Source of the DNA: Acaryochloris marina MBIC11017
Lineage (GTDB): Bacteria; Cyanobacteriota; Cyanobacteriia; Thermosynechococcales; Thermosynechococcaceae
NCBI RefSeq assembly: GCF_000018105.1
Contig: NC_009925.1
Location: 3,510,001-3,542,000, forward strand
Reading direction: 5' to 3'
Length of the DNA stretch: 32,000 bases
The notes beneath the pieces are model-generated. The model ran no database searches. It was given only the letters and a program-made list of their open reading frames with translations, and had not been told where the DNA came from. This document shows positions 1-32,000 of the stretch, one piece after another. Position numbers and translations under genes: made by a program. The first letter of the stretch is position 1. The number at the start of each line of letters is the position of its first letter.

Positions 1-432
1 GGCTCTCTTCCTGCGGCTTTTTGCCTGAGAATACACCGTCCACATGTGATGGTTATCACTTCTCCAGACTTGAACTATCACAGCTGCTATAGACCGGTAT
101 CACGGCTATCAGCATGATGAATGGCTAATAATTTTGTCATTCCAGTCTAACTCTGTGGCTGCCCGACTCAATTCGCCACGGGGCACAAGAGGAGATTTTG
201 ATAGTAACGCTTGTTTATTCTGTTGTTGCTGAGCAATAGGTTATGACTCATCCCCAAGATTTTGAGCAGAGTTCCCAATTCGATCGCTACGGTGCTGGAT
301 CTACCCCGAACCTCACGGTTGAAATTTCTAGTCGTCCACTCTATCGTCAAGTTCGGAGACAGAGATCTGGGATGACGCCTATGGACTCTATCGAGTTTGA
401 AGGTACGGCATTGGATCAGTTATCCCATGGCA

Positions 433-463
433 AGGTTGCTGGCGTTGCTCAATGACGGGATGA
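433..463. repeat. Left TSD copy (433-440) plus left terminal inverted repeat (441-463) of the IS
   Basis: Read directly: AGGTTGCT then GGCGTTGCTCAATGACGGGATGA. Confidence 0.85.
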
Positions 464-1236
464 CTCACGCAGGAATAGGTACTTCCCCAAACTTGAGATA
501 GTGGATCAATAGTCGAATTGAATGCTTGAGCATGTCCACCGACTTTGAATAACATAAAGTCTTGCGATGGAGCCGTGCCAAGTAATGTCGTAAACGAGTA
601 TTTTCTCCCTCTACTCGTGTCATGTAGGTCTTGCTAACAATCTGGTCACCCTCTGGGATAAAGCCTGGATAGACGGGATTGCCATCACTGACCCAGAAAA
701 AACATTGCCAACAGACGATTGCTTGCCATAACGGTCGAAAGGTCTCAGCACTATGGTCACCCACAACCCAGCCTAGAATGCCGGGGTGAAAATGATCCAC
801 CACAGTCCAAATCCAGACCTTATTGCGTTTTTTGCCCACAAAGGTTTCGAGTTCATCTAATTCTCCGACCTGTGGGATATCGTCGGGGTCATAAGCATTG
901 GGTAATAGAACTCCAACTTGTTGAACCCAATGAATCACAGTGGTATGAGCAACGCCTATGACTCGTTCGATACCCTTCAACCCCATTCCATTGACATACA
1001 TTCTCAGGCAGAGTCGTTTCGTCCAATCACTGTAGCCACGCTTTGAGTAAGTTGAAAGAAACTGTCGTCCACAGGTCACACAGATATGATTTTGTTTACC
1101 TCGACGATGCCCATTCTTATGGATATGTTGACCACCACACTCAGGACACTTCATACAGATTCCTCATGATGTTTGAAATAGTCATGAGGTTATCCTGACG
1201 CAATCCAATTAATTCATCCCGTCATTGAGCAACGCC
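441..1236 (-). mobile_element. IS1-family insertion sequence, 796 bp, apparently intact
   Basis: Perfect 23-bp terminal inverted repeats (441-463 GGCGTTGCTCAATGACGGGATGA; 1214-1236 is its reverse complement). Flanked by the 8-bp direct repeat AGGTTGCT (433-440 and 1237-1244). A single 229-aa transposase ORF lies between the IRs. Size and TSD length fit IS1 (about 770 bp, 8-9 bp TSD). Confidence 0.85.
465..1154 (-). CDS. IS1-family transposase (single fused ORF, N-terminal zinc finger plus DDE-type core)
   Basis: 229-aa ORF. N-terminus MKCPECGG...HICVTCG gives a CxxC...CxxC zinc finger as in IS1 InsA, continuous with an InsB-like catalytic region. It is located exactly between the IRs. Confidence 0.9.
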   Translation of the reverse strand: MKCPECGGQHIHKNGHRRGKQNHICVTCGRQFLSTYSKRGYSDWTKRLCLRMYVNGMGLKGIERVIGVAHTTVIHWVQQVGVLLPNAYDPDDIPQVGELDELETFVGKKRNKVWIWTVVDHFHPGILGWVVGDHSAETFRPLWQAIVCWQCFFWVSDGNPVYPGFIPEGDQIVSKTYMTRVEGENTRLRHYLARLHRKTLCYSKSVDMLKHSIRLLIHYLKFGEVPIPA

Positions 1237-1244
1237 AGGTTGCT
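1214..1244. repeat. Right terminal inverted repeat (1214-1236) plus right TSD copy (1237-1244) of the IS
   Basis: Read directly: TCATCCCGTCATTGAGCAACGCC then AGGTTGCT. Confidence 0.85.
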
Positions 1245-1639
1245 TGGTGGGTTGAGATCGCAAGTTGGTTTGTCTATGGCATACCCATGGGAATCTTAGC
1301 GTTTCCGATTCTGGGAGAGCAGGTCAAGGTAATGGGAGACCATCTCATAAAACTCTTCCATTCCCCGTTGTCTGGCACGCTGTGGTTTCAATTTTTGATG
1401 ATCTTGTTTGCCACTGCATTTCTAGTCATGGTGTGTCTTTGTACGCTGATGATTCTGGTGAAAGGGACGATCCGGAAACTCCAACAGCACCGTTAAAATC
1501 TCTGGACCCATGATTAAGCTGAGCTTAAAGAGATTGAACTGGTCATACCTATCCCCACTTTTCTTTCTCTAGAGACTCACAAGTTCCTCAACTTTCATCC
1601 ATAAGCTGAAAAAAGAGGCTATGGAACAGGAGTCTGAGC

Positions 1640-2086
1640 ATGAGAACACATCATCATCGGGGGGATGATCGCCAAAAAATTATTGCCTTATGGACGGCCT
1701 TTCTATTGGGCATGCTCTTTCATACCCAACTGGCTTTAATGCCGTTGTTTCATGGGCTGAGTGTGGCCCACTCCCATATCAATGATCTACCCCTCACTAC
1801 TCTTTTTTGGCTGGTGTTGGGCGTTTTTGGCATGGCGATGGCTGCCATTATTGCCACCGCTTTTGTGAAAGGACAACGATACAAAACGCTACATTTTGGC
1901 TTGACGTTGCTTTATACCGTCATCAATATTAGCCACCTAACCCTGGACCTCATCGTCGGGGTCCCCAGCTATCAGCTTTGTCTGATGGGGTATCTGCTGT
2001 TGATTGGTCTCCTGCTAAACCTTGTCGCGTTTCAATGGTTTCACTCAGAGTTGGATAAACAACCGGTCTTGAGGTCAGCCCGTTGA
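1640..2086 (+). CDS. Hypothetical integral membrane protein (about 4 TM helices)
   Basis: 148-aa ORF with an ATG start and four long hydrophobic stretches. It lies directly upstream of, and co-oriented with, the two-component genes. No family recognised. Confidence 0.55.
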   Translation: MRTHHHRGDDRQKIIALWTAFLLGMLFHTQLALMPLFHGLSVAHSHINDLPLTTLFWLVLGVFGMAMAAIIATAFVKGQRYKTLHFGLTLLYTVINISHLTLDLIVGVPSYQLCLMGYLLLIGLLLNLVAFQWFHSELDKQPVLRSAR

Positions 2087-2132
2087 CTATTAAGACCGGT
2101 TTTCCTGACCGTTTGACCGATGTCTCCCTGGT

Positions 2133-2140
2133 GCGATCGC
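2133..2140. repeat. HIP1 octamer GCGATCGC (first of nine copies)
   Basis: Exact copies at 2133, 5372, 11909, 20522, 23105, 23241, 24322, 24447 and 28519 (start coordinates). A random 32-kb sequence would be expected to contain roughly 0.5 copies. Confidence 0.9.
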
Positions 2141-2208
2141 AAAAATACGCTCATAATTGGAGTAGCGATGCCCTAAGCGATGCAATCGGACCTAACGTCG
2201 GGAGGCCG

Positions 2209-4497
2209 ATGATGCGAATACTCGTTGTTGAGGATGATCAGCCCACCGCTGAAACCTTAACCACTCTCCTAAACCAGTGCAGCTACGCAGTGGAAACTGT
2301 GGCGGATGGCGAAACTGCTGCAGATCTGGTGAATGCATTTGAATATGACTTGCTCCTGCTGGATGTGATGCTGCCTAAAGTAGATGGCATTACCCTTTGT
2401 CGCCAACTGCGAAATCAAGGCCATACCATGCCGATTTTGCTGCTGACGGGAAAGGGGGACAGTCATGACAAAGCGGTGGGGCTCGATGCCGGGGCGGATG
2501 ATTACGTCGTCAAACCCTTTGACCTAGAAGAATTAGAGGCTCGTATTCGGGCCTTACTACGTCGGGGACATCTCCATACCTCGCCGATTTTGGAATGGGG
2601 TCGCTTGCAGTTGGATCCCAGCTCCACCCAGGTGAGCTATCACCGGCAGCTCCTAGCGTTGACGCCCAAAGAGTATGCGCTACTGGAGTTGCTGATGCGT
2701 AATCCTCGGCGGGTATTTAGCTGTGGCATGTTGCTAGAGCATCTATGGACCTATGAAGATATGCCTGGCGAAGAGGCTGTTAGAACCCATATCAAAGGTC
2801 TGCGCCATAAGCTCCGGGATGCCGATGCACCGGCCGAGATGATCGAAACTGTGTATGGCATTGGCTATCGCCTCAAGCCTTTAGCAGAATTAGAGGCAGA
2901 AACACCGTCCTTTCAGCAGGAAAATCAAGCGGCCATTGCCAATATTTGGCAGCGGTATCAGGCTCGGATTAGTCAGCAGGTTCAGGCGTTAGAACGGGCC
3001 AGCGTTGCCTTTCAAAATCATCAAGGCCACCTCAGCGCGGATCAACAGCAGCAGGCAGAGCAAGAGGCCCATACCTTAGCGGGGGCCTTGGGCATGTTTG
3101 GCATTCATGCGGGGACTCAATTAGCGCGCCAGATTGAGCAACTCCTGCACCAGCCCCAACCCTTAGGTACAGAGGATATTGGAGAATTTCAGCATCAGGT
3201 AGAGACCCTCCGACAGACGATTGAGGCCCATGGCCCGGTCTCACCTGCCGACACTCTGGATTCCCTAGGCACCCTGCCGTCTTTGCTGGTGATCGATGCC
3301 GATCAAGATTGGATAGCTGACTTAACGGACCAAGCTCGATATTGGGACTGGACCGTCCAGACGGTGAAAGATCTAGACGTCGCCCATCGGTCCCTGACTC
3401 AGGATGTGCCTCAGGTGATTCTGATGGATCCATCTGTGGCGGACCATAAGGATCAAACCCTGGCTTTCCTAGAGCAGGTGACCCATCATACGCCCCCGAT
3501 TCCTGTCTTGTTCTATGGCTTGCCGGAAGGACTGCATTCGCGGCTAGAAGTGGCTCGTCTGGGGGGAAAAGCCTTTTTAGAGAAACCGATCGCTCCCCTG
3601 CAGGTGCTCCAAGAGGTGGAGCGGGTGCTGCATCAGTCTCAATCCATCACTGCCAAAGTCATGATTGTGGATGATGATCCGAGTTTGCTGCAGTTGCTGC
3701 CTCCTTTATTGGAGCCTTGGGGGTTTAAGGTGAGTACCCTTGCCGATTCCAGACTGTTTTGGCAAACCTTGGTGGCGGTCGCCCCGGATCTCCTGATTCT
3801 CGATATCGAAATGCCCCATGTGGGGGGAATGGACCTTTGCCAGATCGTCCGCAACGATGCCTACTGGTATAACCTACCGATTATCTTTTTGACAGCCCAT
3901 ACCGAAGCTGAGACGGTCAATCAGATTTTCGCCCTGGGGGCGGATGATTTTGTCAGTAAACCTGTCGTTGGCCCCGAACTGGTGGTGCGTCTTGTCAATC
4001 GTCTGGAGCGAATGCAGCTTTCCCAACAGCTTTGGCAGGTTGATACCCTCACCAAAGCCTATAAGCGGCAACCCGCCATTGCTCGTTTGGAACAGATGAT
4101 GAAGCGGGCGCAAGATCTACAGCAACCCTTGAGTCTGGCCTTAGTTAAAGTGACCAATCTGCGGCTGATTAATGCTGAATTTGATTTGGAAACCGGAGAC
4201 TCGATTTTGCGTCAGGTGGGATATACCCTAGGTCAAGGCTGTGGGAAAGATGATGTGGTGGCTCGCTGGAGTAGCAATGAGTTCTTGATGGGGCTGCAGG
4301 ATGTCCAGGAGATGGAAGCAGAGGATCATGTCCAACATCTATGCCAGGACTGTTTGCAAGCCCACGCCCTGGCCCATGAGGCGGTGCCCATGCACCTCGA
4401 CTTAGGGGTGGTGCAATATCCTGAGGCGGGGACGACCTTATCGGCCCTGTATAAAGCTGCCGATCACCACCGGATGGGGAGGCAGGCTGATGCTTGA
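2209..4497 (+). CDS. Multidomain response regulator: REC, OmpR-type winged helix, HPt-like, receiver-like, REC, degenerate GGDEF
   Basis: ATG 2209 (or 2212) is preceded by GGGAGG at 2200-2205; the track start 2083 is a TTG overlapping the upstream stop. Domains by eye: REC (MRILVVEDD..LLDVMLP..KPF). Winged helix (LTPKEYALLELL..GYRL). HPt-like helix with His330 (EAHTLAGALGMFG, codon 3070-3072). Receiver-like domain (LLVIDAD..ILMD). Canonical REC (VMIVDDD..LILDIEMP..SKP). C-terminal GGDEF fold with active-site motif replaced by RWSSNEF (SSNEF = 4270-4284). Confidence 0.85.
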   Translation: MMRILVVEDDQPTAETLTTLLNQCSYAVETVADGETAADLVNAFEYDLLLLDVMLPKVDGITLCRQLRNQGHTMPILLLTGKGDSHDKAVGLDAGADDYVVKPFDLEELEARIRALLRRGHLHTSPILEWGRLQLDPSSTQVSYHRQLLALTPKEYALLELLMRNPRRVFSCGMLLEHLWTYEDMPGEEAVRTHIKGLRHKLRDADAPAEMIETVYGIGYRLKPLAELEAETPSFQQENQAAIANIWQRYQARISQQVQALERASVAFQNHQGHLSADQQQQAEQEAHTLAGALGMFGIHAGTQLARQIEQLLHQPQPLGTEDIGEFQHQVETLRQTIEAHGPVSPADTLDSLGTLPSLLVIDADQDWIADLTDQARYWDWTVQTVKDLDVAHRSLTQDVPQVILMDPSVADHKDQTLAFLEQVTHHTPPIPVLFYGLPEGLHSRLEVARLGGKAFLEKPIAPLQVLQEVERVLHQSQSITAKVMIVDDDPSLLQLLPPLLEPWGFKVSTLADSRLFWQTLVAVAPDLLILDIEMPHVGGMDLCQIVRNDAYWYNLPIIFLTAHTEAETVNQIFALGADDFVSKPVVGPELVVRLVNRLERMQLSQQLWQVDTLTKAYKRQPAIARLEQMMKRAQDLQQPLSLALVKVTNLRLINAEFDLETGDSILRQVGYTLGQGCGKDDVVARWSSNEFLMGLQDVQEMEAEDHVQHLCQDCLQAHALAHEAVPMHLDLGVVQYPEAGTTLSALYKAADHHRMGRQADA

Positions 4498-7105
4498 GCA
4501 AGTTCATCTTCTGCCTGATCAACAGAGCTGGATGACATCCCTGCTGAATACGGTGCCTGCCCTAGTGGTCATTCTGGATGCCCAGGGTCGGATTGTGGGC
4601 TTTAATCAAGCCTGTGAACAGGTGTCTGAGTATACCTTTGCGGAGGTGAAAGAGCGATTTCTTTGGCAGGATTTGCTGTTGTCAGAAGAACAGGCCGGTG
4701 TACAAGCCGTTGTTGAGCAGCTGCTTTCTCATCAAGGCCCCAGTCAACATCAAAATCACTGGCGGACAAAGACCGGAGAACGTCGCCTGATCGCCTGGTC
4801 AAATTCTGTGATTCAGCAGGGGCACGCAGTCCAGTTTGTGATTTGCATGGGCGTTGATATTACAGAACAACAGCAGTCGGCGTTGGTTTTGCAGCAACAG
4901 ATTGAGCATGAACGACTGTTGAGTGGTATTGCTGCCCGCATCCGCCAATCCTTAGATCTGCGGACCATCCTTAACACGACTGTGGATGAAGTTCGGCAGC
5001 TGTTAGAGACGGATCGGGTGCTGATCTTTCGGATCGAAGAAAATTGGGACGGTATCGTGCTGGTGGAATCCGTCGATACGGACCAATGGCCTTCGATCCT
5101 GGGGGTTAAAATTCACGATCCGTGCTTTCCTGATATTTATGGGGGGCCGCCAGAGCAAATCCATGCTAGTGCGGTTGATAATATCTACACTGCCAATCTG
5201 TCTCCCTGTCATCAAGAGTTACTCCAACAGTTCCAGATTCAAGCCAATTTAGTGGTGCCCATTATCTTGGAGAATCGAGTCTGGGGTTTACTGATGGCCC
5301 ACCATTGTCGGGAGCCGCGCCATTGGAAGTCTCTAGAGATTAAGTTACTGAGTCGATTGGCGATTCAACTTGCGATCGCAATTCAGCAGTCCGAACTGTA
5401 TTGCCAACTGCAGGCAGAATTGACCGAGCGTGAACAAGTCGAAGTGGTTTTGCAAGAAGCCAAACATAATCTAGAGCAGCGGGTTGTGGAGCGCACCGCA
5501 GCCCTCCGCCAGGCCAACCAACAATTACGATCTGAACTGCAAACCCGTCAACAGGCAGAAGCGGCCTTACAGCATTCGCAGAAGCGTATCTCTGGCATTT
5601 TGGAAATTGCCGATGATGCCATTATTTCCGTGGATGGCTCTTTTACCATCACCCTGTTCAACCAGGGGGCGGAAAAGATGTTTGGATATCGCCGTCAAGA
5701 TATCCTCGGCCAGCCCCTGCATAAGCTCTTGCCCGATGATTTGGTCCTGTCTCATCAATCGCAGATGCAGCGGTTTGGTGACGCTTCCAAGGACGCATCC
5801 ATGACCACCCAAATGGGGGCTCGGCGTCGCCCGATCACCGCTCAGCGTCGAGATGGTACCTACTTTACGGCGGAGGCCTCCATTTCTAAACTGCAGATGG
5901 GTGAAGAACAGGTCTTTACGGCCATTCTGCGAGACATTACTGAGCGTCTAGAAGCTCAAGCGTCCCTGACCAAGCTCACCCGCCAAAATGAATTGATTCT
6001 TAATTCCATGGGGGAAGGGCTTTGTGGGGTCGATTTACAGGGGCACATCACCTTTGTGAATCCCGCTGCGGCTGATATGCTGGGCTACGCGATTTCTGAT
6101 TTGATTGACCAGCCAATGGCAACAATTTTGGGGCCTGATCCGCAACCGCTGAATGGCGATCTGAATGCCCTTTATCCCTTTGAGGATTCTTTACGGTCGG
6201 GGACCACCCATCGGTTTATTACCGATGAATTTCAGCGGCGCGACGGCACCCTGTTCCCAGCGGAATATGTGAGTACTCCGATTCGTGAACAGGAAAAGAT
6301 TACGGGAGCGGTAATCACTTTTAAAGATGTGAGTGATCGTCAAGTGGTGGAACGGATGAAGGATGAATTTATTTCCGTGGTCAGCCATGAACTGCGCACG
6401 CCCCTGACCTCGATTCATGGATCTCTGCGGATGCTCACTAGTGGCTTGTTGACTGCTCACCCCGATAAAAGCCAACGCCTGCTTAAAATTGCTGTTGATA
6501 GTACCGATCGGTTGGTGCGGCTCATTAACGACATTTTAGATGTAGAACGGATTGAATCCGGGCAGGTCAGCATGACCAAAGACCCGTATAATATTGCCGA
6601 TTTGATGGTTCAAGCCGCCAATACCATGCAGGGCATGGCGAGTCAGATGCAGGTGCAATTAGCAGTAACACCGTTAGCCGTGCTGACGGATGTGGATGGA
6701 GATCGAATTGTCCAAACCCTGACTAATCTTTTGAGCAATGCGATTAAATTTTCCCATTCGGGGGGCACTGTAGAAATGAGTGCCCATGTAATGCCGCAAC
6801 AGCCGCCAAGCTGTGCCTTAAGTGCCCCTGCCGCCCCCTCCCTGACCCCCGGCGATGCGCCTCAAGTCTGTATTTGGGTGCGCGATCAGGGGCGAGGGAT
6901 TCCCCCTGACAAAATCAACACCATCTTTGAACGGTTTCAACAAGCCGATTCTTCCGATGCCCGAGACCATGAGGGCACAGGGTTAGGACTGGCCATTTGC
7001 CAGAGTATTGTGCATCAACATGGCGGCCAAATTTGGGTAGAAAGTCAGCTCGGAAAAGGGAGTACCTTTTCCTTCACCTTACCCATTCAGCGAAACGACA
7101 CGTAA
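4490..7105 (+). CDS. Soluble sensor histidine kinase (PAS, GAF, coiled coil, PAS, PAS, HisKA, HATPase_c)
   Basis: ATG 4490 overlaps the upstream stop by 8 nt (ATGCTTGA). No TM segment is evident. H-box VSHELRTPLTSIHG, N-box NLLSNAIKFS, G1 VRDQGRGI, G2 GTGLGLAI. A GAF-like block ends ...VWGLLMAHHC. Confidence 0.9.
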   Translation: MLEQVHLLPDQQSWMTSLLNTVPALVVILDAQGRIVGFNQACEQVSEYTFAEVKERFLWQDLLLSEEQAGVQAVVEQLLSHQGPSQHQNHWRTKTGERRLIAWSNSVIQQGHAVQFVICMGVDITEQQQSALVLQQQIEHERLLSGIAARIRQSLDLRTILNTTVDEVRQLLETDRVLIFRIEENWDGIVLVESVDTDQWPSILGVKIHDPCFPDIYGGPPEQIHASAVDNIYTANLSPCHQELLQQFQIQANLVVPIILENRVWGLLMAHHCREPRHWKSLEIKLLSRLAIQLAIAIQQSELYCQLQAELTEREQVEVVLQEAKHNLEQRVVERTAALRQANQQLRSELQTRQQAEAALQHSQKRISGILEIADDAIISVDGSFTITLFNQGAEKMFGYRRQDILGQPLHKLLPDDLVLSHQSQMQRFGDASKDASMTTQMGARRRPITAQRRDGTYFTAEASISKLQMGEEQVFTAILRDITERLEAQASLTKLTRQNELILNSMGEGLCGVDLQGHITFVNPAAADMLGYAISDLIDQPMATILGPDPQPLNGDLNALYPFEDSLRSGTTHRFITDEFQRRDGTLFPAEYVSTPIREQEKITGAVITFKDVSDRQVVERMKDEFISVVSHELRTPLTSIHGSLRMLTSGLLTAHPDKSQRLLKIAVDSTDRLVRLINDILDVERIESGQVSMTKDPYNIADLMVQAANTMQGMASQMQVQLAVTPLAVLTDVDGDRIVQTLTNLLSNAIKFSHSGGTVEMSAHVMPQQPPSCALSAPAAPSLTPGDAPQVCIWVRDQGRGIPPDKINTIFERFQQADSSDARDHEGTGLGLAICQSIVHQHGGQIWVESQLGKGSTFSFTLPIQRNDT

Positions 7106-7120
7106 AGGTATACCGGATAC

Positions 7121-7501
7121 ATGACAGCAAAGTGCATCCTCGTAGTGGATAACGAGCTTTACATTCAAGAAGTGGTTCAGATTGCGTTAGAAACGATCAA
7201 CAATTGGCGCGTCGTCACGGCCAGTTCTGGTGCTGAAGGGCTGCTGAAGGCGGAGAAAGAACGCCCCGATGCTATTCTCTTGGATATGATGATGCCGGAT
7301 ATGGATGGGGCCACTACTTTTCAGAAGCTGCAGGCTAATCCAGTTACGCAAACCATTCCAGTGCTGTTACTGACCGCTAAAATTCAAACGGCGGATCAAA
7401 AGCGTTATCAAGCCATGGGCGTCCATTCGACGATTGCCAAGCCCTTTGATCCGTTGCAGCTCCCCACCCAGATTGCAGATGTATTAGGCTGGCAGTTATA
7501 G
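7121..7501 (+). CDS. Single-domain CheY-like response regulator
   Basis: 126 aa. ILVVDNE, phospho-acceptor context AILLDMMMPDMDG, LLLTAK, AKPF. Starts 15 nt after the kinase stop. Confidence 0.9.
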   Translation: MTAKCILVVDNELYIQEVVQIALETINNWRVVTASSGAEGLLKAEKERPDAILLDMMMPDMDGATTFQKLQANPVTQTIPVLLLTAKIQTADQKRYQAMGVHSTIAKPFDPLQLPTQIADVLGWQL

Positions 7502-7539
7502 CCGCCCGATCAAGGGCTTGATCCTTACTCTCCCCCAGC

Positions 7540-8634
7540 ATGAAGCCATCCGAACCTTCTTTTACCTTGTCGATTGCCAGTTTGATGCGTGTAGGAGTGA
7601 TCAGTTTGGGGCTGCTGTTACTGTGGCAACTCCAAAATTTAGTGGTGGTGCTGATGATTTCCATCGTCTTGGCCTCTACTTTGGCTCCGATTATTCAGCA
7701 GGTGGAAGCGTTACGAGCGCCTCGATGGTTGGCGGTGTTGGGGGTCTATATCAGTTTGATTGGAGCGGCGATCACGGCCACCCTGGTGATTGGTCCGACG
7801 ATCACAGAGCAAATTCAACGGATTGTCGCCGCACTACCGGGTTATTTAGATGCCCTGACGACGCTGATCGAAGACTCGATTATGCAGTTGGGCATCAGTA
7901 AGCCAGAAGATTTGGGCATGATCAATCAGGTATTGGATCTACAAGCTCTGACGGCTTGGACCTTTCGGTCGAGTCAAAAGCTGATTCTCCAGTCCGTAGA
8001 TATCACCAAAGGCTTATTGGGAGGGGTCTTTAACTTGCTGTTAGCGCTGATTTTGTCAGCCTATATGCTGTCCGATTCCCAACGCTTGCTGCAAGGGCTA
8101 GTGGCGCTTTTCCCTCAGCCCTGGGAACAGCGGTTGGCGGATCAAGTCCATCCCGTGAGTCAACGGATGGGGGCCTATATCCAGGGTCGCCTACTGGTCT
8201 CGCTGATTTTGGGAACCACGGTGAGTATTGGCTTGAAGCTGATTGGCATTACGGAAGTGGCCTTGGGATTGGGGGCCATTGCGGGCCTGACTAATTTGAT
8301 TCCCTTCTTTGGACCCGTGCTAGGGGCGATTCCAGCGTTGCTGGTGGCGGTTGCCCAGGGGGGCTGGACGGTGGTGTGGGTGTTTTTGCTGTTTGTGTTG
8401 ATCCAAAATCTAGAAACCTATGTCCTTGATCCGTTGGTAGTGAGTCCGTCGGTGAATGTGCCGCCCCTGTACCAACTATTAGCGGTATTGGGAGGCACCC
8501 AAGTGTTGGGAATTATTGGGGCCTTAATTGCCCCACCCTGGGTCGCGGCAGGAGGTGTCCTGATTGAAAATTTATACCTGCAACCCAAACGTGATGCAGA
8601 GCAGCAGACTCAGCCTGAGCCAGAGATGGGGTGA
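7540..8634 (+). CDS. AI-2E family transporter (PerM/YhhT-like, UPF0118) membrane protein
   Basis: 364 aa and polytopic. Carries the conserved C-terminal block LTNLIPFFGPVLGAIPALLVA typical of this family. Confidence 0.8.
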   Translation: MKPSEPSFTLSIASLMRVGVISLGLLLLWQLQNLVVVLMISIVLASTLAPIIQQVEALRAPRWLAVLGVYISLIGAAITATLVIGPTITEQIQRIVAALPGYLDALTTLIEDSIMQLGISKPEDLGMINQVLDLQALTAWTFRSSQKLILQSVDITKGLLGGVFNLLLALILSAYMLSDSQRLLQGLVALFPQPWEQRLADQVHPVSQRMGAYIQGRLLVSLILGTTVSIGLKLIGITEVALGLGAIAGLTNLIPFFGPVLGAIPALLVAVAQGGWTVVWVFLLFVLIQNLETYVLDPLVVSPSVNVPPLYQLLAVLGGTQVLGIIGALIAPPWVAAGGVLIENLYLQPKRDAEQQTQPEPEMG

Positions 8635-8662
8635 CTGACGGCTGAGTTCAGATTCTTCATTT

Positions 8663-8703
8663 CCAAACTTGAGGGGTGATCCTCACATTTTCCCCAAGTT
8701 TGG
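8663..8703 (+). terminator. Candidate stem-loop downstream of the AI-2E transporter gene
   Basis: CCAAACTTG (8663-8671) pairs with CAAGTTTGG (8695-8703), extended by GGG/CCC after a 1-nt bulge. It starts 29 nt after the stop codon. No U-tract follows, so terminator function is uncertain. Confidence 0.3.
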
Positions 8704-8795
8704 AGAGTATTCTCCACATAAAGGATACTGGCTGGCTTCTGTGATGGAAGCTGTACCTGAATCTGAATAACTGCGTTCGACCCCCCTAAAGACTG

Positions 8796-9107
8796 ATGAC
8801 GAAGACCTTAATTAATCTCACGTTAGCTATCGTGAAAGAAGAGGCGGAGTTACTCGCAGAGTATTGTCCCAACCCTATCTACCAAGATGTGCTGGGGAAT
8901 CCCGCAACTAAACAGGAACTGATGACCTATGTTTTAAGTCGAGTTCCCAATACCTATGTACTGACTGCGGAACCAACGCCCCTGTCTGCACGTGGACAAA
9001 CCACTGCCTACCGTCTCCACATTGAGACATTACTGAAGCAAGGCATGGACGTACTTGGCGGCCATCGTCCGATGACTGCCCTTCGGGAGACTCAAACTGT
9101 TGGATGA
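8796..9107 (+). CDS. Small conserved-looking protein, possibly ComFB-like
   Basis: 103-aa ORF with an ATG start. NLTLAIVKEEAELL....KQELMTYVLSRVPNTYV resembles the ComFB pattern (N-x-x-E-x-L-V-E-E-E ... Y-A-L-N-R-L-P-P-x-Y). This is pattern resemblance only. Confidence 0.5.
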   Translation: MTKTLINLTLAIVKEEAELLAEYCPNPIYQDVLGNPATKQELMTYVLSRVPNTYVLTAEPTPLSARGQTTAYRLHIETLLKQGMDVLGGHRPMTALRETQTVG

Positions 9108-9210
9108 GCGGCTGGATGCCCGTTTTTCCTTGCTTAGATGACTAGCCTGACTGTTTGTACTTGTAGATGAGATTGTTTAACCAAGCATTAACGATGCTGG
9201 GGGACTGGAG

Positions 9211-9447
9211 ATGACTGCCAACCGATACCAACAACTGATTGACTTTTTAACCCAAGAAGTCGGGATTTCGACAGAGTCGATCAATATTGCCCTGAAGTCT
9301 TGTCAACAACAGCAAGGGCCTTTGCCGATGATTCTGTGGCAGTACGGCTTGATTACATTAGAGCAGCTTAATGAGGTCTTTCATTGGATTGAGACATCTT
9401 TTGGTCCCGATGAAACCTACAACATTACAATCAACTGTGAAAAATGA
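9211..9447 (+). CDS. DUF2949-family protein (cyanobacterial small protein)
   Basis: 78 aa. The LIDFLTQEVGIS....LPMILWQYGLITLEQLNEVFHWIE block matches my recollection of the DUF2949 signature (LPMVLWQYGLITLEQLD). Confidence 0.75.
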   Translation: MTANRYQQLIDFLTQEVGISTESINIALKSCQQQQGPLPMILWQYGLITLEQLNEVFHWIETSFGPDETYNITINCEK

Positions 9448-9454
9448 GGTTTTT

Positions 9455-9739
9455 ATGTTCTCTTTAACCACTCGACATCAACCTTGGTGGGTACATATTC
9501 AAACCACGATTCCTGATTGTCAATATTATTTTGGCCCCTTCGATACTATCGAAGAGGCAGAGGCCCATCAATCGGGGTATGTAGAAGATTTAGTCCAAGA
9601 GCAAGCCTTAGAAATTGTGGTCAAAGTCAGTCGCTGCCAACCTGAAATGTTGACCCTTTGTGATGAAGAAGATCTTTATCCTATGGACTGGCGGGATTTG
9701 TCTCCCCATGACCGACCGACGGTGCTATGCCATTGCTAG
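9455..9739 (+). CDS. DUF1816-family protein
   Basis: In-frame ATG 9455 is preceded by GAGG (9446-9449) and lies 8 nt after the DUF2949 stop. WWVHIQTTIPDCQYYFGPFDTIEEAEAHQSGYVEDLVQE matches the DUF1816 signature (WWVEI.T..P.C.YYFGPF...EA). The track's 9371 start would overlap the upstream gene. Confidence 0.75.
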   Translation: MFSLTTRHQPWWVHIQTTIPDCQYYFGPFDTIEEAEAHQSGYVEDLVQEQALEIVVKVSRCQPEMLTLCDEEDLYPMDWRDLSPHDRPTVLCHC

Positions 9740-9742
9740 CCT

Positions 9743-10051
9743 TTAATCGGTGGTAATCCAGAAAAAGCCTGGATCCGTGCGCCGCTGATCATCGAGTAAT
9801 TCAGATTCCCAAATATCAGGATTGGCGGTGGCTGCCAAGGGACGCTTGCCCGACATTTGTAGCTCAAGGTCGGGGGTCTGGGCGGGAGTGTCGCTGTTTT
9901 CTGGAAATAGGGTAATGGAAGGCTTTACTTCACCCCCCAAAGCTTTAGCAGATTCTCGCGGTGCGGGGGGAGAAGGGATGGTTCCGGCCCAGGCGGGGCT
10001 GGTGAATGTTGTCAGCAGACTGGCAACCAGGATGAATTTGAGAGAAGTCAT
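9743..10051 (-). CDS. Small secreted hypothetical protein (Sec signal peptide)
   Basis: 102 aa. N-terminal MTSLKFILVASLLTTFTSPAWA|G has n-h-c signal-peptide structure. The mature part is Pro- and acid-rich. No family recognised. Confidence 0.6.
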   Translation of the reverse strand: MTSLKFILVASLLTTFTSPAWAGTIPSPPAPRESAKALGGEVKPSITLFPENSDTPAQTPDLELQMSGKRPLAATANPDIWESELLDDQRRTDPGFFWITTD

Positions 10052-10147
10052 GGTATGTGTGAGGGTTTCAGATACTGGCAGTCTAGAAACTCGCGGGAAA
10101 AGTTGGGGTGTCTCAGCCCAGCCTGTAATGGCGATCTAGATCATTGC

Positions 10148-10158
10148 TAGGATGCCCA
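10148..10158. repeat. Left copy of the 11-bp direct repeat TAGGATGCCCA bracketing the AT-rich islet
   Basis: TAGGATGCCCA is read at 10148-10158 and again at 11436-11446. The two copies enclose only the UDG-like gene plus its flanking AT-rich DNA. Confidence 0.7.
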
Positions 10159-10240
10159 CTCTCTCGTGAGAGAGATCTGGAAGGATGGGCGTGCGATCTC
10201 AACCAACGTATTGCGTGAACCCAGTACGTCTTAACTCCAA

Positions 10241-10278
10241 TGGTAAAAACATAAGCGAGTGAAAGTGTTCATTCACTC
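10241..10278 (-). terminator. Candidate intrinsic terminator of the UDG-like gene
   Basis: On the minus strand, GAGTGAA / TTCACTC form a 7-bp stem (10257-10263 with 10272-10278) with an 8-nt loop, followed by GCTTATGTTTTTACC. It lies about 95 nt after the stop codon. Confidence 0.35.
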
Positions 10279-10373
10279 AAATGACTCAAGCATCCAACTT
10301 ATAAGTTTGGGAAACATTTTAGGCGTTTCAATGAGATATAAAATTAGCATCGATATATCAATGTTTTTACACT

Positions 10374-11354
10374 TTATTGATTAGTCCAATTGGGTTCCCA
10401 ATCTTTAATTTTTGACTGCCAATACTTTACTTTATTGGCATGTGTAGCACGTTGCCCATTTAATATAGTTGACCAACACCTGTTTCCTCCACTAGGATGC
10501 GGAAAATTGAACCTATTAACTTTTAAGGGGAGTTTTTTGATTTCATTAGCTGCTTGTTTCCCCCATGTTATTAGCGCTACTGGATCACCAATTTTTAATT
10601 CTTCCTCTAGTATGTTTAAAAAACGATCAGCGTTTGAGCCAAGTGGTATACCTCGATTCTGCTTACCTGCTTGCCTAATCCAGATTTTAAAAATATCAGT
10701 TAAGTAAACTCTGTAGCCTTTTCTGAGCAAGACATCAACCATTTTGAAATAAAGTTTTGTAGCCCGATGGCTTTCTCGACAACCTTTAGCATGAAAGCCA
10801 AATGGTGTGCCTAATTCAAGTTTGTCTGACTGCTGACTTCTAAGTGGATCTTGCGCAAGAATAACAATAGTTGGTTTATGGGAGCATGTGTTATTAAGTT
10901 CAATCAGGCTAGGTAAGTCAGATCCAACCATTGGAGCATTGTTGTACCGCTCACAAAACTCTTGCCCCTCAGGACTGAAAAAAGAACGACTTACCATTTG
11001 AGGCTGAGGATAATCTGGCAAGTCAAATGTATCGCGCCATGAATTGTAAAAGGTTTCTAACTGTGCCCGGCTAGTGTTAAAAACTGAACATAGAACTTTG
11101 CTTAACTCTGAAAATTCTGTAGGGCTAAATTTACAGAATGCGTAACTTGGATATGGATTTAAGGTTGAAGTTTGTATTATGTGATTTTTCCAATATGAAA
11201 CATGCTCTTCAATACGATCGCTAATTCTCTCTTGTCCGGATTCTTCCAACCATTTTGCAATGGTTTGTCTTTGGGGTATTTTTTTGCCTTTGAGTTCTTT
11301 TGCAATTTCCTGGCGGACCGTCTCAACTGTATGAGGACCTGACGAATGATTCAT
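10374..11354 (-). CDS. Divergent uracil-DNA-glycosylase-superfamily protein with an unrecognised ~170-aa N-terminal domain
   Basis: ATG at 11354 (the track start 11387 is TTG). The C-terminal ~165 aa carries UDG-fold landmarks in canonical order and spacing (numbering from the track ORF). VILAQDP (A178-P181 = 10845-10856). GTPFGF. VYLTDIFK (Asp231 = 10695-10697; family-4 consensus vYItNvvK). FPHPSGGN (H297-G300 = 10488-10499). The gene is visibly AT-rich relative to its neighbours. Confidence 0.65.
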   Translation of the reverse strand: MNHSSGPHTVETVRQEIAKELKGKKIPQRQTIAKWLEESGQERISDRIEEHVSYWKNHIIQTSTLNPYPSYAFCKFSPTEFSELSKVLCSVFNTSRAQLETFYNSWRDTFDLPDYPQPQMVSRSFFSPEGQEFCERYNNAPMVGSDLPSLIELNNTCSHKPTIVILAQDPLRSQQSDKLELGTPFGFHAKGCRESHRATKLYFKMVDVLLRKGYRVYLTDIFKIWIRQAGKQNRGIPLGSNADRFLNILEEELKIGDPVALITWGKQAANEIKKLPLKVNRFNFPHPSGGNRCWSTILNGQRATHANKVKYWQSKIKDWEPNWTNQ

Positions 11355-11435
11355 AGAATGGCGTGGGTGAGCTGTGGAGCAAAACAATCACGAAATGCCT
11401 AATGTATTTACAGGCTTATCGTTTTTCCTTATTTT

Positions 11436-11446
11436 TAGGATGCCCA
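11436..11446. repeat. Right copy of the 11-bp direct repeat TAGGATGCCCA
   Basis: Identical 11-mer. It lies 46 nt downstream of the pstB stop (11492) and 82 nt upstream of the UDG-like ATG (11354). Confidence 0.7.
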
Positions 11447-11491
11447 GCTTTTTCTGCCTCAAGTTTAAACAGCTTGTTGAATAGCGACTGA

Positions 11492-12301
11492 TTAACCCCG
11501 GCGACCGCTGACATAGGCTGCCGTCAGGGGATCTTGGGGATGGGTAAAAATCTCTTGAGCGGAGCCAAATTCAATCAATTGACCCACATCATGCTGCACC
11601 CAGAAAAAAGCCACATCATCGGCAATACGGGAGGCTTGGCCGAGGTTGTGAGTGACAACCAGAATCGTATAAGTGCCTTTTAACCGCACAATTAAATCTT
11701 CGATCACTTCGCTGGAGAGGGGATCCAGGGCACTACAGGGCTCGTCCATGAGCAGAACTTGAGGTTTTAAGGCCAAAGCTCTTGCGAGGCAGAGGCGTTG
11801 CTGTTGCCCTCCAGACAGGGAAAGGGCAGGCGCTTTGAGGCGATCTTTGACTTCTGTCCACAGGCCCACATCCGTGAGGGTGGTTTCGATGATGTGGTGG
11901 ATATGGGTGCGATCGCAAATCCCATGCTCTTTCAACGGAAATGCCAAATTGCGGTAAATGGAGAGGGGAAAGGGATTCGGTTTTTGGAACAGCATGCCCA
12001 CTTGGCGGCGCAGGGGCGTTAGGGGTATCGTCGCCGTATCGCAATCATTTAAATAAACTTGACCAAAAAGCTGAGCTTTAGGTGTGAGTTCATGGAGGCG
12101 ATTTAAACAGCTTAAAAAGCTGGTTTTGCCACAGCCCGATGGACCGATTAAAGCCGTTATCTGTCCCGCTCGAAACTGAGCATCCACATTGGCAAAGGCC
12201 ACCTTGCGCCCATAGCGTAAACTCAGCTGTTCTACCCGGACGCTAGGAGGCTGGTGATGATCAGCGGTGAGGGATGGTGGGCTCAAGGTGGGAGAGGTCA
12301 T
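11492..12301 (-). CDS. pstB: Phosphate ABC transporter ATP-binding protein PstB
   Basis: 269 aa. Walker A GPSGCGKTS followed by the PstB-typical FLSCLNRLHEL, signature LSGGQQQRLCLARAL, Walker B LLMDEP. Start ATG overlaps the pstA stop (TCAT at 12298-12301). Confidence 0.9.
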   Translation of the reverse strand: MTSPTLSPPSLTADHHQPPSVRVEQLSLRYGRKVAFANVDAQFRAGQITALIGPSGCGKTSFLSCLNRLHELTPKAQLFGQVYLNDCDTATIPLTPLRRQVGMLFQKPNPFPLSIYRNLAFPLKEHGICDRTHIHHIIETTLTDVGLWTEVKDRLKAPALSLSGGQQQRLCLARALALKPQVLLMDEPCSALDPLSSEVIEDLIVRLKGTYTILVVTHNLGQASRIADDVAFFWVQHDVGQLIEFGSAQEIFTHPQDPLTAAYVSGRRG

Positions 12302-13152
12302 AGAATTTGTAGTTTGGATTGGCGAAAGCGTTCGGCTAACCAGGAGACTAAAGTATTAATCAGGATAAGCAAGATGACGAGGACTAGAGCAGTCCCATAG
12401 GCATTCTGTTCACCGCCGGGGATATTCATCGCCAAGTCGAAAATATGAATCGATAGTACCCGGCCAGAATCGAGTAATGATGTCGGCATCCGATCGACAT
12501 AACCACTTGTGAAAATTAAGGCAGCAGTTTCTGCAATGGCCCGTCCAATTCCCAGCAAAACCCCCACGGCAATCCCCGGTAGCGCTGCCGGTAAAATCAG
12601 GGTTTTCAGGGTGCCTAAACGAGATAATCCTAATGCTGCTGCCGCTTGGCGATACTCGCGAGGGACATTAACTAGTCCCACCTGAATGGAGCGAATGAGA
12701 ATGGGCAACACCATACAGGCTAAGGTCAGGCCCCCGGACAAAATGGAGAATCCCAGATCTAAAACTTTTGAGAAAAAAGCATTGCCAAACAGGCCAAACA
12801 CTATTGAGGGGACCCCTGCCAAAATATCTAAGCTGAGACGAATGACCCGATGAGAGCGCTGTGGATTGAATTCCGATAAGAACACAGCCGTGCCTAATCC
12901 CAAGGGAAGGGATACGCCCATACAAACCCCTAAGACGAGTCCTGTGGAGACCAAAATGGGAGCAATACCGCCTTCTAGCCCAGCTTTAGCGGGAGCTTGG
13001 GTTAAAAAGGTACCATTGACGGCTTGCCCTCCTTGCCAAATCACATTGCTGAGCAGCCAGAGAAACACAGCGGTAATTCCCAAGGCCACTAGCCAAACCA
13101 CCAGGGTGGCTCCTTGTTCCTTACCAATAGGGATAGCCAGACGACGGACCAT
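12298..13152 (-). CDS. pstA: Phosphate ABC transporter permease PstA
   Basis: 284-aa polytopic permease in the conserved pstS-C-A-B order, with an EAA-like loop (GRAIAETAALIFTSG). Confidence 0.85.
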   Translation of the reverse strand: MVRRLAIPIGKEQGATLVVWLVALGITAVFLWLLSNVIWQGGQAVNGTFLTQAPAKAGLEGGIAPILVSTGLVLGVCMGVSLPLGLGTAVFLSEFNPQRSHRVIRLSLDILAGVPSIVFGLFGNAFFSKVLDLGFSILSGGLTLACMVLPILIRSIQVGLVNVPREYRQAAAALGLSRLGTLKTLILPAALPGIAVGVLLGIGRAIAETAALIFTSGYVDRMPTSLLDSGRVLSIHIFDLAMNIPGGEQNAYGTALVLVILLILINTLVSWLAERFRQSKLQIL

Positions 13153-13153
13153 C

Positions 13154-14056
13154 TCAACCCTCCGGTGAATCCGTCCAGGGATCGGTGACGACGACCAGCC
13201 CAGTTACCACCAGCATGAGAACAAGTCCACTGGCAAATAGGGCTGAACGGTGAAGATCGAGGGCATAGGCCATTTCCAAGGCAATATTGGCAGTCAATGT
13301 ACGGACAGGGGCAAAGATCGAATCGGGGACCTGGACAACATTTCCGCAGACCATGAGGACCGCCATGGTTTCGCCTAGGGCGCGGGCGGTGGCGAGCATC
13401 ACAGCCGTTAAGATACCAGAGCGAATAGCAGGTAAACAGACCCCCTGGATGGTGGCCCAGGTTCCTACACCCAATGCGGCGGACCCGCGCCAGTAGGATG
13501 AGGGTAAGCTGGCTAGACTGGCATCAGTAACCAGGGCAATCGTGGGCAAAATCATCAAAGCTAAAATCAAAATTCCCGCCAAGAGACTAGAACCGGGGGG
13601 CTGAACTTTGGCAATTAAAGGCACGAGAACTACTAGGCCCCATAAGCCATAGACCACAGAGGGAATGCCAGCCAGTAACTCGATTAGGCGTCGATAGAGT
13701 TGGGAAACGCCTGCTGGGGCATAGTATTGGCAAAATACCGCTGATAAAAGTCCTAGGGGAGTTGCCACCAATACTGCGCCAATGGTGACTCCCAATGTTC
13801 CCATCACCATCGGAGTGAGATTGTACGCCTGTTCACTAGGGTGCCAACCTGGATCTCGCCAAAATTGATTGAGAGAAATGGTGCGCAGAATCGGTAGCGT
13901 TTCCCAGATAAGAAAGCCCAGAACTAACAGCAAAATGGCCCCGGAACAGAGCGCCAGGATCTGCAACAGAATTCTCCAGATTGCTTCACTCTTGAACCGG
14001 GACAAGGGACTGCTCCTGCACAATATCCTTGACCTGGGAGGATTGGGCAAAGTCAA
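13154..14056 (-). CDS. pstC: Phosphate ABC transporter permease PstC (start codon uncertain)
   Basis: 300-aa polytopic permease with an EAA-like loop (ARALGETMAVLMVCG). The track start 14056 is a TTG that overlaps pstS by 71 nt. An in-frame TTG at 14005 would cut the overlap to 20 nt. Confidence 0.8.
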   Translation of the reverse strand: MTLPNPPRSRILCRSSPLSRFKSEAIWRILLQILALCSGAILLLVLGFLIWETLPILRTISLNQFWRDPGWHPSEQAYNLTPMVMGTLGVTIGAVLVATPLGLLSAVFCQYYAPAGVSQLYRRLIELLAGIPSVVYGLWGLVVLVPLIAKVQPPGSSLLAGILILALMILPTIALVTDASLASLPSSYWRGSAALGVGTWATIQGVCLPAIRSGILTAVMLATARALGETMAVLMVCGNVVQVPDSIFAPVRTLTANIALEMAYALDLHRSALFASGLVLMLVVTGLVVVTDPWTDSPEG

Positions 14057-14846
14057 TAAATTTTTGCTGTTGGGGATTGAGGGGGCCTTGAGTCACTAAG
14101 TTGAGGGGACGCGATAGGGGAAACGATCCATCTCGAACGGTTTGGGCCGTCGCCTGAATTCCTTCTAGGGGCAGTACTTTAATAGGAGTGCCCTGTTCCA
14201 CATTCACTTTCGCTGCGCCGACGGATACATAGCCAATGGCCAGCGGGTTACCTGCCACGGTTTTGATGCCTTGCTCGTTATCGCCAATGACTACATCCGC
14301 TTTAATCTGCGAGGACTTGAGCTGGAAGTGCTTGGTAAAGACTTCTAATGTGGAGCGACCTTCAGCTTTATTGACGACGGTAATGGCTTGGGATTTACCG
14401 CCAGCGTCCTGCCAGTTGTTGAGCTTGTCCGTATAGATATCGGTAATTTGCTGACGAGTCAGTCGCTGAATCGGGTTATCCCGATGGACAATCACCACAA
14501 CACCATCTTTGGCGATGGTATGGAAGTTGAGGCCCTGGTCTTCTGGTTTGGCGGCGCGGGACACCATGCCAATATCGGCGACCTGTTGGCGCACATCGGC
14601 AATGCCACGAGACGAGCCTCCTGTTTGTACGTCAATCCGCACCTGGGGGTTTTGGGCTTCATAGCGTTTGGCGATTTCGGAGGCAACGGGGGCAATGGTA
14701 CTGGATCCAGTAATCACCAGTTTTTGCGGGGCGTTGTCGGAGCTAGACGCTTGTAAACTGCTACAGGCTTGCAATCCCAGGGATAAACCCAAAAACGCAC
14801 CGGCGATGGCTCGACCAGACATAACGGTTCCTGCTAATGACTCCAT
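13986..14846 (-). CDS. pstS: Phosphate-binding protein PstS (PBP-like-2 family), probable lipoprotein
   Basis: 286 aa. ITGSSTIAPVASEIAKRY....GGSSRGI is typical of PstS-family binding proteins. Lipobox-like LGLQAC. Alternative ATG at 14822. First gene of the operon. Confidence 0.8.
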   Translation of the reverse strand: MESLAGTVMSGRAIAGAFLGLSLGLQACSSLQASSSDNAPQKLVITGSSTIAPVASEIAKRYEAQNPQVRIDVQTGGSSRGIADVRQQVADIGMVSRAAKPEDQGLNFHTIAKDGVVVIVHRDNPIQRLTRQQITDIYTDKLNNWQDAGGKSQAITVVNKAEGRSTLEVFTKHFQLKSSQIKADVVIGDNEQGIKTVAGNPLAIGYVSVGAAKVNVEQGTPIKVLPLEGIQATAQTVRDGSFPLSRPLNLVTQGPLNPQQQKFIDFAQSSQVKDIVQEQSLVPVQE

Positions 14847-14996
14847 AAAAATTCGGTAACCCCTGGATTCAAGGGTCGCTTAAAAGTTTGAATCGGTCGT
14901 GGGGAAACGACCTAGGATAACGAACTTAATAACACCGGAAAATATAGTTGAACACGGCTCTACCTCCTATCCTCCACAGTCTTAACGCCACTGATG

Positions 14997-15151
14997 GCCC
15001 CCTAAATCCCCCACTGGTGGGGGATTTGTCTGCTCGACCCACACAGGATCTGTGACAGAGTTGAACCTCAGCAGATCTAGAGGCCTCATGGCCTAGATTC
15101 ATTAACCTAGACATAGGCTCAAAGTCCCCCAGAATGGGGGATTTAGGGGGC
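14997..15151. repeat. 155-bp highly structured palindromic (MITE-like) element
   Basis: Perfect 16-bp terminal inverted repeats GCCCCCTAAATCCCCC (14997-15012) / GGGGGATTTAGGGGGC (15136-15151). Internal hairpins AAATCCCCC-ACTGGT-GGGGGATTT (15004-15027) and TCCCCC-AGAAT-GGGGGA (15125-15141). Central imperfect palindrome around AGGCC-TCAT-GGCCT (15081-15094). Only one copy occurs in this window. Confidence 0.55.
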
Positions 15152-15216
15152 GAGTGCAAAAGCTGATGTTGCCAAAAGAGACGGCAGAAATCTCAGTATC
15201 AATCACTTTTCATTCC

Positions 15217-15519
15217 CTAAATAGAAAAGGAAGTAAATGAGAATTCGCAACAACCTAAATCCAATCCTTCTTGGGACACCTGACTTTGGACATCTGGTAC
15301 CAGGGCATAAAGGACGGCTTTGCCATCGCGAGTAGCTTGCACAAATCCGGCCTGCCGCAACACTTTCAAATGGTGGGACAGGAGACTTTGCTCGACGTTC
15401 AAAACGGCATTGATTTCATTGACGTGTTGAGGGCCATTCATCAATAGCTTCAGAATTGAGAGCCGAGTGGCGTCCGCCAAGGTTTTGAGCTTGTTGGCAC
15501 AAGATTGAGATGTTTTCAT
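15217..15519 (-). CDS. ArsR/SmtB-family transcriptional regulator
   Basis: ATG at 15519 (the track start 15540 is TTG). LADATRLSILKLL....VNEINAVLNVEQSLLSHHLKVLRQAGFV..RDGKAVLY is a classic ArsR winged-HTH signature. Confidence 0.85.
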   Translation of the reverse strand: MKTSQSCANKLKTLADATRLSILKLLMNGPQHVNEINAVLNVEQSLLSHHLKVLRQAGFVQATRDGKAVLYALVPDVQSQVSQEGLDLGCCEFSFTSFSI

Positions 15520-15588
15520 GCTCACCTTGCTTTTGGTCAACCTAGGGTGTGGGTATTTATAGGAATTTTTATCTGTGTTGAATATATC

Positions 15589-15598
15589 TTGATATCAA
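15589..15598. promoter_or_regulatory. Perfect 10-bp palindrome TTGATATCAA in the arsR / exonuclease divergent intergenic region (candidate operator)
   Basis: Read directly, 70 nt upstream of the arsR-family ATG. A second small palindrome TGATT-CATT-AATCA lies at 15602-15615. ArsR/SmtB repressors bind AT-rich inverted repeats in their own promoters. Assigning this site is inference. Confidence 0.3.
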
Positions 15599-15712
15599 TT
15601 TTGATTCATTAATCATAGATTAAAGTTTCCTGAATCCTGCTGATCCTGGAAGGGCTGCGAGTAGAACTTGGATAGGCTATCTTGGACAGGTTTATGGTGA
15701 ACTGGAACGGTT

Positions 15713-16231
15713 ATGAGTTTTGTGATGGTCGACGTGGAGTCGGATGGTCCTATCCCCGGCGACTATTCGATGGTTTGTTTTGGAGCTGTGATTGTAGAGC
15801 CAACGTTGTCAAAAACGTTTTATGGGCAGTTAAAGCCGATTTCTGAACAGTGGGTTCCAGAAGCATTAGCGGTCAGTGGTTTTAGTCGGGATGATGTCCT
15901 TGGCTTTGAGGAACCAGCTATGGTGATGCAGGCGTTTGCGGATTGGATTACCGAGAATAGCAAGGGGCGTCCGTTCTTTATTTCGGACAATAACGGCTTT
16001 GACTGGCAGTTTATCAATTGGTATTTTCACCATTTCCTGGGCAATAATCCCTTTGGCTATACATCTTCCAATCTTGGTTCTCTGTATAAGGGCCTGGTCA
16101 AGGACACCTTCACGAATTTCAAGCACTTACGGAAAACGGCGCATACTCACCATCCGGTGGATGATGCTCGGGGGAATGCAGAAGCGCTATTGCTGATGAA
16201 GGAACAGGGCTTGAAAATTAGCCTGAAGTAA
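15713..16231 (+). CDS. DEDDh-type 3'-5' exonuclease (DnaQ fold, small Rv2179c-like size class)
   Basis: 172 aa. Exo I VMVDVESDG, Exo II FFISDNNGFDWQF, Exo III HHPVDDARGNAE (H-x4-D). Confidence 0.75.
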   Translation: MSFVMVDVESDGPIPGDYSMVCFGAVIVEPTLSKTFYGQLKPISEQWVPEALAVSGFSRDDVLGFEEPAMVMQAFADWITENSKGRPFFISDNNGFDWQFINWYFHHFLGNNPFGYTSSNLGSLYKGLVKDTFTNFKHLRKTAHTHHPVDDARGNAEALLLMKEQGLKISLK

Positions 16232-16267
16232 ACCACCCACTCAGTTGCATGCTCACAAATCAACACT

Positions 16268-17377
16268 ATGCCTCTCGATTTTCATTTCAATCTGTTCGAT
16301 TTTCTGATGGTGATGGCCGTTGAGCTGGGTATCGGACTCCTGATTAGCTTGATCAAAAGCGCTTTAGTGAAGCGACATGCCATTAACAATCCAGACCGTT
16401 ATCAAGTGTTTCAATGTAATGACTATGAGTCAGTTGGGTATGGTGCTCGAAAGCTCGATAATTCTGACAATGCTTTGGGGTTGGACTACAGCTTTGTAAT
16501 CGTTGAATTTCAGGCAGGAGAAGTTATTCGAGAACGATTCTTCTCACCGCTAGGTGACTCAATCAAGGTTGAGTATATCGATGGTGCACCAAAAGCTAAG
16601 ACATCATTCTGGTCAGTACCTATCTATTCGATGACTGTTGTGATTCCTTTAGTAGTTGGTGTTTTGGGAGTCCTGGTTATTACTGAACTGGATGATGATA
16701 GCTTTGAGAATGCTTATGAAATCGCTTCTAACATTGGGAATTACGCAATTTATTTAATGGCTTCTGGCGTTGTGTGGACCACTGTACTGAATGGTATCCC
16801 TAGCGTGTTCGCTATGAATGAGATTGTGAATAGAGATGCGACTAATATCTCCAATCGTCAATTGTCGCCACCCATTCCAGCAGAAACAACCATCTCAGTA
16901 CCAAAAGAACGCGAACCAATTGTGTTGGAGCGCTACTTTTGGGTGTTTATCATCGCTGTCACACTTTTTAATGGATTAACGCTGTATTTCCAAGGATGGA
17001 ATGATATGGCAACCCTGGAACTGAAGTTGAGCTATGCCAAACTCACGCTCTACGTACTGTTGTGGGCCAATGTACCTTGGATAGTGATGGGCACAGGTTG
17101 TCTACAGAAAAATTTGACCTTCAAAGATTATCTAGAGCCTCAAACCCTGCACCCTGCCTTAATTGCCTTTTTTGTTTCACTGGTTTGTGTCTTTGCGGTT
17201 GGCAGTTATTGGATATTTGCTGCAGGTGGTGCTGTGCAGCTTTTGCATTACCCAGGGATTGATGCTCACTCTTGGACTTTAGAACAGGTTAAACAGATCT
17301 GGGGGCTTGGAGTGATATCAGGGATAGGTACGATAGGGGTTATGGTCGCCCGCGTGAATCGCACTTCCGTTGATTGA
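16268..17377 (+). CDS. Hypothetical polytopic membrane protein (about 7 TM helices)
   Basis: 369-aa ORF starting 36 nt after the exonuclease stop. It has an N-terminal TM, an ~80-aa soluble insert, then six further hydrophobic helices. No family recognised. Confidence 0.7.
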   Translation: MPLDFHFNLFDFLMVMAVELGIGLLISLIKSALVKRHAINNPDRYQVFQCNDYESVGYGARKLDNSDNALGLDYSFVIVEFQAGEVIRERFFSPLGDSIKVEYIDGAPKAKTSFWSVPIYSMTVVIPLVVGVLGVLVITELDDDSFENAYEIASNIGNYAIYLMASGVVWTTVLNGIPSVFAMNEIVNRDATNISNRQLSPPIPAETTISVPKEREPIVLERYFWVFIIAVTLFNGLTLYFQGWNDMATLELKLSYAKLTLYVLLWANVPWIVMGTGCLQKNLTFKDYLEPQTLHPALIAFFVSLVCVFAVGSYWIFAAGGAVQLLHYPGIDAHSWTLEQVKQIWGLGVISGIGTIGVMVARVNRTSVD

Positions 17378-17601
17378 GCTTAAGGCTCTTGACGGGTTAT
17401 TGGATTATGTTGATCACGAGAGTTCACCACTTTTGAGAAATGGGTTCGAGACCAAGTTGCTAATTAAGAGAGAACGAGCATGAATAGGAACCATAACTCA
17501 TCAAAAGGCAATCAAAATCCAGCTCAAGGCTATACGGATTACTCAAGACCAGGGTCAGAGTAATAAAATCAGTCGTTGGGTCGTTTCTCTCTTGATTTAT
17601 T

Positions 17602-19485
17602 ATGTCGGCACCAGATTTAATCCATACCCTGGAACAGACAACTCGGAAACGACTCAAACAAATGTCTGTTGAGGACTTTAATCAAAGTCTGGATGATACC
17701 TATCACCATTTGCAACTTCAGCCCAATGCTTATGCCCTAAATGATGAACATCAAATCGTTGGGCTGAGTTTGCAAGGGGTGGATGGCCATGAATTAGTGG
17801 ACGCATCCATCGAGCAATATCCACATCTCTCCGCCTTGTATTTATTCGATATTGTCTCGCCCGAAATCGTCCCATTTGCCAGTCTCCCAGGACTCTCCAC
17901 CATTGCCCTGTCGGGACAAGACGTGACGGCTGCCTCCTATCTTCAGCCAACCACCAATCTCACCACGGTTTATTTAAAAACCACCAATATTTCTGATTAT
18001 TCCTTCTTGTCGGACCTCAAGAACCTAACCCACCTCGACTTAAGCAACAATCAGATTGCTGATCTTTCCTTTATCCAAGACCTTAAACAACTCACTAGCC
18101 TCGGGTTGGCGTCAAACAAAATTGTTGATATCTCAGGACTAAAAGACCTGACGAAACTGAACACCCTGAATTTGCGCTCCAATGCAATAGACGATTATTC
18201 CGTGTTGCTCAATCTCAAAGAACTTCGCCAACTAACGGTTAGTGTTCGTGAAGCAACCGATCTTGCCTTTCTACAAGATCTTAAAGACCTGACCCATCTA
18301 GATCTCAGTTACAACCACTGGATTTCTGATATTTCGGTTTTACGCAATCTCCCAAAGCTCACCCATCTAGATTTAGGGTCTAATCAGATTTCGAATATTG
18401 CAGTTTTGCTAGACCTGCAACAACTTACGCACCTGTCTTTAAGTTCCAATCAAATTTCTGATGTTTCTGTCTTACAAACCCTCCAGGGACTTGAACGTCT
18501 GGATGTCAGTGCTAACGAGATTGCTGATATCGCCATCCTACAAAATCTCCAAGGGTTGACCCATCTGGATATCAGCTCTAACGAAGTGTCTGACATTTCC
18601 GTTTTGCAGGATCTCACGACGCTCACCCAACTGAACGTCAGTTCAAATGAGATTATTGACTATTCCGTTTTACAAGGTCTAACCCAACTCACGAGCCTAG
18701 ATGTCAGTGATAATCAGATGTCTGAGATCTCAGACTTACAGGGACTGCACTCACTCACCAGTCTGAACCTCAGCTATAACCAGCTGTCTGATATTTCAGT
18801 CTTACAGGACCTCAAGCAACTGGCTACTCTGAACTTAAGCTACAACCCAGTCTCTGATATTGCAGTACTGCAAAACTTCAAGGATCTCACCACCCTGAAT
18901 TTAAGTTTCACCCAGATTACCGACCTCTCCCACCTGCAAGACCTTAAAGGACTAATCAGTTTAGATTTACATAGCAATCAGATTACAGATATCTCAGCGT
19001 TACAAGACCTGGAGGGACTCTACCGGCTGAATGTCAGTGATAATCAGCTGTCCGATATTGCTGCATTAAGAAAACTCAAGGGCCTCTTCAGCCTGAATTT
19101 AAGCATTAATCAGATTTTAGATATTGCAGCCCTACAAGATCTCACAAGACTAACTAGCTTGAATGTCAGTCATAATCAGCTGTCTGATATTTCAGTTTTG
19201 CAGGGACTCACCAGGCTGAACAGTCTAGATTTAGGAGCCAACCAGATTGCTGATATCTCAGTTCTGCAAAATATCCCAGGGCTTTTTAGTCTGGATTTGC
19301 GATTTTCTGATGTTTCTGTGTTTCAAGACTTCAAGGGATTGACCAGTCTGAATCTCAGTTCTAATCAAATTTCTAGCGTTCCTGAATGGTTACGTGAACA
19401 GGGGCTTCCCATTCAAACGGAGGATGAAGAGGCCTTATTCTGCATTAACTTATGTGGTAATCCCCTCCCAATGTCACCTGGATAG
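17602..19485 (+). CDS. Leucine-rich-repeat protein (internalin-type 22-residue LRRs), no signal peptide
   Basis: 627 aa. At least 21 consecutive units of consensus LxxLxxLTxLxLSxNQIsDIsvLq. Confidence 0.9.
   Translation: MSAPDLIHTLEQTTRKRLKQMSVEDFNQSLDDTYHHLQLQPNAYALNDEHQIVGLSLQGVDGHELVDASIEQYPHLSALYLFDIVSPEIVPFASLPGLSTIALSGQDVTAASYLQPTTNLTTVYLKTTNISDYSFLSDLKNLTHLDLSNNQIADLSFIQDLKQLTSLGLASNKIVDISGLKDLTKLNTLNLRSNAIDDYSVLLNLKELRQLTVSVREATDLAFLQDLKDLTHLDLSYNHWISDISVLRNLPKLTHLDLGSNQISNIAVLLDLQQLTHLSLSSNQISDVSVLQTLQGLERLDVSANEIADIAILQNLQGLTHLDISSNEVSDISVLQDLTTLTQLNVSSNEIIDYSVLQGLTQLTSLDVSDNQMSEISDLQGLHSLTSLNLSYNQLSDISVLQDLKQLATLNLSYNPVSDIAVLQNFKDLTTLNLSFTQITDLSHLQDLKGLISLDLHSNQITDISALQDLEGLYRLNVSDNQLSDIAALRKLKGLFSLNLSINQILDIAALQDLTRLTSLNVSHNQLSDISVLQGLTRLNSLDLGANQIADISVLQNIPGLFSLDLRFSDVSVFQDFKGLTSLNLSSNQISSVPEWLREQGLPIQTEDEEALFCINLCGNPLPMSPG
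18007..19389 (+). repeat. Tandem ~66-bp coding periodicity (LRR array)
   Basis: 21 units of 19-23 codons. Units are diverged at DNA level but share exact stretches, for example the 20-mer CAGCTGTCTGATATTTCAGT at 18781-18800 and near 19178-19197. Confidence 0.85.
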
Positions 19486-19533
19486 CGTTTGAATATCTGT
19501 AGATTGAAGGTATCCAACGAAGCCATCCCCTGA

Positions 19534-21270
19534 CTACATTGCATCTCCTACCAGCACCTGCCAGGACAGCTCATTCAAATCAAGAACGAACTCCACATCG
19601 TTCTCCACATACTCAAGATGATCGCCTTGCTGAACCCAACGATTCCCACCCGTAATATGAATCTGGTTATTAGTGAGCATCGCTTGATGATTACTAATCC
19701 AGCCCGGTGGCTGTCCGCTAGTCACAAGCTTGGTAATCACAAATGTATGGCAGTTTAAGCAATACACCGGGGTTTCATCGATCACTCGATCCCAGGGATA
19801 GCCGAGATTGCCAATGATATAGATTTGGGCGTCCACAAGGGTAGCGGTATGGAAATCAGTGGGGGGAAAGACATTCCGAGGATAGCCATAAATTGTGAAT
19901 CCGCCTTCACCATCCGAGACCACCACATCGTTGTAGATATAAAAGTCTGGATCGTAGTAATCTTCATGCTCACCCGCAATTTCGATCACCCTGCCATCCG
20001 GCAACAACGTGATGGATTGACCATAACGATTGAATGACCAAACCGGACCCGCTTCTTCTGTCTCTGTATCCCGATAGTGGTGACGCGCCCCATAGGCTGA
20101 GTAACGCAGCTTTACCATATCTCGCCAGAAGGGAAAAGACATTTCCTCGGGATTCGTTGCCCCAAACGTTGGGTGTTTCTGGGTCTGATAGATTTGGGGA
20201 GAGACGGAATAGAACCTCGATGAATCAACCTGGGTTAACTGGCAGCGAACCTCTTGATTCACATCTTGTAGCTTAGCCCCTGCCGTGACAAGCAACTTCG
20301 CCATCGCCCCGCTCTTGGCCTTTTTAATAATGTGCCGCTCAGATTTGCGGATGCCTTGACTGACATAGGTGAGCTTCGCCCCTGCTGCCAAGAGGTGTTG
20401 AGCGATGACCACATCATCTAGCTCCACGGCGGATAAGAGAGGTGGTTCACCCGTGTCGTCTGTGCCGTTGACGTCTTGCCCTATCTCAATCAGCCAGGCT
20501 ACCAGAGCACGGTTTCGGGATGCGATCGCATACATCAGGGGAACGGTGCCATACCATCCAGTGACCTCTGGATCAGAGCCAGCTGCCAAGAGACATTTGG
20601 CTTTGTCTAAGTGGCCAACCTGCAGACTCAGCAACCAAGGGGTGCGCTTCCAGGCATCGACAGCCTTTAAGTCAGCAGTCTCCAACAATGCTTCCATGTC
20701 GGATAAAGTGCCCAGGACAACGGCATGCATCAGCGGCGTCCAGCCCAACATAGTGGCATCACTACCCGCCCTTAACAGGCACTGCACAATTGCAAACCAG
20801 CCACACCGCGAAGATTCAGACAATACAGATTCCCCGCAACAGGTTTCGCCATTTAGAGGAGCACCTTGATCGATCAGAAACTGCATCAGTGCCGTCAGAT
20901 CCGTTTCATTGACGGCGACCGCACTAAACATGGCCGTGATCAGGGCGTCATGTCCCTCTTCATCCGCTTGAGTAATATCAGCCCCTTGCTCCAACACCCA
21001 CTGAATTTTCTCGATTCGTCCTGACTGGATGGCTAGAAAAAGAGCCGTTTTGCGGTTATTGGGCGAGAAAAGCAGTTGTGCGCCTTTGTTCAATAAGAGG
21101 AGGACAATTTCTAGAGAAGCGATGGGGCTAGATAGAGCGCACTGGATAGGGGTAAGACCATAAGTCGCTTCCCCACCGTCTTGATCCTGGATTTCCAGAT
21201 CGGGTACTTCAGTCAGTGCTTGCCGAACGCTTTCCAGATCGCCGTTGTACGCATCTTGGTGGATTTTCAT
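19534..21270 (-). CDS. Ankyrin-repeat protein with a C-terminal Kelch-like/beta-rich domain
   Basis: 578 aa. The N-terminal ~345 aa contains multiple ANK units (G.TPL..A......V..LL..GA). The C-terminal ~230 aa has repeated beta-strand motifs (DGRVIEIAGE, IYIIGNLGY, IHITGGNRW). ATG 21270 is 33 nt downstream of the caspase gene stop and has AGGA 4 nt upstream. Confidence 0.85.
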   Translation of the reverse strand: MKIHQDAYNGDLESVRQALTEVPDLEIQDQDGGEATYGLTPIQCALSSPIASLEIVLLLLNKGAQLLFSPNNRKTALFLAIQSGRIEKIQWVLEQGADITQADEEGHDALITAMFSAVAVNETDLTALMQFLIDQGAPLNGETCCGESVLSESSRCGWFAIVQCLLRAGSDATMLGWTPLMHAVVLGTLSDMEALLETADLKAVDAWKRTPWLLSLQVGHLDKAKCLLAAGSDPEVTGWYGTVPLMYAIASRNRALVAWLIEIGQDVNGTDDTGEPPLLSAVELDDVVIAQHLLAAGAKLTYVSQGIRKSERHIIKKAKSGAMAKLLVTAGAKLQDVNQEVRCQLTQVDSSRFYSVSPQIYQTQKHPTFGATNPEEMSFPFWRDMVKLRYSAYGARHHYRDTETEEAGPVWSFNRYGQSITLLPDGRVIEIAGEHEDYYDPDFYIYNDVVVSDGEGGFTIYGYPRNVFPPTDFHTATLVDAQIYIIGNLGYPWDRVIDETPVYCLNCHTFVITKLVTSGQPPGWISNHQAMLTNNQIHITGGNRWVQQGDHLEYVENDVEFVLDLNELSWQVLVGDAM

Positions 21271-21303
21271 TGCGTCCTGTGCCCAAACCTTGGGTCAGCA
21301 ACA

Positions 21304-24300
21304 TCATTGGGAACACTGCCGTTGCGAAGGCAGTAGCTTAGCAGTCGTTGTGAGATAGCTAGAGAGATGGCGACACCCCTTCTCCAATAAACCATCTAGA
21401 TCGAGATTGGCATTCTGGAGAGTCTCTCCGGTGCTCACCCATATTTGCTTACCCAGCAAATTGATCTGTGCCACAGCGCCTAACCCATCCAGCGTTTTGA
21501 TCAGTCTGCCTTGATCTACCTGCCACACCTTAACCGACTGATCCGCACTCCCCGAGACTAAAATCGGCTGATCAGGCAGAAATGCCAAACTCGTCACCCC
21601 ATTTTGATGGCCCGTCAGGGTTTGGACTAACGTCCCGTCTCGCCACAGCTTGATCGTATTGTCCCAACTCGCCGACGCTAACAGATTGCCCTCGGGGTTG
21701 AACTGGATTTGAGAGACGGCCAAGCCGTGACCCGTTAGAGTTTTGACTGGGGTGCCGTCTAGCTGCCACAGCTTCACCGTCTCATCATCACTGCCCGACG
21801 CTAGATAGCGTGGCCCCATGCTAACGCTCGTTACGGAGCCATCGTGGGCCTGGATGGTTTTGACAGGTTTTCCCGTGGTGGCATCCCATAGGCGAATCGT
21901 TTGGTCATCACTGCCCGAGACCAAAGTTTTGCCATTTGGACTGAAATCGAGACTATTAATTTTGCCCGTATGGCCAGAGAGGGTGCGTTGCACCGTCCCC
22001 TCATGGATATCCCACACCTGAATGGTTGAGTCATGCCCGGATACTAGCTGTTGGCTATCGGCATTAAACCGGAGGGCGTATATGGGCGTTTCGCTTTTGA
22101 GGGTTTTGAAAGGGACTTTGCCCACTTGTGGATCGGGTCGCCAGAGCTGAATTACCCCGTCTAGACTGGCCGTGGCTAAGATCTGCTGGTCTGGACTCAC
22201 GGCCATGGCCAGGATAGGTGATGTGTCTTCAGGAATGGATGGTGTGGCCCAGACTCGAACCTGTTTATCGACACTGGCTGAGACTAAGGTTTTGCCGTTG
22301 GGATGAAAGGCAGCATCAAGGGTCGGAGCGCTATGCCCTTTCAACGTTGACAAGAGTTGACCTGTTTCAACTTGCCATAGTCGGAGGCTGTGATCGGCAT
22401 GGGCCGAGACTAAGGTGTTGCCATCTGGGCTAAAGGCGACGCTAGTTGCGACGACATTCTTTGTTTTGAGGGTATGCAATAGTTGGCCCGATAGGGTCCA
22501 TAACTGAATCGTGCCGTCTTCCATAGAAGCAGCGAGGGTCTGGCCGTCTGGACTGATGGCGATATCGGTGACTGCAGTAGCCTGTTTGGGCAAGGTACGG
22601 AGCGTTTGCCCCTTCGCCACATCCCAAATCCGTACGGTTTTATCTTCACTGGCAGATACCAGCACATTGTCGGAGAGGGCAATGGCATTGACCCAACCCT
22701 GATGCCCAGATAGGGGTTTCACTAGTTGGCCTGTACCGGCATCCCAGAGTTTAATCACGGATTCTCGCCCTGCGGTTGCCAACTGATGGCCCTGGGGATG
22801 AAAGGCTAAGCCTGTTCCCTGAGGGGAAGCTGCAAAGCTGGAAAGCTGCTTCCCTGTTTTGGGAGACCAGCGTTGCACCGTTCCCTGAGTCGTGATCACG
22901 GCAATAGACTGGTCATCAGGACTAAAGGCAACGTCATTGACTTTCTCGCCAAGGTCCAGGGTATGGAGGTGCTGGCCGCTTGCCTGCCAAATCCGTACCG
23001 TTTGGTCATCACTGCCCGACGCAATCCACTGCCCCGATGAACTGATGCTAACGGAGGTGACCCGTTGGGTATGGCTTTCTAGACGGTTTCGTTCATGGGT
23101 ATTTGCGATCGCATCTCCTAACGTCAGAGCGGTTTGGGTGCGGATTGCTCCCAACGTATGGCCATCAATGCCCCAACCCCAGAGGTTTTGCATCTGTCTC
23201 GCAGCTTGGGTACTGGTAAGGAGTGCTTCGAGTTGCTGATGCGATCGCAACTGGGATTCCGACAGAGCATTTAAGGCTCGAATCTCACTGAGCTGAGTCT
23301 GCTGCCGCTGAAGAAAAGCCATACCCGCTAGTCCCGTCGCCACGACTCCCAATAGACCAATAATCCCCACTGCAACCTGTGCCCGTCGTAACCGTTGTTT
23401 AGCCCGCTGCTGCTCCTGTGCTTGGGCTGATAAACCCGTTTGAACAAAGGCTTGCACCTCCGTCGATAGCTCGTCTGTATACTTCACGTATAGTTCAGCT
23501 GCGGCATCCAGTCGCACCCCGCGCAACAGAAAATCGGGAGACTGCTGACTCTGTTGCCAATCCTCCGCCGCTTGCTCGATCTGGCGTTGAGTTTGTAGAC
23601 GAACCCGGTTTTCCTCCAACCACCAGCGCAAGGTGGACCAGTGACGAATCAGAATTTCATGGATCACTTCAACGGTCACATCCTGTTTAATCCGCTCCAG
23701 CCAGTCGGGTTCAGAGGGTTCGGGTACCTCATCACCTTTACTACCTGAGATCTCTGCTGGAGCTAGATCTTCCTCTAAACTAACGATCACTAACTTGGCA
23801 TCCGTCAGCGCTTTCAGGGTTCGTTCCACTAATTCCGCCGGATACTTGGGCACGATTAAGTCAGACTTTTTGATTCGCCGCCGGGTATCTTCTGTGCCAT
23901 CCCCTAACTGAGTCAACGCCAGAAAGATCCACTGGGCACAGACTTGAGCCTCTGCATCCAAACTGTCGTACACGGCTTGGGCTTTGCGTTCTAACGCCCC
24001 CTTTAAGCCACCAATCTGCTGCTGATAAATTGCAAGAGTCAATACTCCCGGCTGGCGCTGTTCCCAGAGCTGCTCTAAAACAAATTCCAGCAGCGGCAAG
24101 TCCCCCGCGAGATTGCTCAATTCTTCCAGCAAGACCTCCACTAGCTCAGGCTCAACTGCTAGACCCACTTGCTCTGCTGGATTGAGAATGACTTGGCGAT
24201 AGCTGTCCGTTGTCAGAGCAGGGGGCACCAGAATATTGGACTCTGGCAACCGCTGGGCTAAGGCGGGGTATTCCAAACAGGGCGCAATAAAATCGCTGCG

Positions 24301-26433
24301 TAGAGTGATGATCAGCTTAAAGCGATCGCCTGCATGGTCTATGGCTCCAAACATCAGGTCCAAGAACTGCTGACGATCTTCAGGAGCCGCGAGGGTAAAT
24401 AACTCTTCGAACTGATCGATTACGAGGACGATGGTGGATTGGGGGTGCGATCGCAACCAATACACAAATCCCTCAGTTCCCTGATAGAGCATTCCTTCTA
24501 ACTGCAATCGCTGATATTGCTGCTCTTTGGCCGTCCCACTCTCGATTAACCGTTCCACTAAGGCTTGTAAAGGTTTGGCTCCTGGTCGGAGGCTCCGTAC
24601 CCACCATTGGTCACTGTCTGGAATATGCTGCCCCTGCTGCAGTTGGGCCATCAACCCTGCCTGCACCACTGAGGATTTACCGCTGCCGGAAGCGCCCACA
24701 ACGGCTAGAAAAGATTGATCTCGCACCGCCTCAATCAGTTGCTGGGTCAAGGCTTCCCGTCCAAAGAAAAACGGTGCATCATCGGGGCCAAAGGCCCGCA
24801 GCCCCATATAAGGACAAATCCCTAAGTCAAAATCTGAGGTAGTACTGCGCGCCCCCATCCCACCGGGCAATACTTCAATCACGCCCTGCACCCCAGATAG
24901 CCAGGTCTGCAGCTGTATCTCACTCCCTGCTAGCTGCATCTGGAGCTGAGCAATCCAGCTAGCCACAGGCATTCCCTCTTGGGGATTGGCTTGCGTTAGG
25001 GTCTCATACAAAACGTCTGCAAACTGTTCCGGCTGATCGGCGGGAGCTGCTGCGGCTAACAGACACTGGCCCTGATAATGGGTCTGTAAATCTTCAATCC
25101 AATCCAGCAGATCTGTATCCCCAGGACAGTCCAGAATCACAATTTGCTGGGCCAAAGGCGACCGTCGCAGCATCTGCCGCAACCAGGACCGACTAATCGC
25201 CACCCCTTCCGGCAACACCAGATGAGCCTCGCCCGTTTCCGTCTGTTCCGTTTTGCCCCGCAAGTAGAGGAGTGCGGTTGTCACCGTCGTGGGGGTAGGC
25301 TGAGCTGGATCCGCAATTTGCAAACAGGTTTGAATGGCCTCTCGCACGTCTTGCCAGGTTTGCTCCGCCTGGGGGAAATAGGTCAGCTCAAAGGCCCCCG
25401 CCCCGCGCAACACTTTTCCAAATGCCAACGCTGTGGGATTATCTGCCAATCCTGCCACCATCAGGGCCTGCCGAGGATAAGCATGGACAGGCAGCTCCGG
25501 CTGTAGCCCCAGTACCAATTCCCCCACCCCTTCCACAATCCGCTTCGGCGTCTGTTGGGGATATTCGGCATCGAGCTGGGTTTCGCCCCGGCCTCGCTTT
25601 TGCTGGTTGATCAGGCGCAGCTGCTGGTTGACCTTATCGATATAGCGTAGGGTCTGGTAGTAGACGTACTTATAGAGGGCATCGGCTTCAATCACTCCGT
25701 CATTGTCGGCAGCCTCGCCCAGCAATCCTTGAATCAGGTAATAGGTAAACACCCCATGTTCCAGCTCGGGAAACTCCCAGGACTGTTGGTTCTGATCACA
25801 GGATAGAAGCGCATAAAACCCCTTACTCTGGGCCGCCCGCTGTCGTAACAGGGCCATCAGTTGGGGGATTGGATTGGGTAATGGGTCTGGGGTTTCATCT
25901 TTACTCCCCAGCTGCATACTTATACCGCCGCTATGGCAAGCATCCAGCCACACCAATTGCTGACGAGCAGCACTATTGGCCAGGGTCGTGAGTAATTCCT
26001 GCACCGGAAGTCCCGTCTGCAGTAGCTGTTCCTTTTGGGTATCAGCGAGGCATAAATAGGTTTGCTGAGTCGGCGGATCAACGACGCCATGCCCTGAAAA
26101 ATAAAATAGAAGGGTGTCTTGCGGTTGGGCCTGCTCGACACTTTTCTGAAGGCTCGTACGAATGCTCGCTAGGTCAGGTAAGGTGCCGGATGCCTGAGGA
26201 TGATCGTGATGCAAAACAATGGATTTTTGCGGAAACGCCGCTGTGGCAGTCGTCAGGGCATCCCCCAATCCCTGACAGTCTAAAGCTGGATAGGCCAGGT
26301 TCGATAGTTGTGCATCAGCATAATGATTAACCCCTACCAACACGACCCATAGCTTGGCTTCTCCCGATTCCAAGGCTCGGGTTGATCGACTGGTTTTGAC
26401 GCTAACAGGGGACATAATGGTGGTGGGCTTCAC
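21304..26433 (-). CDS. Giant orthocaspase (peptidase C14), pseudocaspase, STAND-type P-loop NTPase, TM helix, 14xWD40 protein
   Basis: 1709-aa uninterrupted ORF (GTG at 26433; first ATG at 26415). Motifs are listed in the sub-features that follow. Confidence 0.9.
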   Translation of the reverse strand: MKPTTIMSPVSVKTSRSTRALESGEAKLWVVLVGVNHYADAQLSNLAYPALDCQGLGDALTTATAAFPQKSIVLHHDHPQASGTLPDLASIRTSLQKSVEQAQPQDTLLFYFSGHGVVDPPTQQTYLCLADTQKEQLLQTGLPVQELLTTLANSAARQQLVWLDACHSGGISMQLGSKDETPDPLPNPIPQLMALLRQRAAQSKGFYALLSCDQNQQSWEFPELEHGVFTYYLIQGLLGEAADNDGVIEADALYKYVYYQTLRYIDKVNQQLRLINQQKRGRGETQLDAEYPQQTPKRIVEGVGELVLGLQPELPVHAYPRQALMVAGLADNPTALAFGKVLRGAGAFELTYFPQAEQTWQDVREAIQTCLQIADPAQPTPTTVTTALLYLRGKTEQTETGEAHLVLPEGVAISRSWLRQMLRRSPLAQQIVILDCPGDTDLLDWIEDLQTHYQGQCLLAAAAPADQPEQFADVLYETLTQANPQEGMPVASWIAQLQMQLAGSEIQLQTWLSGVQGVIEVLPGGMGARSTTSDFDLGICPYMGLRAFGPDDAPFFFGREALTQQLIEAVRDQSFLAVVGASGSGKSSVVQAGLMAQLQQGQHIPDSDQWWVRSLRPGAKPLQALVERLIESGTAKEQQYQRLQLEGMLYQGTEGFVYWLRSHPQSTIVLVIDQFEELFTLAAPEDRQQFLDLMFGAIDHAGDRFKLIITLRSDFIAPCLEYPALAQRLPESNILVPPALTTDSYRQVILNPAEQVGLAVEPELVEVLLEELSNLAGDLPLLEFVLEQLWEQRQPGVLTLAIYQQQIGGLKGALERKAQAVYDSLDAEAQVCAQWIFLALTQLGDGTEDTRRRIKKSDLIVPKYPAELVERTLKALTDAKLVIVSLEEDLAPAEISGSKGDEVPEPSEPDWLERIKQDVTVEVIHEILIRHWSTLRWWLEENRVRLQTQRQIEQAAEDWQQSQQSPDFLLRGVRLDAAAELYVKYTDELSTEVQAFVQTGLSAQAQEQQRAKQRLRRAQVAVGIIGLLGVVATGLAGMAFLQRQQTQLSEIRALNALSESQLRSHQQLEALLTSTQAARQMQNLWGWGIDGHTLGAIRTQTALTLGDAIANTHERNRLESHTQRVTSVSISSSGQWIASGSDDQTVRIWQASGQHLHTLDLGEKVNDVAFSPDDQSIAVITTQGTVQRWSPKTGKQLSSFAASPQGTGLAFHPQGHQLATAGRESVIKLWDAGTGQLVKPLSGHQGWVNAIALSDNVLVSASEDKTVRIWDVAKGQTLRTLPKQATAVTDIAISPDGQTLAASMEDGTIQLWTLSGQLLHTLKTKNVVATSVAFSPDGNTLVSAHADHSLRLWQVETGQLLSTLKGHSAPTLDAAFHPNGKTLVSASVDKQVRVWATPSIPEDTSPILAMAVSPDQQILATASLDGVIQLWRPDPQVGKVPFKTLKSETPIYALRFNADSQQLVSGHDSTIQVWDIHEGTVQRTLSGHTGKINSLDFSPNGKTLVSGSDDQTIRLWDATTGKPVKTIQAHDGSVTSVSMGPRYLASGSDDETVKLWQLDGTPVKTLTGHGLAVSQIQFNPEGNLLASASWDNTIKLWRDGTLVQTLTGHQNGVTSLAFLPDQPILVSGSADQSVKVWQVDQGRLIKTLDGLGAVAQINLLGKQIWVSTGETLQNANLDLDGLLEKGCRHLSSYLTTTAKLLPSQRQCSQ
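21400..23075 (-). repeat. 14 WD40 repeats (two putative 7-bladed propellers)
   Basis: 14 units counted by eye, each ending in ..[ST]..D.[ST][IV][KR][IVL]W (for example SGSDDQTVRIWQ, SASEDKTVRIWD, SGSDDQTIRLWD, SGSADQSVKVWQ). Confidence 0.85.
23311..23376 (-). other. Single predicted transmembrane helix (residues 1020-1041, VAVGIIGLLGVVATGLAGMAFL)
   Basis: A 22-residue uncharged hydrophobic stretch preceded by the basic cluster QRAKQRLRRAQ. It lies between the NTPase/helical region and the WD40 array. Confidence 0.7.
24415..24696 (-). other. STAND NTPase core: Walker A GASGSGKS (24673-24696, Lys586) and Walker B VLVIDQFEE (Asp673 = 24415-24417)
   Basis: Preceded by CPYMGLRAFGPDDAPFFFGRE, a motif I recognise from WD40/TPR-associated novel STAND (nSTAND-type) NTPases. 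Confidence 0.8.
25936..26091 (-). other. Caspase catalytic dyad region (His115 codon 26089-26091; Cys166 codon 25936-25938)
   Basis: LLFYFSGHGVV and LVWLDACHSGG are the canonical C14 His and Cys motifs in the correct order and spacing. Confidence 0.85.
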
Positions 26434-26705
26434 CCAGTTTTGATGTGTTTAAGGCTAGTGCCGCACTTGGCATGGGCTACTTTCTCCAAGTTATAGGGTT
26501 CGACATCAAGATTTATGCAAACCATCAGATTTTGATCGCATCACGGCTGGCACTGGACGGCTGATGCATTGATAATGTTGCCCTAAAACGGTTGTGGTCA
26601 AGTTAGAGATTGCCCGCTAAAAAGGTGTAAAAGAATAAAAATTAGCAGAATCAAATGCTTATCTCACTTTTGGTTAACTTCTTGCAGAGAAATAAGCCTA
26701 GACCA

Positions 26706-26733
26706 TTGGAGAATTGTAATTTTTAGCTAGAAT
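26706..26733 (+). promoter_or_regulatory. Candidate sigma70-type promoter for the GGDEF gene
   Basis: TTGGAG (26706-26711), 16-nt spacer, TAGAAT (26728-26733), 58 nt upstream of ATG 26791. By-eye match only. Confidence 0.3.
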
Positions 26734-26790
26734 CATCATCCTTGATATAAGAGTGGGCAACCTGATTTATCCCAACTCCACCCTGGTTTG

Positions 26791-28095
26791 ATGATGTTAG
26801 GTACATTCCTAAATCGGCTGCTTCAGCGTTTGTACCAGCGGGTGATTATGATTATGATCATCTTGTTCAGTCTAGGGCTAGGAGTCGCTTTTGTAGGTAC
26901 CTACTATCTCTCCATATATTGGGTAGATAGCCAAGCGGTGCAATATTCAAGCGTTGTTATTCAGACCTTAAATCAGGCCCGGCGGTTCTATAGCGAAGAT
27001 GTTGTTGATCGCCTAGAGTCTATCAAGGGTGTGCAAGTTATCCCTGAATATCATGCTGTCAGTGGCGGCATTCCCAACCCCGCCACCTTTACGATTGAAT
27101 TGGGTGAATTGCTGAGTAATCAGTCCACAGGGACCATCTTCCGACTCTATAGCAACTTTCCGTTTCCCCATCGACAGGCCACAGGAGGCCCTCAAGATCA
27201 ATTTGAACGGGCTGCACTCAACTATCTCCAAAATCATCCCCAGGCCGCTTACTATCGCAAAGAGCGAGTGGGAGATCGTCTTTCATTTCGATATACAGAA
27301 GCTGTTTTGATGGAACCCAGTTGTGTCGCATGCCACAATACATTGCCCAGTAGCCCCAAAAAAGACTGGAAGGTTGGTCAGGTTCGAGGGATTGCCGAAA
27401 TCACACAGCCTCTCGAACAGGGCCTACAAACGGCTCAGGGAGGTTTAAAGACTATCTATCTGGCCCTGACCATCATCATCACGTTGGCCATGATGGGGTT
27501 GGGGCTGGCTGTGGGTCGGTTCCGCACCCTTAATCAGGAACTAGAGAAGAAAGTTGCGGAAAGAACAGCTGCCCTTGAGCGATTAGCCATGGTGGATGAG
27601 CTGACTCAATTGGCCAACCGACGCCAATTTGATCAGCGTTTAGAGCAGGCCTGGAAAGTCGCTCGGAGACAGCAGCACCCTTTATCTTTAATTTTGTGTG
27701 ATGTTGATTATTTCAAAAACTACAACGATACCTATGGTCATCCAGCCGGAGATGAATGCTTGCGGTCGATAGCCAAAGTCTTAGACAGGAGCATCAGACG
27801 TCCTGGAGAATTTTCTGCCCGGTATGGTGGTGAAGAGTTTGCCATAGTTTTACCCAATGTCAGTCGTATGGATGCCATCCAAATCGTCACGACGATTCAA
27901 ACGGCCATTCACCAACTCCAAATTCCTCATCGCTCATCTTTAAACCATGCTTCTGTCACGCTAAGCCTGGGCATTGCCACGATGATTCCCAATGCTAATT
28001 ATTCCCCTGAACAATTGATACAAGCAGCGGATGAAGCCCTATACCAAGCTAAGCATCAAGGGCGAGATCGATATGTTGTCTGGGATAACCCGTAA
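26791..28095 (+). CDS. Diguanylate cyclase with N-terminal TM-anchored Tll0287/DUF3365-like CxxCH (heme c) sensor domain
   Basis: The track start 26788 is TTG, followed by ATG ATG. TM helix, then a periplasmic-type domain with CVACH (27322-27336), a second TM, a coiled coil, and a GGDEF domain with intact RYGGEEF (GGEEF = 27826-27840). No RxxD I-site lies immediately upstream of the motif. Confidence 0.85.
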   Translation: MMLGTFLNRLLQRLYQRVIMIMIILFSLGLGVAFVGTYYLSIYWVDSQAVQYSSVVIQTLNQARRFYSEDVVDRLESIKGVQVIPEYHAVSGGIPNPATFTIELGELLSNQSTGTIFRLYSNFPFPHRQATGGPQDQFERAALNYLQNHPQAAYYRKERVGDRLSFRYTEAVLMEPSCVACHNTLPSSPKKDWKVGQVRGIAEITQPLEQGLQTAQGGLKTIYLALTIIITLAMMGLGLAVGRFRTLNQELEKKVAERTAALERLAMVDELTQLANRRQFDQRLEQAWKVARRQQHPLSLILCDVDYFKNYNDTYGHPAGDECLRSIAKVLDRSIRRPGEFSARYGGEEFAIVLPNVSRMDAIQIVTTIQTAIHQLQIPHRSSLNHASVTLSLGIATMIPNANYSPEQLIQAADEALYQAKHQGRDRYVVWDNP

Positions 28096-28227
28096 GGAGC
28101 ATTACCGTAGATAAAATTTATGATGCCGCTGATGGGTGAATTGGTTGAGTGTCTTGCTCAGAGTGTCGGACTCAAACCCTGAACTCTACAATATTGGCTA
28201 GATAGTCTGGCTAGTTGTTTCGATCGG

Positions 28228-30204
28228 ATGGCGCTGATGCAACCTCAAGTCAACCTCTCTAGACGTCAGTTTCTGAGTGCAGCCAGTATGGCAATGGGCT
28301 CAATGATTCTCGATCAACGTTTTGGAGATCCGGCTCAAGCGGTTGAGTTGCCCGGTACTGAGTATCTTGTTGGCGTGGGCAAAAGCGATATTACCGATCC
28401 AGCCATTGGCTTAGGCATGCAAGGGATGGCGGATAAGCATCAGCGTACGACGGGGGTTGAATCCCAACTCTATGCCAAAGTCTTTATTGTGGTTGATCCA
28501 GAGTCTGCGAAGCGAGTTGCGATCGCATCCACCGATCTCTGGTCGGGCACCCATATCGTCAAGCATGAAGTCCTGCAGCGCCTCCAAAAGATTTACGGTC
28601 CTGACCTGTACCAACTCGCTAATCTGCTCATTAGTGGAACCCATACCCACAGTGGACCGGGTGGTTATTCCCACTACTATCTGTACAACCATAGTTTGGG
28701 TGGACCCAACCAAATTGGCGGCTTTGATCGCCACAATTTTGAATGTATCGTCTCAGGGATTGTGGCAGCAATTCAGCAAGCCCATCACCAGCTAGCCCCC
28801 GGCAAAATCTACGTTAACCAAGGACAAATCGAGGATTGCGGCAGACAACGCTCACCCGCAGCCTACGAGCAAAATCCGGAAGCAGAACGCAAGCAGTACG
28901 GTCGCGACACGGACAATGAAATGCTGCTGCTGAAATTTGTCCATGTGAACGGTACCACCGAGACACCCATTGGCCTCTTGAACTGGTACGCCATCCATCC
29001 CACGGATCGCGGACAATACAACACCCTAGTAACGGGAGATAACAAAGGATATGCGGCAGAGCAGTTTGGTGAATCCATTGTTGCAGCCTTTGCCAATGCC
29101 AACTGTGGTGATGTCTCTGGTAATGTCGCCTATGGCTCTATCCCAACGGGCATCAACGATAGCGAGCGAATGCAAAAACATGGCCAGCAGCAATATCAGC
29201 AGGCTCAAGTTTTATTCGACCAGGCCATTGAACCCCTGCAGGGCAGTATCGACTATCGACATACATTTATTGATATGTCCCATATTGAGATTGCCGACCA
29301 GCCAGGGAAACGAACCTGGCCCGCAGCGTTAGGACTCTCCTTTGCTGCTGGCAGTAGTGAAGATAGCGATCCACCCTTTCAATTTAGAGAAGGGATCACC
29401 GTCAGAACGATTACCAAGGCAGAGGCCTCGATTTTAGCGGCTTCCGGCGTGATTGCTGCGCTTGAGATGCCCGGTGCTGACCTCCCTGGCCACTTGGACC
29501 GCAAGCTCACCCGAGATTTTGTTGACGGCCATGCTCCCAAACCCATTGCCTTTGCCCCTGGTTTAGCCAATCCCGACACGGACTACTACCCCATTACGCC
29601 AAAAGGAGTTCCCATTCAAATCCTTAAAATTGGCAACCTAGTTTTAACAGGTATCCCTGGTGAAATCACCACCATGGCTGGCCGTCGCTTACGGGCAACG
29701 GTCCAGGCTGAGCTGAAAGCAGACTATCTTGCCCTTGCCACCTATGCTAATGCTTTCTCCCAATACATCACAACGTTTGAAGAGTACCAGGCCCAGCACT
29801 ACGAAGGTGCATCAACCTTGTATGGGCCATATACGTTGATGGCTTATCAGCAAGAGTTTCGCAAGTTGGCGTTAGCCATGAAGCGGGGACGACCTATCTC
29901 GCTGGGTTCAGTACCTCCGGCTCCGGATCCTCAAATGATGTTGCCGAGAGTGACCTTTAGAAACTTAACCAAAGTACTCCTCACTCCAACCTTTCATCAG
30001 AACGAAACTTCCCCACCACTCAAACTGTCTTCCTTGCAGTTGCCCCCAGAAACGGACGTAGCTTGGATGATGCCCAAAGACTATCGAGAGACGGGGTTAG
30101 TGGTGAGACTTGATGGGGCCAACGTCAAAATTGCCGTCAATTCCCTGGTGACGATTCATGCCGACCACAGCATTGAAGTATCGCCTTATCATCCCTTGAC
30201 TTAA
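28228..30204 (+). CDS. Neutral/alkaline ceramidase-family hydrolase with a Tat signal peptide
   Basis: 658 aa. Twin-arginine motif SRRQFLSAA. The GTHTHSGPGGY block is characteristic of neutral ceramidases. Length fits catalytic plus C-terminal domains. Confidence 0.8.
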   Translation: MALMQPQVNLSRRQFLSAASMAMGSMILDQRFGDPAQAVELPGTEYLVGVGKSDITDPAIGLGMQGMADKHQRTTGVESQLYAKVFIVVDPESAKRVAIASTDLWSGTHIVKHEVLQRLQKIYGPDLYQLANLLISGTHTHSGPGGYSHYYLYNHSLGGPNQIGGFDRHNFECIVSGIVAAIQQAHHQLAPGKIYVNQGQIEDCGRQRSPAAYEQNPEAERKQYGRDTDNEMLLLKFVHVNGTTETPIGLLNWYAIHPTDRGQYNTLVTGDNKGYAAEQFGESIVAAFANANCGDVSGNVAYGSIPTGINDSERMQKHGQQQYQQAQVLFDQAIEPLQGSIDYRHTFIDMSHIEIADQPGKRTWPAALGLSFAAGSSEDSDPPFQFREGITVRTITKAEASILAASGVIAALEMPGADLPGHLDRKLTRDFVDGHAPKPIAFAPGLANPDTDYYPITPKGVPIQILKIGNLVLTGIPGEITTMAGRRLRATVQAELKADYLALATYANAFSQYITTFEEYQAQHYEGASTLYGPYTLMAYQQEFRKLALAMKRGRPISLGSVPPAPDPQMMLPRVTFRNLTKVLLTPTFHQNETSPPLKLSSLQLPPETDVAWMMPKDYRETGLVVRLDGANVKIAVNSLVTIHADHSIEVSPYHPLT

Positions 30205-30608
30205 TGTTTCGGCCCGGCTTCATTCAGCCCAGACTCAACCTCTCATTTCTCCCTCATCAAACTTTTAAGTCAGGCTAATAGCGGCTTTATCAGTCATTTC
30301 TACAATCAGAGTTGAACTACAGCCAAGCCCAATGTTATGCGCATGTACTACATTTGTATTACAGGCTCAGGATGCCACTTACCTTGGTCATCAATTCATC
30401 CCCGCACTCAGGGACTGAGGGTTTGCCTTCTTTGGCTAATTTTGAACTTTCAATGCGGTCAGACCTAGCGGGAACTGCTAAACAAGGCCCTTGAGTCGGT
30501 TTACCTGAAGCATTGTTAACTGATCTTTAGTAACGATTACTCTATGTATCAGTCCACCATGGCCGCTTGGCCAACCTTACCCATCCCAAGGCCATCTCCT
30601 CACAATTC

Positions 30609-30657
30609 ATGGCATCTAATTCCCAGCATATTTAGAGATCTGGGAATTAGATGCCAT
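30609..30657. other. Perfect 18-bp inverted repeat with a 13-nt loop in the ceramidase-phoD spacer
   Basis: ATGGCATCTAATTCCCAG (30609-30626) / CTGGGAATTAGATGCCAT (30640-30657). It ends 46 nt upstream of the phoD ATG. No U-tract follows. Confidence 0.6.
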
Positions 30658-30703
30658 AGCCCTTGGCCCCAGTTCTGTAGCGCTTAACCCAACCAAATAT
30701 TTA

Positions 30704-32000
30704 ATGCTCAATCGACGACAGTTTTTGTTGACGGTGGGGGCAGTTATGGGTCTTGTCGTTCTCAGGGATCAGTCGCCCCCGATCTTGGCTCAGCCCCAAT
30801 TTTCTGCCTATCCCTTTAGCCTAGGCGTTGCCTCCGGCGATCCTCGACCCGATAGCGTTGTCCTCTGGACACGGTTAGCCCCTAACCCTTTATCGGGGCA
30901 ACCTATGCCTGCGGTTGCTATTCCTGTTCAGTGGCAGATTGCAACGGATGCCCAGATGACCGAGGTGATTCAACAGGGAACGACCCAGGCTACGCCACAA
31001 TGGGGACATTCCGTTCATGTGGTGGCAGACAATTTGTCTCCAAGCCAGTGGTATTGGTATCAATTCCAAGTGGGGTCAGAAACAAGCCCGATTGGTCGAA
31101 CTCGAACCCTGCCGGCCTTGGACACAGACCCTGAGCAGTTAAAGTTTGCGTTTGTGTCTTGCCAGCATTACGAAAAGGGATACTTCACGGCCTATCAACA
31201 TCTCGTTCAAGAAGATTTAGATCTGGTCTTTCACTTGGGGGACTATATCTATGAAGGCGGTCCTCACAAAGGGCGGCCCAGACAACATATAGGGCCTAAC
31301 CCCATCGATCTAGAGACGTATCGTCTACGTTATGCCCTGTACAAAAACGACCCCCAATTGCAGGCCGCCCATGCAGCATTTCCCTTTATCTGCATTTGGG
31401 ATGACCATGAAGTCGATGAAGACTATGCCCAAGACCAGTCCCAAAACTATGATGACCCTAATGTCTTTCGCAAACGTCGATGGGCAGCCTATCAAGCCTA
31501 TTATGAGCATCTGCCGTTACGGCCCACTGCTCAGCCTCAAAACGGCCAAGTCCAACTGTTTCGTCGCTTCCAGTTTGGCCAATTAGCTGAGTTTCATTGC
31601 TTAGATAACCGCCAGTATCGGGACGATCAACCTTGCGCCACTGAGGGAATAGGAGGAGGCGCGATAGTCTCAGCCTGCCAAGACCGTTTAGCGGCTGACC
31701 ATTCCATGCTGGGTAAACCACAAGAGGCTTGGCTGATCCAGGGGCTACAAAACTCTTCCGCTCATTGGCAGGTGATTGCCCAACAACAGCTGATGGCAGA
31801 ACTGAAGTTTGGTCTGGAAACAGTATCTGGGTATTGGACAGATGGCTGGGATGGCTATGCCGCCTCACGCCAACGCATCTTGGATGTTGTTGAGCAACGC
31901 CCCCTGAAAAATGTGGTTGTGATTGGGGGAGACATTCATGCTTTTGGGGTTGCAGATCTAAAGACAAATTTTCAGGATCCTCAGTCCCCTATCATTGGGA
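30704..32000 (+). CDS. phoD: Alkaline phosphatase D (PhoD family), Tat-exported; 3' end beyond the window
   Basis: Not in the ORF track because no stop is reached. My own translation from ATG 30704 is open to the window end. MLNRRQFLLTVGA (Tat motif), FSLGVASGDPRPDSVVLWTRL, FAFVSCQHYEKGYF, HLGDYIYE, ICIWDDHEVDEDY and GWDGY are PhoD hallmarks. Confidence 0.85.
   Translation, partial: MLNRRQFLLTVGAVMGLVVLRDQSPPILAQPQFSAYPFSLGVASGDPRPDSVVLWTRLAPNPLSGQPMPAVAIPVQWQIATDAQMTEVIQQGTTQATPQWGHSVHVVADNLSPSQWYWYQFQVGSETSPIGRTRTLPALDTDPEQLKFAFVSCQHYEKGYFTAYQHLVQEDLDLVFHLGDYIYEGGPHKGRPRQHIGPNPIDLETYRLRYALYKNDPQLQAAHAAFPFICIWDDHEVDEDYAQDQSQNYDDPNVFRKRRWAAYQAYYEHLPLRPTAQPQNGQVQLFRRFQFGQLAEFHCLDNRQYRDDQPCATEGIGGGAIVSACQDRLAADHSMLGKPQEAWLIQGLQNSSAHWQVIAQQQLMAELKFGLETVSGYWTDGWDGYAASRQRILDVVEQRPLKNVVVIGGDIHAFGVADLKTNFQDPQSPIIG

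Follow-up and report, generated by a model that had tools for sequence, protein, structure and literature searches.

A divergent UDG-superfamily protein with an aspartate at the predicted base-reading position, encoded on a strain-variable insertion in Acaryochloris marina

DNA glycosylases with anti-phage activity have been recognised only very recently, with Brig1 dating from 2024 and Brig2, Dag, and Brig3 from 2025-26. To our knowledge, all of them emerged either from functional screens or from structure-based mining of Vibrio-type integrons. Brig1 is an anti-phage alpha-glucosyl-5hmC DNA glycosylase of the UDG superfamily (Hossain et al. 2024, PMC11078745). Its Glu147 is located at the structural N82 position and is needed for the excision of glucosyl-hmC, and the variants E147A and E147Q abolish defence (PMC11078745). 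Brig2 is an integron-borne UDG-like defence protein that targets thymidine derivatives, with listed homologues mostly in the Pseudomonadota and Bacillota (Getz et al. 2025, bioRxiv 10.1101/2025.10.29.685425). In the family-4 enzyme UDGa from T. thermophilus, N80 engages uracil through a pair of hydrogen bonds, at N3 and O4, and substitutions at this residue lower the activity by more than 40-fold (PMC5387724). The N123D variant of E. coli UDG gains activity with cytosine, and Y66 of this enzyme excludes a 5-methyl group (PMC3989344).

The window analysed here is a stretch of 32,000 nucleotides from Acaryochloris marina MBIC11017. The coding sequence for a UDG-like protein is located at 10374..11354 on the minus strand and runs from an ATG at 11354 to a stop codon at 10376-10374, for a total of 326 residues. 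The open reading frame itself spans 10374..11387 on the minus strand. The upstream TTG start at 11387 was rejected in favour of the ATG, because the closest homologues, P0001 and P0002, are each 326 residues long and start at the same methionine. The residue numbers in the initial annotation (D180, F196, D231, and H297) count from the TTG at 11387, although the coordinates given there began at 11354; in the 326-residue numbering these are D169, F185, D220, and H286, respectively. The four landmarks reported earlier, AQDP, PFGF, VYLTDIFK, and HPSG, are all found in the translation in that order.

The 326-residue protein is a true but very divergent member of the UDG superfamily. The Pfam model UDG (PF03167) is matched with 25.2 bits relative to a cutoff of 24.3 (E = 1.9e-5), and the same model is matched by 28 of 30 family members. 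The AF2 model of the whole protein (pLDDT 83.9) displays the four-stranded parallel-sheet alpha/beta UDG fold. The top Foldseek matches of this model, SMUG1, family-4 UDG, and UdgX, all belong to the superfamily, as does every structure matched at E ≤ 1e-3, with modest target-normalised TM values of 0.33-0.51. A profile of 117 family sequences was compared with the family-4 UDGs using hhalign, which provided a probability of 97% and an E value of 1.2e-10; against the PDB the same profile matches 4zbx at E = 2.7e-6. Motif 1 after beta1 and the HPS-type motif 2 after beta4 appear in register, with 113 columns aligned by hhalign. Searches of the PDB and NCBIfam with the single sequence gave nothing useful, and no PADLOC model matches the protein. 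From the Pfam score, the Foldseek matches, and the hhalign probability, the proposed resemblance to UDGs is beyond chance. The spacings between the D, F, D, and H landmarks are 16/35/66 in the window protein, 12/27/82 in S. tokodaii UDG, and 13/46/64 in E. coli Ung, and are thus comparable to those of family-1 and family-4 enzymes, as had been claimed.

Membership in this superfamily is by itself no proof of turnover, and UdgX appears among both the Foldseek and the profile matches. The protein could thus conceivably be a non-hydrolytic lesion binder, a UdgX-like cross-linker, or a catalytically dead reader. This reading is highly improbable: the UdgX insertion with the cross-linking His109 is without counterpart here, where the alignment needs gaps, and near-invariance of the D-P doublet, stacking aromatic, and motif-2 histidine is what would be expected of an active enzyme.

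The UDG-fold core comprises residues 163-326 (10377..10868, minus strand), as delimited by the Pfam UDG match (residues 158-312), the hhalign alignment to family 4 (residues 163-292), and Foldseek. The core strands in the AF2 secondary structure are beta1 (162-167), beta2 (215-220), beta3 (258-264), and beta4 (280-284). Residues 69-162 (10869..11150, minus strand) make up a family-wide N-terminal region that is covered by almost all of the homologues of about 258 residues. It carries an invariant G144-x-D146-x-P148 element (P148 in 117/117, D146 in 116/117, and G144 in 111/117 sequences of alignment A4). The pLDDT of this region in the AF2 model is mostly 91-98, falling to 75-85 at residues 111-120 and 151-160, and no solved structural relative was found for it using Foldseek. 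Residues 1-68 (11151..11354, minus strand) form a lineage-specific helical extension that is common only to P0001-P0004, with helices at 10-22, 29-38, and 44-63 and a pLDDT of 68-76 in the full-length AF2 model; no Pfam or PDB match was obtained for this segment. Sub-threshold Pfam matches to BRK and XLF in the N-terminal region were disregarded. When residues 1-165 were modelled on their own with AF2 (pLDDT 81), no neighbour emerged in the PDB, and the best Foldseek E value was 5.4. This value and the absence of a Pfam or NCBIfam match agree with the earlier statement that residues 12-175 match nothing. What had been described as a novel N-terminal domain consists of two parts, the lineage-specific extension of about 68 residues and a region of approximately 95 residues that is shared family-wide.

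Conservation was counted twice, in alignment A4 (117 sequences) and in up to 137 aligned representatives from a separate, unbiased exhaustive search. Motif 1, A167-Q168-D169-P170 (10845..10856, minus strand), combines a QD doublet of the family-1 type with a family-4-like scaffold. D169 is found in 112/117 sequences of A4 and in 129/135 representatives, and P170 in 110/117 sequences of A4. Residues Q168-D169-P170 pair with E42-A43-P44 of S. tokodaii UDG in the hhalign alignment, and in E. coli UNG the counterpart of the family-4 E-G/A doublet is Q63-D64 (PMC5387724). The loop P184-F185-G186-F187 (10794..10805, minus strand) contains the putative base-stacking aromatic, as placed by hhalign to S. 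tokodaii UDG, where G182-T-P-F185 pairs with G52-R-P-F55. The F55/F54 residues of family-4 UDGs stack on uracil (PMC5387724; PMC11078745). P184 is present in all 117 sequences of A4, and position 185 is Phe or Tyr in 131/135 aligned representatives. Motif 2, H286-P-S-G (10488..10499, minus strand), aligns with HPA/HPS of family 4 and HPSP of family 1. H286 is conserved in 116/117 sequences of A4 and 117/120 representatives, and its equivalents, H155/H187, stabilise the leaving base (PMC5387724).

The segment V216-Y-L-T-D220-I-F-K223 (10686..10709, minus strand) spans beta2 and the predicted base-reading position, and the codon for D220 is the GAT at 10697-10695. The profile-profile alignments (hhalign and the PDB profile) pair VYLTD with the VFITN/VYITN of family-4 UDGs, which places D220 over N82 in the S. 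tokodaii enzyme and N80 in T. thermophilus UDGa. By sequence-profile alignment and secondary structure, D220 is thus assigned to the asparagine position of the base pocket. K223 pairs with K85 of S. tokodaii UDG by hhalign and is present in 117/117 sequences of A4 and 137/137 representatives. The initial annotation had aligned the aspartate with the family-4 asparagine by eye; the profile alignments agree, and the aspartate is invariant in the same 117/117 and 137/137 sequences. As judged from these alignments, family 4 (UDGa) offers the closest scaffold, although the Fe-S cysteines are missing and motif 1 is a family-1-like (Q/E)-D-P.

The preferred reading, to which we assign a probability of roughly 0.5, is that the protein is a monofunctional glycosylase for a non-uracil base, probably of the modified-cytosine type, that would serve as a single-gene anti-phage defence. 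The enzyme is proposed to flip the target base into the pocket, where F185 would stack on it. An exocyclic amino group could donate a hydrogen bond to D220, which in its protonated state could itself donate one to N3; this corresponds to the Watson-Crick edge of a cytosine-type base. D169 would position or activate water and H286 would stabilise the leaving base, with abasic sites as the expected products. Since the D-P doublet is followed by Leu or Lys, and not by the Tyr with which UNG blocks 5-substituents, 5-modified pyrimidines should fit. The role would then resemble that of Brig1 and Brig2, with a modified base, most likely a modified cytosine, excised from phage or other foreign DNA and host DNA spared because it would not contain the target base. 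Uracil or 5-substituted uracils are possible substrates as well, since an aspartate can bind uracil in one protonation state. The thymidine-derivative target of Brig2 counts against assuming a cytosine-type substrate.

As judged by sequence, the homologues constitute an unnamed, distinct family of the UDG superfamily with an invariant aspartate in place of the uracil-reading asparagine. The near-invariant features are this aspartate, the lysine three residues on, the (x)D-P doublet of motif 1, the stacking Phe/Tyr, and the motif-2 histidine; motif 1 across the family reads x-(Q/E/I)-D-P-(L/K). The family contains at least 533 clusters at 50% identity and E ≤ 1e-10. The gene is not the orphan it was taken for, as the first homologue search gave 51 homologues and a wider count gave 723 clusters at 50% identity. 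The distribution is very patchy, with 48 loci among 185,579 species genomes, and split or truncated copies are found in several genomes.

The cyanobacterial copies are chromosomal, without phage genes nearby, and searches of 50,697 sequenced phages (INPHARED) and 72,556 plasmids (PLSDB) gave no homologue. These observations argue against the reading that the enzyme serves a mobile element or phage instead of the host, by degrading competitor or host DNA of a different base composition or by removing marks installed by the host. Distant relatives (25-29% identity) do occur on IMG/VR contigs together with integrase, excisionase, endolysin, and primase genes, which speaks for that reading, but prophage-borne copies are equally compatible with superinfection defence, and we consider it very unlikely.

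The gene lies within a low-GC insert of 1,297 bp (10195..11491) for which there is no counterpart in A. marina AP026075 (locus L062), where 32 bp are found at the site. In the blastn/MAFFT comparison the flanks are 95.5% and 97.7% identical, and the GC content of the insert is 0.39 relative to about 0.50 around it. The gene is thus a strain-variable accessory insertion with a presence/absence polymorphism within A. marina. Directly upstream and co-directional is the pstSCAB phosphate-transporter operon (11492..14846, minus strand; Pfam PBP_like_2, BPD_transp_1 twice, and ABC_tran), which is outside the element and is given as context only; its PstB is 96% identical to A. marina PstB. Comparison with the empty site placed the octamer GGGGTTAA, which includes the pstB stop codon, at the left junction (11492..11499, minus strand), and an imperfect repeat of it, GGAGTTAA, near the right end of the insert (10231..10238, minus strand). 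The second octamer may mark a crossover at G|TT, although no attC was detected at the window copy. We retain the imperfect junction octamer G(G/A)GTTAA solely as a lead. An 11-nt repeat, TGGGCATCCTA, that flanks the gene was dropped as a target duplication; one copy is in host DNA and is present at the empty site too. A terminator-like hairpin with a T-run was located by a consensus scan inside the insert (10256..10279, minus strand), 95 nt past the stop codon. The hairpin is annotation only, because the number of terminators is not above the shuffled expectation; the promoter and terminator scan of the window gave a background level, and a search with Rfam was negative across the window.

The gene is accessory and horizontally mobile. 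Its GC content is 34-43% in hosts of 36-58% GC, and in 59/62 loci it is below that of the flanks, with a mean difference of -0.068 and extremes down to -0.19. Copies in different cyanobacterial orders share a nucleotide identity of 81-88% with sharp boundaries. For the window copy and the copy at locus L005, dS is 0.27 for the gene and 0.6-1.07 for the neighbours, and the dN/dS of 0.24 for the gene in this pair indicates purifying selection.

At locus L039 a complete cyanobacterial integron has a homologue as its first cassette. The integron integrase gene intI (153-1121, minus strand) scores 484.7 bits on TIGR02249 relative to a cutoff of 265, is divergent from the cassette, and lies 170 nt from the cassette start; attI is present. 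The attC site at 3181-3266 is canonical (GCCTAAC...GTTAGGC) and folds with an R stem of 7 bp, an internal loop, and an L stem that is bulged. L039 is the only locus that passes the attC scans, for which shuffled controls gave 2 hits per 300 regions. At the window copy no attC was detected with strict, relaxed R''/R', and folding scans, and no IntI with tblastn. The L039 cassette is about 2 kb in length and carries the homologue plus a PIN toxin-antitoxin pair. The earlier suggestion that this is not a housekeeping gene is borne out by the strain-variable, 1.3-kb low-GC insertion, by horizontal mobility, and by the occurrence of a homologue as an integron cassette.

A mobile gene could also be an extra repair copy. 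According to such a reading the protein would be an accessory DNA-repair glycosylase for uracil or for an endogenous deaminated, oxidised, or alkylated base in host DNA, and the characterised UDG families are indeed all repair enzymes except for Brig1 and Brig2. The conserved catalytic-type residues, the closest scaffold (family-4 UDGa), and the purifying selection on the gene are consistent with this assignment. Every member, however, has an aspartate for the uracil-reading asparagine, at the position where changes to N80 cost family-4 enzymes more than 40-fold in activity. The 48 scattered loci, the presence/absence polymorphism within A. marina, the foreign GC content, the carriage on an integron cassette, and the frequent pseudogenes likewise argue against a repair function, which we regard as unlikely.

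Toxin-antitoxin modules are the commonest neighbours of the homologues in a raw tally, with GNAT/TacA, ParE, PIN, Phd, and Uma2 observed. The same raw tally gave single matches to SngC, BrxHI, MkoA, and Dpd genes as defence neighbours. Within the cassette clade the homologue moves together with a CopG-like/PIN toxin-antitoxin pair as well as a small Zn-ribbon ORF. When the neighbours within ±6 kb were clustered for about 60 loci, no universally conserved partner gene was found, and the recurring neighbours are limited to lineage synteny and the PIN toxin-antitoxin cassette. Beside the window copy a housekeeping operon adjoins and no defence gene was recognised. By the raw tally, the neighbourhoods of the homologues are rich in toxin-antitoxin genes and include some defence genes.

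The gene could alternatively be a toxic effector or addiction gene. Such a protein would attack ordinary cytosine or another normal base of the host, in abortive infection or as a selfish cassette payload, with its activity restrained by regulation or by a neighbouring product. The engineered Asn-to-Asp cytosine glycosylase derived from UNG is toxic and mutagenic, copies of the gene decay often, toxin-antitoxin modules are the commonest neighbours, and in the cassette clade the gene is linked to the CopG-like/PIN pair and the Zn-ribbon ORF. Most copies, however, including that in the window, are solitary with no conserved adjacent small ORF, and the window and L005 have no conserved inhibitor candidate in common. 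A free-standing gene under purifying selection is apparently tolerated, which further disfavours toxicity; we consider this reading distinctly unlikely.

Within the preferred reading of a non-uracil defence glycosylase, a broader and more tentative proposal, with the odds against it, is that the window protein is the founding member of a large natural family of Asp-type UDG-fold glycosylases acting on substrates with an exocyclic amino group, carried on promoterless integron-type cassettes as a single-gene antiviral system of cyanobacteria and Bacteroidota. The Asp-type substrate could then be a modified cytosine, plain cytosine in some context, or an amino-purine such as the 2-aminoadenine of cyanophages. 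If this is true, the class of anti-phage glycosylases would be extended to cyanobacteria, and the UDG fold would have given rise to a defence glycosylase for a third time, independently in sequence. The active site would be a new solution, combining a family-4-like scaffold, a family-1-type QD doublet, and an aspartate base reader, and the proteins would be the natural counterpart of engineered cytosine-DNA glycosylases. An invariant aspartate at the position where the engineered Asn-to-Asp change creates cytosine excision offers a natural experiment on base-specificity switching in the UDG fold. Glycosylase base editors make use of cytosine and thymine glycosylases engineered from UNG, and natural Asp-type enzymes could for that reason be useful tools. 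Documented here are, in a filamentous cyanobacterium, a complete integron whose cassette is defence-like and, in Acaryochloris, a precise, experimentally exploitable presence/absence polymorphism.

Among the known glycosylases, SMUG1 (family 3; 5h9i, 1oe5) is the top Foldseek match, of comparable size and with N-terminal elements before motif 1. The match reaches an E value of only about 1e-4, with a TM of 0.3-0.48 and an identity of 9-13%, and SMUG1 has GMNPG with an asparagine as motif 1 and retains an asparagine as the base reader.

Family-1 UNG shares the QDP doublet of motif 1 and the HPS of motif 2. Leu171 (Leu or Lys in the family) replaces the Tyr66 gate, the His of GQDPYH is absent, and as a whole the sequences are not related. 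The hhalign probability is 9% (A1) or 22% (A4) and covers motif 2 only, with PDB matches at E values of 0.02-1; family-1 membership was rejected on this weak motif-2 similarity, despite the shared QD doublet. The engineered change in the N-to-D mutants of family 1, as in E. coli N123D, is the natural state here (PMC3989344). The family-4 UDGs (UDGa; T. thermophilus 1ui0, S. tokodaii 4zbx) are the best profile match. Shared with them are the G-x-P-F loop, the (V/I)Y(I/L)T-x-x-x-K strand, the IxxxG of beta3, and the HP(S/A) of motif 2, together with the stacking aromatic at position 185 and the motif-2 histidine. The family-4 asparagine (N80/N82) is replaced by aspartate in all 117 sequences, and the family-4 motif 1, G-E-(G/A)-P-G, is A-Q-D-P-L in the window protein. 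The Fe-S cysteines are absent, with K223-I-W in place of KCR and Cys at ≤21% in every column of A4 except one N-terminal position, and the Asp-type family has an extra N-terminal region of about 95 residues. The N204D variant of human UNG is a further case of an engineered Asn-to-Asp, cytosine-acting change that is the natural state in the Asp-type family.

Brig2 and other integron UDG-like proteins, compared by description only, are similarly found in integron cassettes and A/T-rich acquired DNA, whereas Brig2 targets modified thymidines. Homology to Brig1 was rejected at an hhalign probability of 0.7% with no aligned core (query from a machine-read supplement PDF). Brig1 has GLNPG with an asparagine as motif 1, where the Asp-type family has (Q/E)DP, a glutamate instead of the aspartate, and no conserved G-x-D-x-P N-terminal region. 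The analogy to Brig1-type enzymes drawn earlier does not extend to sequence kinship, but it is closer than the initial annotation could tell. Both proteins adopt the UDG fold and have their closest structural relative in a family-4 UDG, and both are single-gene products of about 260 residues, annotated as hypothetical and encoded in variable regions. In both, an acidic residue, Asp220 here and the defence-essential Glu147 in Brig1, replaces the asparagine of the uracil glycosylases at the same structural position, as a functional analogy only.

The UDG-like gene of the window occupies one long open reading frame on the minus strand (10374–11387). The ATG at 11354, which gives a protein of 326 amino acids, was adopted as the start because the same methionine begins both of the closest homologues (87% and 86% identity, each 326 residues long). 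The initial annotation numbered residues from an upstream TTG, which puts them 11 above the numbers used here. The four landmarks described there appear in the reading frame as A167-Q-D169-P, P184-F185-G-F, V216-Y-L-T-D220-I-F-K223, and H286-P-S-G.

The window protein is a very divergent member of the UDG superfamily. Single-sequence searches gave no match in PDB, NCBIfam, or PADLOC, and the Pfam UDG model scored 25.2 bits, just over the curated cutoff of 24.3; the same model matches 28 of 30 family members. Across 1.84 billion cluster representatives, searched exhaustively with HMMER, 723 matches had E ≤ 1e-3, of which 533 reached E ≤ 1e-10. The protein had been called an orphan, and these matches place it instead in a large unnamed family. 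An alignment of 117 sequences drawn from the matches was used to search PDB sequences, where it detected the Sulfolobus tokodaii UDG 4zbx with an E value of 2.7e-6. When compared with four solved family-4/UdgX sequences using hhalign, the alignment gave a probability of 97% and an E value of 1.2e-10 over 113 columns from β1 to motif 2. This test with the broader alignment was the decisive one for membership. Resemblance to family 1 is confined to motif 2. An AlphaFold2 model built from the family alignment is confident (pLDDT of 83.9), and every Foldseek neighbor at E ≤ 1e-3 belongs to the UDG superfamily (SMUG1, family-4 UDGs, and UdgX; E values of ∼1e-4 and TM scores of 0.3–0.5).

In the profile alignments, F-I-T-N82-V-V-K85 of S. 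tokodaii UDG, equivalent to Y-I-T-N80 of Thermus thermophilus UDGa, is the counterpart of Y-L-T-D220-x-x-K223. The by-eye match of VYLTDIFK to the family-4 block, with Asp at the Asn position, was therefore right. G182-T-P-F185 and Q168-D169-P170 pair with G-R-P-F55 and E42-A43-P44 of S. tokodaii UDG, respectively, and H286 pairs with the motif-2 His of family 4. In family-4 UDG, the base is stacked on by F54, the leaving uracilate is stabilized by H155, and the doublet E41-G42 is the counterpart of Q63-D64 in E. coli UNG (PMC5387724).

D220 is found in 117/117 sequences of the alignment and in 137/137 aligned representatives of an unbiased search; it is invariant across the family and no one-off substitution. 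K223, E252, G265, P184, and P148 are invariant or nearly so. D169 is retained in 112 and H286 in 116 of the 117 sequences, and Y217, T219, D146, and G144 are similarly high. The fold and the positional equivalence and invariance of D169, F185, D220, K223, and H286 are observed. No conserved cysteine set occurs in the 117 sequences, and the family therefore does without the family-4 Fe–S cluster. After D-P, the family has Leu or Lys where UNG has the Tyr that shuts out 5-substituents (PMC3989344). In this family, a scaffold resembling family 4 is combined with a motif-1 doublet of the family-1 type and an Asp as base reader. It fits neither family 1 nor family 4 in its defining features and is best regarded as a family in its own right. 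The window protein is the first to be noticed from this Asp-type branch of the superfamily, which is large and unnamed.

A typical homologue has ∼258 residues and spans residues 70–326 of the window protein. Residues 69–162, which include the invariant G144-x-D146-x-P148, are common to the family and are modeled with pLDDT >90 over most of their length (75–85 in two short segments). Residues 1–68 form three predicted helices found only in Acaryochloris-type proteins and two metagenomic relatives. No Pfam model and no solved structure matches either segment, and Foldseek with a separate model of residues 1–165 gave a best E value of 5.4. The proposed novel N-terminal domain thus holds in matching no Pfam domain or solved structure, but only residues 1–68 are lineage-restricted.

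Among species genomes, the family occurs almost only in Cyanobacteria, with one copy in Acidobacteriota and distant relatives in Bacteroidota. Gene contexts vary between genomes. Gene GC content is 25–43% across 62 loci (34–43% in nearly all cyanobacterial copies), irrespective of host GC (29–58%), and falls below that of the flanks in 59. Several cyanobacterial copies are split or truncated (loci L015, L026, L036, L043, and L044) or partial (L045, L048–L050, and L052), which indicates frequent decay. In Calothrix sp. PCC 7507 (L001, 6087–14630), the homologue sits within an unusual cluster encoding, in order, an 870-residue TPR protein, DnaJ-like and GrpE proteins, the UDG-like protein, an 89-residue ORF, an HNH_2 nuclease, HSP70, and a further TPR protein. 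Either a conflict system built around chaperones or just one more site of insertion could explain this arrangement.

No homologue was found in sequenced phages and plasmids. IMG/VR contigs (L056 and L057–L061) encode distant relatives (25–29% identity) that retain QDP, YLTD-x-x-K, and H(L/P)SG. The contigs also encode integrase, excisionase, endolysin, primase/helicase, and an IS1595-like transposase; they probably represent Bacteroidota prophages or integrative elements.

The gene lies in a precise presence/absence polymorphism among A. marina-like genomes. The window is A. marina-like, with a PstB 96% identical to that of A. marina. The pstSCAB-to-response-regulator synteny is common to the window and A. 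marina AP026075, with flanks 95.5% and 97.7% identical. AP026075 has 32 bp (L062, 6811–6842) in place of the 1,297 bp of the window (10195–11491). The insert begins directly after the pstB stop codon, ends ∼180 nt 3′ of the gene beyond a terminator-like hairpin, and has a GC content of 39% versus ∼50% in the flanks. An imperfect octamer marks the junctions, GGGGTTAA (11499–11492) and GGAGTTAA (10238–10231). The 36–40 nt following the right octamer are very unlike the 32 bp of the empty site, and the DNA alongside is ∼99% identical. An 11-nt direct repeat on the minus strand, TGGGCATCCTA, occurs in the insert upstream of the gene (11436–11446) and in host DNA downstream (10148–10158); it is probably chance or microhomology, since the downstream copy is also found at the empty site.

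Relative to L005, a more distant relative with the insert, the gene has a dS of 0.27 and a dN/dS of 0.24, versus 0.6–1.07 for five flanking genes and 0.04–0.06 for flanking genes, respectively. It is therefore younger than the DNA around it; selection on it is purifying, though relaxed. UDG-like genes often lie 13–170 nt past the stop codon of a co-directional upstream gene, namely pstB (window), GrpE (L001), an ABC permease (L003), or cytochrome oxidase subunit III (L007 and probably L037). The region upstream of the window gene showed no sigma-70-like promoter, and the pattern resembles cassettes that carry no promoter and are borne along by host operons.

A block of ∼2 kb is common to five loci of different genera (L039, L003, L006, L012, and L048) at 86–88% nucleotide identity. 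It carries the UDG-like gene, a 101-residue Zn-ribbon ORF, a CopG-like antitoxin, and a PIN toxin. The block starts with TTAGGCGGC and stops at ...CACCG|TTA. Its 3′ end consists of GCCGCCTAAC, a 5-nt spacer, and GTTGGTGCGGACGG, then CCGCCGCACAAC, a 6-nt spacer, and GTTAGGC. Folding gives it the layout of an attC site (86 nt, L039 3181–3266), with a 7-bp R″/R′ stem, an internal loop, and two bases bulging from the L stem. In L039, a 322-residue integron integrase (153–1121, minus strand; TIGR02249, 484.7 bits versus a cutoff of 265) is encoded divergently 170 nt before the block, and the intervening attI-like region has two ∼45-nt direct repeats. L039 1–3266 (filamentous cyanobacterium CCP2, PVWD01000422.1) is therefore a complete integron whose single first cassette, with four ORFs, includes a homologue 43% identical to the window protein. 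No integrase was found beside the block within the DNA examined at the other four loci. The Asp-type branch moves horizontally, as an integron cassette in at least one lineage, and the gene is accessory, mobile, and cassette-borne. Neither attC nor integrase was found at the window copy, so that integrase-mediated secondary-site insertion at G|TT stays a lead only.

Elsewhere in the window, three large repeat-domain proteins are encoded in a run (17602–26433): an LRR protein (17602–19485, plus strand), an ankyrin and Kelch protein (19534–21270, minus strand), and a 1709-residue nSTAND1 NTPase with WD40 repeats (21304–26433, minus strand). The L005 orthologue of the last also matches Peptidase_C14. 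The architecture is that of a conflict system of the STAND/caspase type, as is typical in multicellular cyanobacteria. An IS1-type DDE transposase-domain ORF lies at the left end (465–1154, minus strand; PF03400, E = 3.4e-22). A 658-residue protein (28228–30204, plus strand) matches neutral/alkaline ceramidase over its full length (PF04734, E = 1.2e-134), an enzyme type uncommon in cyanobacteria.

In the proposed mechanism, the base would be flipped by the enzyme and stacked on F185. D220 would read an amino-bearing Watson–Crick edge and may also protonate N3 to give a better leaving group. Water would be positioned by D169 and the departing base stabilized by H286, leaving abasic sites. Lacking a Tyr gate, the pocket should admit 5-substituted pyrimidines. 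Human UNG N204D reportedly has cytosine-excising activity. E. coli UDG N123D gains cytosine activity (PMC3989344).

An enzyme that stood alone and attacked the normal bases of its host would do harm. Given that harm and the behavior of the gene as an apparent defense cassette, a single-gene anti-phage/anti-MGE glycosylase for a modified base is the most economical reading, with a probability of about one half. Its rivals are an accessory repair enzyme, a toxic or abortive effector, a function on the side of the mobile element, and a binder without catalysis. The initial observation of Asp at the base-specificity position stood, and its interpretation as a possible stand-alone defense glycosylase was partly supported and sharpened, apart from the orphan status.

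The glycosylase Brig1, isolated from soil DNA and belonging to the UDG superfamily, removes α-glucosyl-5hmC from the DNA of T-even phages; structurally it is closest to 4zbx, Glu147 lies at the N82 position, and E147A and E147Q abolish immunity (PMC11078745). The family is like Brig1 in having 4zbx as the nearest structure and an acidic residue, here Asp, at the N82 position; the two have no sequence similarity. Getz et al. described UDG-like proteins in integron cassettes, the genes of which sit in A/T-rich acquired DNA, and one of these, Brig2, gives protection from phages that carry modified thymidines (bioRxiv 10.1101/2025.10.29.685425). The L039 homologue is also encoded in an integron cassette. 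Defense-type glycosylases with the UDG fold are an already-known kind, of which the Asp-type branch would be a variant; it is a well-defined experimental target.

Follow-up and report, generated by a model that had tools for sequence, protein, structure and literature searches.

The gene at positions 21304 to 26433 (minus strand) of the window, a 32,000-nucleotide stretch of the Acaryochloris marina MBIC11017 genome, appears from its sequence to be orthologous to the genes for a conserved cyanobacterial protein that joins an Apaf-1-like sensor to a protease in a single chain. Its 1709-amino-acid (aa) product comprises, in order, an orthocaspase domain, an alpha/beta middle domain, an nSTAND1 NTPase, one transmembrane (TM)-like helix, and about 14 WD40 blades. 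We consider it likely that this is a conserved stand-alone protease-sensor protein and that the gene next to it, which encodes ankyrin repeats and a Kelch-like domain (Ank-Kelch), is an accessory neighbor and not an obligate component. Judged by its relatives, Ank-Kelch seems to belong to a separate, widespread family that is found on its own in other genomes. Its place directly downstream of the caspase-STAND-WD40 gene would have arisen in one Acaryochloris sublineage, where Ank-Kelch is probably transcribed by read-through.

Domain architecture of the 1709-aa protein

The open reading frame (ORF) begins with GTG, and translation could alternatively begin at codon 7, an in-frame ATG. A sigma-70-like promoter match lies 5' of the gene (26572 to 26601, minus strand; consensus match only). 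An Rfam scan of the whole window returned no match.

The caspase (Peptidase_C14) domain spans aa ~27 to 300 (25534 to 26355, minus strand; Pfam PF00656, 1.8e-17) and has the p20 caspase-hemoglobinase fold and His-Cys dyad that define Peptidase C14. The catalytic residues are His115 in FYFSGHG (codon 26089-26091, minus strand) and Cys166 in LDACHSGG (codon 25936-25938, minus strand), both invariant across 121 sequences. Foldseek matched the domain to MALT1, metacaspase-9, and Yca1 with E values down to 8e-10, and a sequence search of the PDB gave a marginal match to metacaspase-9 (E = 0.008). The nSTAND1 NTPase occupies aa 541 to 966 (23536 to 24813, minus strand) and matches nearly the full length of PF20703 (1.5e-122, profile positions 1 to 378 of 379). 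Besides the motif CPYMGLRAFGPDDAPFFFGRE, it carries an intact Walker A (GASGSGKS; Lys586 at 24676-24678, minus strand) and an intact Walker B (VLVIDQFEE), and GASGSGKS and DQFEE are invariant in an alignment of 121 homologues. The C-terminal repeats (21394 to 23046, minus strand; Pfam WD40, 1.7e-118 in 11 stretches) were counted as 12 clear and 2 degenerate blade-end motifs, enough for two beta-propellers. The original prediction had described an intact caspase dyad, STAND NTPase motifs, and 14 WD40 blades, and had read the domain order as that of apoptosomes and NLRs; this part was borne out: a single chain carries the effector at its N terminus, the STAND NTPase in the middle, and the repeats at its C terminus.

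Between the caspase and the NTPase lies a conserved alpha/beta middle domain (aa ~318 to 525; 24859 to 25482, minus strand) that AF2 models with a local pLDDT of 75 to 92. It had no Pfam or NCBIfam match, and a PDB sequence search with its profile was empty. Alignment to the caspase profile with hhalign gave E = 1.6e-4 and 50% probability, falling to only 5.7% against a single sequence; the middle domain is possibly a degenerate caspase-like duplicate.

A TM-like hydrophobic helix (aa 1020 to 1041, VAVGIIGLLGVVATGLAGMAFL; 23311 to 23376, minus strand), directly preceded by RLRRAQ, is the top Kyte-Doolittle window of the whole protein (2.2), and its hydrophobicity is kept across 121 homologues. 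It sits between the nSTAND1 NTPase and the WD40 repeats. Apaf-1 has no TM helix between its NTPase and WD40 parts, and we counted this element against an Apaf-1-like reading of the protein. The helix may leave the WD40 sensor facing the periplasm or lumen. The idea that it is a cis-encoded EACC1-like element found no profile support and is speculation.

Conservation and relation to known systems

Full-length relatives are 57 to 94% identical to the protein, and its first 1084 aa are 57 to 64% identical in Gloeocapsa, Nodularia, Coleofasciculus, Phormidesmis, and others: the family is conserved over its full length across cyanobacterial orders. The dN/dS of the gene was 0.09 to 0.12 for the majority of pairs and reached 0.18 at most, and that of the WD40 part was 0.15 to 0.22. 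A metagenome scan with the caspase-nSTAND1 part yielded only three loci, one of them cut at a contig end; the relatives' loci discussed below were instead taken from gene-context look-ups. We found no biochemical study of the caspase-STAND-WD40 family in the literature consulted, whether of its ligand, its substrates, or its physiological role.

The architecture is already described and not new (PMC2853523; PMC8195603; bioRxiv 10.64898/2026.01.04.697583). Metacaspases with NACHT and 13 to 14 WD40 repeats were catalogued for A. marina MBIC11017 and other cyanobacteria by Jiang et al. (2010; PMC2853523), and MBIC11017 gene 641252580, annotated there as "NACHT, WD40(13)," looks like a candidate orthologue of the gene described here. 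Among true cyanobacterial orthocaspases, the accessory domains that occur most often are WD40 and AAA_16 (PMC2853523; PMC8283722). The cyanobacterial beta-family metacaspases (WD40(13-15), sometimes NACHT) resemble the 1709-aa protein in the p20 caspase dyad, the central P-loop NTPase, and the ~14 WD40 repeats; we saw no substantive difference, although the surveys are silent on the TM-like helix and the middle domain. A recent STAND survey found that the homologues closest to Apaf-1 are cyanobacterial and suggested a direct effector mechanism (bioRxiv 10.64898/2026.01.04.697583). The protein shares the protease, STAND, and double-propeller logic of those homologues, but Pfam assigns it to nSTAND1 and not NB-ARC, and the TM-like helix is extra. 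The Apaf-1, CED-4, and Dark apoptosomes are alike in building an autoinhibitory sensor from a STAND NTPase and two WD40 propellers and in activating caspases by induced proximity; here, by contrast, the caspase is fused in cis and not CARD recruited, the NTPase is nSTAND1, and a TM-like helix is present. The nSTAND1-centered conflict systems, from the study that defined nSTAND1 (Kaur et al. 2021; PMC8195603), likewise have an enzymatic effector ahead of a full-length nSTAND1 and repeats behind it, but many of them rely on EAD adaptors, FGS/CLec sensors, or DGR diversification, and nothing of the kind occurs here.

If the protein works as apoptosomes, NLRs, and Avs proteins do, its WD40 propellers would bind a ligand, ligand binding would lead to NTP-dependent oligomerization of the nSTAND1 module, and oligomerization would bring the N-terminal caspase domains together and so activate them, after which the active caspase would cleave targets encoded elsewhere in the genome. 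The protease is, on this analogy, most likely the built-in effector, so an adjacent partner gene would not be needed. We infer a role in regulated cell death, a stress response, or defense.

The genomic neighborhood and the EACC1 question

The neighboring genes encode an LRR protein, a 369-aa protein without a family, an exonuclease, ArsR, GGDEF, and ceramidase. These are transport, signaling, and housekeeping surroundings, not a defense island, and the expectation that no gasdermin-like effector would be adjacent held for all neighbors in Pfam and PADLOC scans.

We nevertheless weighed an Avs-like or EACC1-type abortive infection system, in which the WD40 part would detect a phage protein and the caspase would cleave a death effector encoded in trans, and we regard it as unlikely. 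The caspase of the 1709-aa protein seems closest to the subfamily associated with EACC1 (Kaur et al. 2020, PMC7159879; Evans et al. 2025, PMC12642450): it matches the NCBIfam family "caspase, EACC1-associated type" (NF047832) at 1.2e-42 with 145.7 bits, above the cutoff of 140, which three homologues straddle with 129, 147, and 128 bits. In EACC1 systems the caspase is followed in the same chain by a C-terminal sensor region that varies and can include STAND modules and TM helices (PMC7159879; PMC12642450); nSTAND1 occurs in some of these systems (PMC8195603), and caspase-Avs12 cleaves EACC1, leading to pores (PMC12642450). However, the small single-TM EACC1 gene that lies directly 5' of the caspase gene in those systems is missing at this locus as well as at the homologue loci that we examined. 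Within the 354-nt upstream spacer, the usual EACC1 position, no ORF exceeds 31 aa, and at six distant homologue loci the flanking ORFs carry no EACC1 or effector domain, the upstream ORFs having no family match. PADLOC gave the protein a generic "caspase" match (3.7e-18), a WD40-driven match to a HEAT-ARM model, and a weak P-loop match to mad3; no Avs model matched, which leaves the protein outside the Avs and bNACHT groups as modeled there. An identity of 57 to 64% across orders, together with a dN/dS of ~0.1 overall and of 0.15 to 0.22 even in the WD40 part, is also atypical for arms-race sensors.

The Ank-Kelch gene and its linkage

The downstream ORF (578 aa; 19534 to 21270, minus strand) begins with an ankyrin-repeat part (aa 1 to 350; 20221 to 21270, minus strand; Ank_2, 2.2e-32) that AF2 models as helical repeats and that Foldseek matched to DARPins and ankyrins. 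A PADLOC match to PDC-M72A was confined to these repeats and was treated as generic. The C-terminal domain (aa 351 to 578; 19534 to 20220, minus strand) had been called beta-rich and unrecognized; beta-rich it is, the AF2 model (pLDDT 89) being all-beta from aa ~419, but it can be recognized as Kelch-like from a PF24681 match (6e-11, below the gathering score) and a marginal match to KLHDC3 in a PDB sequence search (E = 0.009). Foldseek results for the whole model were swamped by ankyrin and DARPin matches and say nothing about this domain. It contains the near-invariant motifs GEHEDYYDPDF.IYND and TDFH and has more than 1400 relatives, many of them standalone.

The two genes are separated by 33 nt (21271 to 21303, minus strand), with an AGGA 8 nt upstream of the Ank-Kelch ATG, as had been reported at the outset. 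We saw no terminator-like or promoter-like site in this spacer, where the original prediction had said that a promoter or terminator would count against it, and the spacer RNA is unstructured (fold z-score 0.13 against shuffles). In four Ank-positive relatives the spacer measures 33 to 37 nt and both genes lie on the same strand. The shared strand, the short distance of 33 to 37 nt, and the lack of a terminator-like signal make it probable that the two genes are co-transcribed. Ank-Kelch is under purifying selection (dN/dS 0.24 to 0.32), so it is a working gene and could have gained a functional link locally.

Synteny and gene loss

The arrangement could be read as a lineage-restricted two-gene module in which the caspase-STAND protein has recruited Ank-Kelch as its substrate, adaptor, inhibitor, or co-sensor. 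Both ankyrin and Kelch domains have folds that bind other proteins, and the close same-strand spacing, the separate ribosome-binding site, the selection on Ank-Kelch, and the retention of the pair in two Ank-positive subclades and in locus L081, with its rearranged flanks, are all in its favor. Synteny and gene loss led us to consider it quite unlikely all the same.

The forward comparison covered 80 genome loci with Ank-Kelch orthologues at 35 to 52% identity, from cyanobacteria, Planctomycetota, Proteobacteria, and other phyla; at least 1 kb of upstream sequence was available at 66 of them and at least 5.2 kb at 51. Searches with tblastn and family HMMs found the caspase at 0 of 80 loci and the middle domain at 0 of 80. 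A strong nSTAND1 match occurred at a single locus (L003), where it belongs to an nSTAND1-pentapeptide gene beyond an opposite-strand ORF of 924 aa, and at L036 a WD40 gene is separated from Ank-Kelch by two other genes. The commonest neighbor cluster was present at no more than 6 of 79 loci. Conversely, there was no Ank-Kelch gene at L087, L089, L092, L093, L097, L099, or L100, the roughly seven informative loci outside the clade, which hold relatives of the 1709-aa protein at 52 to 74% identity. Adjacency thus does not recur in independent lineages, and the caspase-STAND and Ank-Kelch pairing was seen only in one Acaryochloris sublineage. The proposal that the ankyrin/Kelch protein is a caspase substrate, effector, or co-sensor, central to the original prediction, would have been undone on its own terms by a lack of conserved synteny, which is what we found in both directions; Ank-Kelch has, moreover, been deleted with the large gene kept, and the proposal is unsupported. 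Nor does a helical-repeat partner recur downstream in a more general sense: Gloeocapsa has a TPR gene 8 nt 3', and nothing comparable was present in Phormidesmis, Nodularia, Coleofasciculus, or others.

Within Acaryochloris, the window, L094, L083, and L081 carry Ank-Kelch, and L088 (A. marina NIES-2412), L096, and L095 lack it. According to blastn breakpoints, the missing segment corresponds to 19477-21284 in L088 and to 19471 to 21223 (minus strand) in L096, where 47 nt of the 5' end are left, ~82% identical over the aligned positions and with the ATG destroyed; because of this remnant, we conclude that the gene was deleted. The Ank-deleted clade, which includes NIES-2412, is nested among Ank-positive lineages. 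Its large gene is intact (1708 to 1710 aa), and dN/dS is unchanged (0.100 between two Ank-deleted genomes versus 0.093 to 0.104 among Ank-positive pairs). The dS of Ank-Kelch (0.12 to 0.29) is 2 to 4 times below that of the large gene, the ceramidase gene, and the exonuclease gene (~0.4 to 0.8); its history therefore differs, and the two genes were not co-inherited as a unit. L081 keeps the pair although both flanks are rearranged. We considered a mobile two-gene cassette, yet the 172-nt ceramidase remnant retained at L081 marks it as a rearranged version of the same locus, and a plasmid megablast with the 6.9-kb two-gene unit gave no match. As far as the sequences indicate, all occurrences of the pair can be traced to one ancestral locus.

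Very unlikely, finally, is that Ank-Kelch was freshly recruited in one Acaryochloris sublineage as a co-transcribed client of the Apaf-1-like orthocaspase, in versions in which its Kelch domain (distantly like the C-terminal degron readers KLHDC2/3) could bind new C termini made by the caspase or its ankyrin array could keep the caspase in check; if true, this would be a very young protease-adaptor pairing alongside natural Ank-minus revertants.

Implications

Because the ankyrin/Kelch gene is a strain-variable neighbor, it would be a mistake to catalogue the locus as a new two-gene module of NLR-like type. What the stand-alone reading singles out is a large, strongly conserved cyanobacterial caspase-STAND-WD40 family. 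Natural Acaryochloris strains with and without Ank-Kelch, all with the large gene intact, offer a ready comparison, and the TM-like helix and the extra middle domain pose concrete structural questions for bacterial apoptosome-like proteins. Should the helix place the WD40 sensor outside the cytoplasm, the family would be a transmembrane apoptosome-like receptor, a reading that we likewise rate as very unlikely.

Domain architecture and conservation of the caspase-STAND protein

The 1,709-aa open reading frame (ORF) on the minus strand at window positions 21304-26433 encodes a protein in which domain scans detected Peptidase_C14 (1.8e-17), nSTAND1 (1.5e-122, entire profile covered), and WD40 (1.7e-118). 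A count of blade-end motifs gave ~14 WD40 blades. All of the motifs that the original prediction quoted for this protein were found, the numbering His115, Cys166, and Lys586 was correct, and the sequence features and domain logic it described are borne out by the ORF and the domain scans. Among 121 family members, there is essentially no variation in the His/Cys dyad or in the Walker A and B motifs.

Between nSTAND1 and the WD40 repeats lies a Gly/Ala-rich, transmembrane (TM)-like helix (aa 1020 to 1041; window 23311-23376) that is the most hydrophobic stretch of the protein (Kyte-Doolittle, 2.2) and is kept across the family, with a conserved basic RLRRAQ motif just before it. The positive-inside rule predicts extracytoplasmic WD40 propellers, unlike those of Apaf-1. 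A strongly conserved alpha/beta middle domain (aa 318 to 525; window 24859-25482) had no match in Pfam, NCBIfam, or PDB. Its motifs LLYLRG and QQIVILDCPG line up with the caspase His and Cys motifs, and profile-profile comparison with the caspase domain in hhalign gave an E value of 1.6e-4 and 50% probability, compared with only 5.7% for a single sequence. It is possibly a second, degenerate caspase-like domain, which as a pseudo-caspase could act in cis as a dimer-like partner.

The nearest named relative is an “nSTAND1 domain-containing NTPase” from Acaryochloris marina NIES-2412 (91% identity over the first 1,084 aa), and many cyanobacterial genera (among them Gloeocapsa, Gloeocapsopsis, Phormidesmis, Coleofasciculus, Nodularia, Anabaena, Umezakia, and Aphanothece) have full-length relatives of ~1,700 aa at 57 to 64% identity. 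Within Acaryochloris, dN/dS for the gene is 0.09 to 0.12 in most pairs and never above 0.18, with values of 0.15 to 0.22 for the WD40 part. These comparisons point to a protein under strong constraint that has been retained widely, as opposed to one that evolves fast and is distributed patchily.

The gene belongs to an already catalogued kind. Jiang et al. (2010) listed eight metacaspases in A. marina MBIC11017, one annotated “NACHT, WD40(13),” and many WD40(14) metacaspases in Nostoc, Anabaena, Gloeobacter, and Trichodesmium (PMC2853523). In a 2021 survey, the accessory domains seen most often in true cyanobacterial orthocaspases were WD40 and AAA_16 (PMC8283722), and nSTAND1 was defined by Kaur et al. 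in 2021 (PMC8195603); the architecture was therefore already known. No experimental study of the family was found in the literature searched.

The ankyrin-Kelch-like neighbor

The adjacent minus-strand ORF (578 aa; 19534-21270), 33 nt from the caspase-STAND gene, encodes ankyrin repeats (aa 1 to 350) and a C-terminal domain that resembles Kelch (PF24681, 6e-11, under the gathering score; KLHDC3 in PDB, E = 0.009). A confident AF2 model (pLDDT, 89.4; pTM, 0.83) shows only beta structure beyond about aa 419. This Ank-Kelch protein and its ~570-aa relatives form a large family with members in cyanobacteria, Planctomycetota, Proteobacteria, Verrucomicrobiota, and other phyla. The gene is under purifying selection (dN/dS, 0.24 to 0.32). 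The Kelch-like domain (window 19534-20220), whose own family has more than 1,400 members, many of them standalone at 200 to 390 aa, contains acidic/His clusters (GEHEDYYDPDF.IYNDVVV and PPTDFH.ATLV) that are near-invariant in 53 orthologues and are suggestive of a ligand, metal, or catalytic site and not of a plain scaffold.

No minus-strand promoter-like or terminator-like site was found in the 33-nt gap and its surroundings, the spacer RNA folded no better than shuffled sequence (z = 0.13), and promoter-like matches lie upstream of the caspase-STAND gene. Read-through transcription into the Ank-Kelch gene is plausible, but this alone does not imply a functional link.

Synteny outside Acaryochloris

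Eighty genome loci with Ank-Kelch orthologues (35 to 52% identity) were searched; upstream sequence extended for 1 kb or more at 66 of them and for 5.2 kb or more at 51. Separate domains searched by tblastn gave no caspase, one nSTAND, and five WD40 matches; family HMMs built from the 121 members and run on six-frame translations gave no caspase, no middle domain, and one strong nSTAND1 match. The latter, in Microseira, is an nSTAND1-pentapeptide protein past an opposite-strand 924-aa ORF, and at another locus (L036) an opposite-strand ORF and a RidA gene stand between the Ank-Kelch gene and a WD40 protein gene. When all flanking ORFs were clustered, no neighbor family was common to more than 6 of 79 loci. 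Because of these searches and the clustering, we consider the Ank-Kelch family to be without a conserved partner.

In the reverse direction, an Ank-Kelch gene was found in none of the loci encoding caspase-STAND relatives at 52 to 74% identity (a JGI metagenome contig, Gloeocapsa PCC 7428, Phormidesmis ULC007, Nodularia, Coleofasciculus, and two further metagenome contigs). Unrelated housekeeping genes usually flank the caspase-STAND gene there, in many cases on the opposite strand. Gloeocapsa carries a TPR gene 8 nt downstream, which was rejected as a recurring partner, since it did not recur in the other loci.

The pairing and deletion of Ank-Kelch within Acaryochloris

The Ank-Kelch gene lies directly downstream of the caspase-STAND gene, with a spacer of 33 to 37 nt, in the window and in the Acaryochloris loci L094 (caspase-STAND protein 92% identical over its full length to that of the window), L083/L084, and L081/L082. 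It is missing from L088 (A. marina NIES-2412), L096, and L095. L088 and L096 have the same flanks as the window, with ceramidase on one side and LRR, exonuclease, ArsR, and pst genes on the other, and in both the convergent LRR gene directly follows the caspase-STAND gene.

Pairwise alignment of L096 with the window runs through the caspase-STAND stop codon, the spacer, and then 47 nt of the Ank-Kelch ORF (~82% identity over aligned positions, the ATG lost through an 8-nt deletion) before homology resumes at window position ~19470, which identifies a ~1.75-kb deletion with a remnant left behind. The L088 breakpoints are at 21285 and 19476. No more than 6 nt separate the right breakpoints of the two loci, a closeness that favors a single shared deletion. 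In the caspase-STAND protein tree, the Ank-deleted L096, P0130, and L088 form a clade nested among lineages that have Ank-Kelch, and a basal clade (L095, P0125, and P0129) is without it, in a different context at least in L095.

The pair is kept in L081 with different flanks. An independent cassette insertion there was rejected, given homology extending from 120 nt upstream of the caspase-STAND gene to 36 nt beyond the Ank-Kelch stop and a 172-nt remnant of the ceramidase gene; L081 descends from the same ancestral locus by rearrangement. Every occurrence of the pairing can be followed back to one historical event.

The caspase-STAND gene is intact (1,708 to 1,710 aa) after loss of its neighbor. 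Between the two Ank-deleted genomes its dN/dS is 0.100 at a dS of 0.38, some of which would be divergence older than the loss if the deletions were independent, and this value is indistinguishable from the 0.093 to 0.104 of pairs that have Ank-Kelch. In the same genome pairs, Ank-Kelch dS (0.12 to 0.29) is 2 to 4 times lower than that of the caspase-STAND, ceramidase, and exonuclease genes (~0.4 to 0.8). A tract from mid-Ank-Kelch through the LRR gene (window ~17700-20500) is ~100% identical to L094, whereas the caspase-STAND gene is only 85 to 98% identical, which indicates recent homologous recombination. Together, the lower dS and the L094 tract indicate that recombination has carried Ank-Kelch from strain to strain at times of its own, which is the behavior expected of a strain-variable accessory gene. 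The proposal that Ank-Kelch is a caspase substrate, effector, or co-sensor in an NLR-like two-gene module is unsupported by the comparative evidence, namely, synteny in both directions and deletion of Ank-Kelch with the caspase-STAND gene kept.

The LRR protein gene (627 aa; window 17602-19485, plus strand) converges on Ank-Kelch. All same-context Acaryochloris loci have it next to the caspase-STAND gene, whether Ank-Kelch is there or not, and it is not beside the relatives examined in other cyanobacteria.

Effector candidates and genomic neighborhood

The caspase domain appears closest to the subfamily that NCBI names after EACC1 (NF047832, “caspase, EACC1-associated type,” 145.7 bits versus a cutoff of 140); homologues score 128 to 147 bits, on both sides of the cutoff. 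Characterized EACC1 systems encode a small, single-TM pore-forming protein, activated by cleavage, directly 5' of the caspase gene (PMC7159879, PMC12642450), whereas the 354-nt spacer upstream of the caspase-STAND gene contains no ORF longer than 31 aa. At six distant homologue loci, upstream and downstream ORFs had no EACC1 or effector-domain match. Pfam and PADLOC scans of all neighbors identified transport, signaling, and housekeeping genes and no gasdermin; the sole defense-like match among coding neighbors was a small DEDDh exonuclease. The locus is no defense island, and on the simplest view the output is the fused protease itself.

The exonuclease (172 aa; window 15713-16231, plus strand; PADLOC PDLC00753, “Effector / Exonuclease,” 1.5e-39) has an ArsR-family regulator beside it at each same-context Acaryochloris locus, with no other defense component seen nearby. 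A 369-aa ORF (16268-17377, plus strand) had no Pfam or PADLOC match; L088 has Old-Yellow-Enzyme (Oxidored_FMN) and HxlR genes in its place, and L096 has both plus a fragment weakly similar to the ORF, so that this position looks like another variable slot. A Tll0287-like/GGDEF diguanylate cyclase gene (26788-28095, plus strand), between the caspase-STAND and ceramidase genes, is an indel, present in the window and L094 and not in L083 or L088. Farther away, an IS1-family transposase ORF (465-1154, minus strand; DDE_Tnp_IS1, 3.4e-22) borders a cluster of two-component and GGDEF signaling genes (2083-7501).

Proposed mechanism and implications

The mechanism that we infer to be most likely is that a ligand bound by the WD40 propellers would relieve autoinhibition and allow NTP-dependent oligomerization through nSTAND1, that induced proximity would then activate the N-terminal caspase domains, and that their cutting of cellular targets would end in regulated death, dormancy, or some stress response. 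The remaining value of this locus lies in the uncharacterized biology of a conserved caspase-STAND family and in the natural Acaryochloris strains with and without Ank-Kelch.
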